Shown: piece after piece, positions 1 through 57,852 of the stretch | Position numbering within the stretch: position 1 is the stretch's first letter | Layout of the letters: every line of letters starts with the position of its first letter | Source of the DNA: Pyrinomonadaceae bacterium | Lineage (GTDB): Bacteria; Acidobacteriota; Blastocatellia; Pyrinomonadales; Pyrinomonadaceae | NCBI GenBank assembly: GCA_035438525.1 | Contig: DAORIL010000001.1 | Coordinates: 1-57,852 of the forward strand | Length of the DNA stretch: 57,852 bases | Direction of reading: 5' to 3' | Position numbers and translations under genes: made by a program | The notes under the pieces: generated by a model | What the model was told of the DNA's origin: nothing | What the model saw: only the letters and a program-made list of their open reading frames with translations | Databases searched by the model: none

Positions 1-1840
1 CTGGGCTTGTTCATCAGTTTCCGAACCGCTGGTTGATTGTTGCTGATAAAGCGCCTCTGCAATGCGATGCGACACGCGAGTCAGAGCATCCAACTGAGCC
101 TGGAATTGATCCGAACTGTTCGATTCGATAGTTTTCCTGGCTTCGGCAATTGCCGCCTCGGCTTCGGAGATCAATCCAACCGGAATCTTCTCGCGGTTTT
201 CGTTGATGATTTTTTCGGTGTTGAAAATCATTGAATCCAGATGATTCTTGGTTTCAACCGCCTCGCGTTTACGTTTGTCTTCCTCGGCATGCGATTCGGC
301 GTCTTTCATCATCCGGTCAATTTCGTCTTTGGACAAACCCGACGAAGCCGTGATGGTGATTTTTTGTTCGCGTCCGGTGCCTTTATCCTTTGCCGAAACG
401 TTGACTATGCCATTGGCGTCTATGTCGAAAGTTACTTCAACTTGCGGCATGCCTCGCGGCGCAGGCGGAATTCCAACCAGATGGAATTTGCCTAGTGTGC
501 GGTTGTCGCTGGCCATTTGTCGTTCGCCCTGCAGGACGTGAACTTCAACCGAGGTTTGATTGTCAGTCGCCGTTGAGAATGTTTCGGATTTACGAGTTGG
601 AATCGTCGTGTTGCGCTCGATCAACCGGGTGTAAACGCCGCCCAGCGTTTCAATGACCAAGCTTAACGGTGTCACGTCCAGCAGCAGCAGGTCTTTTACT
701 TCGCCGGACAACACACCTGCCTGAACGGCAGCGCCGATGGCCACAACTTCGTCAGGATTGATTTCCGAAGAAGGTTCTTTGCCGAATAATTCCGTAACGG
801 TTCGGGCAATAATCGGAGAACGGGTTTGTCCGCCGACCAAAATAACTTTGTCAATATCGCTGGCTTGCAGCTTGGCATCCCACAGAGCTTTTTGACATGG
901 TTCAACCGAAAGTTCCACTAAATCTTTAACTAAATCTTCAAATTTTGAGCGGGTTAAAACGGTATTGATGTGTTTTGGTCCGGTTGCATCAGCCGCGATA
1001 AATGGAAGATTAATAGTGGTTTCGGTAACAGATGAAAGTTCGCACTTGGCGCGTTCTGCCGCTTCTTTTAAGCGTTGCAGAGCCAGCCGGTCTTCTTTCA
1101 AATCAATGCCGTTTTCGAGTTTAAAATTTTCTACCACCCAATTGATAATTCGCTGGTCAAAATCTTCACCACCCAAAAACGTGTTGCCTGAAGTCGAAAG
1201 AACTTCAAAAACTCCGTCATTGATTTCCAAAATGGTCACGTCAAACGTGCCGCCGCCAAGGTCATAAACAACGATTCTTTCGGAACGATTTTTGCCGAAT
1301 CCGTAAGCCAGAGCGGCTGCCGTCGGCTCGTTGATGATACGTTCAACTTCTAAACCTGCAATTTTTCCGGCATCACGGGTTGCTTGTCGTTGAAAATCAT
1401 CAAAATATGCCGGAACCGTGATAATTGCTTCCGTGACGGTCGTCCCAAGAAATTCTTCGGCTGATTGTTTCAGGCGTTGCAGAACAATTGCCGAGATTTC
1501 CGGTGGACTGTAAGTGCGGTCAAGCACACGGATATGTGCGTCACCATTTGGAGCTTCGACCACCTCGAACGGAGCAGTTTCGCGCATTTTTTCAGACTCA
1601 AGTGAGTTAAACTTTCGTCCAATCAAACGCTTAATTGCAAAAAGAGTATTAGTTGGATTGGTGACGGCTTGGCGTTTAGCGATTTGACCTACTAACCGTT
1701 CGCCTTTTTCGGTAAAACCAACCACAGACGGGGTAGTTCTACCTCCTTCTTTGTTTGGAATAATTTGAATTGTTCCGCCTTCGAGAACCGAAACGCAACA
1801 GTTCGTAGTGCCTAAGTCTATTCCAATTACTTTGCCCATA
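1..1840 (-). CDS. dnaK: Molecular chaperone DnaK (Hsp70); 3' end lies beyond the window start
   Basis: The reverse complement of 1801-1840 reads ATGGGCAAAGTAATTGGAATAGACTTAGGCACTACGAAC = [26 protein letters not shown] is encoded around 1231-1270. The frame is open to position 1. The gene lies downstream of hrcA-grpE on the same strand. Confidence 0.95.
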
Positions 1841-1866
1841 TTTATTGAGTCCTTTTTATTTTTTTA

Positions 1867-2685
1867 TTATTCAATTTCCAAGGTGACATCCGGAGATGCG
1901 GGAGTTGACGCATCTGAAACTTTAACCATTGACGGGCGAATGACTTTATCGTCAATTTGATACCCGCGCAATAATTCTTCGATTACAGTATTATGTGGTA
2001 ATTCATTGTTTTGAGCAGTAGCTACTGCTTCGTGAAAATGAGGATTAAAAGGTTTTCCGACTGAGATTATCGGCTTAATGCCCATTTCTCCTAAGACTTC
2101 GCTTAGTTGATGATTGATTAGATCGATTCCGTGAATAAATTGTTGAAAATCCGGTGATTTTACCTCAACGTGTTTGCTTGCTGAATTTAATGCCCGCTCT
2201 AAATTATCGATCACGGGTAATATTTTGACTGCCAGATTACTTAAAACACTCCGAAATATTTCGGCACGTTCGCGTTCAGTTCGATTTTTGAGGTTTTCAA
2301 AATCAGTGCTGCGGCGACGCATTGTTTCGGCTATCTCTTGTTTTTCAGCCGACATTTTTGACATTTCCGAATTGAGTTTTTCAATTTCTGCTTCGAGATC
2401 AGAAAATGTTTTAGAATTCGGTTTGTAAAAACTATTGGTGATCTGGGGAACGGTATTATCCAGATCTTTATTAGGTGTAAATGTCTCAAGTAACTTTTCG
2501 AGTTCTGCTAATTCATCTTGGGCGAAGTCCGTTTCTTCTATTTCAACTATCATTTGCGAAGAAATATCGAGGTCTCGTTCTTTTGCTTCTAACTCTTTGA
2601 GAAAGGCATCTATCGAACCCGAATCATTTAAGTTCGAGTTATTAGAATATTTGGGTTTATTCATTGAATCGTAATCAGGGTTCAT
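1867..2685 (-). CDS. grpE: Nucleotide exchange factor GrpE
   Basis: 272-aa ORF with a coiled-coil N-terminal half. The GrpE-type C-terminus reads ...PFNPHFHEAVATAQ...LLRGYQIDDKVIRPSMVKV. It sits between hrcA and dnaK. Confidence 0.9.
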   Translation of the reverse strand: MNPDYDSMNKPKYSNNSNLNDSGSIDAFLKELEAKERDLDISSQMIVEIEETDFAQDELAELEKLLETFTPNKDLDNTVPQITNSFYKPNSKTFSDLEAEIEKLNSEMSKMSAEKQEIAETMRRRSTDFENLKNRTERERAEIFRSVLSNLAVKILPVIDNLERALNSASKHVEVKSPDFQQFIHGIDLINHQLSEVLGEMGIKPIISVGKPFNPHFHEAVATAQNNELPHNTVIEELLRGYQIDDKVIRPSMVKVSDASTPASPDVTLEIE

Positions 2686-2701
2686 TTTGATAGTTTAATA
2701 G

Positions 2702-3835
2702 TTAATTTTTCTTTGAGACCGAGTATTCATCAAGCATCATTTTTTCGAGGATTTTGGAAATATAGCTGACGATCGCAATCATTCGCGGATATTCAATCCG
2801 GGTTGGACCTAAGACGCTCAAAGTTCCTAATGTGTCGCCTTTTCCGATGCGGTAAGGAGCCGTTATCAAAGTGCAATTCTGAAGCGAAGAGGTTGAATTT
2901 TCACTTCCGATAACAACCTGAACATTTCCTTTAGCGGATAAATCGCGTCCCAAGCATTCATTCAAGATCTGCATCAGACGTGATTTTTCTTCAATCGTGC
3001 GAAGCAATTCGCGCAACCTTTCAAAATTGGAAAAATCAGGCTTAGTGAGAATGTTCAAAGTTCCGTCAACGTAAATTTCGCCGATAGTATCTTTTTCACT
3101 CTCAATACTTTGTGAACAAAGTATCATTGCCGTTTGCAATAATTTGTCAAAAAGTGCTTTTTCTTCGTGCATTAGTCGAAGAATTTCACTCCGGATCATC
3201 GCCAGACTTTTGCCTGCAAATTCGGCGTTGATATAACGCGAAGTGCGGTCAAGGTCTTCCTGGCTAATAGTTTCTTCGAGCCGAATAATTTTGTTATGCA
3301 CAATATTCGGAGCCGAAACCATCACCACCAAAATTCGTTTGTCCGATAGGTTGGCAAACTGAATATGCTGCAAATAGTCATTGGCTAAATTCGGCGAAAT
3401 GACGATTCCAACATTATCTGAAAGAACTGAAAGTAACTGCGAAGTGCGTTCCATCAAACGATCAGATTTATCGGAAATATCTAATTCGCTTAAACCAAGC
3501 TCTCGATTTATCAAATTCAAATCTTCGGTGGAAAGACTCAAAACCCCAAGGAGATTATCTACATAAAACCGATAACCTTTGTCAGTCGGAACGCGCCCGG
3601 CGGAGGTATGGGGCTGTTCGACAAAACCGCCATCTTCCAGCTCGCTCATTACGTTGCGAATTGTTGCTGAGCTCCAACCCGCTGAATGCGCAAACCTTTC
3701 TGCGACAACTTTTGAGCCGACCGGCTCGCCTGAGATAAGATGTTCGCTGATAATGGCTGAGAGGACTATTTGCCCGCGTGCATCAGGAATCGGGGAATCG
3801 TTTTTGAAACTCAAATTCGAGTCACGAACAGGCAT
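2702..3835 (-). CDS. hrcA: Heat-inducible transcription repressor HrcA
   Basis: 377-aa ORF with an N-terminal winged-helix region (LSAIISEHLISGEPVGSKVVAERF...SSATIRNVMSELEDGGFVEQPHTSAGRVPTDKGYRFYVD). The C-terminus reads ...GTLSVLGPTRIEYPRMIAIV. It is the first gene of the hrcA-grpE-dnaK operon. Confidence 0.9.
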   Translation of the reverse strand: MPVRDSNLSFKNDSPIPDARGQIVLSAIISEHLISGEPVGSKVVAERFAHSAGWSSATIRNVMSELEDGGFVEQPHTSAGRVPTDKGYRFYVDNLLGVLSLSTEDLNLINRELGLSELDISDKSDRLMERTSQLLSVLSDNVGIVISPNLANDYLQHIQFANLSDKRILVVMVSAPNIVHNKIIRLEETISQEDLDRTSRYINAEFAGKSLAMIRSEILRLMHEEKALFDKLLQTAMILCSQSIESEKDTIGEIYVDGTLNILTKPDFSNFERLRELLRTIEEKSRLMQILNECLGRDLSAKGNVQVVIGSENSTSSLQNCTLITAPYRIGKGDTLGTLSVLGPTRIEYPRMIAIVSYISKILEKMMLDEYSVSKKN

Positions 3836-3962
3836 TTCTTTTAATTGATTTGAAGCAATCGCGAAAGGGCGTTATGCTCCTACTAATTGAATATCATTTT
3901 AACTGATGAAATGTCAAGGTTTTATCGTTAAAAAATGATTAACAGTGATAAACTTTTTCTAA

Positions 3963-4733
3963 ATGAGTGTTGAAATAGAAGAACTTCGGCAAATTTACCA
4001 GGAATTAATCATTTCCATCAAAAATCCACGCCCGCTTCCAAATTTGAAGATCGAATTTTATCCGTATGTCGGCATAAACAATCGAATTCGTCTGCGTGAC
4101 GATTTAATTCAGGTTAAACTTTCCGATCTTTTGCAGGATGCGCCGTTGGAATTACATCGGGCATTAGCCGAAATTTTGCTCCGTAAACTTTATCAAAAAA
4201 AAGTCCCCGTGAGTGTTTCACAAATCTTTCAGGATTTTACAAAAAAAGCTGAAATACGCGAAAGATCAATCGAATCCCGAAAGTCGCGCGGACGTAAAGT
4301 TTTGATCGGTTCACAAGGCACACATTATGATTTGGAACAAATTTTTACGCTGCTCAATCAAATTTATTTTCAAAATGCGATTCCGAAACCAACTTTAACC
4401 TGGTCCGGTAAAAATACTTATCGGATTTTAGGGCATCACGATGCGACTCATAATGCCATTACTATCAGCAAATCTTTAGACGATAAACGAGTGCCTCGTT
4501 TTGTGGTTGAATGTGTGATGTATCACGAAATGCTGCATATCAAACATCCGACTAAATACCTTAACGGCAGACGTTACAGCCACACACCGGCTTTTCGCCG
4601 TGATGAAAGGGAATTTGCTTTTTTTGAAGAATCCGAAGCGTGGATCGAAAATCATTGGGCAGCTTTTTCAAAAGGCAAAAAGCAAAAGGTCAAAAGTAAA
4701 AAAGGTTTTTTGCAAAGGTTGTTGGATTTTTAG
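3963..4733 (+). CDS. HExxH metal-dependent hydrolase-like protein (DUF45/SprT-like flavour)
   Basis: 256-aa ORF containing YHEMLHIKHPTKYLNGRRYSHTPAFRRDE, an HExxH zinc motif followed by H. Family assignment is tentative. Confidence 0.55.
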   Translation: MSVEIEELRQIYQELIISIKNPRPLPNLKIEFYPYVGINNRIRLRDDLIQVKLSDLLQDAPLELHRALAEILLRKLYQKKVPVSVSQIFQDFTKKAEIRERSIESRKSRGRKVLIGSQGTHYDLEQIFTLLNQIYFQNAIPKPTLTWSGKNTYRILGHHDATHNAITISKSLDDKRVPRFVVECVMYHEMLHIKHPTKYLNGRRYSHTPAFRRDEREFAFFEESEAWIENHWAAFSKGKKQKVKSKKGFLQRLLDF

Positions 4734-6361
4734 TTTTCTTTCTTAAACTGTTCAATAATCATTCCGATCAATCCAAAATCCGAAACAGTTTTGCGCTCCA
4801 TTCCATTGCTGTCAAAACGGGTTTCGGTCAGGTAAAAACTATCCACACTTTTATTTTCTGCTTTCGGCTCGCCTAAAATTTCAACTAATTTTTCGGCTGA
4901 ATCAGAGTCTTTGGCAAAGGTGATACTGATCGCATTATTTTTGGCAAAACGCTGAAAATATTCGCTTTTGGTAAAATTATTGCCGCTTTCTTTGGTTTGC
5001 AGGCATTTCAAAATACTTTCCGAATTACCCAAGATCAAACGATTTTCGACAAATGCTGCTGACAGGGTTTTATCCTCCGATAGCCAGAGATTTGCTATGC
5101 CTTGTTTAGTCGGTGGCGTTTTGAAATTAATTTCTTTGGTAATTGATTTTTTTAAGATTTCTTCATCTTTAACTTCTGCAATAACTACACTTTTGTCACC
5201 TTCTTCGTCAAAATTTGCGGTGACAATTTCTGTGCCGACTGCGCTCAAAAAAGTTTCGATATTTTCTACACCGTAGGGTTCAAAAAAACTGCCCGAAACC
5301 TGGGTCAGAATTTTTCCGCTTACTGCATCAAGCTGTTTGGAAGTAGTCAGCAAAATACTTTTCCAGGCAAGTTGGGAGTTTTGCAAATTATAGCGGGTAA
5401 AAGAATTAACCTCGTTGGGTAAAAATTGGGCGGATTGAAAAGCTGAATCATTTTTAGCCGCCAAAGTTTCTTTCCAAATACTCGAAATTTCCGTGTCGGT
5501 CTTAATAAAAATCTTGTCCTCGATTCCTTGTTCAGTTTTGCGGGCTGTCCAGCTTGCTTCTTTAGCGGTTTTTTGCAAAATTGTCGGCAAGATTTTAGCA
5601 ATAAATGAGCGCACCAAATCTTCTTCTGAAGCGTTAATTGCAGTTGAAACTCCGGCTAAATTGGCAAGCTGTGCGATTCCATCGGGTGAAATATAGCCGA
5701 TTGCTAAATTATTTTCGCCGACGTTTTCACGGACACGCGATAGGCTTTCGTTTTTCAAAAGATTATCGCCCTCGCCTTTTTTGACTGCCAGACATTTATC
5801 AATGATCGTTTCGTCATTGCCGATATAGATCAAACTTCCAGTAATGCTGGCAAAGATCTTTCGATTATCTTTGCTCGTCCAATGAAAGAATTTAATGCCG
5901 TTTTTCTCGCCTTTATCGAGTTTAACATCATCGCCGTAATTTTCCTTGGCAAAACGTCCGATTTGGTTTTCGACCAATGAAATTGCGGTAGATTCCCAAG
6001 TGTGTGTGTCCGCGATCATTGCGAAACGGGGCTTGAAATTTAAGATTGCCGATTCATCCGTCAATTGTTTTTCCGAAGTTTCAAAACCTGTGACAACTAC
6101 CGCAATTTGTGTATTTTTCAAGGCAGAAAAATTTGGAGTAGTTTTAGTAAGTTGTTGAAAAGATTTGTTGTTCGTCAAAGTCTGCAAAGTTTCACCCAAA
6201 TCATTCGTTTCCAAATAAATAAGTGTTTCGGCTGGTGCAAGTGTGCGCAGATCTGTCTTTTGAACTGTTTGACAAGCAGAAAGTAAAAAGTAAAAAGTAA
6301 AAAGTAAAAAGTAAAAGGTGAGCGTTTTAATTAATTTTGCCTTTTTAAAATACTGGTTCAT
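4730..6361 (-). CDS. Hypothetical lipoprotein (signal peptide plus lipobox LLSAC)
   Basis: 543-aa ORF. The N-terminus MNQYFKKAKLIKTLTFYFLLFTFYFLLSAC is a lipoprotein-type signal peptide. I recognised no catalytic motif. Confidence 0.65.
   Translation of the reverse strand: MNQYFKKAKLIKTLTFYFLLFTFYFLLSACQTVQKTDLRTLAPAETLIYLETNDLGETLQTLTNNKSFQQLTKTTPNFSALKNTQIAVVVTGFETSEKQLTDESAILNFKPRFAMIADTHTWESTAISLVENQIGRFAKENYGDDVKLDKGEKNGIKFFHWTSKDNRKIFASITGSLIYIGNDETIIDKCLAVKKGEGDNLLKNESLSRVRENVGENNLAIGYISPDGIAQLANLAGVSTAINASEEDLVRSFIAKILPTILQKTAKEASWTARKTEQGIEDKIFIKTDTEISSIWKETLAAKNDSAFQSAQFLPNEVNSFTRYNLQNSQLAWKSILLTTSKQLDAVSGKILTQVSGSFFEPYGVENIETFLSAVGTEIVTANFDEEGDKSVVIAEVKDEEILKKSITKEINFKTPPTKQGIANLWLSEDKTLSAAFVENRLILGNSESILKCLQTKESGNNFTKSEYFQRFAKNNAISITFAKDSDSAEKLVEILGEPKAENKSVDSFYLTETRFDSNGMERKTVSDFGLIGMIIEQFKKEN
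6283..6317. repeat. Five tandem heptamers GTAAAAA (TTTTTAC on the coding strand) inside the signal peptide of the 4730-6361 gene
   Basis: Direct reading gives units at 6283-89, 6290-96, 6297-6303 and 6304-10 (GTAAAAA) and 6311-17 (GTAAAAG). Together they translate to the 7-aa periodic FYFLLFT FYFLL. Confidence 0.9.
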
Positions 6362-6558
6362 TTTCTTTTCGATAAATCTTTAAATCTCAAAATCAAATTA
6401 TTTTTCAAAGATAACATTTTACAAGGTAAAGTTGTATTTAAAAGCGAGATTTGAAAGCAAAACGACTCTCCGAAAAAAGTTTGGAACGGCATTTGCTCTA
6501 TCCATAATTAATACATTTGATATGTATCAAAATATTACAGCTAAGGAGAATTTGAGTT

Positions 6559-6678
6559 ATGGGTTTATTAAGAGGTGGATTAGCAGGATTAGGCGCTTGG
6601 AAATTAGGCGGTGGGATCATCAGCACAGTTATTATTTTCATAGTTTTATACTGGTTACTTGGATTCTTTATGAGATAA
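6559..6678 (+). CDS. Small hydrophobic peptide (39 aa), hypothetical
   Basis: The ATG at 6559 is preceded by AAGGAG (6544-6549). The product is MGLLRGGLAGLGAWKLGGGIISTVIIFIVLYWLLGFFMR. A hairpin terminator follows directly. The longer 6432-6704 ORF in the track is in a different frame. Confidence 0.45.
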   Translation: MGLLRGGLAGLGAWKLGGGIISTVIIFIVLYWLLGFFMR

Positions 6679-6704
6679 TATCGAAATCAAGTTATCTTAC
6701 TTAA

Positions 6705-6731
6705 AAGGCACAGTCTTCGTGCCTTTTTTGT
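6705..6731 (+). terminator. Rho-independent terminator
   Basis: Stem GGCAC (6707-6711) pairs with GTGCC (6719-6723) around a 7-nt loop. A T-run follows at 6724-6729. Confidence 0.7.
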
Positions 6732-6782
6732 TTTTACCGAATTTAGAAATTTTGAGGCTTTATGTGTTAATATTTTGCCAAT

Positions 6783-7568
6783 ATGAGTGAAACTATATTC
6801 AAAGACAATATTTTACAAGGCAAAGTCGCGCTTGTAACAGGTGGCGGAACGGGAATCACGGGCGGCGTTGCCCGCGCACTGGCAGAAGCAGGCGCAAAAG
6901 TAGCGATTACTTCGCGCAAAATCGAAAATCTGGAAGCGGCGGCAAAAGTCATCAATGACAACGGCGGCGAGTGTTTTCCGGTCGCTTGTGATGTGCGTGA
7001 TTTTGAAGCGGTTGAAAAAGCAATTGCCGCGACCGTCGAAAAGTTCGGCAAAATTGATATTGTCGTCAATGGTGCAGCAGGTAATTTTCTCTGCTTTGCC
7101 AAAGAACTTTCGCCAAACGGTTTTGGAACGGTGGTTGATATTGATACCAAAGGAACTTTTAATGTCTGCCGTGCCGCTTTTGAAGAACTCAAAAAATCGC
7201 AAGGTCAAATCTTAAATATCAGTGCCACGCTTCATTATCTTGCAACACCGATGCAAATTCACGTTTCGGCAGCAAAAGCAGGCGTGGATGCTATTACGCG
7301 AAACCTTTCGGCAGAATGGGGACGTTACGGAATCCGAGTTAATGGAATCGCGCCGGGTCCGATTGAAGACACCGAAGGAATGCGAAGATTAGCAACACCT
7401 GAAGTTTTGACGCAAATCAAAAAACGAATTCCGCTTGGAAGATTAGGCAGAATTGCCGACATTGAAAATTCGGCATTATTTTTATGCTCAGATGCTGCCA
7501 ATTATATCAACGGTGTGACGCTCGTTGTTGACGGCGGTCAATGGTTGTTGGGAACGAGTTTGGGTTAG
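6783..7568 (+). CDS. SDR family oxidoreductase (2,4-dienoyl-CoA reductase-like)
   Basis: GKVALVTGGGTGITGG is a Rossmann TGxxxGxG motif. Length is 261 aa, and the downstream S...AAKAG region is typical of classical SDRs. Confidence 0.85.
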   Translation: MSETIFKDNILQGKVALVTGGGTGITGGVARALAEAGAKVAITSRKIENLEAAAKVINDNGGECFPVACDVRDFEAVEKAIAATVEKFGKIDIVVNGAAGNFLCFAKELSPNGFGTVVDIDTKGTFNVCRAAFEELKKSQGQILNISATLHYLATPMQIHVSAAKAGVDAITRNLSAEWGRYGIRVNGIAPGPIEDTEGMRRLATPEVLTQIKKRIPLGRLGRIADIENSALFLCSDAANYINGVTLVVDGGQWLLGTSLG

Positions 7569-7570
7569 TG

Positions 7571-7656
7571 AATTGGGGAAGTTGGGAAAGTCCAGGAAGT
7601 TTAGGAAGTTGGGGAGGGAGAACTTACTTCCTTAACTTCCTTGAACTTCCTAAACT
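7571..7656. repeat. Imperfect inverted repeat built from GGAAGTT-type heptamers; bidirectional terminator candidate between convergent genes
   Basis: The left arm ...CCAGGAAGTTTAGGAAGTTGGGG faces the right arm AACTTACTTCCTTAACTTCCTTGAACTTCCTAAAC. It shares the core GTTTAGGAAGT / ACTTCCTAAAC with the elements at 11303 and 44967. Confidence 0.8.
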
Positions 7657-7661
7657 AAAAG

Positions 7662-9680
7662 CTAATAGTTATAGTCACGGTAATTGTTGTGTATTTCTCC
7701 TAATAAACTTTCTAAGATCAACATTTTAGCCGTCATTTTGAATTCGGGTTTTGCAAATTTGTCGGCTAAGCCTTTAGTTCGCTGAAAGTCTGCTTGAGCC
7801 AGATTTTGGATAAACATCGGCAATTCACCTTCTCTGGAAATGGCTTGTGCGGCTCCGAATTCTCCTAAAAAATAGAGTGCACTAACCTCATCATTTTGCA
7901 TGTAAGTTGAATCCATATCAAGAAATACACCGAGTTTGACAGCGTGTTCAATGACTTCATTAATTGAAACCAAAGATTCTATTATGGCGAAAGATTTTTC
8001 GGGCTGATGCGAAGAATAGCCGCCTGCCAACATCAATTTTTTTGCATAATCAAGAGCATTGCTCGTCTCAGGACGCACATAAGTTTCAGCTTCTTTCATC
8101 AATGCATCGGCAATTTCTTTGTCGGCACTAAATAATGAAAATCGAGCCAATTCTGCTACTACCGAAACAAGTCCGTCAGCTCTGGAATATCCCCAAGGAT
8201 TGCTGGCAAACGCATATTCTTTGGCTAGTTTGATAGCTGCTTTTCGTTCTTCGGCGGTAAATTTGCCGATCCTGAGTTTTTGGATTAAAGAGTCTTTGTT
8301 TTCCCATTCGAATTCGTTCGGGGGAATTGACTCAATTATTTGAGGAGTTGGCGTAGTCTTTGGTTGTTTATATGAAGCATTTGCTGCCCTATTAGCTGCA
8401 ATTGCTACTGCATTAGCCACATTTGCCAGTGCATTAACTGGTGGATAATTTGCCGGACGATTTGCCATAGTATTCATCGCATATGGATAATTTGCCGAAT
8501 AATTGGCTGGATAAGCTCTGTTTGTCGCATAATATGGCGTATTTGAAATCCGATTTGAATTGTTATATCGCTTTTGTTTGGATTTTTGCAAAAGTTGTAG
8601 CGACTCGCGGGGCGCATACTCCTTAATTCTTCTGGCATAATACAATGGGTTATTGCTTGCGGGATAATTGGGTTCAGAGCCATCTATTTGAGTTAGGGCA
8701 ATTTGACCTAATAATTTAGCTAATTCATGAAGGGATTTGTCATTGAGGAGCGGTTGAGGTTCGTCTTTGAAAGATTCTGCTGTATTGAAAAAAATGGTAA
8801 GTTGAAAAATTGTGGGAGAGATTCTGAGCTTTTGCAAAGTTTCTTCGGCAAGTGTGCTTCCTTTAACCGCATCCTTTTCATAAATTGAATTTAAGATACT
8901 CAAAAAACCTTCGGAAAAGTCTCTAGCTAAAATATCACGGGCAATTTGCAGAGCTTTATCAACCTCATTTTTTTCAAGCATTTTATAGATGATTCTATTC
9001 TCAAAACCGTAGGTAGAATTAGTATAGCTGTATGGTTCTAATTCTTTGGGCATCATTTTGGAGGTTTCAGTTAAAAATTGATACGCCAAATTCGGGTCTG
9101 ATTCGATTAAATTCTCAATTAAACTTTTTCGTAAATTAGAAAGTTTCCGAAATTCATTGAAAAAGCCTGTAGCATAGAGATTTATTTCCGGTTCGTAATT
9201 TGGTATGGCGTTAGTTGCAGCAGTATTTGCAATTTTATTAGAGGCCCTATTTGCATAGTATGAATTATAAGCGGCATTAGCAGCATTAGTAGGATAACGA
9301 CTGTTTGCGCCATAATTAATGTTGGCATTAACTTGTGCCTGTTTTTTAAATTCCTCGACTGCTTTTTTATATTTTTCTGCTGTTCTTCCAAGTGACTTTT
9401 TAACCTCATACATTACTTGCTCAAGCATTTGACGAGCGGTTTTCTCATCATATTTTCTTAAAAGCCGTGCGGTTTCAATCGTAAAAAACTGCTGATTTTC
9501 TTCGGATTTGAGATTGGGAATTTCTTTGATGGTCTGGCGTAGAAAATCAACCGTATCTTTTTGTAATTGGGCTGAGATTTCAGATTGTTTATTAGTTAAA
9601 TTTGGATTTTGTTGAGCGATGATGTTTTCAAAGAGCAATAAAACGATCAGGATTGCAATTAAGGTCTTGTTTGCGAACAT
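7662..9680 (-). CDS. Secreted hypothetical protein with Asn/Tyr/Ala-rich low-complexity segments
   Basis: I prefer the start at 9680: ATG preceded by GGAGG with a 6-nt spacer, giving MFANKTLIAILIVLLLFENIIAQ (signal peptide). Two N/Y/A-rich tracts are present (NANINYGANSRYPTNAANAAYNSYYANRASN and NRAYPANYSANYPYAMNTMANRPANYPP). Confidence 0.65.
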   Translation of the reverse strand: MFANKTLIAILIVLLLFENIIAQQNPNLTNKQSEISAQLQKDTVDFLRQTIKEIPNLKSEENQQFFTIETARLLRKYDEKTARQMLEQVMYEVKKSLGRTAEKYKKAVEEFKKQAQVNANINYGANSRYPTNAANAAYNSYYANRASNKIANTAATNAIPNYEPEINLYATGFFNEFRKLSNLRKSLIENLIESDPNLAYQFLTETSKMMPKELEPYSYTNSTYGFENRIIYKMLEKNEVDKALQIARDILARDFSEGFLSILNSIYEKDAVKGSTLAEETLQKLRISPTIFQLTIFFNTAESFKDEPQPLLNDKSLHELAKLLGQIALTQIDGSEPNYPASNNPLYYARRIKEYAPRESLQLLQKSKQKRYNNSNRISNTPYYATNRAYPANYSANYPYAMNTMANRPANYPPVNALANVANAVAIAANRAANASYKQPKTTPTPQIIESIPPNEFEWENKDSLIQKLRIGKFTAEERKAAIKLAKEYAFASNPWGYSRADGLVSVVAELARFSLFSADKEIADALMKEAETYVRPETSNALDYAKKLMLAGGYSSHQPEKSFAIIESLVSINEVIEHAVKLGVFLDMDSTYMQNDEVSALYFLGEFGAAQAISREGELPMFIQNLAQADFQRTKGLADKFAKPEFKMTAKMLILESLLGEIHNNYRDYNY

Positions 9681-9748
9681 TTTGAACCTCCGGCGAATTT
9701 GAGTGAATCTTACTCTTTTGTCCAATCTATGACAAGTTTTTTATAAAC

Positions 9749-9783
9749 CGCTTTACCAATTACGAATTACGCTTTACCATTTA
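9749..9783. repeat. Five direct degenerate heptamers (CGCTTTA CCAATTA CGAATTA CGCTTTA CCATTTA) in the trpE upstream region
   Basis: Direct reading. CGCTTTACCA recurs with a 21-bp period, 17 bp upstream of the trpE ATG. Confidence 0.7.
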
Positions 9784-9799
9784 TTCAACAATAATTTTT

Positions 9800-11302
9800 A
9801 TGCTTGAAATCAGCCCCAAAAACTTTGAAGAATTTGTTGCCGAGATGAAAAACGGCAATGTTGTGCCAATCGTGCGAAGCGTTTTGGCGGATTTGCACAC
9901 GCCTGTCAGTGCTTTTATGCGTGTCTGCGGTGATGCTGAACAATCTTTTTTGCTGGAATCAGTCGAAGGCGGTGAACGCTTGGCGCGGTATTCTTTTCTG
10001 GCGGCAAATCCTTTGATGACGGTTCGGGTTCATAACCGCGACCTTTCCATCGAAAAAAACGGTGCCGCTAAAGCCTTAAAAGATGTTAGTTTATTTGAGT
10101 TTTTTCGCGAACATTTTGATCAAAATAAACTGGCGCATCGGGAAGGATTGCCACCGCTCTGCGGCGGCGCGGTGGGTTTTTTGACCTATGACGCAGTGCG
10201 TTGGTTTGAACCGATTTTGGATGACAATAAATATTATGATCGGGATGATGCAGTCTGGATGTTTTTCAAAACGATTTTGGCCTTTGATCGGCTTAAACAG
10301 CGGATCGAAATCGTTTCTGTAGTTTTTACCGACGAAGCTAAGGACGACGAAGCAAAACTCAAAGAACTTTATCATGAAGCAGTTGCAGAAACCGAGCGGA
10401 TCGAACTTTTATTAGCTGAAACAGCCAGATTTCCGGTTAGTAATAAAAATGGGAATGCCGAGAAATCGAAAGGATTTGAATCGAATTGGACGAAAAAAGG
10501 CTTTATGGAAAGCGTCGAAAAGATTCAGGAGCATATCTTGGCAGGCGATGCTTACCAGGTTGTTTTATCGCAACGATTCAGCCGTAAAATTTCGTCGGAA
10601 CCAATCAATATTTATCGCGCTCTGCGGACCACAAATCCTTCGCCGTATATGTTTTATCTAAAATTCGGCAAAGAACTTTTAATCGGCGCATCGCCTGAGA
10701 TGCTTGTTCGCTGTCGTGGAAAAAAACTTGACTATCGTCCGATTGCCGGAACTCGTCCGCGCGGCATCAATGAAACGGAAGATTGGATTTTGGGTGAAGA
10801 TATGCGCTCGGATGAAAAAGAAATTTCCGAACACGTAATGTTGGTTGATTTGGGGCGGAACGATTTGGGGCGGATTGCCGAATATGGTTCGGTTGAGGTC
10901 GAAGATTTGATGACGATTGAGCGTTACAGTCACGTTCAGCATTTGGTGACGAGTTTGTCAGCTACCCTGCGCGAAGGTTTTGACCGATTTGATTCTTTGG
11001 CTTCGTGTTTTCCTGCAGGAACAGTTTCCGGTGCGCCAAAAGTCAGCGCAATGCACATTATCAAGGAACTTGAACCGACTCCGCGCGGCGTCTATGCAGG
11101 TGCAGTCGGCTACATTGATTACGATGATAATTTAGATACCTGCATTGCTATTCGGACGCTTCAAATGAGGGATGGAGTAGCTTATATCCAAGCGGGTGCA
11201 GGCATTGTTGCTGATTCAGTTCCTGAAAAAGAATACGAAGAAACGATCAATAAAGCTCGGGCGCTGGTCAAAGCAATTGAGATTGCGGAAAAAGGTTTGT
11301 AG
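9800..11302 (+). CDS. trpE: Anthranilate synthase component I
   Basis: 500-aa ORF with chorismate-binding family motifs: LSQRFS, PSPYMFYL, GTRPRG, LVDLGRNDLGR, GAPKVSAM, YAGAVGY. Confidence 0.92.
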   Translation: MLEISPKNFEEFVAEMKNGNVVPIVRSVLADLHTPVSAFMRVCGDAEQSFLLESVEGGERLARYSFLAANPLMTVRVHNRDLSIEKNGAAKALKDVSLFEFFREHFDQNKLAHREGLPPLCGGAVGFLTYDAVRWFEPILDDNKYYDRDDAVWMFFKTILAFDRLKQRIEIVSVVFTDEAKDDEAKLKELYHEAVAETERIELLLAETARFPVSNKNGNAEKSKGFESNWTKKGFMESVEKIQEHILAGDAYQVVLSQRFSRKISSEPINIYRALRTTNPSPYMFYLKFGKELLIGASPEMLVRCRGKKLDYRPIAGTRPRGINETEDWILGEDMRSDEKEISEHVMLVDLGRNDLGRIAEYGSVEVEDLMTIERYSHVQHLVTSLSATLREGFDRFDSLASCFPAGTVSGAPKVSAMHIIKELEPTPRGVYAGAVGYIDYDDNLDTCIAIRTLQMRDGVAYIQAGAGIVADSVPEKEYEETINKARALVKAIEIAEKGL

Positions 11303-11386
11303 AGAAGTTTGGAAAGTTGAAGGAGTTTAGAAAGTTTAGGAAGTTTAAGATTTTCTTCCTAAACTTCCGTGACTTACTCAACTTTC
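11303..11386. repeat. Heptamer-built inverted repeat (GTTTAGGAAGT family) after trpE
   Basis: The left arm GAAAGTTGAAGGAGTTTAGAAAGTTTAGGAAG matches the reverse complement of the right arm, GAAAGTTGAGTAAGTCACGGAAGTTTAGGAAG. Confidence 0.8.
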
Positions 11387-11410
11387 ATTCTCGACTTGAA
11401 ACTTCTAATT

Positions 11411-11962
11411 ATGTTCAAAAAAAAATGGAACAAAAAGCCTCGCACTGAATCTGACGAAGAAACTCCACGTGAAATAAATCCCGAAAAGGCTCGGCAAAAA
11501 ACTTTTGACCGGGCCGTTAATCTTCTCACTTATAAAGCACGTTCCATCAAAGAATTGCGCGAAAGATTATTGGAAAAAGACTGGACAAATGAACAAATTG
11601 TTGACGAAGTAATCGAAAAATTAAAATTCTATGGTTATTTGAATGACGAAGTTTTTGCCAAGAGTTTGGCATCCTCGCAACTTCGTCAAAAGCCAATCGG
11701 TAAACGGCTTTTGCAGCAAAAACTTTCACAGAAAAAACTTGATAAGGAAACAGTCGAAAATGCTTTGGAAAAGGCATTTGAAGAAATTCCCGAAGACGAA
11801 TTGATTGACCGCGCCATTGCTAAACGATTGCGTCTGAAAGGGAAACCCGCTACCCGCGAAGATGCCAAGAAATTTTACGATTATTTGTTACGCCAAGGTT
11901 TTTCTTATGATTTAGTGAGCCAAAAGATGCGTGAGATTTCAAAAATGGATGATGAATTTTGA
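11411..11962 (+). CDS. recX: Recombination regulator RecX
   Basis: Three-helix-repeat pattern (KTFDRAVNLLTYKARSIKELRERLLEK...VIEKLKFYGYLNDEVFAKS...DYLLRQGFSYD). I prefer the ATG at 11411 because the track start at 11369 is a GTG inside the hairpin repeat. Confidence 0.8.
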   Translation: MFKKKWNKKPRTESDEETPREINPEKARQKTFDRAVNLLTYKARSIKELRERLLEKDWTNEQIVDEVIEKLKFYGYLNDEVFAKSLASSQLRQKPIGKRLLQQKLSQKKLDKETVENALEKAFEEIPEDELIDRAIAKRLRLKGKPATREDAKKFYDYLLRQGFSYDLVSQKMREISKMDDEF

Positions 11963-12022
11963 TCAGACTTATAGATTTGCAAATCAGCAAGTTTATATTA
12001 TGCTAATCGTGTCTCAATACTT

Positions 12023-12736
12023 ATGAAACAATGTTCGGTTTGTAAAACTACATATTCAGACGATACGCTAAGTTTTTGTTTGGTTGATGGCGCAAATCTG
12101 ATTCCTTTTGACAACGAAGTTCCGACGCTTTCTTTTACGGCTGAAAAGAATCCGATCCGGGTAAATATTGCACAGGATACGGCTCCAACCATTGTTGCTC
12201 CGCCAACTTATCAAAATCAAACGCCACCCAAAAAAGGCGGAAGCGGTTTGATAATTGGACTATTAGTTGCACTTTTACTTTTGGTTTTATTAGGAAGCGG
12301 CGCAGTAATCGCCTGGCTTTTGCTCAAAGACAGCGGTAAACCGGAAATCGTTTCTAATAAGACTCCAAATCAATCTCCAAATATTTCAACAAATTCGACT
12401 CCTGACGAGGCTGGAAAGTTAAAAGACAAAATTGCCAATCTCGAAAAACAAGTCCAGCAGCAAAAAAATGCGAGAGATTCCGTTCCAACCGTTTCAAATA
12501 CAACTCCGCAATCAACTAAAGTAACCGCCCGTGTTAATTCGCCAAATGATGGCTTTTTAGCTTTACGAACCGCTCCGAGTGCCGATGTCGGCGAAAGAAT
12601 TTTGCAAATTCCGCACGGTGCAACAGTGACGGTTCTAGCTTGTCAAAATGCTGCTCCCAGCAAAAAAGGGCGTTGGTGTCGGGTGGATTACAACGGAAAT
12701 TTAGGATGGGCTTTTGATGGATTTTTGATTTACTAA
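12023..12736 (+). CDS. Membrane protein with N-terminal zinc-ribbon (CSVC...C), one TM segment and a C-terminal SH3b-like domain
   Basis: MKQCSVCKTTYSDDTLSFCLVDG at the N-terminus, TM segment GLIIGLLVALLLLVLLGSGAVIAWLLL, and C-terminus GFLALRTAPSADVGERILQIPHGATVTVL...GRWCRVDYNGNLGWAFDGFL. Confidence 0.6.
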   Translation: MKQCSVCKTTYSDDTLSFCLVDGANLIPFDNEVPTLSFTAEKNPIRVNIAQDTAPTIVAPPTYQNQTPPKKGGSGLIIGLLVALLLLVLLGSGAVIAWLLLKDSGKPEIVSNKTPNQSPNISTNSTPDEAGKLKDKIANLEKQVQQQKNARDSVPTVSNTTPQSTKVTARVNSPNDGFLALRTAPSADVGERILQIPHGATVTVLACQNAAPSKKGRWCRVDYNGNLGWAFDGFLIY

Positions 12737-12748
12737 TATTTTCCTTCG

Positions 12749-13690
12749 TTATTGTTCAGTGACATGATTTATTATCGGCACTTTTGCAGCTTCTTGGGTA
12801 ATTTTTACTGCCTTTGGTAATTTCCCTTTTGGCACAGTTCCGCTGATTGTAAGCCTCTGATTTGCTATTTCAATCTGAACATTCTTAAAACCTTTTTGTC
12901 TTAATGCTTTAGTAACTTTGGCTACTAATTTCTCATCAACCATTACAGTTTCGGCGGGAGTGTCATTTATCGAAGGTCGAAGAATCTTTGGTATCGCAAA
13001 GGTTTTGATAGTTTTAATGAAAATAATAATACTTCCGTCCGTGTCTTTTCGATGAACTTTGAGAGCGAAAATTCCATCACCTTGCTCATAACTAATCACC
13101 CGCAAAAGATAAGTTTCTCCAATTTTTACAGGAATGTTTTGGCGAAAAATTATTCCGTTCGCGGAGAATTCATTTTTTATATCGCTTATTTTGCTAGGTG
13201 GCTGATAGTTAGTAAGGGCGATGAACTCCTCATTTTTTTCATTAATTTTTTCAATTGGCAGTTTTCCGATGTCAGTAATTAATCCGTGATTTTCTTTAAC
13301 CGTAAAGTTTCGTTGCATAATAAACGACTTATTTTTGTATTTAAGTAGCGGCGCAAAATAATAATTTGAAATTTCGGTAAAGGGATAAATTGATGCTCCA
13401 AAACTATCTGAGTTATCTAACAACCTATCAATCATTCTATTAGAAAAAAGTCTAACTGCTTTTGCTCCAATTCTTTTGGATTCTGCACTATCTTCAACAC
13501 TTACAAAAATAATTTCTTCCATAAGTTGTTGCCATCGGTCTTGCAGTTTTTGAGACGAATATTTAGATTGTTTGAGTTGATAAGTAACTTTTTCCCATTC
13601 TTTAATTTTCTTTAGTCTGGATGTGTTTTGGCTATGAGCGAAAGTAGTTAAAAGAAGGATTAGCAAAAATATTTTGAGAAGAATTTTCAT
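12749..13690 (-). CDS. Secreted hypothetical protein with C-terminal BON domain
   Basis: Start at 13690 (ATG after GGAGG) gives the signal peptide MKILLKIFLLILLLTTFAHS. The C-terminal 45 aa (FKNVQIEIANQRLTISGTVPKGKLPKAVKITQEAAKVPIINHVTEQ) are paralogous to the end of the 14212-14685 ORF. Confidence 0.6.
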   Translation of the reverse strand: MKILLKIFLLILLLTTFAHSQNTSRLKKIKEWEKVTYQLKQSKYSSQKLQDRWQQLMEEIIFVSVEDSAESKRIGAKAVRLFSNRMIDRLLDNSDSFGASIYPFTEISNYYFAPLLKYKNKSFIMQRNFTVKENHGLITDIGKLPIEKINEKNEEFIALTNYQPPSKISDIKNEFSANGIIFRQNIPVKIGETYLLRVISYEQGDGIFALKVHRKDTDGSIIIFIKTIKTFAIPKILRPSINDTPAETVMVDEKLVAKVTKALRQKGFKNVQIEIANQRLTISGTVPKGKLPKAVKITQEAAKVPIINHVTEQ

Positions 13691-13811
13691 GAAACCTCCG
13701 ATGGAAAAAATATCAGCATAAATGTAACAGATTTCAAATATTTGCAAAACAAAAAAGCCCGTCAGCATTCAACTGACAGACCTTTCTGTTTATTCAATTA
13801 AATCGAAAAAA

Positions 13812-14183
13812 CTACTCAGCAGGAATAGTTAATTCTTGTCCCGGGAAAATTCTGTCGGGATCATCTAATTTGTCGCGGTTTGCTTCAAAAATCGCATTCC
13901 AGCTAACACCGTATTTTTTACCGATTTTGCTCAGATTATCGCCTGATTGAACGGTATAGGTATTTGAAGCGGCTTCCGGGGCTGAAATATTCAGAACTAG
14001 ATCACCTGAACGATAGTCAGGGTCAATTTCATTGTATTTGTCCCACAGCGCTTTTTTAGAATCTGCACTATCTGCTGCACCTTCAATTGTCAAAAAGCCT
14101 TCGCCTTCTGAAACATTGAGTCCTGAAACTCCAAGACTGGTGGCTAAATCTACAAGTGATTGATATTTTTCTACCAATGACAT
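13812..14183 (-). CDS. BON + LysM protein (Kbp/YgaU-like)
   Basis: The C-terminus YTVQSGDNLSKIGKKYGVSWNAIFEANRDKLDDPDRIFPGQELTIP is a LysM domain with the Kbp-type ending. A BON-like N-terminal half precedes it. Confidence 0.75.
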   Translation of the reverse strand: MSLVEKYQSLVDLATSLGVSGLNVSEGEGFLTIEGAADSADSKKALWDKYNEIDPDYRSGDLVLNISAPEAASNTYTVQSGDNLSKIGKKYGVSWNAIFEANRDKLDDPDRIFPGQELTIPAE

Positions 14184-14211
14184 TTTTTTTACTCCTTATA
14201 TTTACCCAAAA

Positions 14212-14685
14212 CTACTTTTCAGTAACTTCGTTTTTAACCGGTTTTCCGGCAGCTTCTTGTGCAACTTTAACCGCTTCGGCTAATTTACCTTTAGGAACTG
14301 TTCCTCGAATGGTAGCCGGAGTGGTGGTTGTGTCAACCGTTACATCTTTAAATCCTTTAGCCTTCAGAGCATCTTCGATTTTTGTTTTATCGGCAGAGCT
14401 AGCAGCAGCAGGTGTTGGGGTTGGGGTAGGTTTAAGTTTAAGGTTATTGGTAACTGATTTGATACCATCAACTTTGGCGGCTGTTTCGGCAGCAGTTTTT
14501 GCAGCAGCATCAGCAACTTCGCCTTCCAGGGTGGCCACACCGTCTTTAACGGTTACGGTTACGCCGGGAGCTTTAGCCTTAACGGCTGTATCAGCGGCTT
14601 TTTGCAAATCTGCATCACTTTTGCCCCAGCAAGCAGACAAGGTTAATGCTGCCGCCAAACATAAAATAGTCAAAATCTTTTTCAT
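14212..14685 (-). CDS. Lipoprotein with two BON domains
   Basis: Signal peptide plus lipobox (LTLSAC). Two BON-like units are present: GVTVTVKDGVATLEGEV...AAKVDGIKSVTNNL and FKDVTVDTTTTPATIRGTVPKGKLAEAVKVAQEAAGKPVKNEV. Confidence 0.75.
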   Translation of the reverse strand: MKKILTILCLAAALTLSACWGKSDADLQKAADTAVKAKAPGVTVTVKDGVATLEGEVADAAAKTAAETAAKVDGIKSVTNNLKLKPTPTPTPAAASSADKTKIEDALKAKGFKDVTVDTTTTPATIRGTVPKGKLAEAVKVAQEAAGKPVKNEVTEK

Positions 14686-14902
14686 TCTATCCTCCAGAAA
14701 AACTATCTATCTAATTAAAGTTGAATTTCAAGCCCCGGACACACTTCACAAAGCAGAAAGCGTTAATACCTCAATGGTTTAACCCGCTTTTTGAAACTTT
14801 CGCCGAGACACTTCATTGAAAATTCTTGATGAAGTTATACGGAATTTTTTTTCTTGTCAATCCCAAAAACTACTTTTTCACCAAAATTTTTATTAAATTT
14901 TA

Positions 14903-15418
14903 TCACAAAATTTCTTCAGCAATAAAACGCGCTAAGTCAAATGACGTAAACTCCGGTTTTACAACAAGATGCCAGTCTGCTAAACAATAAACTTTTTGCC
15001 TCTCATCAAAAAGTTTTTTGACCGTTAATTTGTCTTTTGCCAAGGGGCGCACCGTTTTTGAAAAAGAGATATTTCTCCAACAATGTTCAAAATCGGATTC
15101 AAGCCAAATCGAAGTGCATTTATGATTTTTGATTAGTTCTCGATTGTTTTCGGAAATCCAGGTTCCGCCGCCTAAGGAAACTATTTGTAAATCATCTTTG
15201 GCTAAAATTTCGCGTAAACTTTCGGTTTCGACCACACGAAAATATGTTTCCCCTTTTTGTTCAATCAATTCGGCAATGGTTAATCCTTCTTTTTCCTCGA
15301 CATAATCATCCAGATCAACCTTTTCAGTTCGCAAAATGTGAGACAGACATTTAGCGACAGTTGATTTGCCAACTCCCATAAAACCTGTCAAAACTATGCG
15401 ATTTTTGCCGTTATTCAT
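14903..15418 (-). CDS. aroK: Shikimate kinase
   Basis: The P-loop is GFMGVGKST. Size is about 171 aa from the ATG at 15418. The upstream GTG at 15451 lies in the hairpin repeat. The gene is downstream of aroA. Confidence 0.85.
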   Translation of the reverse strand: MNNGKNRIVLTGFMGVGKSTVAKCLSHILRTEKVDLDDYVEEKEGLTIAELIEQKGETYFRVVETESLREILAKDDLQIVSLGGGTWISENNRELIKNHKCTSIWLESDFEHCWRNISFSKTVRPLAKDKLTVKKLFDERQKVYCLADWHLVVKPEFTSFDLARFIAEEIL

Positions 15419-15428
15419 TTTAAATTTT

Positions 15429-15552
15429 GCCACGGAGAACACAGAGTTCACAGAGAAATTTTGAAAGATAGAAAATTAAGAATTACTATTAAATCAACTA
15501 TTTATAACAACCCAAAGATTTTAAGTTTCTTTCTCTCTGTGTGCTTTGTGGC
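15429..15552. repeat. Inverted repeat with CACAGAG/CTTTGTG-type arms and about 67-nt loop between aroA and aroK
   Basis: The left arm GCCACGGAGAACACAGAGTTCACAGAGAAA (15429-15458) matches the reverse complement of the right arm, GCCACAAAGCACACAGAGAGAAAGAAA (15526-15552). Confidence 0.8.
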
Positions 15553-15559
15553 TAAAAAA

Positions 15560-16888
15560 TCATTTTCTAATCCTTTCCAGCGTCTCAAAAAATGCCGGAA
15601 AAGAAACGCTTGCCCATTCTGCACCGATGATTTCGGTTTCGCCTGTCGCAAAAAGTCCGGCAATTGCAAACGCCATTACAATTCGGTGATCGTGAAAAGC
15701 ATCAATAGTTGCGCCTTTTAACTTCGATTTTTCGACTCGTAAACCATCGGAGAATTCCTCTACGTTCGCGCCCATTCTCCGTAAATTTTCGACTACGGTT
15801 TTGATTCTATCAGATTCTTTGACGCGAAGTTCTTCGGCTTCACGAATTTCCAGACCATTCTCCAATTGTGTTCCAAAAACCGCTAAAATCGGAATCTCGT
15901 CAATGATGTTAGAAATTACATCGCCTTTAATGATATTTGATTCCAATTTCGGAACAAGGGTCTTGCCTCCCACAACGCGCAAATCGCCAACTTTTTCATT
16001 ACACAAAACTTTTTCGTCCAAAATCTCAATTTCTGCGCCGAGACTTTGCAAAACATCAATAATTCCGCGCCGTGACGGATTTAACCCAACATTTTTCAAA
16101 ATAATTTCCGAATTTGGCAAACATGCACCTGCGACCAAGAAAAATGCTGCCGAAGAAATATCCGAAGGCACATTTAAGTCTCTGGCAGTTAGTTCCGAAT
16201 TGCCGTCAATCGTAATTTTGTGAATATAATCGTTTTCATCTTTAATATAACGTTCTTCCAGATCCACACCTAAATATTTGAGCATCAATTCGGTATGGTT
16301 TCTCGAATTCGGCGTAGGCGTTTTTGATCTTGGATTGAGGACAGCGGTTTTTCCGTCAGCAAAAAGTCCGGCTAACAAAACACAAGATTTGACTTGTGCG
16401 CTGGCAACTTTTGAACCGTATTCAATTGCCCGCAAAGGATTTTTACCGTTAATTCGAAGCGGTGCGTGATTTTCATCGGAGATGATCTCTGCATTCATCA
16501 ATTCCAAAGGCAGAATAACTCTCTGCATCGGACGTTTTGAGAGCGATTCATCACCAACCAGAACAGAGGTAAAATTTTGCCCTGCCAAAATACCTGCCAA
16601 CATCCGCATCGTTGTGCCACTATTACCGCAATCCAAATCCTCAGTTGGCGCAGTAAATCCTGTTTTACCAACGCCTTGCACAAACACTGTATTGCCTTCG
16701 CGTCTGATTTTTACGCCAAGCTTTTCCAAACACGAAAGCGTCGAAGCACAATCCGCACTAGTCGCGAAATTTTCGATTTTAGTTTCGCCGTTAGCTAAAG
16801 CCGAAAACATTGCCGCCCGATGTGAAATTGATTTGTCGCCGGGGAGCGTAATTGTTCCGTTCAAGTAATTTGCTGATTTAACTTTCAT
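15560..16888 (-). CDS. aroA: 3-phosphoshikimate 1-carboxyvinyltransferase (EPSP synthase)
   Basis: LPGDKSISHRAAMFSALANG, GNSGTTMRMLAG, RVKESDRI and DHRIVMAFAIAG are all present; 442 aa. Confidence 0.93.
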   Translation of the reverse strand: MKVKSANYLNGTITLPGDKSISHRAAMFSALANGETKIENFATSADCASTLSCLEKLGVKIRREGNTVFVQGVGKTGFTAPTEDLDCGNSGTTMRMLAGILAGQNFTSVLVGDESLSKRPMQRVILPLELMNAEIISDENHAPLRINGKNPLRAIEYGSKVASAQVKSCVLLAGLFADGKTAVLNPRSKTPTPNSRNHTELMLKYLGVDLEERYIKDENDYIHKITIDGNSELTARDLNVPSDISSAAFFLVAGACLPNSEIILKNVGLNPSRRGIIDVLQSLGAEIEILDEKVLCNEKVGDLRVVGGKTLVPKLESNIIKGDVISNIIDEIPILAVFGTQLENGLEIREAEELRVKESDRIKTVVENLRRMGANVEEFSDGLRVEKSKLKGATIDAFHDHRIVMAFAIAGLFATGETEIIGAEWASVSFPAFFETLERIRK

Positions 16889-16979
16889 TGAGGATATTTT
16901 ACGGTAAGTTGGCTAAAGTCCCAAGTCTCAAGTCATTTTGGTTTTGAGTTTATCTTTGTGTTCTTTGTGCCTTCGCGTG

Positions 16980-18359
16980 TTATTGCTTTTCCAAAATTTT
17001 TGCTTTTAATTTTCCGTTAGCGAGCCGGATTTGCACATTTTCATCTATTTTTATTTGTTCAATATCGTGCAAAATTTCACCTTTTTCATTTTCGGTAATT
17101 GAATAACCACGTTTCAAAACCGACAATGGCGAAAGTGCATCCAGCGAAGCCATTTTGATTTTCAGTTTTTCATCACTCGAATCAATAACATCCTTAATGG
17201 CCGAGATTTGACGTTGTCTCAAGATTGCCAGTTTTGTTTGATTTTCCGAAACTTTAGCCGCTAATTTGATTGGCGAAAGACGATTTCGTAATAGTTCCAG
17301 CCGCTTTTCATCTTTTCGTAATTTATCGTCAAAATTTGATTCTAATCGGTCGTTCAAATCTTCGATTTCATAACGCCAATCTTTTATTTTCTGCGGGAAT
17401 TCATGGAAAACCGAAGCAAATGCCAATTCCTGCAATGAGTTCCGTGATTGCAAAATCTTGTAATTGATTGATTGAAAAAGGTCATTGGTGCGCTGAAAAA
17501 TAAATGCTTCAATATTTTCTTCGTTTTCAGCCACAATTTCGGCGGCGGCGGAAGGCGTAGCGGCACGAACATCAGCCACAAAATCGGCAATTGTAAAATC
17601 AATTTCGTGACCAACGGCGGAAATAACAGGAATTTTGGAATTACGAATTGCTCGGGCGACCCTTTCTTCGTTAAATGCCCATAAATCTTCTGATGAACCG
17701 CCGCCGCGCCCGACAATCAGCACATCAATCTTTTCGGATGCAGTTTCGTTAAATTTATTGGCAAGCTTGATGGCTTTTTCGATTTCTTCGCCTGCTGTTT
17801 CGCCTTGGACACGGGTTGGAATAAGCGTGATGTGAACCGTTTTTGTCCGTCGCCCTAAAACATTCAAAATATCGTGAAAAGCCGCTCCATTGGGAGAAGT
17901 TACCACCCCAACCCGTTTAGGAAAATACGGCAAACGGCGTTTTAATTCCTCATCAAATAAGCCTTCTTTGGCAAGTTTGGCCTTGATTTGCTCAAACGCC
18001 ACTTTCAATGCGCCTTCGCCAACCGGTTCGAGCGATTCAACCAAAATCTGATATTCGCCTTTTGGTTGATAAACGGAAAGTTTTCCCCGCACTCGCACCT
18101 GCAAACCATCAAAAGGCTTAAACCGAATCCGCAGATTATTGCGAATATAACAAGCCGCTTTTAATTGTGAAAAACCGTCGTGCAGAGTGAAATACCAATG
18201 CCCCGAATTTGCGGCCATAAAATTGGTGATCTCACCTTCGAGCCAGACCGATGCAAAACGCCTTTCCAGTTCGCCTTTGACCTGTTCGTTTAATTCCGAA
18301 ACAGTTAGTGGACGGCGTTCTTCTTCGTCAAATAGTGAATCTAAAAGCGATGATTTCAT
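16980..18359 (-). CDS. xseA: Exodeoxyribonuclease VII large subunit
   Basis: N-terminal OB-fold region (VWLEGEITNF...SGHWYFTLHD), GVVTSPNGAAFHDILNVLGRR, LIVGRGGGSSEDLWAFNEE, and a coiled-coil C-terminus; 459 aa. Confidence 0.9.
   Translation of the reverse strand: MKSSLLDSLFDEEERRPLTVSELNEQVKGELERRFASVWLEGEITNFMAANSGHWYFTLHDGFSQLKAACYIRNNLRIRFKPFDGLQVRVRGKLSVYQPKGEYQILVESLEPVGEGALKVAFEQIKAKLAKEGLFDEELKRRLPYFPKRVGVVTSPNGAAFHDILNVLGRRTKTVHITLIPTRVQGETAGEEIEKAIKLANKFNETASEKIDVLIVGRGGGSSEDLWAFNEERVARAIRNSKIPVISAVGHEIDFTIADFVADVRAATPSAAAEIVAENEENIEAFIFQRTNDLFQSINYKILQSRNSLQELAFASVFHEFPQKIKDWRYEIEDLNDRLESNFDDKLRKDEKRLELLRNRLSPIKLAAKVSENQTKLAILRQRQISAIKDVIDSSDEKLKIKMASLDALSPLSVLKRGYSITENEKGEILHDIEQIKIDENVQIRLANGKLKAKILEKQ
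18315..18359. repeat. Direct repeat copy A (45 bp) = first 15 codons of xseA
   Basis: GCGTTCTTCTTCGTCAAATAGTGAATCTAAAAGCGATGATTTCAT is identical, letter for letter, to 19069-19113. Confidence 0.95.
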
Positions 18360-18420
18360 TTGGGTTTTGATTATAACATTTGGTTTGAAATATCACGAAA
18401 ATAAGAATCTTTCTTAATTA

Positions 18421-18449
18421 TTGACAAAGATTAAAACTATTATCATAAT
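18421..18449 (+). promoter_or_regulatory. Sigma-70-type promoter of the parDE cassette
   Basis: TTGACA (18421-26), a 17-nt spacer, then CATAAT (18444-49). An AGGAGG RBS and the ATG at 18475 follow. Confidence 0.6.
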
Positions 18450-18474
18450 TTGCTTGGTTAGGAGGTTAAAAATT

Positions 18475-18735
18475 ATGGCAACAATGACAATTTCTTTACC
18501 TGAACCGATGCGCGAATTTGTAGAAGCAGAAGTTTCTAGCGGAAATTATGGCTCGGCAAGCGAACTGTTTCGTGAACTCGTCCGTGAGCGACAAAAACGA
18601 AAAGCCCAAGAGCGTTTGGAAACTCTGCTTTTAGAAGGATTAGAAAGCGGTCAACCAATTGAAGTAACGCAAGATTATTTGGACGCAAGACGGCAAGCAT
18701 TACGCGAAAAACTCGAAAAGGGAAAAGTTGATTGA
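18475..18735 (+). CDS. parD: Type II antitoxin, ParD/CopG-like
   Basis: MATMTISLPEPMREFVEAEVSSGNYGSASELFRELVRERQ... is a ribbon-helix-helix ParD pattern. AGGAGG lies 8 nt upstream of the ATG at 18475. The gene overlaps the toxin start by 4 nt (ATGA). Confidence 0.8.
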   Translation: MATMTISLPEPMREFVEAEVSSGNYGSASELFRELVRERQKRKAQERLETLLLEGLESGQPIEVTQDYLDARRQALREKLEKGKVD

Positions 18736-19061
18736 TGAAACTTGCCTTATTTTTACTGCCTCGTGCCGAAAAAGATATTGATTCTCATTGTGAATTCTGG
18801 GCAGAAAAAAGTGTAAAAAAAGCCTTAGCATTTGATCAGGCGGTTTTTGAAACTTTTGACCGTTTATGCGAGATGCCGCTTATCGGGACAGAACGAAATT
18901 ATTCAAGTCCAAAACTTTTCGGAATTCGGATATGGTTTGTCAAAGGCTTTGAGAAATATCTCATTTTTTACCGGAGCTTTGGTAATTATCTGGAAATTGT
19001 GCGGGTTTTGCATTCCGCCCAAGATACTGATTCTATTTTGGAAGAGGAATCTATCAACTAA
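18732..19061 (+). CDS. parE: Type II toxin, ParE/RelE family
   Basis: ...LPRAEKDIDSHCEFWAEKS...FETFDRLCEMPLIGTER...KYLIFYRSFGNYLEIVRVLHSAQD is the ParE signature; 109 aa. Confidence 0.8.
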   Translation: MMKLALFLLPRAEKDIDSHCEFWAEKSVKKALAFDQAVFETFDRLCEMPLIGTERNYSSPKLFGIRIWFVKGFEKYLIFYRSFGNYLEIVRVLHSAQDTDSILEEESIN

Positions 19062-19068
19062 ATAGATC

Positions 19069-19113
19069 GCGTTCTTCTTCGTCAAATAGTGAATCTAAAA
19101 GCGATGATTTCAT
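19069..19113. repeat. Direct repeat copy B (45 bp); dead duplicate of the xseA 5' end
   Basis: Identical to 18315-18359. On the minus strand it would encode MKSSLLDSLFDEEERDLFS*. Its ATG overlaps the TGA of the methyltransferase gene (ATGA). Confidence 0.95.
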
Positions 19114-19955
19114 AAATTAAAAGGCAAAGTAATTTGAGTTTTTTCATCTTTCATCGGCAAAGAATAGTTTGAAATAAAAAGCTCTTTTCCTATTTGATCT
19201 GAAGATTCGGTCACATTTCTCATTCCATAAGTTAAATTCCAAGCGGTGATTTTGGCAAACGAAAAAAGTTCACGAATATACGGCGAATCATCATAGGTTA
19301 TAAGCCATTTATGCTGACATTTTCGCAGATTTTTAGCAAATCTTTCGTGATCGAATATTTTATGAAACTGTCCGTTTTTTCCGTAAAGTGCAGAATCTGT
19401 AGCGGAAAAATACGGCGGATCAAGAAATAAAAAGACATTTTCTCCACCAGCATTAACAACTTCTTCGTAATCAAGATTAGTAATTTTCACCTCCCGCAAA
19501 ACTTTTGGTAATTCGACTAATCTTTCAATACTAGAGTTCGTAAAACGCTTTTGATAAGCCTGATTTGAAAAGCCCCCTGCTTCGGTCGTGCCTGAAAAAG
19601 TGATGCGATTAAAGATAAAAAAAGTGGCAGCTAATTCTATTTCATTAAAATTTTCTTTGTTATCGCGTAAGAATTTGTGAAGCGATTTCCCATCAGAATA
19701 TTCGTTTTTCCAACTCCAAATTTGTTCGATCAACTTTTCAGAATTTAGCTGATTTTGCTGCCAAAAAACTATTAAATCCCTATAAATATCGTTCATCCAA
19801 AATTTTTTCGCGGGAAATTTTTGTTTGAGAAAAACAGAGATCGAGCCGCCGCCGACAAAAGGTTCTCTAAATTCATCAAACGAAGGAATTAATCCGACAA
19901 TTTTTTCAACTGCCCGACTTTTTCCGCCCGGATAACGTAATGGACTGCGAATCAT
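19110..19955 (-). CDS. Dam-family (D12 class) N6-adenine DNA methyltransferase
   Basis: LRYPGGKSR, FREPFVGGGSI (the FxGxG AdoMet motif) and FLDPPYFSA (DPPY catalytic motif) occur in alpha-group order; 281 aa. Confidence 0.85.
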   Translation of the reverse strand: MIRSPLRYPGGKSRAVEKIVGLIPSFDEFREPFVGGGSISVFLKQKFPAKKFWMNDIYRDLIVFWQQNQLNSEKLIEQIWSWKNEYSDGKSLHKFLRDNKENFNEIELAATFFIFNRITFSGTTEAGGFSNQAYQKRFTNSSIERLVELPKVLREVKITNLDYEEVVNAGGENVFLFLDPPYFSATDSALYGKNGQFHKIFDHERFAKNLRKCQHKWLITYDDSPYIRELFSFAKITAWNLTYGMRNVTESSDQIGKELFISNYSLPMKDEKTQITLPFNL

Positions 19956-20023
19956 TTTTATATTTTACCTGAATTGATTAAAAATTATTTTCAAAGATTT
20001 TTGTGATAACTCTAGATAAAAAT

Positions 20024-23000
20024 TTAATTGGCTGTTTCTCCGTGTTCTAAAATTATCTCAAAATTATTCTCTTTTGCTTCTTGAAATAGTTTTTTGACAA
20101 AGCCTGTTTGATTTTTAGAAAAACTATTGACTTGCAAAAAATCATCCACTTTTTGCGCTTCGGCATTAGAAGAAATTGATCCTTCCAGTTTGTTTGAAGT
20201 CAATTTCAGAGCAACTTTTAATGCGACATTTTCGCTTCCAACTTTAACATTTTTGAGATTGGTGTAAATCATCATTTTGACTAAACCGTCTTTGATATCA
20301 GAGGCAGAGGGTATTTTGGCGCGAATAGTATGTTTAGCTTCCATTAGTGTCAGATTTTTACCTTCAATTTTAGTTTCGTCACAAGTGAAATAATACAATC
20401 CGCCGTCTTTATCACTGATTGTTACACGAGCCTTGGTGTCGCTTGAGAGGGCTTCTTTGGGTTGAATCGTGGCAAATTCGCGTCCCTGGGCTTTTTGCGA
20501 TTTTTGGCGCGAAAGTGTGCGGAAATCTTCTAAACTTTTGCTGATTTTGATGACAAAATTATCAATTCCTTTTTCATCGTGAAGTGTAACACTAGTTCGC
20601 TTGGCAATTTCTGCGTAAGCCGTCTTTGCTTTTTCCGCGATTTGGGCAATTCCCTGCAATTCTTTCAAATTCCATTCAGTTGCAGTTCCTTTGAAATTTT
20701 GCAGCTCGTTTAATTTATTCAAAATGAATGCGTTATCAAATTGCTGGTCGGTCAATTCATTTTTTGAATCTCGTTGAGCCTCATTGTAATAACCAAGAAT
20801 CAGATACACGTCCAACAGGTTCATCAACGAAAAAGTATCAAACTGCAAAAAGTCGCGTTCGCCGTCTTTGCCTTCGTCTTTGATAATTGGAATGATTGTT
20901 GCTTTTCGGGGGGATGTTAAAGTGTTGTAAATGCGTTCGTAGGGGTAAGAGCGAGTGCGTTTTGGCGAAACCCAGCGGCTAACCGCCAGCTCGCCAAACA
21001 AAAAGGCAGGCGGAGATTTATTAACATCAAAACCTTCTGCGCTAATTTTTTTTAAAGTATTGCCAAGTGACGTTTTGTAATGAATATCGGTAATTTCGCC
21101 CGTAATTTCCGGTGGTGGTTGGGGAATGGAATAAGAAATCGGGGCAAATTTGAAATCGTTTGGTTCTTCCTTTTTTAAACTACTGACTACTTTGTTTGAA
21201 ACTTCCGTGACTGCACCGAGATTGACAAAAGTTCCTAAAACATTGACCTTAACTCTTAAACGAGGCGAAGCGGAATCTCCGACATCGGAACTATCTGAGC
21301 GAAACGTCACTGTGTAAGCAGTTCTTAATTGAACTACGATGTCTTCGTAAGCCTTTTGTAAATCGTCGAGACGGCGAATCGGATAATAAACTCCGCCCGA
21401 AACTTTGGCTAATCGTGCGCCTTCTTCTTCGGCTTTGGAAGTCAAACCCATATATCGCGTTCGCAACGGATCGACGGTTTGGCTGGCACTATTGGTTGCC
21501 GATGCCGCCACTAATCCGGAAGGAACATAAAGCGGATAGATGAGTGCGCCGCTTTCCTGAATTGAGCCAAGCAGAGAATCGAACGGCAAAAATGAGCGAT
21601 TATCGTCACCGTCAGATAAAACTACGAGAGCAGTCCGTTCGCCTTTGAAAGGTTTGAGAGTATCAACCAAAGTATAAGCAATTGCATCGTAATAAGCCGT
21701 TGCGCCGCCTGCATCAAAGGTGTCGAGCGATTCGGATAGCTGATTGCGATTGGTCGTAAAAACTGAGATTTGTTTTACGTCTTCGCTAAAAATGACAATC
21801 GAAATTTTGTCATTGGGACGCATTGTATTGAGAAAATTCCGCGCCGCTTTACGAATAAAGTTGACATAATTCTCGACACTGCCTGAAACATCCAACAACA
21901 AGACCAAATTAAAAGGTGCAGTAACTGGTTCAACTGATAAAATCTCGCGTTCCTTGCCGTATTCGGTAACCACAAAATCTTTTTTTTCGAGTCCGCCAAC
22001 CGCCCGGTTATTTGAATCAACCACTCGGGCAATAACTTGTTTGATTTTGGCAACTCCGTTATTTTCAACGCGCGGTTTATCAACTAAATTCGGAGTAATC
22101 CGGCGCGGCGGCAAAGTTTTTAGATAATCGCCGAAATATTTGGGGCTGGCACGGCGAATAGCTTCGGTCAGCATTGAATCACCACTGCGAACTATGGCTT
22201 TAGCGGCTTCGGTCAACGGGCGTTCGCGCAAATCAGAAGAAACTTCGGTCGGGCTGACATTGAGTAAAATGATTCCGCGTGCAGTCGAAAATTTTAATGA
22301 GATTGCGTTTCCATCAATCGTCTTTTTCTTATCTTTTTTGTCGTCCTCTTTGGTCGGAGTCGGTTCAGGAGTTGGAGTTGGTTCGGTAGTTTCGGTTGCG
22401 TTCTCTTTTTCTTTGGCTGCTTTTTCGGCTTTTGCTTTTATGGCTTCTTCGTCCACAAATTTGCCTTTAATTTCAAAACGTCCGGCTGATTTCTCTTTGA
22501 CTTCTTCGATGTCAATATCGCTCAGGTAACGCGGACGAGATTGAGTCCACATAAATTCATATTTGATATTTTCCAGAGGAATATTAGTCGCAATCGTTCC
22601 GGTATCAGTAAAAACTTCTGCCGAAAAAATATTTCCGTCAATTGATACTTCGCCTTCTTCGGTTTCTATTTTAAGCCGAACGCGTTCAGGAACCTGAACA
22701 GTTAGATCAAGTCTGGTTTTAGCATTTTGCGGATTAACGTTGATTTTTATTTTTCCGCCAGCAGAATTTATTTCAAAATCTTTTTCGGTGAGAGTCTTTG
22801 AACTGTTAGCAATTAATAAAACTTTGTCGTCTTCGCCTTCTTTGGTTGCTTTTGCCTCGACTTTAACCCGCCCATAAAAATTAGTAACGTCAATCAAACC
22901 GTCCGCTTTAAACTTAAACTCTTTTTGAAAAGTTTGGGCGTTGACAGTAAGCAATAAGCAGTAAGCAGTTAGCAGTAGAAAACAAAAACTCCGCCATCCC

Positions 23001-23047
23001 AATTTTGAATTTTGAACTTTTAATTTTGAACTTTGAACTATCTTCAT
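20024..23047 (-). CDS. Fusion protein: signal peptide + adhesin-like beta region + VWA domain (Acidobacterial VWFA type) + C-terminal PD-(D/E)xK restriction-endonuclease-like region
   Basis: The VWA MIDAS motif is LLLDVSGSV, with ...VVLSDGDDN downstream. A typical VWFA-family ending ...SPRLRVKVNV lies near aa 610-620. The ORF then continues for about 370 aa with no stop and no in-frame ATG/GTG/TTG. This region contains RWVSPKRTRSYPYERIYNT and TCDETKIEGKNLTLMEAKH (a D...ExK pattern). The start overlaps the kinase stop (ATGA). Confidence 0.7.
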   Translation of the reverse strand: MKIVQSSKLKVQNSKLGWRSFCFLLLTAYCLLLTVNAQTFQKEFKFKADGLIDVTNFYGRVKVEAKATKEGEDDKVLLIANSSKTLTEKDFEINSAGGKIKINVNPQNAKTRLDLTVQVPERVRLKIETEEGEVSIDGNIFSAEVFTDTGTIATNIPLENIKYEFMWTQSRPRYLSDIDIEEVKEKSAGRFEIKGKFVDEEAIKAKAEKAAKEKENATETTEPTPTPEPTPTKEDDKKDKKKTIDGNAISLKFSTARGIILLNVSPTEVSSDLRERPLTEAAKAIVRSGDSMLTEAIRRASPKYFGDYLKTLPPRRITPNLVDKPRVENNGVAKIKQVIARVVDSNNRAVGGLEKKDFVVTEYGKEREILSVEPVTAPFNLVLLLDVSGSVENYVNFIRKAARNFLNTMRPNDKISIVIFSEDVKQISVFTTNRNQLSESLDTFDAGGATAYYDAIAYTLVDTLKPFKGERTALVVLSDGDDNRSFLPFDSLLGSIQESGALIYPLYVPSGLVAASATNSASQTVDPLRTRYMGLTSKAEEEGARLAKVSGGVYYPIRRLDDLQKAYEDIVVQLRTAYTVTFRSDSSDVGDSASPRLRVKVNVLGTFVNLGAVTEVSNKVVSSLKKEEPNDFKFAPISYSIPQPPPEITGEITDIHYKTSLGNTLKKISAEGFDVNKSPPAFLFGELAVSRWVSPKRTRSYPYERIYNTLTSPRKATIIPIIKDEGKDGERDFLQFDTFSLMNLLDVYLILGYYNEAQRDSKNELTDQQFDNAFILNKLNELQNFKGTATEWNLKELQGIAQIAEKAKTAYAEIAKRTSVTLHDEKGIDNFVIKISKSLEDFRTLSRQKSQKAQGREFATIQPKEALSSDTKARVTISDKDGGLYYFTCDETKIEGKNLTLMEAKHTIRAKIPSASDIKDGLVKMMIYTNLKNVKVGSENVALKVALKLTSNKLEGSISSNAEAQKVDDFLQVNSFSKNQTGFVKKLFQEAKENNFEIILEHGETAN
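22946..23040. repeat. Two heptamer tracts (AGTAAGC-type x5 and AATTTTG-type x5-6) that encode the signal peptide of the VWA fusion gene
   Basis: 22946-22980 reads AGTAAGC AATAAGC AGTAAGC AGTTAGC AGTAGAA. 23001-23040 reads AATTTTG AATTTTG AACTTTT AATTTTG AACTTTG AACTA. On the coding strand these give MKIVQSSKLKVQNSKL...LLLTAYCLLLTV. Confidence 0.85.
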
Positions 23048-25293
23048 CTTTTTTCTGTGCTGCTTACTCTACCTGATTGTATCAGACGGTCGCGGATTCG
23101 ATGTTGCCAATTGGTGCGGGGATGTTCGGCATCTTCAAATTTTGTTAATAAATCCTGCATTGATTCGCCACCTGCCTGACGGGTTTTGAAATAAAGTAAC
23201 GCTGTTATTATAGACGTAAAAGAGGAAATAAGAAAAATTATCGGCATCCAGATCAATTCAAAAATCGCGGTTCCGATTCCGACTCTTTTTTCCATTCTTC
23301 TCATTTTTTCTTTATCTGATTCGGTATCTTTATCATCATCAGAGATTTTAACTCCATGAGGTCCGACAGAAATATTTACATTGTCGTCATCTGCCGCCTT
23401 TTGTTCAATTTTTGTGCTTTCTACAGGTTGCGGCGAAAATCCTTTGATAATTCCCTGAATCGCAAAACTTATGATAATTGCTAAAATAGTTGGAATCAGA
23501 TAAACGATCAGCGAAGTCCCTAAAACTGTTAAAAAGGAACGTTTGACAAGTTCGACCGAGCGCCGAAAGGCTACTCTGCCGCTTAATCCTTCCATCATTA
23601 TCGATGGAGTAATCAGCATATATCTCGCCGAAAGATAAAGTCCCGGGAAAAAGCAAAGAACGAATCCGAATAAAGCTAACAAAGTAGAAACCGTGACAGT
23701 TTTCAAAAGCGGTTTCCACTTTTTTCTTAACTCACTAAAGGCATTTCTGATCTGTATCGGACGCAGCGGAACTGCCAAAATTTGCGCAACGATCCAGGTT
23801 GTAGCACCAACCAACATCGTTGAATAAAACATTTTGACAAAGAAATCAGCAAAAGAGAGAACAATCTTGGTAGTTATCCAGACTGCATTAGCAGATACGG
23901 CTTCTGTTGCCACCAGTAGATCAACTACAACCTTGGCAAAATTAGTAATAAAAAAAGGAATTGCCAGGATCAATGAGAGCAATAGAAATTTTGGCAAATG
24001 TTCGCCGTAAATGGCTAAAGCTTTTGTAAATAAAGCTCCGATTCCTTCGGAATGAGCGCGTAAAGTGCTGGCGAAAGCTTCGGCAGTTTGCGGACGCTCA
24101 TCCGTATTTTTTGCCAATGCCGAAAATAATACTTTCTTGACTTTGCGCGGAATCTTTTTTGCTTCCAAAGGTGGCGGTGCAACTTCTTTGTGCGAATCCA
24201 TTACTTCGGTAAAATTACCCGTAAAAGGTGTTTTGCCCGACAGCATTTGATACGCAATAATCGCCAAACTGTAAATATCGGAACGAGGCGTAAGTTTTTC
24301 CCCGCGGCACTGTTCCGGCGACATATAAAGCGGTGTGCCTAAAACCGCTCCGACTCTGGTTAATTCGGCAGTTGCAGGATTTCCCAAAGCTTTATCAGTA
24401 TCTGCATTTGAAATTAACCTGGTGCCTTTTTCATCCTTTTCAATCAGTTGCGTTCCTTTATTTTCGTCTGGAAAAATCGCGGTTCCATCTTCCAAAGAAA
24501 TTTCGGCGGCAGGGAAAATTGCCGTTCCTTTTTCATCACTGACCGAGAGAATTGCCGTTCCTTTTTCATCGTTAGCAGAAAAAATTGCGGTTCCTTTTTC
24601 ATTAACAGGATTTTGAATCAGAGTTCCGCCTTCACCGATCATTGTTGCACTGCGATTTTCGATAATTGTCTGAGCATTGGTCTGATCAGCCAGAGTGTCG
24701 CCGTGCTGCAAGGCTTGAGTCGGCGTAGTTGTGGTCGGATTGAGCAACGCTTTTTCGTTTTCGTCACTGCTCATCGGTTCTTCGAGCTTGGCAATCCCAA
24801 AATCTAAAACTTTTACCGTATAACCGCCGCGCTGATTCGGTTCAAGCCAAATATTATCAGGTTTTAGATCACGGTGAATAATGCCTTGACCATGCGCTTC
24901 GTGAACTGCTGAACAGACTTGTTCCAAAATATCGAGCGTCCATCCCAGAGGCAGTTGTTTTTCTTCTTCTAAAATTTCGCCGAGCGTGCAGCCGTCAAGA
25001 TATTCCATCACCAAATAGGCGACGCGCCCTTGCGAAGTCTCGGCAAAACCAAAATCGGTCACATTAACCACGTTTGGATGTCTTAACCTGCCTGCCGCCC
25101 GTGCTTCACGACGAAACCGTTCGACAAACTCAACACGCTGCATAAATTGCGGAACGATAACTTTTAGTGCCACAGGTCTTTCCGTTCCAATGTGCATTGC
25201 TAGATAAACGGCACCCATTCCGCCGCGCCCAAGCTCTCTTTCGATTGAATATTTACTGTCGAGCGTTTGCCCGATGAGACTTTCTAAATTCAT
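23044..25293 (-). CDS. Ser/Thr protein kinase with repeat-rich linker and multi-pass C-terminal membrane domain
   Basis: GRGGMGAVYLA...ALKV, HRDLKPDNIW, DFGIAK and GTPLYMSPEQ are Hanks kinase motifs. The linker contains EKGTAIF-type repeats. About 6 TM segments lie in the C-terminal half. Confidence 0.9.
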   Translation of the reverse strand: MNLESLIGQTLDSKYSIERELGRGGMGAVYLAMHIGTERPVALKVIVPQFMQRVEFVERFRREARAAGRLRHPNVVNVTDFGFAETSQGRVAYLVMEYLDGCTLGEILEEEKQLPLGWTLDILEQVCSAVHEAHGQGIIHRDLKPDNIWLEPNQRGGYTVKVLDFGIAKLEEPMSSDENEKALLNPTTTTPTQALQHGDTLADQTNAQTIIENRSATMIGEGGTLIQNPVNEKGTAIFSANDEKGTAILSVSDEKGTAIFPAAEISLEDGTAIFPDENKGTQLIEKDEKGTRLISNADTDKALGNPATAELTRVGAVLGTPLYMSPEQCRGEKLTPRSDIYSLAIIAYQMLSGKTPFTGNFTEVMDSHKEVAPPPLEAKKIPRKVKKVLFSALAKNTDERPQTAEAFASTLRAHSEGIGALFTKALAIYGEHLPKFLLLSLILAIPFFITNFAKVVVDLLVATEAVSANAVWITTKIVLSFADFFVKMFYSTMLVGATTWIVAQILAVPLRPIQIRNAFSELRKKWKPLLKTVTVSTLLALFGFVLCFFPGLYLSARYMLITPSIMMEGLSGRVAFRRSVELVKRSFLTVLGTSLIVYLIPTILAIIISFAIQGIIKGFSPQPVESTKIEQKAADDDNVNISVGPHGVKISDDDKDTESDKEKMRRMEKRVGIGTAIFELIWMPIIFLISSFTSIITALLYFKTRQAGGESMQDLLTKFEDAEHPRTNWQHRIRDRLIQSGRVSSTEKR

Positions 25294-25392
25294 AAAACTT
25301 TCAACGAAACTCTACTCGGTTTTTGATACGTTTCGCAAGTTGTTTTGGATTCATTTTTTGGATTTGTAAGACTTTCTAATACAAAATAAAGC

Positions 25393-25785
25393 AAAATATT
25401 CACAGGGAATAAGGGGATGAAGACGGATAAGATATAAAGAATCAAAATTAAAACTACCTTGTGTGCAACTTTAATTGAAAAATAATATTGTTGCTAAGTC
25501 ATTGAAAATACATTAGATTCCTTAAATGTCGCAGAGCGACAAACTGAGTTTAGCCGTGTCTTTTAAGGCACGGGAAGTGAAAAACAGGAATTTTGTCGCG
25601 TCAGCGACAATTGAATAAACGATAAATCAGTTGTCGCTGACGCGACAGGGAATTAATTAAACTCTGTCCGTGCAATAAATTACACGGCTAAATTCAAATA
25701 ATCGCTACGCGATATTTAAGGAAAATTAAGTTGCACACAAGTTAAAACTATTCCTTTTTATCCCCTGTATCCCTGTAAATATTTG
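25393..25785. repeat. About 390-bp nested imperfect palindrome containing a cluster of REP-like hairpins (BIME/MITE-like)
   Basis: Outer arms are 25393-25431 and 25748-25785 (AAATATTCACAGGGAATAAGGGGATGAA versus reverse complement AAATATTTACAGGGATACAGGGGATAAA). Second arms are CTTGTGTGCAACTTTAATT at 25450-25476 and 25724-25749. Inner hairpins are GTCGCAGAGCGAC 25528-40, CCGTG..CACGG 25554-73, GTCGCGTCAGCGAC 25595-608, GTCGCTGACGCGAC 25633-46, CCGTG..CACGG 25668-87 and ATCGCTACGCGAT 25701-13. The whole structure is symmetric about position 25620. Confidence 0.85.
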
Positions 25786-25803
25786 ATTTTTCATCCTAAA
25801 TTG

Positions 25804-25833
25804 ACTGTGACACTTTATTAAACTGTCACAGTG
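25804..25833. promoter_or_regulatory. Quasi-palindromic 28-bp motif ACTGTGACACTTTATTAAACTGTCACAGT (candidate operator), copy 1
   Basis: The arms CTGTGACA and TGTCACAG are reverse complements. A near-identical copy lies in inverted orientation at 28569-28596. This copy is about 150 bp upstream of the 25982 gene. Confidence 0.5.
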
Positions 25834-25981
25834 ACCCACACATCTTTCCAAACAAAATGTTACCGTTAATAAATCGGTCTTTGGCATTCGTTCTTTGGTT
25901 TTTGCAAGGTTAAAAAAGTTGAAATTATTCAGCCACAGACCCAAAGACCAAACCTAAAAACCATTTCAAAAGGAAAAATCT

Positions 25982-26368
25982 ATGTTCAAAAAGTATCTAA
26001 CCATCATTCTAACTTTTCTAATTCTCAATCTTTCGCTCAGTGCAGTTGCCTTTGCCGAAACTAAAGCTGAGAAAGAGGCAAAGTTCGCGGATAAAGTAAA
26101 AGTAAATGTCACCAAACTTGGAACGGGAACGGACGCGAAAATTCAAGTTAAGTTAAAAGACGGAACGAAATTAAAAGGTTATGTCAGCCAAATCAACGAA
26201 AATAGTTTTGTCGTAACTGATGAAAAGACAGACGTTGCAACTGAAATTCCATATCCAAAGGCAAAACAAGTTAAGGGAAATAATTTGAATACGGGTGTGA
26301 AGATTGCGATTATTGCTGGAATCTTTGTTGCCGTTCTTTTAGCTGTTTTACATGCGAGAGGTGAGTAA
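25982..26368 (+). CDS. Small secreted/C-terminally anchored protein, paralog 1
   Basis: Signal peptide MFKKYLTIILTFLILNLSLSAVAFA, a Lys-rich beta-like core and a C-terminal TM segment. It resembles the next ORF closely by eye. Confidence 0.65.
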   Translation: MFKKYLTIILTFLILNLSLSAVAFAETKAEKEAKFADKVKVNVTKLGTGTDAKIQVKLKDGTKLKGYVSQINENSFVVTDEKTDVATEIPYPKAKQVKGNNLNTGVKIAIIAGIFVAVLLAVLHARGE

Positions 26369-26400
26369 ATACTTATCAATCAGCAATTTAGGAAAAATCT

Positions 26401-26790
26401 ATGTTCAAAAAATATCTAACGCTAATCTTAACCGTTTTACTTATCAATTTATCATTAAACGCATCTATTTTTGCCGAAACTAAAGCGGAAAAAGAAGCGA
26501 AATTTGCCCAAAAAGTTAAAACGCAAATTACCAAACTTGGCTCTGGAACTGAGGCAAAAGTTGAAGTTAAACTCAAGGACGGCACAAAGTTAAAAGGCTA
26601 CATCAGCAACATTGGCGAGGAAAGTTTCTCCGTCACGAATGACAAAACAGGCGCGGTTAGTGAAGTTCCTTATCCGAATGCAAAGCAAGTTAAGGGGAAT
26701 AATTTGAATACGGGTGTGAAAATTGCGATTACTGTTGGAGTCATTATCGCAATAGGATTCATATTGTTGGCTACGGGGCATGATAATTAG
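26401..26790 (+). CDS. Small secreted/C-terminally anchored protein, paralog 2
   Basis: MFKKYLTLILTVLLINLSLNASIFAETKAEKEAKFAQKVK... is a tandem duplicate of 25982-26368, including the upstream GGAAAAATCTATG. Confidence 0.65.
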   Translation: MFKKYLTLILTVLLINLSLNASIFAETKAEKEAKFAQKVKTQITKLGSGTEAKVEVKLKDGTKLKGYISNIGEESFSVTNDKTGAVSEVPYPNAKQVKGNNLNTGVKIAITVGVIIAIGFILLATGHDN

Positions 26791-26800
26791 TTATAAAATT

Positions 26801-26845
26801 ATGTCCAAAAAATATTTAACGCTAACCTTAACCGCTCAGAGTTAG
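26801..26845 (+). pseudogene. Truncated third copy of the small-protein paralog (first 14 codons only)
   Basis: ATGTCCAAAAAATATTTAACGCTAACCTTAACCGCTCAGAGTTAG aligns with the first 36 nt of the 26401 gene with about 4 mismatches, then stops. Confidence 0.7.
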
Positions 26846-27152
26846 AAATATGTTGAATTTGTTCAAGTTATGGTGAAATTGCTGACGTTAAACTGGAGAG
26901 AAAACGGAGGTCGGTTTTGCCTTCAACTTTTTGAGCAATCCAAGTTGAGTGTCCTTTTGTGCTTCGCGCCGAAAGGACAGCAGGCAAGTTGCCCGCGTTC
27001 CAGTCAAATTTCCAAAATTTGAAACATTATCTTCATAATTTGGCAACCTCATCTTAAGTTTCGGTTAAAATGTTAAGCAACGGTTAAACTCAACAATTTC
27101 AAAATTTACACTCAATATCTTAGTTGATAATTTGTGATTTTCAGGAGGAAGT

Positions 27153-28388
27153 ATGAAACTAAAAAACACAAAATTACACATTTTGCAAAAAGAAAAAAAC
27201 TTGGAAAAAGTATCAAACGCAGGGATTTCGCTCCACTGTCATACCTTATTTTCCAAAGAAATACTTGATTTTGTGCCGTATTATGCTGAGAGAATTCCGA
27301 TTGTCAAAAATGTTTGGCAAAAGGAACGCGACAAATATTTTGAGAAATACGGTAGAGAAATTGATTTTGAAAAAGGATTTTGGCTCCCGCCAATGTCCGA
27401 AAAAGAGGTTTATTCAGCGGAAAAAGCGCAGATTGAAAGATTAGGCTTGAACGCAATTGTTTCGATCACCGATCACGATGCGATTGAGGGAAATCTGAGA
27501 ATTTGCCAAGAAACACCAAACGAACTTGCGCCGATTTCACTGGAATGGACGATTCCATACCAAAACGGATTTTTCCATATCGGCGTGCATAATTTGCCAA
27601 AAGATCAGGCAGCGGAAATTTCGCAACAGATTCTGGCATATACATTTAGCAAAGATAAAGTGCCGAATAACGAGCGTTTGCACGAGCTTTTTGCGATGCT
27701 CAACGAAATGCCCGAAGTTCTGATTATTTTCAATCATCCGCTGTGGGATATTGAAATGGCTGGCGCGGAAAATCACCTGATTCTGCTGAAAAACTTTTTG
27801 GCGGAACACGGAAAATGGATTCACGCTTTGGAAGTTAATGGTTTCCGTTCGTGGTCGGAAAATAAAGCGGTCATTGAATTGGCAGAATCTTTAGATTTGC
27901 CGATTTGCACCGGCGGAGACCGTCACGGTTGCCAGGCAAATACGGTGCTAAACCTAAGTAAAGCAAAGACTTTTGCCGAATTCGCGGACGAAGTGCGAAA
28001 AGATAAACACAGCGAAATTTTGATTTTGCCGGAATATAAACAACCTTTGCGTTCACGCCAATTGCAGTCTTTTGCCGAGATTTTGGCTTATCACAAAAAT
28101 TTTCCTGAAGGCAGAAAGCGTTGGTTTGACCGGGTTTATTTTGATATAGACGGCAACGGAATGCGTTCACTTTCTGAATACGGCTGGAAATATGGCGGTC
28201 CGTTCTGGGTTCGTTGGATAATTTCTACGCTCAGTTTTTTTGGAAATCCAAGACTTCGCCCGATCTATCAAATGTTTAGCAAATCTGAAGATGCTGTTCC
28301 TGAATCGTTTGGCGATGAACAAAATAATTTGAAAAATCAATTGTGGATTAGTAAAAAAGAAAAATTACTGACTAGACATCTTTCCTAA
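27153..28388 (+). CDS. PHP-domain metal-dependent phosphoesterase
   Basis: The PHP motif series is in order: SLHCHT (HxH), ITDHD, FHIGVH, FNHP, LEVNG, GGDRHG. A strong RBS (CAGGAGGAAGT) precedes the ATG. Confidence 0.75.
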   Translation: MKLKNTKLHILQKEKNLEKVSNAGISLHCHTLFSKEILDFVPYYAERIPIVKNVWQKERDKYFEKYGREIDFEKGFWLPPMSEKEVYSAEKAQIERLGLNAIVSITDHDAIEGNLRICQETPNELAPISLEWTIPYQNGFFHIGVHNLPKDQAAEISQQILAYTFSKDKVPNNERLHELFAMLNEMPEVLIIFNHPLWDIEMAGAENHLILLKNFLAEHGKWIHALEVNGFRSWSENKAVIELAESLDLPICTGGDRHGCQANTVLNLSKAKTFAEFADEVRKDKHSEILILPEYKQPLRSRQLQSFAEILAYHKNFPEGRKRWFDRVYFDIDGNGMRSLSEYGWKYGGPFWVRWIISTLSFFGNPRLRPIYQMFSKSEDAVPESFGDEQNNLKNQLWISKKEKLLTRHLS

Positions 28389-28419
28389 CTCAAAAGAATT
28401 GAGAAACTTAACTAAATTT

Positions 28420-28560
28420 TTAACGCAAAGACGCAAGGAGGCAAAGGCGCAAAGTTTTATTAGGTAAATTTAAATTTTTATTTGTTCTTAAATTTTTAAT
28501 TTTTAATTTTTAATTTTTAACTTTTGCCTTTTCCTTTGCGTCTTTGTGCCTTTGCGTTAA
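28420..28560. repeat. Inverted repeat with GCAAAG-type arms; loop carries (ATTTTTA)4-5
   Basis: The left arm is TTAACGCAAAGACGCAAGGAGGCAAAGGCGCAAAG (28420-54). The reverse complement of the right arm is TTAACGCAAAGGCACAAAGACGCAAAGGAAAAGGCAAAAG (28521-60). An AT heptamer tract lies at 28491-28521. Confidence 0.85.
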
Positions 28561-28568
28561 AAAAATCG

Positions 28569-28606
28569 ATTGTGACAGTTAAAAAAGTGTCACAGTCTGA
28601 GTCACA
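28569..28606. promoter_or_regulatory. Candidate operator, copy 2 (inverted orientation) plus an extra GTCACA half-site
   Basis: The reverse complement of 28569-28596 is ACTGTGACACTTTTTTAACTGTCACAAT. Against copy 1 it shows 26 of 28 identities with a 1-nt indel. It lies about 40 bp upstream of the GT4 gene ATG at 28638. Confidence 0.5.
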
Positions 28607-28637
28607 TTTTAAAAATCTAAAGTTAAACTAAAATTGT

Positions 28638-29843
28638 ATGAAAAACAGTCTTCAAGCTGAAAAAAATCTCAGAGTCGCGTTTTTCCCGGATTCATTTTTA
28701 GAAATCAACGGAGCGGCGATGACGTTTAGAAAGTTTACCGAATTTGCCAAACGGCGCGGACTGCCTTTTTTATGTTTCTACGCAGGCGATAAAACCGAAA
28801 AAACGGTCGAAGGCAATTTTACGATGCAATCTTTGAAACATTCGCCGCTCGCAATTCCGATGGACGAAGGGTTGAAATATGATCCGCTTTTTAATCGTCA
28901 TCTCAAATTGATTCGCCAAAGTCTCGAAGAATTTCAGCCCGATATTATTCATTTAACAGGGGTTAATGATGTCAGCATTACTGCCGCGATTCTCTCGCAC
29001 AAATTAAAAATTCCGCTGATCGGCTCGTGGCATACGAATCTGCACGAATTTGCCGCGCGACGTTTAGATAAAATGTTCCGATTTTTACCCGAAAATTGGT
29101 GTAAATCATTGAGCGGATTAGCCGAAAAATTAATTTTAGCTGGCGAAATTCTCTATTACAAAATTCCGAAAACTGTCCTTGCGCCAAACCAGGAATTGAT
29201 CGACCTGATTAAAAAAGGCTCAGGCAGAGACGCATTTTTGATGACGCGCGGAGTTGATTCAGATTTTTTTTCTCCAGCAAAACGAACGGTCAATGACGGC
29301 ATCTTACGAATTGGCTTTGTCGGCAGATTGCGGGTTGAAAAAAATGTCGGATTATTGCCCAAATTAGAACAGCGTTTGCTTGAATTAGGCAAAACAAATT
29401 TTAAGTTTTTGATAGTTGGTGAAGGGAATGAAAGAGAGTTTTTAGAGCAATCAATGCAAAATGCCGAGTTCACAGGTTTCGTGACGGGTGACAAACTTGC
29501 CCAAATGTATGCTAATATGGATATTTTTGTCTTCCCATCCGAAACCGATGCGTTTGGTAATGTGGTGCAGGAAGCAAATTGTTCGGGAGTTCCGGCGATT
29601 GTCAGCAATTTCGGCGGACCAAAATTTGTCATCAAAGATGGCGTAACAGGTTTTGTCGCCAATAATTTTGAGGATTTTGTCAAATACACCGTTGAGTTGA
29701 TGGACAATTCGGAAAAATTGTCGAAAATGAAACAAGCATCCCGCGATTTTGTCATTGCAAATTCTTGGGATTCGGTTTTTGACGAAGTTTATCAGAACTA
29801 CGAAAAAACCATCAAAATTGCCGCCAAAACTGAAAAGAAGTAA
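28638..29843 (+). CDS. GT4-family glycosyltransferase (lipid glycosyltransferase-like)
   Basis: The N-terminus RVAFFPDSFLEINGAAMT resembles the FxDxxxPxxxG pattern of MGS/SqdX-type enzymes. The C-terminus is FVFPSETDAFGNVVQEANCSGVPAIVSNFGG. Confidence 0.8.
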   Translation: MKNSLQAEKNLRVAFFPDSFLEINGAAMTFRKFTEFAKRRGLPFLCFYAGDKTEKTVEGNFTMQSLKHSPLAIPMDEGLKYDPLFNRHLKLIRQSLEEFQPDIIHLTGVNDVSITAAILSHKLKIPLIGSWHTNLHEFAARRLDKMFRFLPENWCKSLSGLAEKLILAGEILYYKIPKTVLAPNQELIDLIKKGSGRDAFLMTRGVDSDFFSPAKRTVNDGILRIGFVGRLRVEKNVGLLPKLEQRLLELGKTNFKFLIVGEGNEREFLEQSMQNAEFTGFVTGDKLAQMYANMDIFVFPSETDAFGNVVQEANCSGVPAIVSNFGGPKFVIKDGVTGFVANNFEDFVKYTVELMDNSEKLSKMKQASRDFVIANSWDSVFDEVYQNYEKTIKIAAKTEKK

Positions 29844-29974
29844 GTGATTAGAGAAATAAGTGATTAAGTCAAAATTTGTGTCATAAATTAAATAGAAATC
29901 ATAATTATCAAACATTCCGACACAAAAATAACTTCTTAACCGCTCAAACGTCTAACTGCTTGTAAAGAAATAAA

Positions 29975-30760
29975 ATGAGTAATTTAGAAACAGAGCCAAC
30001 ACACGACGAAACTAATATTCGCGGGGTGTTGCAGTATATTGTCAGACATCCGTTTGAAATCCTGATTTTGCGTTGGCATTGGAAATCAGCACTTTTTAGC
30101 GGGTTGATCCGCACATTTATTTTTTTGATCGGCTATCACAATAAAGGCGCAGAAATTGCCCTTGCCGCTGCCGGAATTCAATTTGCTTTCCGCACGATAA
30201 TCGGTGGAATGGGCGGTGCAGTTATTCAAAAAGGCAGTAAAATTGAACCGCCTTGGCACGCAACGATTACCATTCCACTTATCATAACCGTCATCAGCCA
30301 CATTTTTGAATATATCATCCAAGTCAATTTTGATACTTATTACGGAACAAATTTAGCGGGAAAAACCGTTATCGCATCAATTGTTATTTCGATAATGTCC
30401 GCCGTTTTTAATTTATTCTTAATGCGACGCGGCGTGATGTTGGTCAAAGATGAGCAGGAAAAATCAATCTGGAAAGATTTTGCCTACATTCCACGTCTTC
30501 TCTTTGATTTTATAATGATTCCATCACGAAGTATTTACACCAAACTCCGTCAAAAACAATATTTGATGGCAATTTTTATTACACTAATGACAACTATCGG
30601 CACAGGTTTAATCGGAGCAATTCTGCGTTTCAGAGAATCCTGGGGATATTGGACAGGTGGAATTGTGTTTGGTTTGCTGATTATTTCGGTGATAATTATT
30701 GCTCTCGTAGATGCCCGCAAAGAAAAAAAAATTGAAGTTGTTGGTGAATTACAAAATTGA
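29975..30760 (+). CDS. Polytopic membrane protein, unknown function
   Basis: 261-aa ORF with about 6 hydrophobic segments and no recognised motif. Confidence 0.6.
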   Translation: MSNLETEPTHDETNIRGVLQYIVRHPFEILILRWHWKSALFSGLIRTFIFLIGYHNKGAEIALAAAGIQFAFRTIIGGMGGAVIQKGSKIEPPWHATITIPLIITVISHIFEYIIQVNFDTYYGTNLAGKTVIASIVISIMSAVFNLFLMRRGVMLVKDEQEKSIWKDFAYIPRLLFDFIMIPSRSIYTKLRQKQYLMAIFITLMTTIGTGLIGAILRFRESWGYWTGGIVFGLLIISVIIIALVDARKEKKIEVVGELQN

Positions 30761-30763
30761 TTG

Positions 30764-30798
30764 AGGAATTGGGAATCGGGATTTCGGATTTGGGATTG
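30764..30798. repeat. GGGATTT-type heptamer arm (left partner of 31639-31672)
   Basis: GGAATTG GGAATCG GGATTTC GGATTTG GGATTG. It is complementary to the arm 840 bp downstream. Confidence 0.8.
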
Positions 30799-30819
30799 CT
30801 TTTCTGATTGGGAGTTATA

Positions 30820-31629
30820 GTGAATAAATTAAAACTATTTATATTTATTTCGATTGTAACCCTGTATTTTACTATAAATAACATCATTGCTTGTCCAACA
30901 GATGAAAAAAGTCTACAAAAAGCGCAACAAGTTTGGGAAAAGGCAATAACTGCAATTGGTGGACGCGAAAGAGTATTAGACATTAAAAACCTTCTTTATT
31001 TCGATAAAAAGAAAACGGTTGTTTCACTTGATGTTTTTCCTGATAAATTTTGGTATTGGAGGAAAGATAGACAACCAATTGGAACAAGTGTTTTAACATA
31101 TGACTTTTCAAAAAATATTGCCTATGACATAAAAGACGATAAACACCCATTTTCCTATCCACTTACCAATCAAACCAAAGAAAGTATATTAGCTGGAAAA
31201 GTGATGTCTTTACTTGAAACAAAATCGGTTAAGCCAAAACTTCTTGGTTATGAGTCAACTAAAATCAATAATCAGGAATATGATGTCATTTGCACTGAAA
31301 TTACTTATCCAGACAATCAAAAAGATCAGAAGCAAGAGACTATGAGTGTTGATTATATCTTTGACCAAGGAACACACCTTTTATTTAGGAGTGTTTGGAA
31401 TTTTGATAAGTCAATTGGTGGAGGTTATTGGGCTATTGAGTATTCAAACTATACAGAGGTAAAAGGCATTAAGTTTGCTTCAAAGATTAGAAGTAAGCAT
31501 CATTATGAAAGAGATTGGACTGATTTTATCGAGTATACAACTGAAGTTGATGTAGATTATCGGCAAGATTTATTTGATAAACCACCATTAATCAAAGATG
31601 GTCCCGATGGTTGGAAGAAAAAGCCGTGA
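30820..31629 (+). CDS. Hypothetical lipoprotein
   Basis: I prefer the GTG at 30820 (GGGAG lies 5 nt upstream), which gives MNKLKLFIFISIVTLYFTINNIIAC (lipobox). No known domain was recognised. Confidence 0.55.
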   Translation: MNKLKLFIFISIVTLYFTINNIIACPTDEKSLQKAQQVWEKAITAIGGRERVLDIKNLLYFDKKKTVVSLDVFPDKFWYWRKDRQPIGTSVLTYDFSKNIAYDIKDDKHPFSYPLTNQTKESILAGKVMSLLETKSVKPKLLGYESTKINNQEYDVICTEITYPDNQKDQKQETMSVDYIFDQGTHLLFRSVWNFDKSIGGGYWAIEYSNYTEVKGIKFASKIRSKHHYERDWTDFIEYTTEVDVDYRQDLFDKPPLIKDGPDGWKKKP

Positions 31630-31633
31630 TTAA

Positions 31634-32956
31634 ATGACCAATCCGAAATCCCAATTCCGAAATCCAAAATCCGTCCATCTTACCAATTATTATCACAAAA
31701 ACTCCGGCGGAATCAGCACTGCTTATAATGATTTGCTTGCTGCTGCCGAAAGACATCAACGGTTTGTTTCGCTGATTGTGCCGGGTGAAGCGGACGAAGT
31801 TGAGCAAGTCAATCCATTTGCCAAAATCTACTACATCAAAGCTCCGAACTCACCAATTTTCGATAAACGGTATCGAATAATCTTGCCTTGGCAATTTTTA
31901 CCGAACGATTCTAAAATTCGCCAAATTATGCTGGATGAAAAGCCGGATTTGGTCGAAGTCTGCGATAAATATTCATTAAGTTTGGTCGCTGCAATGATTC
32001 GGAGAAATAAATTTTTGCAGCTTGGGAGACCAATGTTGGTCAATTTAGTTTGTGAACGGATGGACGATAACCTTCGGTCTTATTTGACCAAAAGCAAAAT
32101 CGGCAAATGGTTTTCAAACAAATTTATCAGTCATTACAATTTTCCACTTTACGATTTTCACATTGCCAATTCGCATTACACCACTTCGGAATTTAACGAA
32201 TCGCTTGAAGCCAACCGCAAAAGTCTGTTTCTGAATTACTGCTGGAAATTTTTTAAGGCTTCGCAAGTCGCTGAAAATGAACGAATTTTTGTTTGTCCGT
32301 GCGGGGTTAATTTTGAATATTTTGCCAAAAATAGAAAATCTGATGAAGTAAAAAAGGAAATGCGCCAAAAGGTAAATATTCCGCCGGCTTCAATCGTTTT
32401 GCTCTACGCCGGACGGATTTCTCCGGAAAAAAATATCGGTCTTTTGCTTGAATTAATGAAGGTTTTGGCACAAGACACAAAACAGGATTTTAGACTTTTG
32501 GTTGCCGGCGGTGGTCCGAAAGTTGATTGGTTAAAGTCTGAAACAGAGCAACATATTCCCAATAAAATCATTCAGTTAGGGCATTTAGAAAAAGAAATTT
32601 TGGCAAAATATTACGCCAACGCCGATGTTTTTGTGCACCCGAATCCGCACGAACCTTTCGGCATCGGACCACTTGAAGCGATGGCTTCGCGAGTTCCCGT
32701 TGTCGCTCCGAATTCGGGCGGCGTTCTGTCATATGCAACTAATGAAAATGCGTGGTTGGCTGAACCGAATAGCAAAAATTTTGCCGCGGCAATTCGTGAA
32801 ATTATCGAAAATTCAGAATTAAAAGAGCAGAAAATTGCCAAAGCCTTTGAGACTGCCAAAGCTAATTCGCGTGAGCGGTCAACTGACCTTATCTTTGCCA
32901 CTTATGATAAACTGTTTGCAGATTTTCAAAATCGCAAAGAACTTTTTGTAGATTAA
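31634..32956 (+). CDS. GT4-family glycosyltransferase
   Basis: VHLTNYYHKNSGGIST (GT4 N-terminal motif), YAGRISPEKN and FVHPNPHEPFGIGPLEAMASRVPVVAPNSGG (E-x7-E region) are present. Confidence 0.85.
   Translation: MTNPKSQFRNPKSVHLTNYYHKNSGGISTAYNDLLAAAERHQRFVSLIVPGEADEVEQVNPFAKIYYIKAPNSPIFDKRYRIILPWQFLPNDSKIRQIMLDEKPDLVEVCDKYSLSLVAAMIRRNKFLQLGRPMLVNLVCERMDDNLRSYLTKSKIGKWFSNKFISHYNFPLYDFHIANSHYTTSEFNESLEANRKSLFLNYCWKFFKASQVAENERIFVCPCGVNFEYFAKNRKSDEVKKEMRQKVNIPPASIVLLYAGRISPEKNIGLLLELMKVLAQDTKQDFRLLVAGGGPKVDWLKSETEQHIPNKIIQLGHLEKEILAKYYANADVFVHPNPHEPFGIGPLEAMASRVPVVAPNSGGVLSYATNENAWLAEPNSKNFAAAIREIIENSELKEQKIAKAFETAKANSRERSTDLIFATYDKLFADFQNRKELFVD
31639..31672. repeat. AAATCCC-type heptamer arm (right partner of 30764-30798), lying inside the first codons of the GT4 gene
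   Basis: The reverse complement is GGATTTT GGATTTC GGAATTG GGATTTC GGATTG. Translated on the + strand it gives NPKSQFRNPKS. Confidence 0.8.
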
Positions 32957-32983
32957 TTAACAAAAATCTAACATAGACTCATT

Positions 32984-34084
32984 ATGCTTGAATTAGTTTT
33001 AGCAAATTTAAAAACTCGCCCATTTCGCACCTTGATCAGTATTGTCGGAGTTTCTCTGGGCGTGGTGCTGATCGTCCTTTTTACCGGATTGGCGCGTGGA
33101 ATGGCGAACGATATGGTTAAACGTGCCAACAATTGGAAAGCGGAAATTATGTTCACGCGGGCAGGCGCGATGGATCTAACCAGCTCTAACGCTAGTCTTC
33201 CCGTCAAATACACCGAGAAATTATTAGAAATCGAAGGTGTTAAATCAGTCGTTCCGGTGATTCGATATATTACTACTACCCAAAAATCTGCCTTAGGTTT
33301 TCGCCAGCTTGACGGGGTCGAATGGAAACCATGTGCGGAAATGAATGAGATGCAAATTCTTGAAGGTCGTCCGGCAGAAGCGATTGATGAAGTCATTGTG
33401 GATGAACGCCAAATGCGTGATGATAAAATCACTTTAGGCGATACGATAGAACTTTTTGGTAATAAAAAATATAAAGTTGTCGGAGTTTTTAGTCCACCGT
33501 CAGGCGCACGAATCAAAATGTCACTAGCAGCGATGCAAAATGCACTTCAAGCCGAAAATAAATGCACTTTTATTTTAGTTAAAATAAAAGACGGAGCAGA
33601 CGCTGAAACAGTAGCGAAAAGGATTAACGAAGTTCTCCCCGGCAATAAAATCAATTTGACCAGAGATTTAGTAACGGATGCCCAAGACCGTATCCCTGCT
33701 CTAAATTCATTTTTGCGGATCCTAGTTGGACTTGGCGCATTTGTCAGCACAATTTTTGTTTTGCTTTCGATGTATACGACCATTACCGAACGGCGCAAAG
33801 AGATCGGAATTTTAAAATCGCTCGGTGCCTCAAAATCTTTTATCGTCACGGTTATCGAAAGCGAAGCCTTTTTTATTGGGCTTTTAGGCGTTTTGTTTGG
33901 ATTTTTAGTCTCTTTAATAGCTTCGCAATCCATCCAAAAAATTTACGAATTACCATTTGAATTTAGCTTAAATTGGATTTTAACTGCTGTTTTGATTGCC
34001 ATTGGCGGAAGTCTTTTCGGCGCACTGTATCCGGCTTGGAAGGCTTCGGGAATTGATCCGGTTGAGGTGATGGTTAATGAATAA
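32984..34084 (+). CDS. ABC transporter permease, FtsX/MacB-type
   Basis: An N-terminal TM segment, a large periplasmic domain and three C-terminal TM segments with ...ITERRKEIGILKSLGASK... (the FtsX signature). There is no adjacent ATPase gene. Confidence 0.8.
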   Translation: MLELVLANLKTRPFRTLISIVGVSLGVVLIVLFTGLARGMANDMVKRANNWKAEIMFTRAGAMDLTSSNASLPVKYTEKLLEIEGVKSVVPVIRYITTTQKSALGFRQLDGVEWKPCAEMNEMQILEGRPAEAIDEVIVDERQMRDDKITLGDTIELFGNKKYKVVGVFSPPSGARIKMSLAAMQNALQAENKCTFILVKIKDGADAETVAKRINEVLPGNKINLTRDLVTDAQDRIPALNSFLRILVGLGAFVSTIFVLLSMYTTITERRKEIGILKSLGASKSFIVTVIESEAFFIGLLGVLFGFLVSLIASQSIQKIYELPFEFSLNWILTAVLIAIGGSLFGALYPAWKASGIDPVEVMVNE

Positions 34085-34151
34085 TGGTTAATTTAGAGAT
34101 TAAACAATCAATTAATTAACAATTTATAATTAATCATTAACAATTAAATTT

Positions 34152-35357
34152 ATGAGTGCTAACGAAGCCACGCTCCAAAGCGCAGTCCAACACAAAACAA
34201 CCGTCAGCAGACAAGGCGTTTTGCAAAAAATGTTTGCCGTTTGGTTCGATGCCTTTGTTTATAACCAAATCTGGGAAGACCCGCGAGTTGACCTGCAAGC
34301 CTTAAAATTCGATGAAAATTCACGAATAGTTACAATTTCTTCGGGCGGGTGCAATGCGCTCAATTATTTGGTTGAAAAGCCCGAAAAAGTAACCGCAGTT
34401 GACCTCAATCGGCATCATATTTTTTTGCTTCGATTGAAGCTCGCCGCACTTGAGTTTTTGCCAGATTACGAAGATTTTTTTGCATTTTTCGGTTACGGCA
34501 AAGGCGAAAAAAATGTTGAAAATTATCGAAAATTTATTGCCCCGAATTTGGACGAAGCGACTCGTAAATTTTGGGACAAGAAAATCAATATTTTCAATAA
34601 AGACGGACTTTACGAGCATTCGCGTAACGGATATTTTCTGCGGTTCTTTCATCGTTTTGCCAATTTAATCGGGTGTCAGCCGCACAAAATTTTAGAAGCT
34701 AAAACGCTTGACGAACAAGCCGAACTTTACGATAAATACATCAATCCTTTTTTCGATAGTTTTTTTATCAAAACGGTCGGAAAATTGCCGATTACGATGT
34801 TTGGTTTGGGCATTCCTCCGCAGCAATATGAAGAATTGAAAAAGGATTTAGCCGAAGGCGGAAGCGTGATTGATATTTATCGGGAACGCGCCAAACGGCT
34901 CGCAGTTGATTATCCAATTCAGGAAAATTATTTTGCATGGCAGGCGTTTGCCCGTAAATACGACACGGAAAATCGCCAAGCTGTGCCCGAATATTTGAAA
35001 GCGGAAAATTTTGCTAGTTTGAAAGAAAATGTCTCGCGGGTCTGCACGAAAATCGGTTCGGTGACGGACGAAATTAAAAATCAGCCAATTGGAACTTTTA
35101 ACCGTTTTGTTTTTCTCGACGCGCAAGATTGGATGACTCCGCCGATTCTAACCGATTTATGGACAACAATTGCAACGCGCGGCGAAAAGAATTCGCGAAT
35201 AATTTTTAGAACGGCAGGTGCAGATTCTCCGCTTGAAAATGCGTTGCCAAGCGAGCTTTTAGCCAAATTTAAATACGAAAAAGATTGGTCGCAGGAACTT
35301 TTCAAACAAGACCGCGCCTCAATTTACGGCGGTTTTCATCTTTATATTTTGAAATAA
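34152..35357 (+). CDS. btaA: S-adenosylmethionine:diacylglycerol 3-amino-3-carboxypropyl transferase (BtaA, DUF3419 family)
   Basis: VYNQIWEDPRVDLQAL, ISSGGCNALNYL, FGLGIPPQQYEEL, ENYFAWQAFARKY, FLDAQDWM and RASIYGGFHLY match BtaA blocks as I remember them from Rhodobacter. Size is 401 aa. Confidence 0.85.
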   Translation: MSANEATLQSAVQHKTTVSRQGVLQKMFAVWFDAFVYNQIWEDPRVDLQALKFDENSRIVTISSGGCNALNYLVEKPEKVTAVDLNRHHIFLLRLKLAALEFLPDYEDFFAFFGYGKGEKNVENYRKFIAPNLDEATRKFWDKKINIFNKDGLYEHSRNGYFLRFFHRFANLIGCQPHKILEAKTLDEQAELYDKYINPFFDSFFIKTVGKLPITMFGLGIPPQQYEELKKDLAEGGSVIDIYRERAKRLAVDYPIQENYFAWQAFARKYDTENRQAVPEYLKAENFASLKENVSRVCTKIGSVTDEIKNQPIGTFNRFVFLDAQDWMTPPILTDLWTTIATRGEKNSRIIFRTAGADSPLENALPSELLAKFKYEKDWSQELFKQDRASIYGGFHLYILK

Positions 35358-35447
35358 GTTTTCAGAAAGTTGCAGAAAGTTACAGGAAGTAACAGAGTTT
35401 TTTAACTATCTGCAACTCTGAAAACTATCTGCTAACTTTCTGAAAAC
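35358..35447. repeat. Inverted repeat with CAGAAAGTT-type arms between btaA and btaB
   Basis: The left arm is GTTTTCAGAAAGTTGCAGAAAGTTACAGGAAG. The reverse complement of the right arm is GTTTTCAGAAAGTTAGCAGATAGTTTTCAGAG. Confidence 0.85.
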
Positions 35448-35448
35448 T

Positions 35449-36093
35449 ATGACAACAGCTTTTGAAAATATGGATCGAATGTATCGTTATCAGCGATATT
35501 TTTACGATTTAACCCGCAAATATTATCTCCTGGGGCGTGACAAACTCATTTCGCAAATGAATATCCAAAAAGGCGAAAATGTGTTGGAAGCCGGTTGCGG
35601 AACGGGGCGAAATCTGGCAATTTTGGCAAAAAAATATCCAAATGCTAATTTTTTTGGGCTTGATGCGTCGAGCGTGATGATCGAAGAATCACAGAAAAAA
35701 GTTGATAAATATTTGCTCAAAAATGTGCAGTTGCAAATCGCGTTAGCAGATGATTTTACACACCACACAACTTTTAATTTGGATGCACCTTTTGACACTA
35801 TCTATTTTAGCTATTCGATTTCGATGATTCCACCGTGGAAAGAATCTATCGCTAATGCCTTGAACAATTTAAAGTCAGGCGGAAGCTTTTATATCGTGGA
35901 TTTTTACGACCAAAAAGATTTGCCGCTCTGGTTTCAAAAAATGCTCCAAGGTTGGCTTAAACAGTTTCATGTTCAATTTTGGGGCGATTTAATGCCGCAT
36001 CTTGAATCGTTGGAAAAACAAGGTTTGGGGAAATTAACCGTCACTTCGATTGCCCGCCGCTATGCTTTTATTGCAAAATTTGAAAAGAAATGA
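35449..36093 (+). CDS. btaB: Diacylglycerylhomoserine N-methyltransferase (BtaB-like class I SAM methyltransferase)
   Basis: YDLTRKYYLLGRDKLI, VLEAGCGTGRNL, YFSYSISMIPPW and GGSFYIVDF are present. Size is 214 aa and the gene lies directly after btaA. Confidence 0.85.
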   Translation: MTTAFENMDRMYRYQRYFYDLTRKYYLLGRDKLISQMNIQKGENVLEAGCGTGRNLAILAKKYPNANFFGLDASSVMIEESQKKVDKYLLKNVQLQIALADDFTHHTTFNLDAPFDTIYFSYSISMIPPWKESIANALNNLKSGGSFYIVDFYDQKDLPLWFQKMLQGWLKQFHVQFWGDLMPHLESLEKQGLGKLTVTSIARRYAFIAKFEKK

Positions 36094-37073
36094 CCAAGGT
36101 TAAAATTTGCGGCATTACCAATCTCGAAGACGCGCTGCTTTCCGTCAAATTCGGCGCAGATGCTTTGGGTTTTAACTTTTACCCAAAAAGTCCGCGTTAT
36201 ATCGAAGCGGAAAAAGCGCAAGAAATCATCGAACAATTACCAACCGAAGTCCTAAAAGTCGGAGTTTTCGTCAATGAATCTTTAGAAAAAATCGCCGAAA
36301 TTGCCGAAACCGCGAAACTCAATGCACTCCAGCTCCACGGCGAAGAAACGCCCGAATTTGCTCAGGAATTAAAGGAAAAAACAGGCTTAGAAATTATCAA
36401 AGCATTCAGAGTTTCGCCAACTTTCAAATCGGAAGATGTTCTAAAATATGAAGTTGATGCAATTTTGCTTGATGCCTATAACCCGAAAGAACACGGTGGA
36501 ACAGGTGAGACTTTTGATTGGGAAATTGCGAAGAAAGTGCAGGAAATTTTTCCGAAAATGTATCTGGCGGGTGGACTTTCGGGGAATAATTTGATGAAAC
36601 TTTTGAGACATTTTCAGCCATTTGCGGTGGATGCGTGTAGTTTATTGGAAAAGGAAAAAGGAAAAAAAGACGAAACAAAGTTAAGAAGATTCCTTTGGAT
36701 TGCAGAAAAATCACCTCAAGAACTTCGGAGAAAAACTTTTGTAGTCGAACCACCAAATAACATTTATCAAATTCTATATGCAATAAACATGAGACCTCAA
36801 ATGTATTTTGGAAGAAAGTCGTTAATGGATTTATCTCATTTTCTTCTGGGTTTTGAATATGCTTTAGAATTTAGTCAATCAAAATTTAATACTGGAAAAT
36901 TCTTTTCAGAATTTGAATTTTGGTCATTGCAAAAACTAATTGGGAAAGATGAGTCTCCTTATCGTTTAGTAGGAATTCTATTGCAAAAATGTAAAAACGA
37001 TGAAGAAAAAGCCTTTGACCTTTTCTTTGCGCTTTTAGAAGAATTTAAGTTAGAAAAAGAAGATTTAAGCTAG
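36090..37073 (+). CDS. trpF: Phosphoribosylanthranilate isomerase with about 120-aa C-terminal extension of unknown function
   Basis: KICGITNLEDA..., QLHGEE and LAGGL are TrpF blocks within aa 1-205. The frame then continues (no stop) through ...INMRPQMYFGRKSLMDLSHFLLGFEYA...EEFKLEKEDLS. The start overlaps the btaB stop (ATGA). Confidence 0.8.
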   Translation: MTKVKICGITNLEDALLSVKFGADALGFNFYPKSPRYIEAEKAQEIIEQLPTEVLKVGVFVNESLEKIAEIAETAKLNALQLHGEETPEFAQELKEKTGLEIIKAFRVSPTFKSEDVLKYEVDAILLDAYNPKEHGGTGETFDWEIAKKVQEIFPKMYLAGGLSGNNLMKLLRHFQPFAVDACSLLEKEKGKKDETKLRRFLWIAEKSPQELRRKTFVVEPPNNIYQILYAINMRPQMYFGRKSLMDLSHFLLGFEYALEFSQSKFNTGKFFSEFEFWSLQKLIGKDESPYRLVGILLQKCKNDEEKAFDLFFALLEEFKLEKEDLS

Positions 37074-37084
37074 GAATATTTTAA

Positions 37085-38422
37085 TCAAGGGGCAGTTTCC
37101 GCAACCGTAACTGCCCAATATCCTTGCCCGGTTTCCTCGCTAATCGCCGACCAATACCAAGAAGAAACATCTGTCCAGTTTTTACCATTTTCACTATAGA
37201 TTCTTTCACAGACATTCAAACTTTCATTGTCTTTGGTTGCCCTAAAACACGACCATTTTTGTTGATTATCGTCAATTTTTAACGGTAAAGGTTTGATACT
37301 GTAGCCGATTGCCGAAAAGCAATCCGAAGCTGGATGGAGTTTGCGGGTTGCCGTCGCAACATAACGAATTATCAGTTCTCGATTGCCATCCGTAAACCGT
37401 CGAATCTCGCCCGGAAAATCATTTAAGAAAAACTGCTCGCGCTCTGACAATTCAAGTTGTTTTAATAATTTACCGTCAAATTCTTTTGGAAAACTAACAA
37501 CGTATTCATTCGTTTTTACGGTTTCTTTACCAACAAAAATAAATGGCGTGACAAAAGCTGAAAGACAAACAGCAACAAAAATTATTTGTTGGAAATTGCC
37601 AGGTTGAAAAATGCTGTTGGTTTGAGTTTTTGGTGTTCGTTTATCGTGGTTTCTAATTTTTAAAATCGTGAAAACTATCCCGATACAAGTCAAAACAAAG
37701 GCCGAAACACCGATTGCTTGATGAGCAAAATTCGGCATTTTAATGAGTTCGGCTTCCAGATAAAATAAACCTGTTGCCCGAAAAATATTGCCAAGCAGAA
37801 TAATTCCCAGGGCAGAAAAGAACGCTAAAACCGATTTTCTAAAATTGAACTGATAAATTGTAATCAGCAAGCTCGTCAAAAAAAATCCTGCCCAAAGCAT
37901 TTTTACACCGCTGCAAGGCGCATCAATCCAAATCAACTTTTCACCAAAATGAAGACAAACGCCATCACGAAAAACTACTAAACCATTTAATTTCAGCAAA
38001 AAAGCGGTTGCCTCGCCGATAATTATCCGCATCGGAAAGCCGAGATAAAACTGCATCGAAGCAACTATCGGTAAACTGAGCAAAAACAAACTCCAAATAC
38101 CAAAGTGAAATTTTCGTCCAAATCGCCAATCACTAATTGTCAGTGTGAGGCTGGTAACTGCAATGACAGCTCGTAAAAGCGGCGGTAGAAATGGAAAGGA
38201 AATGGCAAAAATTATGATGCTGGCGATTATTAAATAAAAGTTTATATTTTGTGCATTTTTGGTTTGACCTTTAAAACTCAGGAAACAAATTGCAGCTAGT
38301 GCCAAAATGCCCCAGGATTCATCGCCTGAAGTGGAAAGACGCAAAAAATACCAACGCCCAACACTCCAAAAGGCAAATAATTGCAGTAAAATTAAAACAA
38401 TTTTCGAGTTGCGAAAAGCCAT
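37085..38422 (-). CDS. Exosortase-family transpeptidase with C-terminal EpsI-like extension
   Basis: Polytopic protein with IWIDAPCSGVKMLW (catalytic Cys), LGNIFRATGLF (Arg) and FAHQAIGV (His). The soluble C-terminal domain is about 150 aa. Confidence 0.75.
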   Translation of the reverse strand: MAFRNSKIVLILLQLFAFWSVGRWYFLRLSTSGDESWGILALAAICFLSFKGQTKNAQNINFYLIIASIIIFAISFPFLPPLLRAVIAVTSLTLTISDWRFGRKFHFGIWSLFLLSLPIVASMQFYLGFPMRIIIGEATAFLLKLNGLVVFRDGVCLHFGEKLIWIDAPCSGVKMLWAGFFLTSLLITIYQFNFRKSVLAFFSALGIILLGNIFRATGLFYLEAELIKMPNFAHQAIGVSAFVLTCIGIVFTILKIRNHDKRTPKTQTNSIFQPGNFQQIIFVAVCLSAFVTPFIFVGKETVKTNEYVVSFPKEFDGKLLKQLELSEREQFFLNDFPGEIRRFTDGNRELIIRYVATATRKLHPASDCFSAIGYSIKPLPLKIDDNQQKWSCFRATKDNESLNVCERIYSENGKNWTDVSSWYWSAISEETGQGYWAVTVAETAP

Positions 38423-40791
38423 ACTAAAGCACCTAACACTACTGCAATCAACAAATACGTTTCAGGTTCGGGAATCGTTGGAACGCTTGATTTGTCAACC
38501 GGTTTAAGACCGAATTGGTCATATTGCTGTTGAGTTTCAAGCACTACTGCACCCGTTACAGGGGTTACAATTTGATTCTTTACTGCTAATTCTACCGCTT
38601 TTTTCTCGCCCTTTTCCGTTGCTAAAATCCGATTAACCTCATCATTTGCCCAGAGCCGAACAAGATGTTTCGATGTCTCTTTTGATACGGTAAGATCTGC
38701 TTTTGCAGTATTTACCCGACTGTAACCAAAACCTTTTTTCGATTGAGCAAGCAGAGAAATGAGTCTCTCCAAATCACTCTGCATATCGCCGAAACGCGGA
38801 ACATTTTGGATATAGTTCAAATTGTCGAGTTCTTTTTCAACCGTATCAAACCCGCTATCAGTTGAAATATCGTAAATTGCAGTTGCATTCGGGCGGCGAG
38901 TCAAACGCTGGGCTAATTCAAAGGAGGTGCTAAACTTAAACGGTTGCGGAGCATGAACCCAAATCACCACACTATTTGGTTTTTGGGCTGCCAAATCCCA
39001 GCCTTTGGTTAGAGCAGGTAAATTATCCGTCCCGCCATCAAAAGTTGCCTTTTGAATTTTTTCAGCAATTTCGGCAGGTTTGCCGGAGATGGAGTTTGGA
39101 TAGCTTAACTCTCTATTCAAAGAGTTTCCGTTGGTCAAAACCAGCGATGTTTCGGATTCGGGAGGTAAATTATTAATGACTGAGACGAGTTTTTGCTGCT
39201 CATTTTTCATAGAGACAGACGTATCAACCACAAAAATAAACTGTGCAGGTTTTACGCCGACATTTTCTGTTACTTCCTGAGTAATAAAATTATCACCGTC
39301 TTTTGTCCAAACTGATTTGAATTCATCCGATTTGAATGCACGAATTGATGAGTTTGCATCCAAAAGCTCTTTATCTGTAATATTTCCGCGAACGGCAAAA
39401 ATATTATCCGTTGTTTCGAGCTTGAGGTTTTTATTGGCGGATTGCAATTCTCGTTTCGATTCGAGCCAAACAATATGTTTGATTTCGGAAGGAACATTAA
39501 AGTTTTTATCGCGGAAATACGGGAGGCGAATTAAACCGTTTTTCTGATCTTCCAAAATAAGAGGAAAAGTAATCCCAATTCGCATTTTCATCTCGCCGCC
39601 ATTTTGCGGAATTGGAAAACATTTCAAATTAACGCGGTCACGTCCTGCTGTTGTTACCAAAACAGGATCGCGTTTCCTCGCTGTAACCTGTTCATAAGCA
39701 GTAGTTACGCGATTACGCTCGGCAAAAGCAGCTTCGCGTTCTTCGCCGTTTATCCACAGAGTAAGCCGTGAAACAACCGCGTTTGGCGGCAATTGGATTT
39801 GTGTAAACCCTTCCTGGTCACGATATTGATTTTTGTTTTTTAAGACAAAAGTCCATTCGAGATAACCGATTGATGCGTCATTATCAATCGAGCCGTCCAT
39901 CTGTGAAGCAACCAACGAAACATCTTTTTCACGCCAAAATCTTTCATCCTCGTCTCCAAAATCAAACAGCCCGATTCGAGGCGGGAGCGCGACCGAGTCA
40001 TAAGTTTTTCCGGTCAAACGATAATAAACTTCTTTAGCCTTTTCATTTGAGCCGACATCCGAACGACTAAAAAAGCCAATTACCAGATCAGAGATATAAA
40101 CCCTTTGTCGGCGTGAGTTTACAAGTTGTAGAATATAGTCATCACTGCCATATTTTCTCAAAAAATCCAGACCTTGTTCCTGACGTTCCACACTTTCGGC
40201 AGTTGCCATTTCCAGTCCAAATCTGGTTACGACAAATCGCAATTCGCTCAACGTAATTACTGAAACTATAATCAAAAAACCTGTTCCAAGTCCTTTCCAG
40301 GTTAGGGGAAACGGTTTAGTTTGAATATTTTTCAAGAGATATTTTCGTAACAAAAGAATCGCCCACAGCGCAAACATTGGCGAGAGTGGTAATAATCCCA
40401 ATCCATAAAAGACAATTCCGATGATTGAAATCGGTGACATCGGGAGGAAAAAGATTGAATAAAATAAACACGCCCCGGCTGAAAGTGTGCTGATCCAAGC
40501 CAGAAAATTGATGCGCTCAAGATTATTTCGATACAGCGACCACAAAATCTGTGTATTTGCCAATGGAACCAGTCCGACTACCAAAACGTGCCACAAACTC
40601 GGAACCGGATCAAAAAAACTATCCGCACACATTTTGGTCGAAAGTTCAAAAATCAAAGTTATGACCGGCAACAAAATTCCTGCACAAACGATAAAACCGA
40701 GTGAAAACGAGTGATCGGCAAGTGGCGAAGCTACTTTAGTATTGTTTGAATCTTCTGACATTGATTTACTCCTTTCAAAAAATAAATTCAC
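38392..40791 (-). CDS. Membrane-anchored VIT + VWA domain protein with C-terminal PEP-CTERM sorting signal
   Basis: The C-terminus VPTIPEPETYLLIAVVLGALVWLFATRKLF is PEP + TM + basic tail. The VWA MIDAS motif is FVVDTSVSM. A VIT-like region reads ...QLPPNAVVSRLTLWINGEEREAAFAER.... The stop overlaps the exosortase gene start by 31 nt. Confidence 0.8.
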   Translation of the reverse strand: MNLFFERSKSMSEDSNNTKVASPLADHSFSLGFIVCAGILLPVITLIFELSTKMCADSFFDPVPSLWHVLVVGLVPLANTQILWSLYRNNLERINFLAWISTLSAGACLFYSIFFLPMSPISIIGIVFYGLGLLPLSPMFALWAILLLRKYLLKNIQTKPFPLTWKGLGTGFLIIVSVITLSELRFVVTRFGLEMATAESVERQEQGLDFLRKYGSDDYILQLVNSRRQRVYISDLVIGFFSRSDVGSNEKAKEVYYRLTGKTYDSVALPPRIGLFDFGDEDERFWREKDVSLVASQMDGSIDNDASIGYLEWTFVLKNKNQYRDQEGFTQIQLPPNAVVSRLTLWINGEEREAAFAERNRVTTAYEQVTARKRDPVLVTTAGRDRVNLKCFPIPQNGGEMKMRIGITFPLILEDQKNGLIRLPYFRDKNFNVPSEIKHIVWLESKRELQSANKNLKLETTDNIFAVRGNITDKELLDANSSIRAFKSDEFKSVWTKDGDNFITQEVTENVGVKPAQFIFVVDTSVSMKNEQQKLVSVINNLPPESETSLVLTNGNSLNRELSYPNSISGKPAEIAEKIQKATFDGGTDNLPALTKGWDLAAQKPNSVVIWVHAPQPFKFSTSFELAQRLTRRPNATAIYDISTDSGFDTVEKELDNLNYIQNVPRFGDMQSDLERLISLLAQSKKGFGYSRVNTAKADLTVSKETSKHLVRLWANDEVNRILATEKGEKKAVELAVKNQIVTPVTGAVVLETQQQYDQFGLKPVDKSSVPTIPEPETYLLIAVVLGALVWLFATRKLF

Positions 40792-40883
40792 TTTATATCA
40801 TAAAGTTCTTTTTGACAAGTTGTTTATTTATTCAATCTCTATTGTCTTGCATTTTTAAGTAAAAACAAAGGAAAATCAAATCA

Positions 40884-40967
40884 ATGAATAATTTTCAACC
40901 AAACGAAAAAGGTTACTGGGGCGAATTCGGCGGACGATTATCTTTTCAATCAGGTAATTTATGTTAA
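40884..40967 (+). pseudogene. trpB 5' remnant (first 18 codons of trpB, then a 9-codon out-of-context tail)
   Basis: It encodes [27 protein letters not shown]. 40882-40936 matches 41517-41571 with 4 mismatches. It retains the upstream AAGGAAAA RBS-like sequence. Confidence 0.8.
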
Positions 40968-41185
40968 AATTAACCATTATGACCACGACTTTAGAAGTGA
41001 TTTACGAAAACGGTATTTTTAAACCACTTTCGAGCGTTCCGAAAAATTTCAAAGAACACGAAAGGATGAAAATTATTATTGAAACCGAATTTGATGCAGA
41101 TTTAGAAAGCGAAATTGCTCAATGGGAGCAAGCAAGCGATGAGGATTTTTTAAAATTTGAAGAGGCTTTAGGAGAAAAACCTTAA
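40961..41185 (+). CDS. Antitoxin, DUF104/AF2212-like
   Basis: ...TLEVIYENGIFKPLSSVPKNFKEHERMKIIIE matches the DUF104 pattern (IEAxYENGVFKPL...). The true start may be the ATG at 40979. The stop overlaps the toxin ATG (TAATG). Confidence 0.6.
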   Translation: MLKLTIMTTTLEVIYENGIFKPLSSVPKNFKEHERMKIIIETEFDADLESEIAQWEQASDEDFLKFEEALGEKP

Positions 41186-41526
41186 TGGCTCGCGGGGATG
41201 TTTTGTTAGTTAGTTTGCCTGTTAGTGAGACCCGCGAACAATCCGGTCGCCGTCCGGCAATTGCATTGCAAACTGATATTATGGGCGAACCAATGCTGAT
41301 GATTGCCCCAATTACTTCAAATCTAAGTGCCTCAAGATTTGCGTTTTCTGTCCAAATCGAACCTTCTCCAGAAAACGGTTTGACTCAAACTTCTATTGTG
41401 ATGATTTTTCAAATGCGTGCGATTGATAAAACTAGAATTATCAAGAAAATTGGTGAACTTTCCAAATCAGATTTAGAAAAAGTTGATACTCAAATCTGGA
41501 AAATGCTTAAACCTAACAATGAATAA
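41185..41526 (+). CDS. mazF: Type II toxin, MazF/PemK family endoribonuclease
   Basis: [31 protein letters not shown]...IAPITSN...IDKTRI is the MazF signature; 113 aa. Confidence 0.8.
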
Positions 41527-42715
41527 CTTCCAACCAAACGAAAAAGGTTACTGGGGCGAATTCGGTGGGCGTTTTGTTCCCGAAACGCTGATGTCGCCAC
41601 TCGAAGAATTGACTTCGGCTTATTTTACTATCCGTGATGATGCAGATTTTCAAGCCGAATTTCTCAATCTGTTACAAGACTTTTCCGGTCGCCCGACTCC
41701 GCTTTTTTATGCCAAAAGATTATCGGAAACCCTCGGCGGGGCAAAAATTTATCTTAAACGCGAAGATTTAGGACATACCGGCTCGCACAAAATCAACAAC
41801 GCCATCGGACAGGTTTTACTTGCCAGACGAATGGGCAAAAAAAGAATTATTGCCGAAACCGGAGCAGGTCAACACGGTGTAGCTACGGCGACTGTTTGTG
41901 CATTATTTGGTTTAGAATGTGTGGTTTATATGGGAACCGAAGATATGCGACGGCAAGAGTTGAATGTCTTTCGGATGAGACTTTTGGGTGCAGAAGTTCG
42001 CGGTGTTGATTCAGGTTCGCGGACGTTGAAAGACGCAATTAATGAAGCCTTACGCGATTGGGTGACAAATGTTGATTCGACTTATTATTTGCTCGGCTCG
42101 GCTCTCGGACCGCATCCGTATCCGCTGATGGTGCGTGATTTTCAAAGTCACATTGGGCGCGAAGCCCGTCAACAAATTCTCGAAAAAGAAGGTCGTTTAC
42201 CTGATTTGTTAGTGGCGTGCGTGGGTGGCGGTTCAAATTCGATTGGACTTTTTCATCCGTTTTTACAAGACGAATTGGTGCGAATGATTGGTGTTGAAGC
42301 CGGCGGAAAAAGTTCAAAATTAGGCGAACACGCGGCACGTTTTATGGATGGTGGAAAGGTCGGAGTTTTGCAGGGAACAAAAAGTTATTTGTTGCAAGAT
42401 GATCGTGGAAATATTTCGCTAACTCATTCAATATCAGCAGGTTTAGATTACGCTTCGATTGGTCCTGAACACGCATTTTTGCACGATTTGGGCAGAGTAG
42501 AATATGTTTCGGCTTCGGATGAAGAGGCATTAAAGGCTTTTCAAACTTTATCGCAAACTGAAGGAATTATTCCCGCTTTGGAAAGTTCACACGGGATTGC
42601 TCATGCGATAAAAATTGCGCCGGAAATGTCGCCCAACGAAATTATGGTCGTTAATCTTTCGGGTCGTGGCGATAAGGATGTCAATCAAGTGCAGGAAATG
42701 CTCCAAAATAAATAA
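41519..42715 (+). CDS. trpB: Tryptophan synthase beta chain
   Basis: [25 protein letters not shown]..., HTGSHKINN (PLP lysine), [10 protein letters not shown] and GGGSNSIG are present. I prefer the ATG at 41519, which overlaps the mazF stop, because the track start at 41483 adds 12 non-conserved residues. Confidence 0.9.
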
Positions 42716-42750
42716 AACGCACCAAATACTTGTATTGATGCGTTTTATTT
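42715..42750. terminator. Bidirectional hairpin terminator between trpB and the convergent 42766 gene
   Basis: AAACGCACCAAATAC-TT-GTATTGATGCGTTT followed by TTATTT. Confidence 0.65.
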
Positions 42751-42765
42751 AAAAATTTATTAACC

Positions 42766-43374
42766 TTAATTCTGTTTGATAAAAACTAAATTAATCGAAT
42801 CCGAACCCATCGGCAATGAAACGTCACGCGAAATTTTCAGCGTTTTGCCGTCATCGGCGAGTTCCCATTTTTCGTGAGTGGAAATGGTTACTTTTTGCTC
42901 GTTTCTTTGTAGTTCCCGGTTAATCGAAGCATCTAAAACTTTTCCGTCTTTTTTCAACTTTGCCTTGAACTTTGTTTTTCCAACGACGACATCTCCCTGC
43001 TTAATATCACTAATGGCTTCTTTGTCGTCAAGGGTGTAAACAACTACCGTAACGTAACTTCCTAAAGCCATTCTTCCATTAAAAGAAGGTGGACCGCCTT
43101 CACCGCGTCCGCCGCCAGAACCTCCATTATTTCCGCCACCACCTCTTCGCATTTGAAGATCACCTTTGACTTCGGTTTTAATCTCAATTCTTTCGGCGGT
43201 TTCAGCTACTTTTAAGACATATTCTTCAAGCTCTGCCGGTAGATTTTTTGTTTTTGTCTTATCCAAAGTCCATGTTCCGCTAAAATCTGCTTTCGTTAGT
43301 TCTGGGGTTGTCTGTCCAAATGAATAACAGACGAGTATCAGCCCAACCGTAATTATTCCAATAACGTTTCTCAT
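42766..43374 (-). CDS. Secreted hypothetical protein with Gly-rich insert
   Basis: A signal peptide is followed by the RRGGGGNNGGSGGGRGEGGPP tract; 202 aa. Confidence 0.55.
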   Translation of the reverse strand: MRNVIGIITVGLILVCYSFGQTTPELTKADFSGTWTLDKTKTKNLPAELEEYVLKVAETAERIEIKTEVKGDLQMRRGGGGNNGGSGGGRGEGGPPSFNGRMALGSYVTVVVYTLDDKEAISDIKQGDVVVGKTKFKAKLKKDGKVLDASINRELQRNEQKVTISTHEKWELADDGKTLKISRDVSLPMGSDSINLVFIKQN

Positions 43375-43670
43375 TCTACATTCTCCTGTTTTTCTTAATT
43401 GGGATTTTACGTTTAATACAAAAAATCACGTTAAAATCAGAATCGAAAATATTTTGGTTTTGGTTTTTTAGAAATCAGTTTATATGTATGACAAAAGACT
43501 TTTGAAAGCAAATTAATTTGCACTTTCTGAATCCATTTTTACATTTCTTTACATTACAAACCTGACAAATATAAGCGAGGTTGAAAGAAAATAAGTATTA
43601 AAAAATCGCAATCGTGCTGTCAGCACTTTTCTCACATCGTTTTTTGAGGTATAGTCTCGCTTTCAAATTT

Positions 43671-44966
43671 ATGATTGAACGCTATACATTACCCGAAATG
43701 GCGGCTCTTTGGTCGCTTCACAATAAGTTTCAAAAATGGCTGGATGTTGAGATTGCAGTTTGCGAAGTTCATGCCGAAGACGGCACGATTCCAAATGAAG
43801 CCGTGGCGGAAATCAAAGCAAAAGCCAGTTTTACCGTTGAGCGAATTAATGAAATCGAGAAAACTACCGACCACGATGTTATCGCTTTTACGACCAATTT
43901 GGCGGAAAATATCGGTGAATCGGCGCGTTTTGTTCATTACGGATTAACTTCGAGCGATGTTGTCGATACGGCAAATGCTCTTTTGCTTAAAGATTCGTGC
44001 GATATTCTTTTGCAAAAAGTTGATGCACTGCTCGAAGTTCTCAAACGCCGCGCTTTTGAATTCAAAGATACGCCGCAAATCGGACGAACACACGGAATTC
44101 ACGCCGAACCGACGAGTTTTGGATTGTGTTGGGCACTATGGTTTTCCGAATTTCAGCGCAATAAAGAACGGCTCTTGAAAGCGAAAGAAATAATATCTGT
44201 CGGGAAAATTTCGGGTGCGGTAGGAGCTTTTGCTCATCTTGCGCCGGATGTTGAGGAACGAGTTTGCAAGCGTTTAGGCATCAAAGCTGCTGATGTTTCA
44301 ACCCAAGTCATTCAACGTGACCGTTACGCGGAATATCTTTGCACTTTGGCGATTATTGCTTCGAGCCTAGAAAAAATCGCGCTCCAAGTCCGTCATTGGC
44401 AACGCACTGAAGTTCGTGAAGCACAGGAAAAATTTAAAGTAGGGCAAAAAGGCTCATCAGCAATGCCGCATAAACGTAATCCGATTTTGTCAGAGAGGAT
44501 CTGCGGAATGGCGCGCACCGTGAGGGCAAATGCGATTGTCGGTTTAGAAAATGTGGCTCTCTGGCACGAACGCGATATTTCTCATTCATCGGCTGAACGG
44601 ATCGTTTTGCCTGATTCATCTGCTACGCTTGATTACATTTTAACGAAAACTGCGAGCCTTTTGGACGGATTAGTAGTTTATCCCGAAAATATGCTGAAAA
44701 ATTTGAATGCGACACACGGAATAGTATTCAGCGGTCAACTGATGTTGGCTCTAACTCAAAAAGGTGTCAGTCGGGAAGATGCGTATTTGTGGGTGCAGCG
44801 CAATGCGATGACAGTTTGGGATGAAGGCGGTGAATATTTAGAATTAGTCAAAAAAGATGCGGATATTTCTTCAGTTTTGACTCAAGAAGAAATTGCTCGT
44901 GTTTTTGATTTCAAACATTATTTGCGAAATGTTGAAAAAGTCTTTGAGCGAGTCTTTAAAGTTTAA
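43671..44966 (+). CDS. purB: Adenylosuccinate lyase
   Basis: MIERYTLPEMAALW..., HYGLTSSDVVDT and GSSAMPHKRNP (fumarate-lyase signature) are present. I prefer the ATG at 43671. Confidence 0.9.
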   Translation: MIERYTLPEMAALWSLHNKFQKWLDVEIAVCEVHAEDGTIPNEAVAEIKAKASFTVERINEIEKTTDHDVIAFTTNLAENIGESARFVHYGLTSSDVVDTANALLLKDSCDILLQKVDALLEVLKRRAFEFKDTPQIGRTHGIHAEPTSFGLCWALWFSEFQRNKERLLKAKEIISVGKISGAVGAFAHLAPDVEERVCKRLGIKAADVSTQVIQRDRYAEYLCTLAIIASSLEKIALQVRHWQRTEVREAQEKFKVGQKGSSAMPHKRNPILSERICGMARTVRANAIVGLENVALWHERDISHSSAERIVLPDSSATLDYILTKTASLLDGLVVYPENMLKNLNATHGIVFSGQLMLALTQKGVSREDAYLWVQRNAMTVWDEGGEYLELVKKDADISSVLTQEEIARVFDFKHYLRNVEKVFERVFKV

Positions 44967-45032
44967 AAAAGTTTAGGAAGTCTAAAAAGTATATTCTTAC
45001 CTTCCAAAACTTCCGCAACTTCCTAAACTTTT
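44967..45032. terminator. GTTTAGGAAGT-family hairpin; 15-bp perfect stem, bidirectional terminator candidate
   Basis: AAAAGTTTAGGAAGT (44967-81) pairs perfectly with ACTTCCTAAACTTTT (45018-32). It lies between convergent purB and the 45031-45468 gene. Confidence 0.8.
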
Positions 45033-45468
45033 AAACATTTATTCCCAAGATCTTGGCAGCCAATTTGCCGACAATCGGAATTTTGAACCATCTGCTATTG
45101 TAGGCTTGGATTGCACCGTAAATGCTGCCGCCAATAATGGTTAATGGTCCGAGAATAATTACCGCAAACCAAATAATTATTCCGAGAATGCTGAATATCA
45201 ATCCTACAATTGCTCCGGCATTTCCTAAAGCCGCACCAATCACCCCGCCTATTATGTTAAGAGCAAAAAACAAAATAAAAGCAATAATGAAGATGGGAAT
45301 GAACATAACGTGAAAAAGAAATGCCTGGAGTGCGTGGAATTTGGCAAATTTATTTTCCTTCTCAGTAATTAAAACAATTAGTCCAATAATGCCAACTAAA
45401 TAGCTTAACAAAGCAGCTACGTTGCCATCCATTCCAATCGAAGTTTTAGCGTTGGGGTTGTTGTCCAT
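45031..45468 (-). CDS. DUF4870-like small membrane protein, paralog 3
   Basis: GMDGNVAALLSYLVGIIGLIVLITEKENKFAKFHALQAF... with 3-4 TM segments. Confidence 0.7.
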   Translation of the reverse strand: MDNNPNAKTSIGMDGNVAALLSYLVGIIGLIVLITEKENKFAKFHALQAFLFHVMFIPIFIIAFILFFALNIIGGVIGAALGNAGAIVGLIFSILGIIIWFAVIILGPLTIIGGSIYGAIQAYNSRWFKIPIVGKLAAKILGINV

Positions 45469-45545
45469 AATGTTTGAAAAAAATAAAGCAAGAGAAGTAT
45501 CAAAAGTTGAAAACTCTCTTGCTTTATTTGAAATAGCTTAGAAGT

Positions 45546-45938
45546 TTATGCCCATTTTTCAGCAAAACTACCAACTATTGGTAATTTGTTCATATTGTTG
45601 CCAAATGCTTTGATTGCCGAATAAATTATTCCGCCTAAAAATACCAGAATCCAGACGAAATAAAGTAAAAATGTTAATCCGGCTAAAATGCCTCCCAATG
45701 TTTGAGAAGCGGCGCCACCAATTATAGAAATTATGACGCCTACAATAATAATTGCGAATAGTCCGACAATATACAAAACTACCCACAGCATAGATTGTAT
45801 CGCGTGAAATCTGACAAATTTATTATCTTTTTCAATAAAAATCAGAATCAAAGCAACAATTCCGACAATATAGCCAAGCATTGCAGCTATGTTTCCATCT
45901 AATCCAAGTGCGGACTTTCCGCTCGGCGCATTTTGCAT
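45546..45938 (-). CDS. DUF4870-like small membrane protein, paralog 2
   Basis: GLDGNIAAMLGYIVGIVALILIFIEKDNKFVRFHAIQSM... Confidence 0.7.
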   Translation of the reverse strand: MQNAPSGKSALGLDGNIAAMLGYIVGIVALILIFIEKDNKFVRFHAIQSMLWVVLYIVGLFAIIIVGVIISIIGGAASQTLGGILAGLTFLLYFVWILVFLGGIIYSAIKAFGNNMNKLPIVGSFAEKWA

Positions 45939-45970
45939 AAGAACTCCTTAAGTTATGATTATTAAATTAG

Positions 45971-46348
45971 TTACGACCATTTTTCAGCTAAACCGCCAAT
46001 GATTGGAAGTTTATATGAACCGCCGGTAAATCCTTTGATACAACCAACAATCATCAAAATCAAAAATCCGATAATCACAGCAAAATAAAGCAGTGAAACT
46101 AATGCGGCAATTGCTGACGAACCGGTTACACCTGCCAAAATTCCGCCAATAGCTAAAACTCCAATTAACAAGACAATATACAAACCGGTCAAAAGTAATG
46201 ACTGAAAAGCATGAAAACGAACAGCCTTATTATCTTTGTCACTAACAATGACGATAATGCTGTAAACTAAACTAATTAAACAAATTGGAAGGTAGCAAAG
46301 TAGCGACCCTATATTTGTATCTAATCCAAGCGCGGTTTTACCATTCAT
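45971..46348 (-). CDS. DUF4870-like small membrane protein, paralog 1
   Basis: GLDTNIGSLLCYLPICLISLVYSIIVIVSDKDNKAVRFHAFQSL... Confidence 0.7.
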   Translation of the reverse strand: MNGKTALGLDTNIGSLLCYLPICLISLVYSIIVIVSDKDNKAVRFHAFQSLLLTGLYIVLLIGVLAIGGILAGVTGSSAIAALVSLLYFAVIIGFLILMIVGCIKGFTGGSYKLPIIGGLAEKWS

Positions 46349-46480
46349 AGTGTTTTGAATCTCCTTTTTTTCGGGAAAAATTTATAATTATTGACTTACT
46401 TGCCGAAATAATAATATAGAACGTAGCAATTAACAAGATTTTGCGTAATAATTTTATTTTTTTTGGAGAAATTTAAATAT

Positions 46481-46726
46481 ATGAAAGCAAAAGTTTATGT
46501 CACACTCAAACCAAGTGTTTTAGATCCGCAAGGAAAAGCGATTCATCATTCGGCTGAATTACTTGGTTTTGATACAATTTTAGATATTCGTCAAGGCAAA
46601 TATTTTGAAGTCAATCTGGCGGATAATTTGTCCGAAGCCGAAGCCAACGATGTCGCCACCACGATCGCCAAAGACGTTTTGGCAAATCCGGTGATTGAAG
46701 ATTTTAGAGTTGAAATTGAAAAATAG
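46481..46726 (+). CDS. purS: Phosphoribosylformylglycinamidine synthase subunit PurS
   Basis: MKAKVYVTLKPSVLDPQGKAIHHSAELLGF...; 81 aa from the ATG at 46481; immediately upstream of purQ. Confidence 0.85.
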   Translation: MKAKVYVTLKPSVLDPQGKAIHHSAELLGFDTILDIRQGKYFEVNLADNLSEAEANDVATTIAKDVLANPVIEDFRVEIEK

Positions 46727-46799
46727 TGGATAGTGATGAGTGATGAGTGATGAGGTAGCTCTTTTCACTCACCATTCACCATTCACCACTCACCATTAC
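46727..46799. repeat. Inverted repeat of (GTGATGA)3 and (TCACCAT)4 heptamers between purS and purQ
   Basis: TGGATAGTGATGAGTGATGAGTGATGAGG ... CACTCACCATTCACCATTCACCACTCACCATTAC. Confidence 0.85.
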
Positions 46800-46801
46800 T
46801 T

Positions 46802-47497
46802 ATGAAATTTGGAGTTTTAGTTTTTCCTGGTTCAAACTGTGACCACGATGCGTATCACGTTATTTCTAAACAGGTTGGACAACCCGTCGAATTTGTTTGG
46901 CATAAACAAACCGATTTGAGCAGTTACGACGCTGTCATCGTGCCGGGTGGTTTTTCCTATGGTGATTATTTGCGTTGCGGTGCGTTGGCAAAATTTTCGC
47001 CCGTGATGCAATCGGTCAAGGAGTTTGCTGCCCAAGGAAAATTTGTTTTCGGCATCTGCAATGGTTTTCAAATACTTTGCGAAGCCGGATTGCTTCCGGG
47101 CGCATTGATTCGCAATCGAAATCTGCATTTTATTTGTGATTTTGTTAATTTGAAGGTTGAAAACCAGAACACACCATTTACGAGCGAAGTTGAAAGCGGT
47201 AAAGTTCTTTCGATTCCGATTGCCCACGCTGAAGGGAATTATGTTTGTGACGATGCGACTTTTCAGAGTTTAGAGGAAAATAATCAAATTGTTTTCCGAT
47301 ATTGCGACGAAAACGGCGAAATTACGGACGCGGCAAATCCCAACGGAGCGCGTTCAAACATCGCCGGAATCTGCAATTTAGACAGAAATGTTTTAGGAAT
47401 GATGCCCCACCCTGAACGGGCTTGTGAAGAATTATTGGGTTCAAATGATGGAAGGGAAATTTTTAGGTCATTAACTAAAGCGATTTCAGAAGTATGA
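46802..47497 (+). CDS. purQ: Phosphoribosylformylglycinamidine synthase I (glutaminase subunit PurQ)
   Basis: [35 protein letters not shown] (catalytic Cys) and MPHPER are present. Confidence 0.9.
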
Positions 47498-48030
47498 ATG
47501 ATGAAACTTAGATGAAGAGTTTTTAGCAAAATTCTATCCCGGAAATATTTACAGAAAAAGATATAGAAAATACAAGTTTTTGCAGTGAAACCATAGTGGT
47601 GAGTTTTGGGTAAACAAAAGTTAGTGGTGGCAAGAGCTTCAGCCTTATCCGTTTTATTTTATTGCGTTACATTTTTTAATGCTCAATAGATTACCGGAAC
47701 CAGATGATATTGTTGAAGCAAAAGTTGGCAACTGACGAATTACACGCCGAAATTTACAGAAAAAAACAGCCGACAAAAGCAGAAAATGGGCTATCATTCG
47801 AGAATCAAAAAACTTGAACTTTTTCAGTAGGAGAAACTTCGCGGCCGAAATTTATTAAAGGTCTTGCGTTATTTGGCAGATTGTAATTACTGCTTTGAAA
47901 ATCTTCCGCTGCTCTCCTGAGGAATTACTCAAATTATAGCGGAAACTTCAAAGAGCGAAGGGAATTTTTTAGAATTATCAGTTTTTGAGTAATTTTCAAT
48001 AGAACTTTACAACTTGATTATTTTGATACA

Positions 48031-48101
48031 ATTGCCACCAAAAGCACAGAAAACACAAAAAAGAGTAAAACATTTTGGGATTTTGTGCTTGTTGTGGCAA
48101 T
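48031..48101. repeat. Inverted repeat with CACAAAA/GCACAGA-type arms
   Basis: The left arm is ATTGCCACCAAAAGCACAGAAAACACAAAA. The reverse complement of the right arm is ATTGCCACAACAAGCACAAAA. Confidence 0.8.
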
Positions 48102-48123
48102 TGCTTTTTCTGCACATTAAAAT

Positions 48124-48405
48124 TTAAGACTGTTTTTTGTTAAGCCAATAATAAAACGGCAAGCTAAATCCCAATCCGCCGATAAGTGAAAGGACGATAA
48201 ACCAATACCATTTGACCTTGCCGATTGGGTTTACTGCAAACCAATATGCCAGTAGAAACATAGCCAAAACGCAATCAAGAATGAATCCAAAAGCAAGTTT
48301 ATCAGTATAAAACTGCGAAAAACTATGAAATTCAGTCAGCAACCAATAGATAAAAATTCCGTTGGGAACGAGCAATCCGAAAATAGCAATGATAAGCAAA
48401 ATCAT
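48124..48405 (-). CDS. Small 3-TM membrane protein (DUF2834-like, tentative)
   Basis: 93-aa hydrophobic ORF located 8 nt downstream of dapD. Confidence 0.55.
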   Translation of the reverse strand: MILLIIAIFGLLVPNGIFIYWLLTEFHSFSQFYTDKLAFGFILDCVLAMFLLAYWFAVNPIGKVKWYWFIVLSLIGGLGFSLPFYYWLNKKQS

Positions 48406-48412
48406 TGTTCAA

Positions 48413-49243
48413 TTACCTCAAATAATCTTCTAATTGTGTCGAAGCATTGGTTTTTTCATCCCGATATTTAACGATGATCGGCGCGTAAAGTGATAAACCG
48501 TTTTCTTTGCCAAAACCGCTGGTTATTGCCCGCGAGCCTTGAACCACAACCGCTTCGGCTGGAATTTCCAAAGATTTTTCCGCAGTTGATTTAATAATTT
48601 CGCCTTTAACCAAATCAAAAACCGGCGTTGAACGAGTCAGAATCACGCCCGAAGCCAAAACGACTTTTTCACGCACAATCACGCCCTCGTAAACGCCCGT
48701 GTTGCCGCCGATTAAACAATCATCTTCGATAATAACGGGATTAGCGTTGACAGGCTCTAAAACTCCGCCAATTTGTGCCGCCGCCGAAATATGGACACGC
48801 TTACCGATTTGAGCGCAGCTTCCAACGAGCGCGTGTGAATCGATCATCGTGCCTTCGTCAACATATGCACCGACATTGACGTAACACGGCGGCATACAAA
48901 CGACACTCGGCGCAATGTAAGAACCATCACGAATGCTAGAACCACCCGGAACGATCCGAACCTTATCATCCAAAGTCATTGGGCGAAGCGGATAAGTTTC
49001 TTTGTCAAAAAATTGGAGCGTCTCGGTGTCTTTCGACATTTCGACCATTCCGCCCATTTTGAAACCCAAAAGAATTCCGCGTTTGACCCATGCATTTGTT
49101 TGCCAATTTCCGTCCGAATCTTTTTCGGCTGCCCGAATTTCGCCTGTGCGTAAAGCAGTTTTGAATTCCTCGAAAATTGTTCGGTCTTCCGCCGTAAATT
49201 CTGATTTAGTTAATAATTGTTCAATTTGTTGTTGTAAATTCAT
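48413..49243 (-). CDS. dapD: 2,3,4,5-tetrahydropyridine-2,6-dicarboxylate N-succinyltransferase
   Basis: The left-handed beta-helix hexapeptide region reads ...[41 protein letters not shown].... The N-terminal domain is typical of DapD; 276 aa. Confidence 0.88.
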
Positions 49244-49262
49244 TTTATAATAATTTCATCAC

Positions 49263-49348
49263 TAGTCCCTGAAAGGGACGAATTTAATAGCGTCGGGAGA
49301 ATCCCGACGTAAATGTCAATCAACGTTACGTCCCTGAAGGGGACGAAC
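49263..49348. repeat. REP hairpin block, left flank of the Y1 transposase gene
   Basis: The hairpins are GTCCC-TGAAA-GGGAC (49265-79), CGTCGGGA-GAA-TCCCGACG (49291-309) and CGTCCC-TGAA-GGGGACG (49329-45). The block is the inverted counterpart of 49809-49890. Confidence 0.85.
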
Positions 49349-49349
49349 A

Positions 49350-49802
49350 TCAATCCCAAACATAACGCTCATCAAATTCAATTTCGTATTTTCGCAGAAA
49401 TCCACGAAATTCGGTCTTAAAATCTACTTGTTTATATTTTATCTTTTGTTTTACGATGTAATCTTTGACTGTCTTGATTTGAGACTGTCCAATTGAAAAG
49501 GCACCGTAACCGTCCTGCAAATGAAAAGAGCTAAATTGTGCATCTTGCTTCTTTATCCAAACCGAGCTATCACGTTTGATGTCTCCGACTAATTCACTTA
49601 ACCCTAAGTTTTTGCTTAATGAAATCAACAAATGAATGTGGTCACTTGTTCCATTTGCCTCGAGCAGTTTTGATTTATTGTTATTCAAAATTCCGCCAAT
49701 ATATGAAAATAAATCAGGTTCAATTTCCGGCACAATCAAATTACCACGATTTCTTGTCGAAAAAATAATGTGGACATTTAAACTTACTAATGTTTGTGCC
49801 AT
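49350..49802 (-). mobile_element. IS200/IS605-type Y1 (HUH) transposase in REP-associated (RAYT-like) context
   Basis: The HUH motif is SDHIHLLIS and the YIVKQ region holds the catalytic Tyr; 150 aa. No tnpB is present. The gene is flanked by inverted blocks of REP hairpins rather than IS ends. Confidence 0.8.
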
Positions 49803-49808
49803 AAAATT

Positions 49809-49890
49809 AGTTCGTCACTTTCAGCGACGAATTGTGTTGTTCTTTGTTGCCGTCTCCCGACGCTATTGAATTTGTCACTTTCAGCGACTA
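49809..49890. repeat. REP hairpin block, right flank of the Y1 transposase gene
   Basis: TTCGTCAC-TTTCA-GCGACGAA (49811-31), the degenerate middle unit CCGTCTCCCGACGCTATT, and TTGTCAC-TTTCA-GCGAC (49872-88). It aligns with the reverse complement of the left block. Confidence 0.85.
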
Positions 49891-49905
49891 CTGTTTGATA
49901 AACCT

Positions 49906-51069
49906 TTATTTCACAACCCGATAAACGCTTTTAATTGCTTGAACTTCTTTGCTGAAAATTATGGTTGAATTTTGCTCATTGCTTTGCAAATGCTTCTTAG
50001 CCGTTTCGGAAAGTTTAGCATTTATTTTGAATTTGCAAAGGTTTGAGTTTTCCAAAATGCCTTCTTCGATAATTTGCAAACCTTTGTTGGTAATTCCTGT
50101 TTTGGTTAAATCCAAATATTGTAGTGGTTTATTGAGTTTGAGGAAATCACGGCAAGTTTCGGCAAATACATCGCCGAACTCGTTTCTTTCTGCGCCCAAA
50201 ACTCTGGTCGAAATGGCATAGCCTAAATCCAAATATTTCAAAGAATCGTTTTCTGATAGCGTTTCAAACAAATAATTTGCACCTTTCAGAGAAATGCCGT
50301 TGCTGGCTAAACTCAATTCTTGCAATGTTTTATTTTGCTTTAAGCCGTCTGCAATTTTTATTACTCCTTCATCTTTCAAGCAATTTACGCTCAACATCAG
50401 AGTTTCAAGCGAATCATTTTCAATCAACAATTCTTTTAATTTTTCGGCTTGAATTTCGTTAATCTGATTGCCGCTCAGATAAAGTTTTTTCAATGTGCGA
50501 TTTTCTGTCATCAAAACTTCCAAAATTACGTCCACACCTTCTTTTTCGATGGCTGTTGTGACCAAATCCAGCACTTTGAGAGTTGAATTTTTTCGCAGCA
50601 TTTTCGCAATTCTTTTTGCACCTTCAACGCCTAAAGGATTTCGTTTCAGCCATAAACCCTTCACCGATTTGTTTTGCTCCAAAGACTCAGATAATGCTGT
50701 AACTCCTTCTGTCTCAATGTTATTGCATCCAAGATAAATTGTTTCCAAAGTTTCATTTTCGGTAATTAATTCGGCAACTTTTGATGCGCCAATATTTCCG
50801 ATTCCGTCAGTGCCGAACAAAATTGCATTGATAGTTTTATTGTGTTTTAAGGCTTCGGAAATTATCTCGCAACCTTCAATTCCGATACTTTGTTTGCATA
50901 AATCGAGCCGTCCGTCATCTGTCACAGTTCCGCGTGGAAAGGTGATATTTTCATTAGAAGTTTGATTGCTTTCTAAAAATTCAACCAATGTTTTGATTTC
51001 ATCTAAAACCTCATTAGTCGAATGATATGAATGAGTTACAGGACAATAAACATTTTTCATGATTACCAT
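49906..51069 (-). CDS. Leucine-rich repeat protein, ribonuclease-inhibitor (RNI) type
   Basis: About ten 28-aa units of the form L..L.L..N.IG.EGa..la.aL..N.tL are present (for example LETIYLGCNNIETEGVTALSESLEQNKSVKGLWLKRNPLGVEGAKRIAKML). The start overlaps the stop of the upstream SDR gene. Confidence 0.8.
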   Translation of the reverse strand: MVIMKNVYCPVTHSYHSTNEVLDEIKTLVEFLESNQTSNENITFPRGTVTDDGRLDLCKQSIGIEGCEIISEALKHNKTINAILFGTDGIGNIGASKVAELITENETLETIYLGCNNIETEGVTALSESLEQNKSVKGLWLKRNPLGVEGAKRIAKMLRKNSTLKVLDLVTTAIEKEGVDVILEVLMTENRTLKKLYLSGNQINEIQAEKLKELLIENDSLETLMLSVNCLKDEGVIKIADGLKQNKTLQELSLASNGISLKGANYLFETLSENDSLKYLDLGYAISTRVLGAERNEFGDVFAETCRDFLKLNKPLQYLDLTKTGITNKGLQIIEEGILENSNLCKFKINAKLSETAKKHLQSNEQNSTIIFSKEVQAIKSVYRVVK

Positions 51070-52442
51070 TCACTTGGGAAATAATCTTTGAGAAAATGAC
51101 CGAAAAAAGGCTCATCTGCACTATTCAAACCTTGAGCAATCGGATCATAAATCCGCACCATTCCGTCAATTTCGTCCAAAGGCGTAATGAATCCTTTATC
51201 TTGAATTCGAGTCTTTTTCGGATGCGGATTTTCTTCTGTAATCCAACCAGTATCAACGCTGTTCATAAAAATTTTGTCTTTGGCAAAATCCTGCGCCGAA
51301 GTCCGCGTCATCATATTCAAACCCGCTTTTGCCATATTCGTATGCGGATGAAAAGAGGTTTTATTCCTTCGATTAAACTGTCCTTCCATTGCCGAAACAT
51401 TGACGATAAATTTTCTTTCGTGCGGAGATTTTAACAATATTTCCTTTAATTTTCCGTTCAAAATAAATGGTGCAATTGAATTAACTAATTGTGTTTCAAG
51501 CAGTTCCAGCGTCGAAACTTCTTCGAGTTTGGTCGTCCAACTATTTTGTGAACGGTAATCTTTCGGCTGTCCGTGTCCGTCAAAATCTTGTTTGGCAATG
51601 AGCAAATTTTCTTTGACAAAAATGTTCGGATAATTCTCGTTTTTTTCCGCCAGTTGAAAATTTTGTGATTTTACGATATTTGCTAAATCTTGTGGTAATT
51701 GATTTTGTGCGTTATTTTCAAGCGTCAAAAGATGCTGATAAAAACCAATCGGACGTTTAATTGTCTGCGCCGCGTTATGAATAATGATGTCCAAAAAAGG
51801 CTCGGTTTGTAAAAGATTTTCGGCAAATTGTTCAACCGCAATAATATTTCGCAAATCCAATCCGAAAATTTTCAGCCGATTTTGCCAGTCGGAAAAGTCT
51901 TTTTCTTCGGCAAATTTATTGACAGCGTTGCGCGGAAACCTTGTGGTGACAATAACTTCCGCACCATCACGCAACATTCGCAAAGCAGTTTGATAACCGA
52001 TTTTTAACCGTCCGCCTGTAATCAAGGCTTTTCTGCCTGATAAATCTGCGGTTTGAAATCTTTTGTCATAATTGAACTCGGCGCATTTTGGACAAAGCGA
52101 ATGATAAAAGAAATGAACCGCTGTATAAAATCCTTTGCAAATATAACATTTGATTGGTTTTGGCGATGTTTGGTAATCATCCGAATTCAGCGATGGCAAC
52201 AAATTTTTCGCAGATTCGAGAGCTTTATTTTTTTGATACAAAAAGGCTGATGCTTTAATTTGCTGAACTTCTTGAGATTTTTCTAATTTAGTTTGATAAC
52301 GCCTTTCTTTACGGGATTTGGTGTAGATTTTGGTGACAAGCGTTTTAAGCTCGGTTAAATCGTTGGCAATGCTCGGATTACGCGAAATAGTTTGTAAAAC
52401 TTTCAAACAAGCTTCCAATTCTTTTTCAGTAAAATCCGGCAT
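51063..52442 (-). CDS. SDR-family oxidoreductase with N-terminal coiled region and CxxC...CxxC zinc-ribbon
   Basis: CYICKGFYTAVHFFYHSLCPKC is followed by GRKALITGGRLKIGYQTA (Rossmann motif) and IIHNAAQ; 459 aa. There is no purine-rich RBS in the 9 nt separating it from the tRNA-like gene. Confidence 0.75.
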   Translation of the reverse strand: MPDFTEKELEACLKVLQTISRNPSIANDLTELKTLVTKIYTKSRKERRYQTKLEKSQEVQQIKASAFLYQKNKALESAKNLLPSLNSDDYQTSPKPIKCYICKGFYTAVHFFYHSLCPKCAEFNYDKRFQTADLSGRKALITGGRLKIGYQTALRMLRDGAEVIVTTRFPRNAVNKFAEEKDFSDWQNRLKIFGLDLRNIIAVEQFAENLLQTEPFLDIIIHNAAQTIKRPIGFYQHLLTLENNAQNQLPQDLANIVKSQNFQLAEKNENYPNIFVKENLLIAKQDFDGHGQPKDYRSQNSWTTKLEEVSTLELLETQLVNSIAPFILNGKLKEILLKSPHERKFIVNVSAMEGQFNRRNKTSFHPHTNMAKAGLNMMTRTSAQDFAKDKIFMNSVDTGWITEENPHPKKTRIQDKGFITPLDEIDGMVRIYDPIAQGLNSADEPFFGHFLKDYFPSEW

Positions 52443-52451
52443 AAAATCAGG

Positions 52452-52524
52452 TGGAGGAGAAAAGGAGTCGAACCTCTAACTTCGCTTTTGGAGAGCGATA
52501 TTTTTCCGTTAAACTATCTCCTCC
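52452..52524 (-). tRNA. tRNA-like gene 3 of 3; anticodon loop CUCCAAA (CCA, Trp-type); 8-bp acceptor stem
   Basis: Minus strand, folded by eye: GGAGGAGA-TA-GTTT-AACGGAA-AAAT-A-TCGCT-CTCCAAA-AGCGA-AGTT-AGAGG-TTCGACT-CCTTT-TCTCCTCC-A. Confidence 0.6.
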
Positions 52525-52531
52525 GAACTTA

Positions 52532-52603
52532 CGGAAAGGAACAGGACTCGAACCTATAATCAAGATTGGCAATCAAGCGTTTTCCCCTTAAACTATCCTT
52601 TCC
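52532..52603 (-). tRNA. tRNA-like gene 2 of 3; anticodon loop UUGCCAA (GCC, Gly-type); weak anticodon stem; 8-bp acceptor stem
   Basis: GGAAAGGA-TA-GTTT-AAGGGGA-AAAC-G-CTTGA-TTGCCAA-TCTTG-ATT-ATAGG-TTCGAGT-CCTGT-TCCTTTCC-G. The anticodon stem has two U-U mismatches and the variable loop is 3 nt. Confidence 0.45.
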
Positions 52604-52610
52604 AAATTGA

Positions 52611-52684
52611 CGGAAAAGAGCAGGACTCGAACCCAACAAATCTAGCTTGCGGAGCTAGTGTTTTTCCTTTAAACTATCTTTTCC
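52611..52684 (-). tRNA. tRNA-like gene 1 of 3; anticodon loop UCCGCAA (CGC, Ala-type by position, C at position 33); 8-bp acceptor stem
   Basis: GGAAAAGA-TA-GTTT-AAAGGAA-AAAC-A-CTAGC-TCCGCAA-GCTAG-ATTTG-TTGGG-TTCGAGT-CCTGC-TCTTTTCC-G. Confidence 0.5.
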
Positions 52685-52690
52685 AAAGAG

Positions 52691-52719
52691 ATTATAGGAT
52701 TTAGAAGGCTTTTAGTAAA
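52691..52719 (-). promoter_or_regulatory. Sigma-70-type promoter of the tRNA-like array
   Basis: On the minus strand: TTTACT (52719-52714), a 17-nt spacer, then TATAAT (52696-52691). The -10 element ends 6 nt before the first tRNA-like 5' end. Confidence 0.55.
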
Positions 52720-52743
52720 ATATAATTTAGCGATTTTAAATAA

Positions 52744-53133
52744 CTAAACTATCCTATTCCTTTCCATTGCAACTTCAGAAAAACTAAAACCCATCTTCTT
52801 CCAAAATCCATCGCTTCCGCGACCTGAGTGTAAAACCCAAGTGATATTTTTATCATCACCCATCAATCGTTCTACCAACTCGCGTCCGATTCCTTGTTGA
52901 CGAAAATCTTCGGCAACCGCCACTGTTCCAATATAACCGTTGGAAACATCATCGCACAAAGCACGCGCAAAACCGACAATTTTTTCTCCTTCAAAAGCAA
53001 CAATTGTCCGACTCGCGTTTCCCATCATTTTGCGAAATTTTTCGGCATCAGCAACCCGTTTTTTCCAGCCATTTTCGGCTAAAAATTGTCGGATTACTTC
53101 GTAATCATTTGGCTTGGCTGGTCTGAACTCCAT
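52744..53133 (-). CDS. GNAT-family N-acetyltransferase
   Basis: The acetyl-CoA motif A is VAVAEDFRQQGIGRELVERL. Size is about 129 aa from the ATG at 53133. Confidence 0.75.
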   Translation of the reverse strand: MEFRPAKPNDYEVIRQFLAENGWKKRVADAEKFRKMMGNASRTIVAFEGEKIVGFARALCDDVSNGYIGTVAVAEDFRQQGIGRELVERLMGDDKNITWVLHSGRGSDGFWKKMGFSFSEVAMERNRIV

Positions 53134-53170
53134 TTTGTTAAATCTTCCAAGACTGCTAGGATTATTTTCT

Positions 53171-54472
53171 ATGAAACGTCTTTTTATTCTACTTATTTTT
53201 GCCTTATCTTTCACTTTGGTAGAGGCACAAACTTTAACTTTTGATGTTTTGCAATACGATGCTCAAGTCGAACCCGATATTTCAAACAAATCTGTCAAAG
53301 GAAAAGTTACCGTAATTTTCAAATCTATGACCAATAATTTAGCGGAAATAAAGCTGAATGCAGGAAGTTTGGAAATTGACAAGGTTAGCGAAAATGACGT
53401 TGCGATAAAATTTGAAAAACAACCGAATTTACTGATAATTACGCTCACAAAACCCGCTAAATTAAACGAAAAACGCACTATCGAAATTGAATATCACGGC
53501 ATTCCAAAATTCGGCGTTCGCTTCTTTCCCGAACAAAATCAAGTCTATACAATTTTTTCCACCAGCCAATGGATGCCGTGTGTCGATGCACCCGAAGACC
53601 GCGCTAAATTTCGTCTGGAATTAGTCTTGCCGAAAGATTTACAGGTTGTCGGTAACGGCGAATTCATTAAACAAACTAAACTTTCAAACGGAAAAACATC
53701 TTCTGTTTGGGAACAGAAAAACGAAAACCCGACGTATCTTTATGGTTTTGCGGCTGGAAAATTTCGTGAAGTGATTGAGAATTATAAAGGAGTTAAACTT
53801 CGTTATCTTGCGCCGGCTTCCTTTTCCGAAACAGAAGTTAAACAAATTTTTCGGGAAACTAAAAATATAATAGATTTTTTTGAAAGCAAAGCAGGCGTCA
53901 AATATGCTAATAAAACATACACGCAGGTTTTGCCGATAAAAAATGCCGAACAGGAAATGTCAAGTTTTACGGTTCTAAGAGAAGATTATGGAAATAGAGT
54001 TTTGAAAGACGAAAAGGATATTTGGCTTGGGATTCACGAATTCTCCCATCAATGGTGGGGCAATATGGTCACCAATAAAGACTGGACACATTTTTGGTTA
54101 AATGAAGGAATTACGAATTTTATGACCGCTGCTTATATCGAAAATCGTTTCGGGCGCGACGCGTATCTGAAAGAAATCAGCGACTATAAAATCTCATATG
54201 AAAAAGTCCGTGATGCGGGAAAAGATAAACCGCTTGTTTTTCCTGATTGGAATAAACCGACCAGAGAAGATCGAACTTTAGTTTATGACAAAGGTGCTTA
54301 TGTTACGCACCTGTTGCGCGAGGATTTGGGCGAAGAAAAGTTTTGGCAGTCGTTGAAAGATTACACCCAAAAATATTGGGGAAAATCTGTCACGACCAAA
54401 GATTTTCAGTCGTCATTTGAAAAATCAAGTGGAAGAGATTTGTCAGAATTTTTCAAAAAGTGGATTTATTAA
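53171..54472 (+). CDS. M1-family (gluzincin) aminopeptidase, secreted
   Basis: HEFSHQWWGN...WLNEG is the HExxH-x18-E motif. The signal peptide MKRLFILLIFALSFTLVEA starts at the ATG at 53171. Confidence 0.85.
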   Translation: MKRLFILLIFALSFTLVEAQTLTFDVLQYDAQVEPDISNKSVKGKVTVIFKSMTNNLAEIKLNAGSLEIDKVSENDVAIKFEKQPNLLIITLTKPAKLNEKRTIEIEYHGIPKFGVRFFPEQNQVYTIFSTSQWMPCVDAPEDRAKFRLELVLPKDLQVVGNGEFIKQTKLSNGKTSSVWEQKNENPTYLYGFAAGKFREVIENYKGVKLRYLAPASFSETEVKQIFRETKNIIDFFESKAGVKYANKTYTQVLPIKNAEQEMSSFTVLREDYGNRVLKDEKDIWLGIHEFSHQWWGNMVTNKDWTHFWLNEGITNFMTAAYIENRFGRDAYLKEISDYKISYEKVRDAGKDKPLVFPDWNKPTREDRTLVYDKGAYVTHLLREDLGEEKFWQSLKDYTQKYWGKSVTTKDFQSSFEKSSGRDLSEFFKKWIY

Positions 54473-54478
54473 AGGTAA

Positions 54479-54519
54479 GGCAGAAGGAATTCAAAAAATC
54501 CGTGCTTCTGCCTTTTTTT
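54479..54519. terminator. Hairpin terminator between the M1 peptidase gene and convergent dapA
   Basis: GGCAGAAG (54479-86) pairs with CTTCTGCC (54505-12). TTTTTTT follows. Confidence 0.7.
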
Positions 54520-54522
54520 GAT

Positions 54523-55419
54523 TTATTTTAATTCTTTCAAAATTTCTTTCAACTTCATTTGCGTTGGTTCAGTAATCGGAACTAAAGGCAAGCGTAGATT
54601 TTCTTCCAATAACCCCATTTCTTTCATCACAAATTTACACGGTGCAGGCGAGGCTTCGATAAAGTTTGCTTCCATCAGCGGCAAAATTTTGTAGTGAATT
54701 TTTCTTGCGGCAGTCCACGCTCCGTCTAAGGCTTTTTCGACCATTTTTGAGGTTAGATCAGGAATTTCGTTTGAACAAACCGAAACCAGTCCATCTGCAC
54801 CAACGGAGATCAGAGGTAAAGTTGTCGCATCATCGCCGGAAAAAACGGCAAAATGTTTTGGGCGATTTGCCAAAATTTCCATAATTTGCGAAAAATTGCC
54901 CGAGGCTTCTTTGATGGCGACAATATTTTCGTGAGTTTCGGCTAATCTTAAAGTTGTTGCTGCCGAAAGGTTTGACGAAGTTCTGCCCGGCACATTGTAG
55001 AGCATAATCGGGAATTTTTTGACAGATTTAGCGATTTCGGAAAAATGGGCAAACATTCCTTCCTGTGTTGGTTTGTTGTAATACGGAGCAACAACCAATG
55101 CGCCGTCTGCGCCTAATTCACGGGCTTTTCGGGTGTATTCAATAGCTGAAGCGGTATTGTTACTGCCTGTTCCGGCAATTACTTTTCCCTTATTTTTTTT
55201 GGCAACCTCAATTGCCATCGAAATAACGTGAATATCTTCGTCATGTGACATCGTCGCGCTTTCGCCGGTTGTTCCGCACGGAATCACGATCTTGACACCG
55301 TTTTTTATTTGCCGTTCGACCAGTTTTTTGAAGCATTCATCATCAATCGAACCGTCTTTTCTAAAAGGTGTCACCAGCGCAGTCGCGCAACCGCGCATCC
55401 AATCTAATTTAATCGTCAT
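54523..55419 (-). CDS. dapA: 4-hydroxy-tetrahydrodipicolinate synthase
   Basis: ALVTPF, GTTGES, YNKP and YNVPGRT are present, and the Schiff-base lysine context reads VAIKEASG; 298 aa. Confidence 0.9.
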   Translation of the reverse strand: MTIKLDWMRGCATALVTPFRKDGSIDDECFKKLVERQIKNGVKIVIPCGTTGESATMSHDEDIHVISMAIEVAKKNKGKVIAGTGSNNTASAIEYTRKARELGADGALVVAPYYNKPTQEGMFAHFSEIAKSVKKFPIMLYNVPGRTSSNLSAATTLRLAETHENIVAIKEASGNFSQIMEILANRPKHFAVFSGDDATTLPLISVGADGLVSVCSNEIPDLTSKMVEKALDGAWTAARKIHYKILPLMEANFIEASPAPCKFVMKEMGLLEENLRLPLVPITEPTQMKLKEILKELK

Positions 55420-55610
55420 AACTAATACTTTTTACTCCAACAAGAAACGCTTATTGTAACGCAAATTTCAGAGTTGGCGAAATGTGGCTGAAAAGTTTTT
55501 TAAAAAAGCGAAAAGTTGCAAGTTTTGTTCGAAAAATCATTCAATAAATTTGGAACAAAGTTTGTTCCGGTTTATGGTAAATTTATCTAAATTTATCAAG
55601 GAGTAATTTA

Positions 55611-56345
55611 GTGAAAACCAAATTTATTTTATTAACCGCATTTATTTTTATATTTACAGTTTTTGCCAATGCTCAATCTTCGCTGGTGGGGGAGTGGCAA
55701 CTCGTTTCGATTACTGATGCAAAGATGGGCGATGTCGCGCTTGATAGTGCAAGCACTATAACTTTTGAAAAAAACAGATTTTACGGAACAGTCTGCAACA
55801 ATTTTGGCGGAAACTATTCGATAGTCAAAAATAAACTGAAAACATCGCAGGTTCGCACAACTCTGATGGCTTGCCAAGATATGGAAACCGAAAGATTGGT
55901 AACTTCAGTTTTTGATAAAACAACATATTTTTCTGTAAAAAATAATATTTTGACGCTAACCGACGCAAAAAAGAAAATAACTTTGCAGTTGGAAAGAGTT
56001 AAAAAAGAAAAGGCAAGTTTAATCGGCAGGTGGCAACTGAATTCTTTTGAATCGGATAAGAAAGTTTTCAGTTGGACAAATGAAGTTTCCTTAAACATCG
56101 AAAAAGACAAAATCGGCGGCAACGGTGATTGTAATTCATATGGCGGAAATATTGCAATGAAAGGGAATACGGTTAAGTTTTCCAACATCTTTTCAACCAA
56201 AATGTTTTGCGAAGGCTCAATCGAAAATCAATATTTTGCGGCGTTGGAAAAAGTTGTGAATTTTGCACTCAAAAATGATCAATTGATTTTGACCGATAAA
56301 ACAAAACAAACCGTTTTGATATTCGACAAAGTGATTAATGGTTAA
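55611..56345 (+). CDS. Secreted protein with two META (HslJ-like) domains
   Basis: The unit L.G.W.L.S... NxxGGNY/ CNSYGGN ... M.C is duplicated. The GTG start at 55611 follows AAGGAG. Confidence 0.65.
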   Translation: MKTKFILLTAFIFIFTVFANAQSSLVGEWQLVSITDAKMGDVALDSASTITFEKNRFYGTVCNNFGGNYSIVKNKLKTSQVRTTLMACQDMETERLVTSVFDKTTYFSVKNNILTLTDAKKKITLQLERVKKEKASLIGRWQLNSFESDKKVFSWTNEVSLNIEKDKIGGNGDCNSYGGNIAMKGNTVKFSNIFSTKMFCEGSIENQYFAALEKVVNFALKNDQLILTDKTKQTVLIFDKVING

Positions 56346-56351
56346 AGTAAA

Positions 56352-56975
56352 ATGGTTAAAGTAAAAGGTAAAAAGGAATGGGGAAAGCTCTGGTTACTAG
56401 TTTTATCGGCTTTACTTTTTTCTTGCACGCCTCAAAATCAACCCAATCAAAACTCAACTAATTCGGACAATAAATCCATCATTATCGCCGATAAATTTGC
56501 GTATCCAATTAGCAAAAATGAATATGTGACCGAAGCCAAAGATGCAAAAGATGAGTGGTATAATGCGACAAATTTTGGTGAGACAAATCATCTTGGCGAA
56601 GACTGGAACAAAAATTCGGGCGGAAATACCGATTGCGGTGAGCCTGTTTATGCGATTGGAAACGGAACAATTGTTTATGCCGAATATGCGGGAGTTGGTT
56701 GGGGAAATGTCGTGATTATTGAACATACTTTGCCCGATGGTAAAAAAGTCGAATCACTTTACGGACATTTATTGGAAATTTTGAAGAAGTCAGGCGAAGT
56801 TAAAAAGCGTGAGCAAATCGCCAAAGTCGGCAATGCAGACGGTAAATATTTATGTCATTTGCATTTAGAAATCCGAGACGAAACTTGCCCAATGTGGCAC
56901 GCAGTCGGCGGCGGTTATTCGGGCGAGCGAAATGGCTGGCTTGATCCGTCGGAATTTATTGATAAGCATCGTTAG
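56352..56975 (+). CDS. M23-family peptidoglycan endopeptidase (lipoprotein)
   Basis: HLGEDW, YGHL and CHLHLEIR are M23 zinc ligands. The lipobox is LLFSC. Confidence 0.85.
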   Translation: MVKVKGKKEWGKLWLLVLSALLFSCTPQNQPNQNSTNSDNKSIIIADKFAYPISKNEYVTEAKDAKDEWYNATNFGETNHLGEDWNKNSGGNTDCGEPVYAIGNGTIVYAEYAGVGWGNVVIIEHTLPDGKKVESLYGHLLEILKKSGEVKKREQIAKVGNADGKYLCHLHLEIRDETCPMWHAVGGGYSGERNGWLDPSEFIDKHR

Positions 56976-57019
56976 AAATAGAGGGAATCATTAGTTTTGC
57001 TCATTACTAAAAATTTCGT

Positions 57020-57430
57020 CTAAATTTCTCGTGCGCCTTGTAAAACGAGGACAATTGTTGCGATAGCAACCTCTTCACGATAGAAAACCAAATAATTGTC
57101 TTCGGGAAAATTACGTGAATTTTCTTTTAACTTTGGTCGTTCGTCTCTTATTTTCGGGTTACCTACCGATATCTCAAAACGGTTTGATAAGGGCTCGCTA
57201 AAAAGCGTTGGAGACTTCTAAATTGTTAACAGTGATAAATTGCAGAATTTCATTAAAATCTTTTCTGCTGAGGCGGAATGAGGTAATTAACCATTTTGCT
57301 TCTTCATTTTGAGCAAAATCCTTATTCTCCGCCATTACTTCGCGTCTGTCTCTAAATCGTCTGCTTCAGGGTTAGCTATACTTTTTTGAATTTCCTTGCG
57401 TAATATTTCTAATTTTAATTCAAGGTATTT
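57020..57430 (-). pseudogene. Decayed ParD/ParE-like toxin-antitoxin locus
   Basis: By-eye translation of the minus strand gives an N-terminally truncated antitoxin fragment ...LELKLEILRKEIQKSIANPEAGRF...QNG* (57430-57287). The ParE-like toxin is split over two frames: ..LITSFRLSRKDFNEILQFITVNNLEVSNAF* and then ..LFSEPLSNRFEISVGNP...EDNYLVFYREEVAIATIVLVLQGAREI*. The track has no ORF of 60 aa or longer here. Confidence 0.45.
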
Positions 57431-57460
57431 TTATAAACATTGTTGGACCATTGTGAATGG

Positions 57461-57852
57461 TTATTTTCTTACCATACCCGATCCATCGACCGACACAAAG
57501 CGTCCATTACTGTCAACATTAACCGTCATTGTGTCGCGCGCGCTCCAGTAAGATAAGTTAGCGAACTGAAATACATGGGGACGCACAGTGAGCTTCCCGT
57601 TCTTAACAACAGTCTTAGTGTTGGAAAAACCTGAAATGATGCCTTCTTCAAAACGCCCGACAGGAACGAAGTTGCCAAGGTTAAAGCCGGACATTCCCAT
57701 CCCGCCTCGTGATTCGAACATGGCCCCATCGTAAACATAACCGTCAATGTGATATTTTTTTTCTCCGACACTACCTTCACCTCTTTCCTTTTTCCATTCA
57801 ATATAGGGATCAATACCCCACTCGGGCACGGAAAAGCCAAGATGGAGAGTTT
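57461..57852 (-). CDS. C-terminal part of a larger hypothetical protein (frame open to the window end)
   Basis: The frame is open from 57852 (..TLHLGFSVPEWGIDPYIEW...SVDGSGMVRK*). The region looks more GC-rich than its neighbours by eye. No motif was recognised. Confidence 0.45.
   Translation of the reverse strand, partial: TLHLGFSVPEWGIDPYIEWKKERGEGSVGEKKYHIDGYVYDGAMFESRGGMGMSGFNLGNFVPVGRFEEGIISGFSNTKTVVKNGKLTVRPHVFQFANLSYWSARDTMTVNVDSNGRFVSVDGSGMVRK

What the first reader, a model, noticed from the sequence alone, without database searches (positions are those of the whole stretch)
18315..19113. parDE cassette bracketed by a perfect 45-bp direct repeat that duplicates the first 15 codons of xseA
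18315-18359 and 19069-19113 are identical (45/45). Copy A is the live 5' end of xseA (minus strand, MKSSLLDSLFDEEER...). Copy B is a dead duplicate whose ATG still overlaps the TGA of the upstream methyltransferase gene (ATGA). This implies that the methyltransferase gene and xseA were once translationally coupled.

The 709 bp between the copies contain only a consensus-like promoter (TTGACA-17-CATAAT), parD and parE, on the opposite strand. No integrase, transposase or inverted ends are visible.

A 45-bp target duplication is far longer than transposase-generated duplications. The cassette sits at a position that preserves an intact host gene start. The same pattern recurs at trpB (see 40882-41574).
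Basis: seen in the sequence. Interest (0 to 1): 0.68.

Follow-up and report, generated by a model that had tools for sequence, protein, structure and literature searches.

The report
Toxin-antitoxin cassette carrying spare gene start
A small parDE toxin-antitoxin cassette sits inside the start of the DNA-repair gene xseA and brings its own replacement gene start and promoter, so both its flanks are xseA sequence and ordinary homologous recombination, not a transposase, probably moves it between related genomes.

Summary
18315-18359 and 19069-19113 are identical (45/45) and bracket 709 bp holding only a promoter, parD and parE. Copy B's ATG overlaps the methyltransferase stop (ATGA). The trpB parallel is real (53/58; all five mismatches synonymous). 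Independent assemblies rule out an artefact.

The repeat is not a target-site duplication. In six Pyrinomonadaceae lineages the ParE stop codon abuts a displaced xseA fragment at the same position (+52; the window's last 7 nt have diverged). The displaced ATG is joined to five different upstream genes, and three of these arrangements also occur as cassette-free alleles. The cassette's other end carries a conserved TATAAT 10 nt before the live ATG.

I read the insert as [parE-parD + divergent promoters + surrogate xseA codons 1-17] lying within xseA. Both flanks are then xseA sequence, so double-crossover recombination can transfer it whatever lies upstream. Supporting evidence:
- 0/45 versus 4/7 mismatches within copy B (p=1.3e-4);
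- repeat-copy differences biased to third codon positions (31/23/74);
- about 47-fold enrichment of flanking gene-end duplications around a PemK cassette family.

The first event, the donors and any role for addiction are inferred. This is a new variant of known kinds and of moderate interest.

The parts
16980..18359 (-). xseA (exonuclease VII large subunit), intact live gene; right-hand homology arm
   Evidence: 459-aa ORF; Pfam Exonuc_VII_L E=7e-101 and OB fold. Orthologues at 61-88% identity in 47 Pyrinomonadaceae loci.
18315..18359 (-). Repeat copy A: live xseA codons 1-15; the surrogate gene start adjacent to the cassette
   Evidence: 45/45 identical to 19069-19113. Continues in frame into xseA.
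18360..18474 (.). Divergent promoter region at the cassette end. It holds the parDE promoter TTGACA-17-CATAAT (18421-18449, + strand) and a conserved TATAAT on the minus strand (18375..18370), 10 nt before the xseA ATG.
   Evidence: Promoter scan gives 11/12. The '...TATAATC.A.A....A|ATG' end is conserved in the parDE-bearing loci window, L029, L056, L057, L152 and L054. Function as the xseA promoter is inferred.
18475..18735 (+). parD antitoxin (86 aa)
   Evidence: Pfam ParD_antitoxin E=2e-7. 87-90% aa identity to the copies in L018, L029, L056 and L057.
18735..19061 (+). parE toxin (108 aa); its start overlaps the parD stop
   Evidence: Pfam ParE_toxin E=1.3e-11. 72 relatives found, 41-88% identical.
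19062..19068 (-). 7-nt linker: the diverged remnant of xseA nt +46..+52, marking the old, fixed joint with the ParE stop codon
   Evidence: Exactly 7 nt lie between xseA +45 and the ParE stop in the window, L018, L054, L148/149 and L150/151. In L148-L151 they read CATCCGT / CGTCCGC, which is xseA +46..52. In the window 4 of 7 differ from the live copy versus 0 of 45 before them (p=1.3e-4).
19069..19113 (-). Repeat copy B: displaced (dead) xseA codons 1-15, still attached to the old upstream context; left-hand homology arm
   Evidence: 45/45 identical to copy A. Reads MKSSLLDSLFDEEERDLFS**.
19110..19955 (-). D12-class N6-adenine DNA methyltransferase gene; its TGA overlaps copy B's ATG (ATGA)
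   Evidence: Pfam MethyltransfD12 E=3.5e-37. The same overlap with live xseA occurs in cassette-free relatives.
40882..40939 (+). Second case: displaced trpB start (2 nt + codons 1-18), attached to a different upstream context (promoter region, VIT and exosortase genes 37085-40791)
   Evidence: 53/58 identical to 41517-41574; all 5 mismatches are synonymous third positions.
40959..41526 (+). PemK/MazF cassette. It comprises an extended -10 box TGTTAAAAT (40962-40970), an AF2212-like antitoxin (40979-41185) and a PemK toxin (41185-41526) whose stop lies inside the live trpB start.
   Evidence: Pfam AF2212-like E=4e-10 and PemK_toxin E=1e-24. Cassette boundaries were defined by aligning 17 copies from at least 5 contexts. 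The promoter scan found TAAAAT preceded by TG.
41517..42715 (+). Live trpB (ATG at 41519), including repeat copy 41517-41574
   Evidence: Pfam PALP E=6e-45. Aligns with trpB downstream of the same cassette in L066, L067 and L080.

Best explanation
What it is. The 45-bp repeat is the visible part of an old 52-bp "regenerated target plus displaced fragment" structure. A compact, recombinase-free parDE addiction cassette lies inside xseA after nt +52. The insert consists of parE, parD, a divergent promoter region, and a surrogate copy of xseA codons 1-17. The surrogate start keeps xseA intact and now expressed from a cassette-borne TATAAT. The original 5' end (copy B) is left behind, still fused to whatever gene used to precede xseA.

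How it moves. Both flanks of the insert are xseA sequence: a 52-nt left arm and the rest of the gene as right arm. The unit can therefore pass between related genomes, or stay put while upstream alleles are swapped, by ordinary RecA-type double crossover. Each exchange that resolves inside the short left arm rewrites the dead copy with a functional allele's sequence. That explains why copy B is perfect over 45 nt while its 7 joint-proximal nt are old.

Wider pattern. The founding event must have been illegitimate: either homology-facilitated illegitimate recombination, or single-crossover integration of a circularised fragment. The trpB/PemK case is a younger product of the same logic. There the alleles 'X|trpB' and 'trpF|cassette|trpB' are stacked and share a partly duplicated trpB start.

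Shown: the anatomy, the fixed joint, the multiple upstream contexts, the substitution patterns and the enrichment.
Inferred: the recombination pathway, the direction of transfer, promoter function, and any contribution of toxin addiction to retaining the cassette.
For: 1. Fixed joint. The ParE stop is followed by exactly 7 nt and then xseA +45..+1 in the window, L018, L054/L055, L148/149 and L150/151. In L148-L151 the 7 nt are recognisably xseA +46..52.

2. Five upstream contexts. The displaced ATG is tightly joined (ATGA overlap or stop-adjacent) to five different genes: methyltransferase (window, L148/149), a 343-aa gene (L018), VWA (L054), a sigma-54 regulator (L150/151) and a 339-aa-family gene (L152). 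The methyltransferase, VWA and 320-354-aa-family arrangements also occur as cassette-free alleles directly abutting live xseA.

3. Uneven divergence within copy B. 0/45 versus 4/7 mismatches, p=1.3e-4. This indicates recent homologous exchange that stopped short of the joint.

4. Dead copies look like functional alleles. L150 reads MKSSLLESLFDDEERRP. L152's dead copy reads MKSQLLQ while its live copy reads MKSALLQ, and both types are found as live alleles elsewhere.

5. Codon-position bias. Mismatches between repeat copies fall 31/23/74 on codon positions 1/2/3. This gives p=2e-8 against a uniform distribution and p=0.0055 against a model of in-situ duplication followed by decay. At trpB the split is 0/0/5.

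6. Divergence does not track. parDE nucleotide identity (76-84%) does not follow xseA identity (69-82%). The first ~120 nt of the window's xseA lose their special similarity to the closest relative L001 (76-78% versus 83-88% further in) (weak evidence).

7. Cassette end. A conserved TATAAT lies 10 nt before the live ATG in parDE-bearing loci.

8. Generality. Cassettes of the PemK family are bracketed by duplicated host gene ends in L078 (~104 nt), L094 (~230 nt, EamA 3' end) and L104 (~70 nt). Overall 5 of 58 cassette loci score as bracketed versus 3 of 1500 random segments (odds ratio 47, p=3e-6).

9. Non-TA examples of allele stacking occur at the same hotspot (L038 DUF4919 gene; L020 methyltransferase).

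10. For trpB, the alleles 'trpF|cassette|trpB' (L066, L067, L080) and the window's trpF tail match.

11. Published analogues. Islands that split a target gene yet carry sequence restoring it, leaving a displaced fragment (PMC4383910 abstract). Arrays of displaced toxin/immunity modules attributed to homology-facilitated illegitimate recombination (PMC5361080).
Against: - No donor/recipient pair or empty-site polymorphism was found within the same population. Exact-protein look-ups returned only the same allele.
- A 52-nt arm that is 10-20% diverged between species is a poor RecA substrate, so transfer may be limited to close relatives.
- For the window itself, 45/45 identity carries no donor signal. 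Intragenomic gene conversion from the live copy could also explain it.
- The recombination-tract test along xseA is noisy.
- The origin of the first 52-nt duplication is unexplained.
- I could not read the primary HFIR papers to check whether duplications, rather than deletions, are a documented outcome.
- The codon-position tests depend on assumed relative rates, and some alignments include ragged ends.
Confidence: 0.6

Rival explanations
1. Single ancient insertion inherited vertically. The dead copy is kept similar to the live one by intragenomic gene conversion, and the different upstream genes arrived by independent local insertions and deletions. There is no inter-genome transfer of the cassette unit.
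For: The joint is identical in six lineages, which a single origin explains most simply. parDE next to xseA is widespread in the family. Dead copies are visibly decayed in L018 and L054. L029's spacer suggests secondary deletion of the dead copy.
Against: The window's closest relatives, L001 and L002, lack the cassette. parDE divergence does not track xseA divergence. The five upstream genes each reproduce the exact stop/ATG geometry of cassette-free alleles, which independent indels would not regenerate. In L152 the dead and live copies are different functional allele types. Gene conversion lacks homology beyond the ATG, yet identity runs right up to it.
Confidence: 0.17
2. A dedicated or unknown insertion mechanism makes long staggered cuts, producing true target-site duplications of tens of bp when TA cassettes jump.
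For: The repeat in the window is perfect. The cassettes have tight, reproducible ends and occupy several unrelated sites. Flanking duplications are strongly enriched around TA cassettes.
Against: Duplication lengths range from ~8 to ~230 nt. Copy differences are biased to third positions, and 5/5 are synonymous at trpB, which is not expected for identical-at-birth copies with one copy decaying. The parDE joint is fixed while upstream contexts vary. Many cassette copies have no duplication. Non-TA genes show the same structure. No candidate enzyme is present in the window.
Confidence: 0.08
3. Site-specific recombination by an integrase encoded elsewhere in the genome (a mobilisable mini-island or integron-like cassette). 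The repeat would be the att core.
For: The architecture of regenerated target plus displaced fragment is typical of integrase-borne islands (PMC4383910; dusA islands PMC4482086). The parDE/xseA joint is at a constant position.
Against: No integrase lies in 58 kb or next to the cassette in any of ~15 parDE loci. There is no room for attC or arm sites: 7 nt lie beyond parE, and the PemK cassette has ~20 nt and ~14 nt flanks. There are no inverted repeats. Other inserts at the same gene start use different positions (-25..+8, +22, +38, +115, +150). Two unrelated targets (xseA, trpB) share no sequence.
Confidence: 0.1
4. Assembly artefact: collapsed or chimeric strain haplotypes.
For: The window comes from a metagenome-derived assembly, and perfect repeats can signal misjoins.
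Against: The repeat is shorter than reads and typical k-mers. A second assembly of the same run gives the same structure, and contigs from three other runs match the trpB region at 100%, two of them across the dead-copy junction. A Logan unitig ends inside the repeat. The same joint, decayed, is present in a chromosome-level genome and in five other lineages. The trpB repeat has 5 mismatches.
Confidence: 0.01

Closest known systems
Integrase-borne genomic islands that split a target gene and carry a sequence restoring it (tRNA/tmRNA islands; dusA 5'-end islands)
   Same: The target gene is interrupted. The insert supplies a surrogate gene end so the gene stays intact. A displaced fragment marks the other border. 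The two form direct repeats (PMC4383910 abstract and PMC4482086).
   Different: There is no integrase, no att arm sites and no excision machinery. The insert is only ~760 bp (two TA genes, promoters and 52 nt of surrogate gene start). Other inserts at the same gene start use other positions.
Displaced ('orphan') toxin-immunity arrays of T6SS, Rhs and CDI loci, formed by homologous plus illegitimate recombination
   Same: A conserved anchor gene provides homology. Incoming modules are added and older pieces are pushed aside, leaving repeated fragments of the anchor and stacked cassettes. No recombinase is involved (PMC5361080). L029 shows such an array at xseA, in order: parDE, 141-aa ORF, xseA' 1-115, Phd/PIN, ParE' remnant, xseA.
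   Different: The anchor here is an unrelated housekeeping gene and it is its 5' end that is duplicated. The cargo is type II TA modules, not secreted toxins. The anchor gene is not part of the toxin system.
Insertion-duplication (Campbell-type, 'ends-in') integration and homology-facilitated illegitimate recombination in transformable bacteria
   Same: The product is an insert flanked by a duplicated stretch of the target, made by host recombination only. HFIR is described as a homologous anchor at one end and an illegitimate joint at the other (PMC5361080; PMC2884548).
   Different: These are laboratory or rare-event descriptions. Here the product has become a heritable, recurrent architecture tied to TA cassettes. 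I could not verify from the primary papers that HFIR yields duplications.
Chromosomal type II parDE and mazEF/pemIK modules
   Same: Gene order antitoxin then toxin, overlapping stop and start, own promoter, and Pfam family membership.
   Different: Nothing unusual in the proteins themselves. The novelty is in how the cassette is embedded: it supplies a gene start and promoter for the neighbouring housekeeping gene.

Membership tests
Type II toxin-antitoxin system, ParD/ParE | ParD-family (RHH) antitoxin gene immediately upstream of, and overlapping, a ParE/RelE-fold toxin gene | tested here: met
   PF03693 E=2e-7 for 18475-18735. PF05016 E=1.3e-11 for 18735-19061. The stop and start share base 18735.
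Type II toxin-antitoxin system, ParD/ParE | Own promoter upstream of the antitoxin | tested here: met
   TTGACA-17-CATAAT at 18421-18449, 11/12 match, conserved in relatives. This is a consensus match only; activity was not tested.
Type II toxin-antitoxin system, ParD/ParE | Toxin is growth-inhibitory and is neutralised by the cognate antitoxin | not testable with these tools
Type II toxin-antitoxin system, MazF/PemK (trpB cassette) | PemK/MazF toxin preceded by a small antitoxin gene with overlapping stop and start | tested here: met
   PF02452 E=1e-24. AF2212-like PF01954 E=4e-10. ATGA-type overlap at 41185.
Transposon / insertion sequence with target-site duplication | Transposase gene within or next to the element | tested here: not met
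   Only parD and parE lie between the repeats. The nearest transposase-like gene is an IS200-type Y1 gene 30 kb away.
Transposon / insertion sequence with target-site duplication | Terminal inverted repeats or conserved element ends | tested here: not met
   No inverted repeat brackets the cassette. The PemK cassette ends have no terminal repeats across 17 copies.
Transposon / insertion sequence with target-site duplication | Duplication of fixed, short length, identical at birth, at varied target sites | tested here: not met
   Lengths range from ~8 to ~230 nt. Copy differences are synonymous-biased. parDE is always at the same xseA position.
Integron gene cassette | attC recombination site (imperfect palindrome of about 60-140 nt) at the cassette's 3' end | tested here: not met
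   Only 7 nt lie between the ParE stop and xseA-derived sequence, and ~14 nt of homology lie beyond the PemK toxin stop. No inverted repeats.
Integron gene cassette | IntI integrase and attI platform nearby | tested here: not met
   None in the window or in the flanks of related loci.
Integrase-mediated island with target-gene restoration | Regenerated target gene plus displaced fragment forming direct repeats at the borders | tested here: met
   Copies A and B. The joint is fixed at +52 in six lineages.
Integrase-mediated island with target-gene restoration | Tyrosine or serine integrase encoded at one end of the element | tested here: not met
   Absent in all ~15 parDE loci and 80 PemK loci examined near the cassette.
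Product of homologous + illegitimate recombination (HFIR / insertion-duplication) | Insert flanked by a duplicated stretch of a conserved anchor gene; alternative alleles exist in relatives | tested here: met
   Cassette-free alleles MTase|xseA, VWA|xseA and 320-354-aa-family gene|xseA occur in relatives. trpF|cassette|trpB occurs in L066, L067 and L080.
Product of homologous + illegitimate recombination (HFIR / insertion-duplication) | The two repeat copies derive from different lineages (donor and recipient) | tested here: inconclusive
   Supported at trpB (5/5 synonymous), L094, L078 and L152, and by pooled codon-position bias (p=0.0055 against in-situ duplication plus decay). It cannot be tested for the window's xseA repeat, which is 45/45 identical.
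Product of homologous + illegitimate recombination (HFIR / insertion-duplication) | Microhomology at the illegitimate joint; dependence on RecA and DNA uptake | not testable with these tools
   The parental sequences of the founding event are unknown.

The most novel reading that the evidence does not exclude
Chromosomal TA cassettes may form a widespread, unrecognised class of recombinase-free mobile units that travel with a surrogate end of a conserved housekeeping gene. The duplicated gene end would serve both as a repair patch that keeps the host gene intact and as a portable homology arm. The cassette could then be installed by ordinary homologous recombination in any relative, whatever the neighbouring genes are. 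Toxin addiction would kill recombinants that replace the cassette with a cassette-free allele, so only 'stacked' recombinants survive. Gene-end duplications next to TA modules (seen here in Acidobacteriota and in unrelated higher-GC lineages) would then be a general footprint of how TA modules spread and persist.
Probability: 0.3. Interest if true: 0.72.

Novelty: new variant of a known kind. Interest (0 to 1): 0.55.

Why it matters
How chromosomal toxin-antitoxin modules move has long been unclear. They behave as mobile DNA but usually carry no recombinase.

This locus offers a concrete and testable answer for at least two TA families. The cassette sits inside the end of a conserved gene, carries a replacement gene end (and here a promoter), and so is flanked on both sides by conserved host sequence. 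Host homologous recombination is then enough to spread it or to shuffle its surroundings.

The duplicated gene ends are a searchable footprint. In principle they record donor and recipient sequence. They were about 47-fold enriched around one TA family in a small sample.

The structure also shows a TA cassette rewiring a DNA-repair gene. xseA is uncoupled from its former operon partner and placed under a cassette-borne promoter. This could matter for regulation.

If toxin addiction biases recombination outcomes toward keeping the cassette, that would be a new, mechanistically explicit form of TA selfishness on chromosomes.

Tried and rejected
1. Translational coupling of the trpB-cassette antitoxin to the truncated trpB' leader (ATGTTAA overlap at 40961). 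Withdrawn. The 'TATGTTAAAAT' is a conserved extended -10 box present in every context, and the real start is the ATG at 40979.

2. 'Clean' parDE loci without a dead copy (L029, L057) as the ancestral donor state. Now considered more likely derived by deletion. L029's 5-nt spacer resembles L018's 7-nt linker, and the +52 joint is shared by six lineages.

3. Sliding-window recombination-tract test along xseA. Only suggestive, because 120-nt windows are noisy.

4. Strain-level empty-site polymorphism via exact-protein look-ups of XseA, the methyltransferase and the PemK toxin. Only the same allele was found.

5. Generic short-range direct-repeat scan of 52 loci. Most other hits were terminator hairpins, REP-like elements or tandem paralogues, not gene-end duplications. 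L072 and L073 in the PemK scan were indexing artefacts.

6. Literature. Six full-text searches found no description of TA cassettes bracketed by duplicated host gene ends. The primary HFIR papers and Pandey & Gerdes 2005 are not held, so absence from the literature is not established.

7. Microhomology at the founding joint. Not assessable without the parental sequences.

8. GC content. The cassettes are slightly lower in GC (36-37%) than xseA and trpB (42-45%) but similar to the window mean of 39%, so this is uninformative.


Full report
**1.

The two 45-nt segments 18315-18359 and 19069-19113 are identical. Identity ends exactly at the ATG on one side and after xseA nucleotide +45 on the other.

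- Copy A is the start of an intact xseA (16980-18359, minus strand; Exonuc_VII_L, E=7e-101).
- Copy B reads MKSSLLDSLFDEEERDLFS** and is dead.
- Copy B's ATG overlaps the TGA of a D12 adenine methyltransferase gene (19110-19955).
- The 709 bp between the copies contain parD (18475-18735), parE (18735-19061) and a TTGACA-17-CATAAT promoter (18421-18449, 11/12 match). There are no terminators and no bracketing inverted repeats.

The trpB parallel is also real. Segments 40882-40939 and 41517-41574 are 53/58 identical and bracket an AF2212-like antitoxin and a PemK/MazF toxin.

The structures are not assembly artefacts.
- A second assembly of the same sequencing run reproduces the xseA structure at 100% (L053).
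- A Logan unitig ends inside copy B.
- Contigs from three other sequencing runs match the trpB region at 100%. Two of them (L145, L146) span the dead-trpB'-to-cassette junction.

The organism is a Pyrinomonadaceae bacterium (Acidobacteriota); the best xseA relative is 88% identical.

**2. Empty-site test and the hotspot**

I fetched 52 xseA loci from related genomes. The region upstream of xseA is hypervariable.

- In some genomes a large VWA-domain gene ends 0-11 nt before the xseA ATG.
- In others the methyltransferase gene ends in an ATGA or TGATG overlap with xseA (L009, L025, L032, L044, L039, L002, L004, L036).

Other genomes carry extra xseA 5' fragments of different lengths, separated from the live gene by small inserts:
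- L003: about 44 nt, then an HNH-nuclease two-gene module.
- L038: about 150 nt, then a DUF4919 gene.
- L029: a nested array, in order: parDE, a 141-aa ORF that borrowed the first ~8-14 nt of xseA, xseA' 1-115, a Phd/PIN pair, a ParE 3' remnant, xseA.
- L020: the methyltransferase gene itself is bracketed by a 25-nt repeat of the VWA gene's 3' end.

The start of xseA is therefore a recombination hotspot where alternative alleles become stacked. The inserts are not only TA modules.

**3. The parDE unit has a fixed joint**

Close ParE relatives (78-88% identity) are almost always next to xseA in this family. Aligning the junctions gave the key result.

In the window, L018, L054/L055, L148/149 and L150/151, the ParE stop codon is followed by exactly 7 nt and then by xseA +45..+1. 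In L148-L151 those 7 nt read CATCCGT or CGTCCGC, which is plainly xseA +46..+52. The founding duplication was therefore 52 nt and abutted the ParE stop. That joint has been kept in six lineages. L152 has a shortened fragment of about 22 nt, and L029 and L057 have lost it.

The displaced ATG, in contrast, is tightly joined to five different upstream genes:
- methyltransferase (window, L148/149);
- a 343-aa gene (L018);
- VWA (L054);
- a sigma-54 response regulator (L150/151);
- a 339-aa-family gene (L152).

The geometry is the same stop/ATG arrangement that live xseA has in cassette-free alleles. The methyltransferase, VWA and 320-354-aa-family arrangements are themselves seen as cassette-free alleles.

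On the other side, the cassette ends with a conserved '...TATAATC.A.A....A' directly before the live ATG (window 18375..18370, 10 nt upstream). This is present in the parDE-bearing loci window, L029, L056, L057, L152 and L054. It is probably the promoter that now drives xseA.

**4. Reinterpretation**

The insert is best described as [parE, parD, divergent promoters, surrogate xseA codons 1-17] lying within xseA after +52. Copy A belongs to the insert and regenerates the gene. Copy B is the displaced original start.

Both flanks are then xseA sequence. A double crossover, with the left exchange inside the 52-nt arm and the right exchange anywhere in xseA, would move the unit into any relative, or would swap the upstream allele while retaining the cassette. 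Either event rewrites the dead copy up to the crossover point.

This accounts for several observations:
- Identity within the window's dead copy is uneven: 0/45 mismatches followed by 4/7 (p=1.3e-4).
- Dead copies read like functional alleles. L152's dead copy encodes MKSQLLQ and its live copy MKSALLQ; both types occur as live alleles elsewhere.
- parDE divergence (76-84% nt) does not track xseA divergence (69-82%).
- The window's closest relatives lack the cassette.
- Weakly, the first ~120 nt of the window's xseA lose their special similarity to the closest relative.

**5. The trpB case**

In L066, L067 and L080 the same PemK cassette lies cleanly between trpF and trpB, with no duplication.

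In the window, trpF (36090-37073) has the same C-terminal tail that precedes the cassette in L066. However, it is separated from the cassette by an exosortase gene, a VIT-domain gene, a promoter region and trpB' 1-56.

The window is therefore a recombinant of two alleles, 'X|trpB' and 'trpF|cassette|trpB', joined at the cassette's edge, with the shared trpB start duplicated. All five differences between the copies are synonymous third positions. This is what two diverged functional orthologues would show, not a duplicate decaying in place.

**6. Generality and controls**

Seventeen copies of the PemK cassette from at least five contexts share homology only from an extended -10 box (TGnTAAAAT, about 12 nt before the true antitoxin ATG at 40979) to about 14 nt past the toxin stop. 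There are no terminal repeats.

Among about 58 evaluable loci, five distinct ones are bracketed by duplicated host sequence:
- window;
- L078, about 104 nt;
- L094, about 230 nt of an EamA gene's 3' end, with the dead copy still an open reading frame carrying conservative substitutions;
- L104, about 70 nt;
- L112/113, 34 nt.

The same test on 1500 random pseudo-cassettes in the xseA loci gave 3 hits (odds ratio 47, p=3e-6).

Pooled mismatches between repeat copies fall 31/23/74 on codon positions 1/2/3. This gives p=2e-8 against a uniform distribution and p=0.0055 against a model in which one copy decays neutrally and the other evolves under constraint.

**7. Mechanism, and what is inferred**

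Shown:
- the anatomy;
- the fixed joint;
- the multiple upstream contexts;
- the existence of alternative alleles;
- the substitution spectra;
- the enrichment.

Inferred:
- that spread and upstream-allele swapping occur by RecA-type recombination using the dead copy as an arm;
- that the founding events were illegitimate (homology-facilitated illegitimate recombination, or single-crossover integration of a circularised fragment);
- that the TATAAT drives xseA;
- that toxin addiction selects against clean replacement by cassette-free alleles.

I cannot tell whether, in the window's recent history, the cassette entered a methyltransferase|xseA genome or the methyltransferase allele entered a cassette-bearing genome. 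Both give the same product. Pure vertical descent with gene conversion remains a substantial rival.

**8. Comparison with known systems**

The proteins are ordinary ParD/ParE and MazF/PemK-type modules.

The 'regenerated target plus displaced fragment' architecture is that of integrase-borne islands in tRNA genes and in the 5' end of dusA (PMC4383910, PMC4482086). Here there is no integrase, no att arms, and only about 760 bp of insert.

The stacking of modules beside repeated fragments of an anchor gene resembles orphan toxin/immunity arrays of T6SS, Rhs and CDI loci, which have been attributed to homology-facilitated illegitimate recombination (PMC5361080). Here the anchor is a housekeeping gene's 5' end and the cargo is type II TA.

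Transposon and integron-cassette membership were tested and not met: no transposase, no terminal repeats, variable duplication lengths, and no room for attC.

Six full-text searches found no description of TA cassettes bracketed by duplicated host gene ends. Several key older papers could not be read.

**9. Verdict**

However, the 'long target duplication' framing is wrong.

The repeat is a recombination scar that doubles as a surrogate gene start and a homology arm. It belongs to a conserved parDE unit that sits in a recombination hotspot.

I rate it a new variant of known kinds, with interest 0.55. The broader reading is that gene-end-carrying TA cassettes are a general, recombinase-free mode of TA mobility stabilised by addiction. 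It is not excluded (probability about 0.3) and would be considerably more interesting.

Noticed in passing
window 20024-23047; L004, L021, L030, L032, L039, L043, L044: The C-terminal ~360 residues (647-1006) of the 1007-aa VWA-domain protein recur in relatives as a separate gene placed between the VWA gene and the D12 methyltransferase gene. This suggests a mobile two-gene module (possibly nuclease-like partner plus methyltransferase). The domain has no Pfam hit.
   Followed up: partly
L020:4269-6000: The methyltransferase gene is itself bracketed by a 25-nt repeat of the VWA gene's 3' end. A 757-bp ORF-less insert containing REP-like hairpins is bracketed by a 25-nt repeat of the methyltransferase 3' end, directly before xseA.
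   Followed up: partly
window 36090-37073: The trpF (PRAI) ORF carries a ~125-aa C-terminal extension with no Pfam hit. Its end (…EEKAFDLFFALLEEFKLEKEDLS) is conserved in L066, where it directly precedes the PemK cassette.
   Followed up: partly
window 49350-49802 (minus strand): IS200-like Y1 (HUH) transposase gene, possibly a REP-associated RAYT. REP-like GC-rich hairpin elements occur in related loci (L018 between the cassette and xseA; L020; L029).
   Followed up: no
window 25971-26790: Two tandem paralogous genes (128 and 129 aa, signal-peptide-like N termini, 72-97% identical segments). The same ~400-bp tandem pattern appears in L019, L030, L033 and L036.
   Followed up: no
window 7564-7619 and 11299-11354: Two short arrays of a 9-nt periodic motif (TTnGGRAAG-like, 'GGAAGTT'), lying 3.7 kb apart just beyond gene ends. 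Unexplained.
   Followed up: no
window 24514-24612: Three tandem 33-nt repeats (67-100% identical) inside the Ser/Thr protein kinase gene 23044-25293.
   Followed up: no
L018:9465-10503: A 40-nt direct repeat (95% identical) with 999-bp spacing, in a stretch without long ORFs, downstream of xseB. It was the only strong hit among 1500 random control segments. Its nature is unknown.
   Followed up: no
L150:1-1100 and L054:37-1330: In these relatives the promoter end of the parDE cassette is followed not by xseA but by a secreted-protein gene (MKKLG…, or a 383-aa gene of the 343-aa family). The xseA'-parDE unit therefore also occurs separated from live xseA.
   Followed up: partly
L112/L113:3635-4418: A PemK cassette in a genome rich in GCGATCGC (HIP1-like, probably cyanobacterial) is flanked by a 34-nt repeat containing that motif. 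This may be a repeat-element coincidence and not a gene-end duplication.
   Followed up: no

Follow-up and report, generated by a model that had tools for sequence, protein, structure and literature searches.

The window analysed here, a 57,852-nucleotide stretch of contig DAORIL010000001.1 from a Pyrinomonadaceae bacterium, carries on its minus strand a kinase gene, a fusion ORF and a methyltransferase gene. The first (23044..25293) encodes a 749-aa membrane Ser/Thr protein kinase with an N-terminal Pkinase domain (Pfam Pkinase, E=4.6e-44) and, according to a hydropathy scan, five predicted transmembrane segments within residues 439-689. Its stop codon overlaps the start of the fusion ORF as ATGA; the ORF map shows the latter (20024-23047) to run for 1007 aa in one unbroken frame, and after a gap of 68 bp lies the 281-aa methyltransferase (19110..19955; PF02086, E=3.5e-37). 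These ORF positions, the overlap and the gap had been given by an earlier sequence-only reading of this DNA and were all confirmed. On its downstream side the locus is anchored by the conserved gene xseA (16980..18359, minus strand), which encodes the exonuclease VII large subunit and which tblastn placed downstream of the nuclease described below in 40 of 51 Pyrinomonadaceae loci at 61-89% identity; the kinase lies upstream of the VWA gene in nearly all loci whose 5' flank is long enough. The plus strand between the methyltransferase and xseA carries a ParD/ParE toxin-antitoxin pair (18421..19061; Pfam ParD_antitoxin E=3.9e-7, ParE_toxin E=1.3e-11). The interval between nuclease and xseA differs between relatives, ParD/ParE being outside the set of features screened there, and Logan contigs contain alternative joins at 19069 and 19113, near this pair.

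The fusion ORF opens with what reads as a classic Sec-type signal peptide (residues 1-37; 22937..23047, minus strand), comprised of a K-rich n-region, a hydrophobic core and a predicted cleavage site between VNA and QT. All 44 orthologous VWA N-termini contain a hydrophobic 12-mer with a score of 2.0 or more, followed in most by an AxA-type site before Q. There follow a beta-rich, adhesin-like region (residues ~38-200; 22448..22936) and a TP-rich linker (residues ~205-245; nt 22313-22435), both read from the sequence and both giving no Pfam match at E<=0.1, and then a VWA domain of the acidobacterial VWFA family (residues 337-602; 21242..22039; TIGR03436 acidobact_VWFA, E=2.9e-34). The TIGR03436 score of 119 bits against a cut-off of 81.25, together with a VWA_2 match at residues 381-480 (E=8.9e-12) and the MIDAS motif DVSGS at residues 386-390 (nt 21878-21892; profile matches and sequence), bears out the VWA domain originally proposed.

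The C-terminal part of the ORF, residues ~646-1007 (20027..21112), belongs to a family of type II restriction-endonuclease domains without a Pfam model, here called X. It matches PADLOC PDLC03572 REase_II (E=5.6e-72) over model positions 10-352 of 371 and corresponds to the full length of stand-alone enzymes of ~365 aa, and a profile search places 575 representative clusters in the family. A nuclease motif with D-x13-E-x-K spacing had been noted previously; the D...ExK residues are indeed there, as the candidate PD-(D/E)xK catalytic motif D890-E891 ... E903-A-K905 (20333..20380), and the D, E, E and K columns are invariant in 84/84 aligned homologues, but the spacing is x12 (D890-x12-E903-x-K905). 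The best Foldseek matches of X (AF2 model, pLDDT 87.7) were PD-(D/E)xK nucleases, every one weaker than E<=1e-3, the threshold at which the X models gave no match to solved structures. On its profile match and motif, the C-terminal region is a type II restriction-endonuclease homologue of putative PD-(D/E)xK type, an identity that the earlier reading had anticipated.

Between the VWA domain and X (residues ~603-645; 21113..21241) lie the last stretch of the VWA family region and a variable linker, delimited by comparing the junction with loci L002, L003 and L004 and with the 51 loci. Where relatives have separate genes, a stop codon, an intergenic spacer and a signal peptide for the nuclease occupy the equivalent space. 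In L004 the two genes are in the same frame with one TAA between them, and given such relatives a missed stop or an indel might have merged two genes through an assembly or sequencing error. However, Logan contigs from four independent metagenome runs, belonging to four different studies, span the ORF and the VWA/nuclease junction with zero gaps or indels, and the same in-frame fusion, with different linkers, is present in 35 other species. The fusion is not an assembly artefact, an explanation that we rejected with virtually no doubt.

A further possibility is that X is a cytoplasmic restriction enzyme of a normal R-M system, produced by internal initiation, as previously suggested, or by proteolytic release, which would make the fusion ORF an annotation-level curiosity. 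The presence of an adjacent methylase in the window would agree with this, as would a persisting avoidance of GGCC (see below), which suggests that the chromosome meets a GGCC nuclease. However, a codon scan found zero in-frame ATG, GTG or TTG at residues 581-682; the start-free range had been put at residues 600-690, slightly too wide, as a TTG at residue 683 is the first in-frame start after the VWA domain. This codon has no Shine-Dalgarno-like sequence, and initiation there would cost X ~37 conserved N-terminal residues. Moreover, relatives provide X with a signal peptide or place it behind a frameshift site, the own-gene X opening with the former and not with the native M-x-I-x-G start, and a free enzyme would be lethal in the 28 species that lack the methylase unless its target sites were absent. 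We consider a cytoplasmic enzyme highly improbable; judging from its codons, the window can make X only inside a 1007-aa predicted secreted protein.

The methyltransferase has a D12-class fold of the alpha class, with FxGxG at residues 33-37 and DPPY at residues 179-182. Its previous assignment to the Dam family holds for the D12 fold but not for the family, which was rejected as the TIGR00571 score of 93 bits falls below the cut-off of 114.85. The closest characterised relative is M.CbeI (PDB 7M6B; E=3.4e-85, 49% identity), which shares PADLOC model PDLC03247 with it, carries DPPY at identical residue positions (179-182) and has been shown experimentally to be an N4-cytosine (m4C) GGCC methylase (PMC3425538, PMC8616854). 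The window's enzyme is of the M.CbeI/DmtB type and probably makes m4C at GGCC, and because its nearest characterised relative is such an enzyme the m6A motif search proposed earlier would probably fail. The CbeI/M.CbeI system of Caldicellulosiruptor bescii (GG/CC, m4C) is thus alike in methyltransferase family, in gene order, with the R gene a short distance ahead of M on the same strand (PMC3425538, PMC3679861), and, as we infer for the window, in its GGCC target. The nucleases, in contrast, are unrelated: CbeI is in the RE_HaeIII family (PF09556, PADLOC PDLC03430), with no similarity between X and CbeI/HaeIII detectable by hhalign (probability 0.2), and it is a free-standing 326-aa gene, whereas X is the C-terminal domain of a predicted secreted VWA protein.

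Further counterparts are found in other phyla. There, all 31 informative loci (Bacteroidota, Ignavibacteria, Endomicrobium and others) have a stand-alone X with a gene of the same methyltransferase family downstream on its strand; the two are immediate neighbours in 30 loci and 1.9 kb apart in L079. The type II R-M layout earlier suggested for the window is the canonical R-then-M one, its methyltransferase being of the type cognate to X. These stand-alone pairs, which also occur in two Acidobacteriota, are 45-49% (nuclease) and 57-72% (methylase) identical to those of the window and share its host GGCC depletion. Unlike the window, they have the native M-x-I-x-G start, no signal peptide and no VWA or kinase neighbours, and none with a visible flank lacks the methylase. 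Their source label is "hypothetical protein".

Within the Pyrinomonadaceae, X lies behind the conserved kinase-VWA pair in 51 species, and the kinase-VWA-nuclease order named in one of the earlier readings is a conserved architecture. X is fused in frame to a signal-peptide-bearing VWA protein in 35 of these species, as in the window; in eight it is a separate gene with a signal peptide that terminates in an AxA-type cleavage site, in seven it has no start codon and lies in the -1 frame downstream of a run of A8-A9 or T9, and in one locus there is a frameshift inside VWA. The seven resemble cases in which A-runs cause programmed -1 frameshifting or transcriptional slippage (dnaX, IS3-family transposases, phage tail chaperone G/GT): the upstream ORF ends in a slippery A_AAA_AAA or T_TTT_TTT tract, a 0-frame stop comes immediately after in 5/7, and the downstream ORF is under purifying selection yet has no start codon. 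Frameshifting or slippage in them is predicted from sequence, and the window differs in being fused directly in frame. Across the 51 species X always looks routed for export.

The methylase has been less constant. In 28 of the 51 species it is absent and X is followed by xseA, and in L064 the methylase is reduced to a remnant. The long architecture without an adjacent methyltransferase, which the sequence-only reading would have counted against itself, does therefore occur, but the identity of the nuclease is unharmed by it. The methylases of the Pyrinomonadaceae group in a single clade, which also takes in that of L061, an Acidobacterium with an unfused R-M pair adjoining xseA; the history of the module in this family is vertical, with methylase lost and nuclease kept. 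As with the orphan methyltransferases left by R-M decay, a pair has come apart over evolution, but in reverse, the nuclease always being kept and the methylase repeatedly lost.

Could the module have landed behind VWA by accident and been detoxified by export, leaving a functionless nuclease and an orphan methylase? Fusion to an exported protein would take the nuclease away from the chromosome, the methylase is dispensable in 28 species, and the landing and export envisaged earlier fit the comparisons. However, the accompanying claim that the nuclease was silenced is contradicted by the selection acting on it. X has a dN/dS of 0.07-0.17 in 24/25 close pairs, the remaining pair being too saturated to estimate, and the low values include pairs in which both members lack the methylase and pairs in which both are of the -1 class. 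It has been kept in 51/51 species over deep divergence with no internal stops, and three separate routes all preserve its expression with export; a useless domain would be expected to decay or vanish, yet the part lost is the methylase. X is under purifying selection with its catalytic residues intact, and accidental detoxification seems quite improbable.

GGCC was counted over loci of ~15 kb, all from hosts carrying X, and no other 4-bp palindrome was as depleted in any of the three pooled host groups: 58 observed against 577 expected in classical hosts, 3 against 564 in Pyrinomonadaceae with the methyltransferase and 5 against 1767 in those without. Zero GGCC was found in 47 of the 51 Pyrinomonadaceae loci. 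The window has 12 against 139 expected, and there GTAC alone is more depleted (0 against 58); GTAC and CATG are also strongly avoided, so that depletion is not unique to GGCC. This depletion, and the likeness to M.CbeI, make GGCC the likely target of X. As the purge has lasted in lineages without the methylase, self DNA would still be exposed to some GGCC nuclease, which could come about through leakage in the cytoplasm prior to export, the uptake of DNA, DNA outside the cell or an additional GGCC system that has gone unseen. A nuclease kept wholly apart from the chromosome would give no cause for a GGCC-free genome, and this counts against an extracytoplasmic role.

A secreted weapon against competitors' DNA, or a nuclease for scavenging environmental DNA (phosphorus, nitrogen) or remodelling the biofilm matrix, would also be placed outside the cell, the producer's released DNA being immune as it is GGCC-free. 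The order of signal peptide, adhesin-like region, VWA and nuclease at the C-terminus, followed closely by a protective gene, is in keeping with this, as is a self genome almost free of targets. However, a Pfam search found no T5SS, T6SS, T7SS-associated or translocation domains, X is a conserved orthologue unlike strain-polymorphic toxin tips, an enzyme specific for a 4-bp site is ill suited to scavenging, and the conserved coupling to a membrane kinase is left without explanation; such a role appears improbable. Periplasmic or secreted nucleases such as EndA/endonuclease I, Vibrio Dns/Xds and NucB are not sequence-specific and have no cognate methylase. They resemble the arrangement proposed for X in signal-peptide export and action on DNA outside the cytoplasm, but have other folds, no VWA fusion and no kinase coupling.

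The explanation we favour, with reasonable confidence, is that of a domesticated type II R-M module with a nuclease that has come to act outside the cytoplasm. It builds on data for homology, gene order, the fusion, selection and site depletion, from which we infer export, GGCC specificity, extracytoplasmic cleavage, a physiological role and any link to kinase signalling. Counting against it are the dissimilarity of X to CbeI/HaeIII, the lack of solved-structure matches for the X models at E<=1e-3 and the avoidance of palindromes other than GGCC. An ancestral pair of a GGCC-specific X and an M.CbeI-like methylase would have become positioned between xseA and the kinase-VWA operon in a forebear of this Pyrinomonadaceae clade, X then losing its own start codon and becoming the C-terminal domain of a Sec-exported VWA protein; in relatives, the same outcome may have been reached with X bearing its own signal peptide or lying behind a -1 frameshift/slippage site that ends the VWA gene. 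Host genomes would have been purged of GGCC whilst X was kept catalytically intact and under selection, and the methyltransferase, dispensable as a result of the purge, would have been lost in most species; the window retains it, and GGCC may have partly re-accumulated there. The VWA-X protein, periplasmic or located on the cell surface, would cut non-self, GGCC-containing double-stranded DNA before its entry into the cytoplasm, self DNA being protected by the absence of sites and in the window additionally by m4C methylation, and the translationally coupled membrane kinase may anchor this protein or respond to it. A normally intracellular restriction enzyme would thus here be the tail of a predicted secreted protein, in a family nearly emptied of its likely target, GGCC.

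The locus consists of three co-directional genes on the minus strand of the window, namely a Ser/Thr kinase of 749 aa (23044-25293), the fusion ORF of 1007 aa (20024-23047) and a D12-class methyltransferase, here called the methylase, of 281 aa (19110-19955). As the sequence-only reading had stated, the kinase stop and the fusion ORF start overlap in an ATGA, and the methylase follows the fusion ORF on the same strand after a gap of 68 bp, in the layout of a type II restriction-modification (R-M) pair. The kinase has five predicted transmembrane segments. From its sequence, residues 1-37 of the fusion ORF are a predicted Sec signal peptide of typical form, cleaved between VNA and Q. Its VWA domain (residues 337-602) matches the acidobacterial model TIGR03436 at 119 bits against a cut-off of 81.25 and carries the MIDAS motif DVSGS (residues 386-390), which together place this part of the protein in the acidobacterial VWFA family. 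Past the VWA domain the frame stays open for about 400 further residues without a stop. There is no in-frame ATG, GTG or TTG at residues 581-682; a start-free stretch had been claimed for residues ~600-690, and it exists, although the claimed end overshoots, as there is a TTG at residue 683, where no ribosome-binding site was found. Logan contigs from four sludge metagenome runs, belonging to four studies, cover the fusion ORF and the junction between VWA and the C-terminal nuclease domain (X, residues ~646-1007) with zero indels; activated sludge is a habitat in which the organism of the window is abundant. The single unbroken frame read from the sequence is thereby confirmed, the fusion is real, and an artefact joining two genes is excluded. 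A scan for promoters and terminators gave no signal over shuffled background. One wastewater metatranscriptome contained one 231-nt contig with full identity to the methylase gene and none for the fusion ORF, and is uninformative on co-transcription.

In the window, a ParD/ParE toxin-antitoxin pair (18421-19061) lies between the methylase and xseA, the exonuclease VII large subunit gene that anchors the locus downstream, on the strand opposite to the methylase. ParE and the methylase converge, and a 45-nt piece lying between their stops (19069-19113) has roughly double the depth; three runs show alternative joins at each of its ends. In one run a further such join sits immediately 3' of the stop of the fusion ORF (20034). 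These joins and depths point either to duplication of the 45-nt piece or to methylase/ParDE polymorphism between strains. Among relatives the interval from X to xseA is variable, holding a 385-aa unknown gene (locus L001), a DUF4919 gene (L002) or nothing (L003). Two ORFs, tandem paralogues of 128 and 129 aa (25982-26790), lie on the opposite strand immediately upstream of the kinase, each with a signal peptide and a C-terminal hydrophobic segment. A block of DUF58, ECF sigma factor, anti-sigma factor and DUF4097 protein genes precedes kinase, VWA and X in more distant relatives (L002:1-3548, L003:1-3591, L004:1-3726), where it is conserved, but in the window and the relatives nearest to it the kinase lacks this block as a neighbour.

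The nuclease identity proposed earlier for the C-terminal region is supported by the PADLOC model REase_II PDLC03572, which matches residues 650-1001 (E=5.6e-72, model positions 10-352 of 371), and by a conserved pairing with a methyltransferase. Pfam, NCBIfam and PDB sequence searches with X returned zero matches, the PADLOC REase models alone matching, and a tblastn of X against a plasmid collection also returned none. A profile search of 1.8 billion representative proteins gave 575 clusters, most of them proteins of ~365 aa that start exactly at the domain start and a few of them fusions of ~1000 aa; in cluster look-ups the short relatives carried the name "hypothetical protein" or other uninformative names, and nothing else. 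At least 564 genomes with an X relative were found in a scan of species-representative genomes, from which 80 loci were kept. In Kapabacteria and Alistipes a stand-alone X is followed on the same strand by a D12 methyltransferase of ~280 aa, and the same methyltransferase family lies downstream of stand-alone X in 31 of the 31 loci with sufficient downstream sequence (among 33 loci, from Bacteroidota, Ignavibacteria, Endomicrobium and others), immediately adjacent in 30 and 1.9 kb apart in one (L079), in keeping with the type II layout of the window. By homology and gene pairing, X is the predicted endonuclease of a widespread, uncharacterised type II R-M system, and the window itself holds both a restriction endonuclease family homologue and an adjacent, putatively cognate methyltransferase.

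The candidate catalytic motif is D890-x12-E903-x-K905; the D-x13-E-x-K pattern noted previously is therefore present, but with a spacing of x12. All 84 sequences compared share the D, E, E and K of this candidate PD-(D/E)xK motif. AlphaFold models of X reached pLDDT values of 87.7 and 88.3, and Foldseek comparison of the whole model and of the catalytic subdomain with the PDB gave no match at E<=1e-3; the weak top matches were almost all PD-(D/E)xK nucleases (McrC, R2 endonuclease, Can2, arenavirus/bunyavirus endonucleases and OkrAI). The motif, together with the enrichment of such nucleases among the weak matches, makes a PD-(D/E)xK fold likely.

The methylase has a D12 fold, and the sequence-only reading had placed it in the Dam family (GATC, m6A). 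This identity is rejected, since the TIGR00571 (Dam family) score of 93.2 bits falls below the cut-off of 114.85 and M.CbeI (E=3.4e-85) is far nearer than DpnM (2DPM, E=8.8e-10); with the E. coli Dam equivalog it reaches 38.8 of a required 441. M.CbeI of Caldicellulosiruptor bescii (PDB 7M6B) is the nearest solved relative, at 289 bits and 49% identity over 265 aligned residues; DPPY falls at residues 179-182 in both proteins, and PADLOC PDLC03247 is the best model for both. Although annotated as adenine-specific, M.CbeI has been found experimentally to produce N4-methylcytosine in GGCC (PMC8616854, section 2.6; PMC3425538). Full-length similarity and the DPPY motif thus place the methylase, as judged from sequence, with the M.CbeI/DmtB alpha-class N4-cytosine GGCC methyltransferases, and the label "DNA adenine methylase" on members of this family probably names the wrong base. 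The M.CbeI gene lies 45 bp from its partner gene cbeI (PMC3679861). CbeI is an RE_HaeIII-family protein with no detectable similarity to X, and X as a CbeI homologue was ruled out (hhalign probability 0.2); one methylase family therefore serves two unrelated nucleases.

Counts of 4-bp palindromes were compared with a trinucleotide Markov expectation in X-bearing hosts only. GGCC was the most depleted of these palindromes in all three pooled host groups, with 58 sites observed against 577 expected in hosts of stand-alone X, 3 against 564 in Pyrinomonadaceae with the methylase and 5 against 1767 in Pyrinomonadaceae without it, whilst in the window alone (12 against 139) it was second most depleted, after GTAC. 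It was wholly absent from 47 of the 51 Pyrinomonadaceae loci, for each of which 5-75 sites were expected. Site depletion and the homology to M.CbeI make GGCC the probable recognition site of X, and the host genomes have hardly any copies of this probable target. Other palindromes are strongly avoided in Pyrinomonadaceae too, namely GTAC and CATG; across the window (1-57852) GTAC was observed 0 times against 58 expected, CATG 28 against 108 and GATC 108 against 234, and the avoidance of these sites, common to the window and its relatives, suggests other long-resident restriction systems.

A kinase/VWA/nuclease architecture had been put forward as one reading of the window, and the gene order on which it rests recurs in 51 species, either Pyrinomonadaceae or unclassified Acidobacteriota, in which X comes immediately after VWA. 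The kinase is upstream of VWA in all loci with sufficient 5' flank except L022, and xseA is usually downstream of X at a variable distance. X is fused in frame to VWA in 35 loci, as it also is in the window, through linkers of variable length and sequence; in 8 it is a separate gene with its own signal peptide, whose AxA-type cleavage site immediately precedes the native N-terminus; in 7 it lies in the -1 frame of VWA with no start codon, at an A8-A9 run (six) or a T9 run (one); and in L001 a frameshift falls inside VWA. The VWA N-termini are predicted signal peptides in 44 of 44 readable cases, so that every configuration is predicted to route X out of the cytoplasm on its own signal peptide or that of VWA. 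The L001 frameshift (L001:7920-7990, on a contig shared with L010) falls at about residues 511-520 in the VWA domain of the second-closest relative of the window, where the gene caller has split the fusion into products of 506 and 486 aa; it may mark a genuine pseudogene or reflect a fault of assembly. A linker motif, F-A-P-[LW]-R-E-[IN] (DNA about TTTGCGCCTTTGCGGGAAAT), is conserved ~15 residues before X in 11 relatives (L003:8124, L017:3087, L018:6947, L020:6947, L024:6932, L027:6953, L029:6932, L034:474, L039:6938, L041:6956 and L046:6956). In L003, which has the separate-gene form, this motif lies inside the signal peptide, suggesting that the fused and signal-peptide forms have interconverted, one being derived from the other.

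The dN/dS of X is 0.07-0.17 in 24 of 25 close pairs, the remaining pair being too saturated for an estimate, and is comparable to or below that of the VWA part; the tested pairs include some in which both members lack the methylase and some in which both belong to the -1 class. X, an R-M endonuclease homologue with intact catalytic residues, is thus under purifying selection, which contradicts the suggestion that the nuclease of an R-M module landing on the VWA gene was silenced by fusion and export. A second suggestion, that the nuclease is made by internal initiation, is contradicted both by the absence of start codons in the fusion ORF and by the signal peptides borne by X in relatives. A free cytoplasmic endonuclease, as belongs to a type II R-M system, is likewise not what localisation predictions give for the window, because X is C-terminal in a signal-peptide protein with no internal start codon and because in relatives it has its own signal peptide or is frameshifted from the VWA gene. 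On these predictions X is always made together with a VWA protein that bears a signal peptide, either within it or beside it, and the VWA-X protein would be exported.

The seven loci of the -1 class (junctions at L013:6794-6806, L027:6827-6842, L045:6911-6923, L038:6891-6902, L041:6866-6878, L035:6680-6710 and L030:6962-6975) require separate consideration. The typical A8-A9 junction is GTAAAAAAAAACTAA, with T9 in one locus, and a 0-frame stop comes directly after the run in five of the seven. Such runs occur at the junction in 7/7 loci of the class compared with 5/44 others (Fisher p=7e-6). X is intact in the class, with omega of 0.09-0.16 between members, and purifying selection on it implies continued translation; translation of an X with no start codon would need -1 ribosomal frameshifting or transcriptional slippage. 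A slippery homopolymer, a start-less downstream ORF and conservation of both ORFs are all found, and these junctions are candidates for programmed -1 frameshifting or transcriptional slippage. At the contig level, a ~4%-diverged strain in run X28 has the same run and frame at the L013 junction, and the L027 A9 junction is reproduced in another run, probably from the same data set. The VWA-X linker of L013 also contains an insert of ~170 bp (L013:6804-6972) with 31-nt terminal inverted repeats, whose k-mers reach a metagenome depth of 1000-4000 against a baseline of ~34; it is a MITE-like repeat which is read through in frame.

The methylase lies between X and xseA in 13 of the 51 loci and is absent from 28 in which the entire X-to-xseA interval is visible. 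One further locus, L064, has a 57-aa remnant between an intact X and xseA (L064:9317-9487, methylase residues 203-259) and captures the methylase in decay with the nuclease retained. In a neighbour-joining tree the Pyrinomonadaceae methylases form one clade whose sole outsider is L061; identity to the window methylase is 65-76% within Pyrinomonadaceae and 57-68% in other hosts, bar L061 at 72%. L061 is an Acidobacterium locus with an unfused X-methylase pair upstream of xseA (L061:2474-6991), no VWA or kinase upstream and 9 GGCC sites against 41 expected, and its arrangement is probably the pre-fusion state. In the simplest history, an R-M module would have been inserted upstream of xseA and its nuclease captured by the upstream VWA gene, the genome being purged of GGCC then or beforehand, after which the methylase would have been lost repeatedly. 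The window keeps its methylase and carries 12 GGCC sites; no methylase and zero GGCC in 47 kb are found in the three relatives closest to it. This contrast is consistent with a methylase that is functional and protective in the window.

On the favoured reading, which is probable, the exported X would cleave double-stranded DNA that carries GGCC, either in the periplasm or on the cell surface, and self DNA would be spared because the site is missing and, in the window, through m4C methylation as well. We further propose tentatively, as a possibility rather than a probability, that the system restricts DNA outside the cytoplasm, a VWA-borne nuclease cutting foreign DNA with GGCC before entry and self being told apart mainly by genome-wide elimination of the target and less by methylation. 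The kinase, being translationally coupled and of membrane type, may be functionally linked to VWA-X, either anchoring the nuclease or reporting an encounter with DNA, and in some species -1 frameshifting would set the ratio of VWA alone to VWA-nuclease. GGCC remains absent from lineages without the methylase despite a dS of ~1, from which it follows that some fitness-relevant self DNA must meet a GGCC nuclease; candidates for this exposure are leakage before export, uptake of DNA by way of the periplasm, DNA in the matrix, or a second system as yet unseen. That X is instead a secreted weapon or a scavenging nuclease seems improbable, as there is no secretion-system signature, Pfam finding no T5SS, T6SS or T7SS-type domains, and the kinase would be left unexplained. 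A polymorphic toxin system was rejected, X being orthologous and conserved in 51 species at the low dN/dS reported here (0.07-0.17) and such secretion domains being absent from the Pfam matches.

Each component taken by itself is of a familiar type, whether the type II R-M pair, the VWA protein or the Hanks-type kinase. Restriction enzymes are regarded as cytoplasmic and restrained by their methylase, and in the usual decay of R-M systems the nuclease is lost first. In the 1980s the EcoRI and PstI endonucleases were reportedly located in the periplasm. The literature searched contained no description of an exported, VWA-fused restriction endonuclease conserved across a family, of repeated methylase loss with the nuclease kept, or of near-total target-site elimination and frameshift-dependent variants, and nothing relevant on exported restriction enzymes or GGCC avoidance in Acidobacteria; the words periplasm, secreted and signal peptide are all missing from a 2025 review of R-M biology. 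The X family, of inferred GGCC specificity and with neither a Pfam model nor a solved structure, would be a prospective source of reagents, and programmed frameshifting probably gains a new example in the -1 class. Export of a restriction enzyme that is under selection appears to extend across an entire bacterial family, and the direction of decay is reversed, the methylase having been repeatedly discarded by genomes that are almost free of the target. If X is active outside the cytoplasm, self and foreign DNA would be told apart both in a new way and at a new site.

Follow-up and report, generated by a model that had tools for sequence, protein, structure and literature searches.

The window analyzed here, which is the whole 57,852-nucleotide stretch (ca. 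58 kb) of the Pyrinomonadaceae contig, carries a duplicated trpB start with a two-gene cassette between the copies. The cassette comprises an AF2212-like antitoxin gene and a PemK/MazF toxin gene, and only these two toxin-antitoxin (TA) genes lie between the two copies (Table 1). The upstream copy is a short relic of trpB (here called the stub), and the downstream copy is the working start of a full-length trpB gene, which encodes a PALP domain and retains the motif GSHKINN. The preliminary description of this locus had placed the toxin within a "tryptophan-biosynthesis transcription unit." This was overstated because trpB is solitary in the window, being separated from trpF by 4.4 kb and two opposite-strand genes. 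The annotated neighbors comprise the exosortase and VIT/VWA genes, one gene for a protein without a Pfam match, purB, genes for MamF-like proteins, purS, and purQ. The exosortase-VIT/VWA block was not found at the trpB flanks of relatives. An extended trpF of the same type as in the window lies directly 5' of the cassette in locus L096 and upstream of the cassette in L086, and the window trpF is probably the ancestral upstream neighbor of the cassette.

Table 1. Features of the trpF-trpB region of the window
Feature	Position	Strand	Evidence or remark
trpF (PRA isomerase), C-terminally extended by ~120 aa	36090..37073	+	PF00697, E 6.8e-43
Two-gene opposite-strand block, now separating trpF from stub-TA-trpB	37085..40791	-	PF09721, PF08487, PF13519
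Exosortase (first gene of block)	37085-38422	-	
VIT/VWA protein (second gene of block)	38392-40791	-	
Shine-Dalgarno-like AAGGAAAA, upstream of stub ATG	40868..40875	+	Read from sequence; conserved in L173
Upstream repeat copy, relic stub (first ~55 nt of trpB)	40882..40939	+	53/58 vs 41517-41574
Stub ORF, 27 aa (18 trpB-like + 9 residues)	40884..40967	+	Stop TAA 40965-40967 inside -10 box
20-nt spacer ATCTTTTCAATCAGGTAATT between stub and cassette promoter	40940..40959	+	Weak -35-like TTTTCA
Extended -10 box TATGTTAAAAT, predicted promoter	40960..40970	+	TG 40962-40963, TAAAAT 40965-40970
Antitoxin, 68 aa, AF2212-like (DUF104/COG2880)	40979..41185	+	PF01954, E 3.7e-10
Toxin, MazF/PemK family, 113 aa	41185..41526	+	PF02452, E 1e-24
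Downstream repeat copy, working trpB start	41517..41574	+	ATG 41519
trpB (398-aa tryptophan synthase beta), third cistron after the TA pair	41519..42715	+	PF00291, E 6e-45

The duplication and the order of stub, antitoxin, toxin, and trpB were confirmed as first described, the gene identities by matches to PF01954, PF02452, and PF00291. The start-to-start spacing of the two copies is 635 nt, and approximately 3e-14 such pairs at distances of up to 3 kb would arise in the window by chance. All five mismatches in the 55- to 58-nt repeat are at third codon positions and synonymous. Independent assemblies from other samples (L081 to L085) were 99.99 to 100% identical across the structure, which is therefore not an assembly artifact; the stub-to-cassette junction is present in L082 and L083.

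The cassette is predicted to be a type II TA operon composed of an AbrB-superfamily antitoxin and a MazF endoribonuclease. The PF02452 match covers 105 of the 113 residues of the toxin, in which RRP and ITS motifs are readable, and MazF, EndoA, and PemK structures in the PDB were matched with E values of 7e-11 to 6e-10. A total of 516 MazF homologs were found at E values of <1e-10. The antitoxin matched AF2212 (PDB 2NWT; E 4.9e-5), and its domain family (DUF104/COG2880) has been assigned to the AbrB superfamily, which includes MazE (PMC2701414). As in the MazEF, PemIK, and Kis-Kid systems, a small antitoxin gene lies directly upstream of, and overlaps, a gene for a PemK/MazF-fold toxin (stop-start overlap TAATG). 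The antitoxin also appears to be modular in the manner of MazEF/PemIK antitoxins, in which the N-terminal domains are swappable and a toxin-binding motif is conserved at the C terminus; its C-terminal motif, WEQASDEDFLKFE, is also found in a different antitoxin type. Unlike in MazEF/PemIK, the N-terminal domain is AF2212-like, a domain first described with PIN toxins. The pairing of this domain with MazF had been called atypical, but it is the rule in this MazF family, occurring at dozens of loci and in one natural fusion protein (P0107). Both genes are under purifying selection, with amino acid identities of 76 to 85% against four-fold-site differences of ~0.45 to 0.5. In a further difference from MazEF/PemIK, the window pair has no close relative on plasmids, where no match exceeded 42% identity, or on phages, where the search gave no match. 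The closest MazF relatives not linked to trpB (P0012 and P0013) were considered as a donor context for the cassette and ruled out, since both the antitoxin N terminus and the flanks differ.

The cassette begins with what is predicted to be its own promoter, an extended -10 box that ends 8 nt before the antitoxin ATG. The arrangement T(A/G)TGNTAAAAT, 8 to 9 nt, and ATG is conserved in ~30 of the 37 family loci, in unrelated contexts, and a promoter scan gave a match at 40943-40970 with a TG ahead of the -10. The antitoxin start proposed earlier (ATG 40961) is part of this conserved box, and the start kept in relatives is ATG 40979. The stub, which had been described as running into the antitoxin start, ends inside the box, 11 nt before the true start. 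From the box to the mazF stop the cassette is compact, and trpB follows without a gap. As first described, the mazF stop (TAA 41524-41526) overlaps the trpB ATG, by 8 nt (AAC AAT GAA TAA); the same overlap is shared by all relatives with this junction, which we refer to as type B. No terminator was found between the toxin gene and trpB. We infer from these features that the promoter would yield a near-leaderless antitoxin-mazF-trpB mRNA, on which trpB translation may be coupled to mazF termination. Because a conserved, predicted promoter element belongs to the cassette itself, a single transcript from a trpB promoter is not required.

The unit is not peculiar to the window. An antitoxin-MazF-trpB adjacency was found at at least 12 further Pyrinomonadaceae loci belonging to several lineages (L086, L087-90, L092, L096, L097, L110, and L173 to L178). 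MazF proteins of these trpB-linked relatives share 76 to 85% amino acid identity with that of the window. Four-fold-site divergence from the window was 0.43 to 0.51 for mazF and 0.44 to 0.52 for trpB, values that are equal and near saturation, indicating that the unit is old and co-inherited. The cassette is a long-inherited neighbor of trpB in a clade of soil and sludge Pyrinomonadaceae (Acidobacteriota), and this persistence, like the stop/start overlap that joins the operon to a biosynthetic gene, distinguishes it from MazEF/PemIK. Further evidence on its origin comes from four loci (L092, L096, L097, and L110) at which a cassette without a stub lies directly between trpF and trpB. The gene order is trpG-D-C-F-TA-B in L092, and the cassette likewise stands behind trpF in L097 and L110 in the same junction, here called type A, in which the mazF stop is followed by 4 nt and then the trpB ATG. 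The trpF-cassette-trpB arrangement without a stub is apparently the oldest form. These stubless loci, the breadth of the distribution, and the equal divergence of mazF and trpB overturn the original reading of the locus as an independent TA insertion into trpB.

The window trpB shares 86 to 96% amino acid identity with trpB genes that are linked to the TA pair; with TA-less Pyrinomonadaceae trpB genes, the identity reaches 86%. In neighbor-joining trees of these short sequences, the TA-linked trpB genes form a near-clade and the type B MazFs are monophyletic. The two trees are not fully congruent: the TA-less L001 is nested among the TA-bearing trpB genes, and L087 is placed differently in the trpB and MazF trees. 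Because of these properties of the trees, the polarity from type A to type B is one that we infer rather than observe. A quarter-by-quarter scan of four-fold sites along trpB gave no clear mosaic breakpoint at this level of saturation. None of 80 species-representative trpB loci had the flanking genes or the cassette, and thus no empty site was found at this locus; the relatives that share the upstream region of the window (L173 and L087-90) all already carry the cassette.

The stub varies much more than the cassette. It is intact in the window and fully or almost fully preserved in L086 and L178, and stub ORFs often terminate within the -10 box. In L173, the closest relative, the stub has a frameshift and its TGG codon has changed to TGA; decay is also seen in L174 and L087, and L176/L177 lack a stub altogether. 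Each stub resembles the working trpB start of its own genome: lineage-specific variants are common to the two, and stub-to-stub distances exceed stub-to-own-start distances, even though silent sites outside this segment approach saturation. This tracking points to gene conversion. The window stub differs from the working trpB start of L173 at only 1 of 55 aligned positions while retaining the stub-specific CGATT end common to the L173 stub. We initially took the purely silent differences within the window repeat to demonstrate a foreign allele; this argument was dropped, as gene conversion suffices.

The history that we favor, with moderate confidence, is that of an old, co-inherited type II TA operon upstream of trpB, with a stub generated by one-sided homologous recombination. 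The cassette would at first have stood between trpF and trpB (type A), and loss of an AAA codon together with a 9-nt slippage deletion would have produced the overlapping type B junction. The stub would be what is left of the resident trpB start after its displacement by an incoming cassette-plus-trpB segment, which was joined through a homologous crossover inside trpB and an illegitimate join at trpB +55 to a 20-nt foreign flank, i.e., by homology-facilitated illegitimate recombination or a Campbell-type equivalent. Occasional gene conversion would have kept the stub similar to the working start, with decay where conversion ceased. Insertions would later have moved trpF away, the inserted DNA being the exosortase-VIT/VWA block in the window and, in other lineages, a PIN-type TA. 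The spacer that adjoins the stub is identical in L173 and matches at 16 of 20 positions in L086; apart from its orthologs, a search for a donor returned only weak hits that are probably due to chance. L174 and L178 have a different junction at the right-hand end of the stub, and stub-forming events may have occurred repeatedly and independently.

An in-genome tandem duplication is the strongest alternative, although we consider it unlikely. Unequal sister-chromatid exchange or replication slippage would have copied the cassette with the first 55 nt of trpB, after which the first cassette copy was deleted or overwritten and the stub was left, without any foreign donor. Unequal exchange is known to be promoted by direct repeats, and the stubs of the window and L173 open with the type B-specific CAATGAATAAT behind GGAAAAT; because GGAAAAT recurs at the mazF 3' end, a mazF tail may have been copied too. 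In L086, where the order is trpF, a degraded PIN-type TA, trpB stub, MazF TA, and trpB, the TGTGTTAAAAT box occurs twice, with the additional copy right behind trpF, ahead of the degraded TA and the stub. However, the stubs of L086, L174, and L178 carry ATGAATTTC, the start found in TA-less and type A trpB genes, and not the type B start. A simple tandem-duplication junction would also need a spacer resembling the sequence before the -10 box of type A loci, and the mismatch counts against this scenario: the 20-nt spacer is unlike the corresponding sequence (trpF 3' ends) in any of them.

Duplications of gene ends also flank other small inserts, and these bear on the mechanism. The window contains three duplication-flanked inserts, whose cargoes (MazF, ParE, and a 39-aa peptide) are unrelated. 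One of them is the ParD/ParE pair at xseA, where the previously reported repeat was verified (18315-18359 and 19069-19113; 45 nt, 100% identical). Elsewhere in the MazF family, clear cases are L124, L134, and L108; the duplicated stretches in this family, copied from the 3' end of the neighboring gene, are 230, 70, and at least 106 nt long. A weaker 34-nt repeat at L142 contains a motif of the cyanobacterial GCGATCGC type and is possibly an unrelated repeat element. Apparent repeats at L102 and L103 were artifacts of indexing and were not counted. At most loci of the family there is no duplication. Copy-to-copy differences fall at third codon positions in 31 of 42 cases (P = 1e-7). The L124 copies are 11% different, with 18 synonymous and 8 nonsynonymous codon differences; they resemble two alleles that diverged while both were functional genes, unlike a copy decaying in situ, which again disfavors tandem duplication. 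Allele-like divergence of this kind is what homology-facilitated illegitimate recombination predicts. The window's own repeat fits gene conversion as well, since recent conversion and silent drift of the working copy would also explain its third-position bias. On these sequence comparisons, the repeats appear to fit one-sided homologous recombination and not the footprint of a transposase.

A more speculative idea, which we hold to be distinctly improbable, is that the cassettes (-10 box plus cargo) are integrase-free elements that hitchhike on homology, each with a short, highly conserved piece of a housekeeping gene end as a portable attachment site. If so, RecA-dependent recombination between the repeats would excise a circle of the cassette and one repeat, and after uptake by a relative a single crossover at the same gene would restore an intact gene with a fresh stub, cassette loss being penalized by toxin addiction. 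Such a cycle would explain stubs that track their own allele, duplication boundaries at start codons, three inserts in one window, and a -10 box at each insert. It predicts a deletion product in which the stub is joined to the trpB body (GGAAAATCAAATCAATGAATAA...CGTTTTGTTCCC) and a circle junction in which the mazF 3' end and one repeat are followed by ATCTTTTCAAT.

The cassette could instead be what remains of an integrase-bearing island that entered the trpB 5' end, with the repeats as attL and attR and everything but the addictive TA deleted. Some integrative elements, such as phage 21 and e14 in icd, generate a second copy of the end of the protein-coding gene that they target. Like them, the window insert is bounded by gene-end direct repeats with mostly silent differences, and the gene stays intact; allele-like divergence of duplicated gene ends is a typical trace of integrative elements. 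Unlike them, it has no integrase, measures only ~0.6 kb, belongs to a set with variable repeat lengths, and has an apparently ancestral form that is free of repeats, the type A cassette between trpF and trpB. Only 20 nt separate the cassette from the left repeat, and the right repeat overlaps it by 8 nt; a comparably tight fit is seen at L124, L134, and L108. No integrase, site-specific recombinase, or remnant thereof was seen among the annotated neighbors, and the lack of close relatives on known plasmids and phages likewise speaks against this origin. [quoted passage not shown] Those islets are patchy and eroding (PMC13617665), whereas the window cassette is stably co-inherited and physically coupled to trpB. 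Taken with this evidence, we judge descent from an eroded element to be quite improbable.

Even less probable is that the stub functions as a translated leader peptide or upstream ORF that regulates TA-trpB according to tryptophan or translation status. The intact ORFs noted above, the Shine-Dalgarno-like AAGGAAAA, the Trp codon, and the frequent termination in the -10 box would suit such a role, and trp leader-peptide attenuation likewise involves a short Trp-containing ORF upstream of a trp gene. In contrast to attenuation, the Trp codon is single rather than tandem, and the ORF is a decaying trpB copy. A search of 40500-41700 gave no Rfam family at E < 0.1, and folding of the same interval (minimum free energy z = 0.21) gave no terminator, antiterminator, or attenuator structure. 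The pattern of similarity is that of gene conversion, and the disruption of the stub in L173, L174, and L087 and its absence from L176/L177 are at odds with a conserved leader peptide. The stub is probably a nonfunctional pseudogene relic.

A cassette-specific, transposition-like insertion with staggered cuts, 45- to 58-bp target duplications, and selection for a regenerated host start is the least credible alternative: three duplication-flanked inserts in one window, duplications at xseA and trpB that begin at the ATG or 2 nt before it, and the location of three of the four TGNTANWAT-spacer-ATG sites of the window at such inserts favor it, but the duplications vary in length (29, 45, 58, 70, at least 106, and 230 nt) and involve either gene end (5' or 3') in either orientation, most family loci have none, no terminal inverted repeats were found at the cassette ends, no enzyme gene lies inside or nearby, the three window cargoes are unrelated, and the stubless type A loci suggest that the TA-trpB adjacency predates the stub. 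In the same respects (no terminal inverted repeats, no encoded transposase, and no fixed duplication length) the cassettes differ from transposable elements. Of the shared insertion mechanism suggested earlier, the recurrence of duplication-flanked cassettes therefore holds, but a dedicated cut-and-paste process with a long target duplication of fixed length is disfavored.

Chromosomal TA pairs are usually viewed as volatile, patchily distributed passengers. The window TA, by comparison, has remained attached to the trpB start across deeply diverged lineages. The cassette probably supplies the promoter and translation start of trpB, so that its deletion would also cripple trpB; if so, this dependence would represent a selfish module becoming entrenched. 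Under one-sided homologous recombination, the stubs would preserve traces of the way in which small cassettes may become attached to core genes without a dedicated enzyme, and partial gene-end duplications with mostly silent differences, the expected trace of this process, could serve as markers in genome-wide searches.

Displacement-type arrays, which include Rhs C-terminal displacement and CDI orphan modules, offer a close parallel. In the window, a housekeeping gene has contributed its 5' end as the displaced fragment and a TA pair forms the cargo, which sets the locus apart from the effector-immunity displacement arrays of type VI secretion systems (PMC5361080), as do the small size of the fragment (only ~55 nt), its homogenization with the working copy, and the putative nature of the recombination mechanism. 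The resemblances to those arrays are that a new module is joined beside a conserved gene acting as a homologous anchor, that the older gene end persists as a truncated orphan fragment, and that modules are stacked at one hotspot, as in L086.

The start of trpB occurs twice in the window, as a direct repeat in which 53 of 58 positions are identical between copies 635 nt apart; the chance expectation in the window is about 3e-14 such pairs within 3 kb. Full-length trpB starts in the downstream copy and a short ORF (i.e., the stub) in the upstream copy, and between them lie genes for an AF2212-like (DUF104) antitoxin and a MazF toxin, with an 8-nt overlap between the mazF stop and the trpB ATG. 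The preliminary description, which had reported a repeated trpB start flanking a toxin-antitoxin (TA) pair, was therefore confirmed overall as an observation, and its interpretation was supported in part. Across this region, the stub-cassette junction included, independent assemblies from other activated-sludge samples showed 99.99 to 100% identity, so the structure is not an assembly artifact.

Features of the window considered in this analysis
Feature	Position	Description
SDR repeat	6404-6432 / 6798-6826	Previously unlisted; insert 6433-6797
Small peptide gene	6559-6678	39 aa, hydrophobic; SD AAGGAG
SDR gene	6783-7568	
xseA repeat	18315-18359 / 19069-19113	45 nt, 100% identical; flanks ParD/ParE, opposite strand
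D12-class DNA adenine methyltransferase	19110-19955	
trpF	36090-37073	C-terminal extension of ~120 aa, no Pfam match
trpB-start repeat	40882-40939 / 41517-41574	Upstream copy, stub; downstream copy, working start
-10 box	40960-40970	TATGTTAAAAT
Stub ORF stop	40965-40967	ORF of 27 aa
Antitoxin	40979-41185	68 aa; PF01954, E 3.7e-10; AF2212 structure 2NWT, E 5e-5
mazF	41185-41526	PemK/MazF PF02452, E 1e-24; MazF, EndoA, and PemK structures, E ~1e-10
trpB	41519-42715	PALP domain, E 6e-45
Tandem paralogues	45031-46348 (-)	Three, 125 to 145 aa; weak MamF/MmsF-like Pfam hits
Repeated units	52501-52687	Three of ~80 nt, spacing 79 to 81 nt

As a TA module the pair is ordinary and belongs to a known class. 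Its unusual aspects are the long, tight, and co-inherited coupling to trpB and the gene-end stubs, which may record recombination-based cassette addition. The pairing of a DUF104 antitoxin with MazF had been regarded as atypical, but members of this family normally carry an AF2212-like/MazF pair, and one natural fusion protein (P0107) also belongs to it. Like MazE, the DUF104/COG2880 domain falls in the AbrB superfamily (PMC2701414). Relatives with a different antitoxin N-terminal domain keep the C-terminal motif W-E-x-A-S-D-E-D-F-L-K-F-E, as is typical of modular antitoxins.

The window MazF had 516 homologues (E < 1e-10), and among the loci of its closest homologues the order antitoxin-MazF-trpB recurred in L086, L087-90, L092, L096, L097, L110, and L173-L178, from several metagenome-assembled genomes and metagenomes. 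In type A loci (L097, L110, L092, and L096), the cassette lies directly 3' of trpF, there is no stub, and 4 nt separate the mazF stop from the trpB ATG (start MNF/YQPNE); the entire trpG-D-C-F-TA-B operon is visible in L092. In type B loci (the window, L173-178, L086, and L087-90), the mazF stop overlaps a new ATG (G ATG AAT AA; start MNNFQ). The alignment suggests that the type B junction arose from the type A one when an AAA codon was lost and slippage deleted 9 nt, GAAT[AATCAAATG]AATT. Type B MazFs were monophyletic in a neighbor-joining tree, and the TA-linked trpB genes formed a near-clade. At four-fold degenerate sites, mazF differed from its window counterpart by 0.43 to 0.51 and trpB by 0.44 to 0.52, with amino acid identities of 76 to 85% (MazF) and 88 to 96% (TrpB), indicating that the two genes are equally old neighbors, both under purifying selection. 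The lineages bearing the unit are deeply diverged, and the cassette is not a recent insertion "inside" trpB.

The nearest trpB loci are from Pyrinomonadaceae (Acidobacteriota, Blastocatellia), and in TA-less relatives trpB lies within a trpD-C-F-B-A operon. The window trpB is solitary, with VIT/VWA and exosortase genes on the other strand on its 5' side and an unannotated gene followed by purB on its 3' side. The trpF extension is common to the window, L096, and L086; the extended gene abuts the cassette in L096 and lies 4.4 kb upstream in the window. The trpF and trpB genes of TA-less L001 read as a single fused ORF.

We aligned the 75 nt 5' of the antitoxin across family members to locate the onset of homology. 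In many unrelated contexts (about 30 of 37 loci), homology began with T(A/G)TGNTAAAAT, followed by 8 to 9 nt and the ATG. The window version of this -10 box, preceded by TG, was also flagged by a consensus scan, which suggests that the cassette carries its own promoter. The ATG at 40961, used in the ORF list as the antitoxin start, is part of this box, as is the stub ORF stop; the conserved start is the ATG at 40979. With the box 8 nt from the ATG and no Shine-Dalgarno sequence, the mRNA is probably leaderless or nearly so. No terminator was found between the overlapping mazF and trpB; trpB is thus predicted to be the third cistron of the cassette transcript, with translation coupled by termination-reinitiation.

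The stub is near intact in the window, L086, and L178, heavily decayed in L174 and L087, and absent from L176 and L177. In the closest relative, L173, whose MazF is 92% identical and whose upstream region is the same, the stub has lost 1 nt, reads TGA in place of TGG, and carries several other changes. Because L173, L086, and the window have a right-hand junction and a 20-nt spacer in common, a single event gave rise to at least these three stubs; L174 and L178 have different junctions. Each stub bears variants that are otherwise confined to the working start of its own genome (AAAGGC and GGTGGA in L086, TAT in L178, CGAC in L087, and AATGAAC in L174), and stub-to-stub distances exceed stub-to-own-start distances, although silent sites between lineages are nearly saturated. 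Such tracking is the signature of repeated gene conversion or repeated re-formation. The window stub differs from the L173 working start at 1 of 55 positions and retains the stub-specific CGATT end of the L173 stub; the window's working start differs from it at four further silent sites. This accounts for every mismatch in the window repeat being synonymous: the stub was copied recently from a working allele, and later changes arose in a copy under selection. The stub region showed no attenuator-like structure (folding z = 0.21) or Rfam match. The stub appears to be a relic in decay that gene conversion has preserved.

When every family locus was scanned for repeats flanking the cassette, most had none. 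Clear cases outside the window were L124 (230 nt, 88.7% identical, 3' end of a convergent EamA gene), L134 (70 nt, 3' end of another convergent gene), and L108 (at least 106 nt, 3' end of an upstream oxidase gene, far copy frameshifted). Two more duplication-flanked inserts lie within the window. The xseA duplication, also described previously, begins exactly at the xseA ATG; in its upstream copy the ATG overlaps the methyltransferase stop (ATGA), and TGTTATAAT precedes the working start by 12 nt. The SDR repeat (29 to 30 nt) comprises codons 6 to 15 of the SDR gene, with the other copy 394 nt upstream and four differences, all synonymous; its insert holds a hairpin terminator and a peptide gene, the product of which may act as a small membrane toxin or may just be a small membrane protein. 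In the cases tested, third codon positions accounted for 31 of 42 differences between copies (P = 1e-7); in L124, 18 codon differences were synonymous and 8 nonsynonymous. The extended -10 motif TGNTANWAT, followed after 5 to 12 nt by an ATG that opens an ORF of 50 codons or more, occurred only four times in the window (57.8 kb) versus 0.37 in shuffles (6783, 18359 [-], 40979, and 41293), three times at the three duplication-flanked inserts of the window (SDR, xseA, and antitoxin starts).

One-sided homologous recombination, proposed for effector-immunity "displacement" arrays (PMC5361080), would fit the duplication-flanked cassettes. A homologous crossover within the neighboring gene would anchor an incoming fragment that carries a cassette beside an allele of that gene, and the other end of the fragment would be joined illegitimately; a join within the same gene would leave the resident gene end as a stub, and one outside it would leave no repeat. 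This mechanism, like expression and toxicity of the cassette, we infer from sequence. A serious rival is that the segment was duplicated in tandem within the genome and the first copy of the cassette was then lost; what chiefly speaks against this is the 20-nt spacer, which is unlike any sequence that precedes the -10 box at type A loci. A transposase-type footprint or eroded integrase island is argued against by the same features that one-sided recombination fits: duplications of variable length, which involve either end of a gene and either orientation, unrelated cargo, no inverted repeats at cassette ends, no recombinase gene among annotated neighbors, and no close relatives on plasmids or phages.

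L086 resembles a displacement-array stack (trpF, -10 box, degraded PIN-type TA, trpB stub, spacer, MazF cassette, and trpB). A PIN-type TA pair (VapC-like, 154 aa) separates trpF from the stub or cassette in some lineages (L086, 640-850, internally deleted; L174 and L176, upstream), and the trpF|trpB interval thus looks like a hotspot for stacking TA cassettes. A subclade of this MazF family, 11 nt 5' of a short-chain dehydrogenase gene (MDINLQGKKAFVCGS...), was seen in at least seven metagenome contigs (L095, L098, L100, L101, L103, L107, and L155), probably a second conserved TA-host-gene coupling. Elsewhere in the window, direct-repeat families D2, D9, and D10 stem from the three tandem paralogues, and the repeated units ending in ...GGACTCGAACC look like a candidate tRNA gene cluster on the minus strand.
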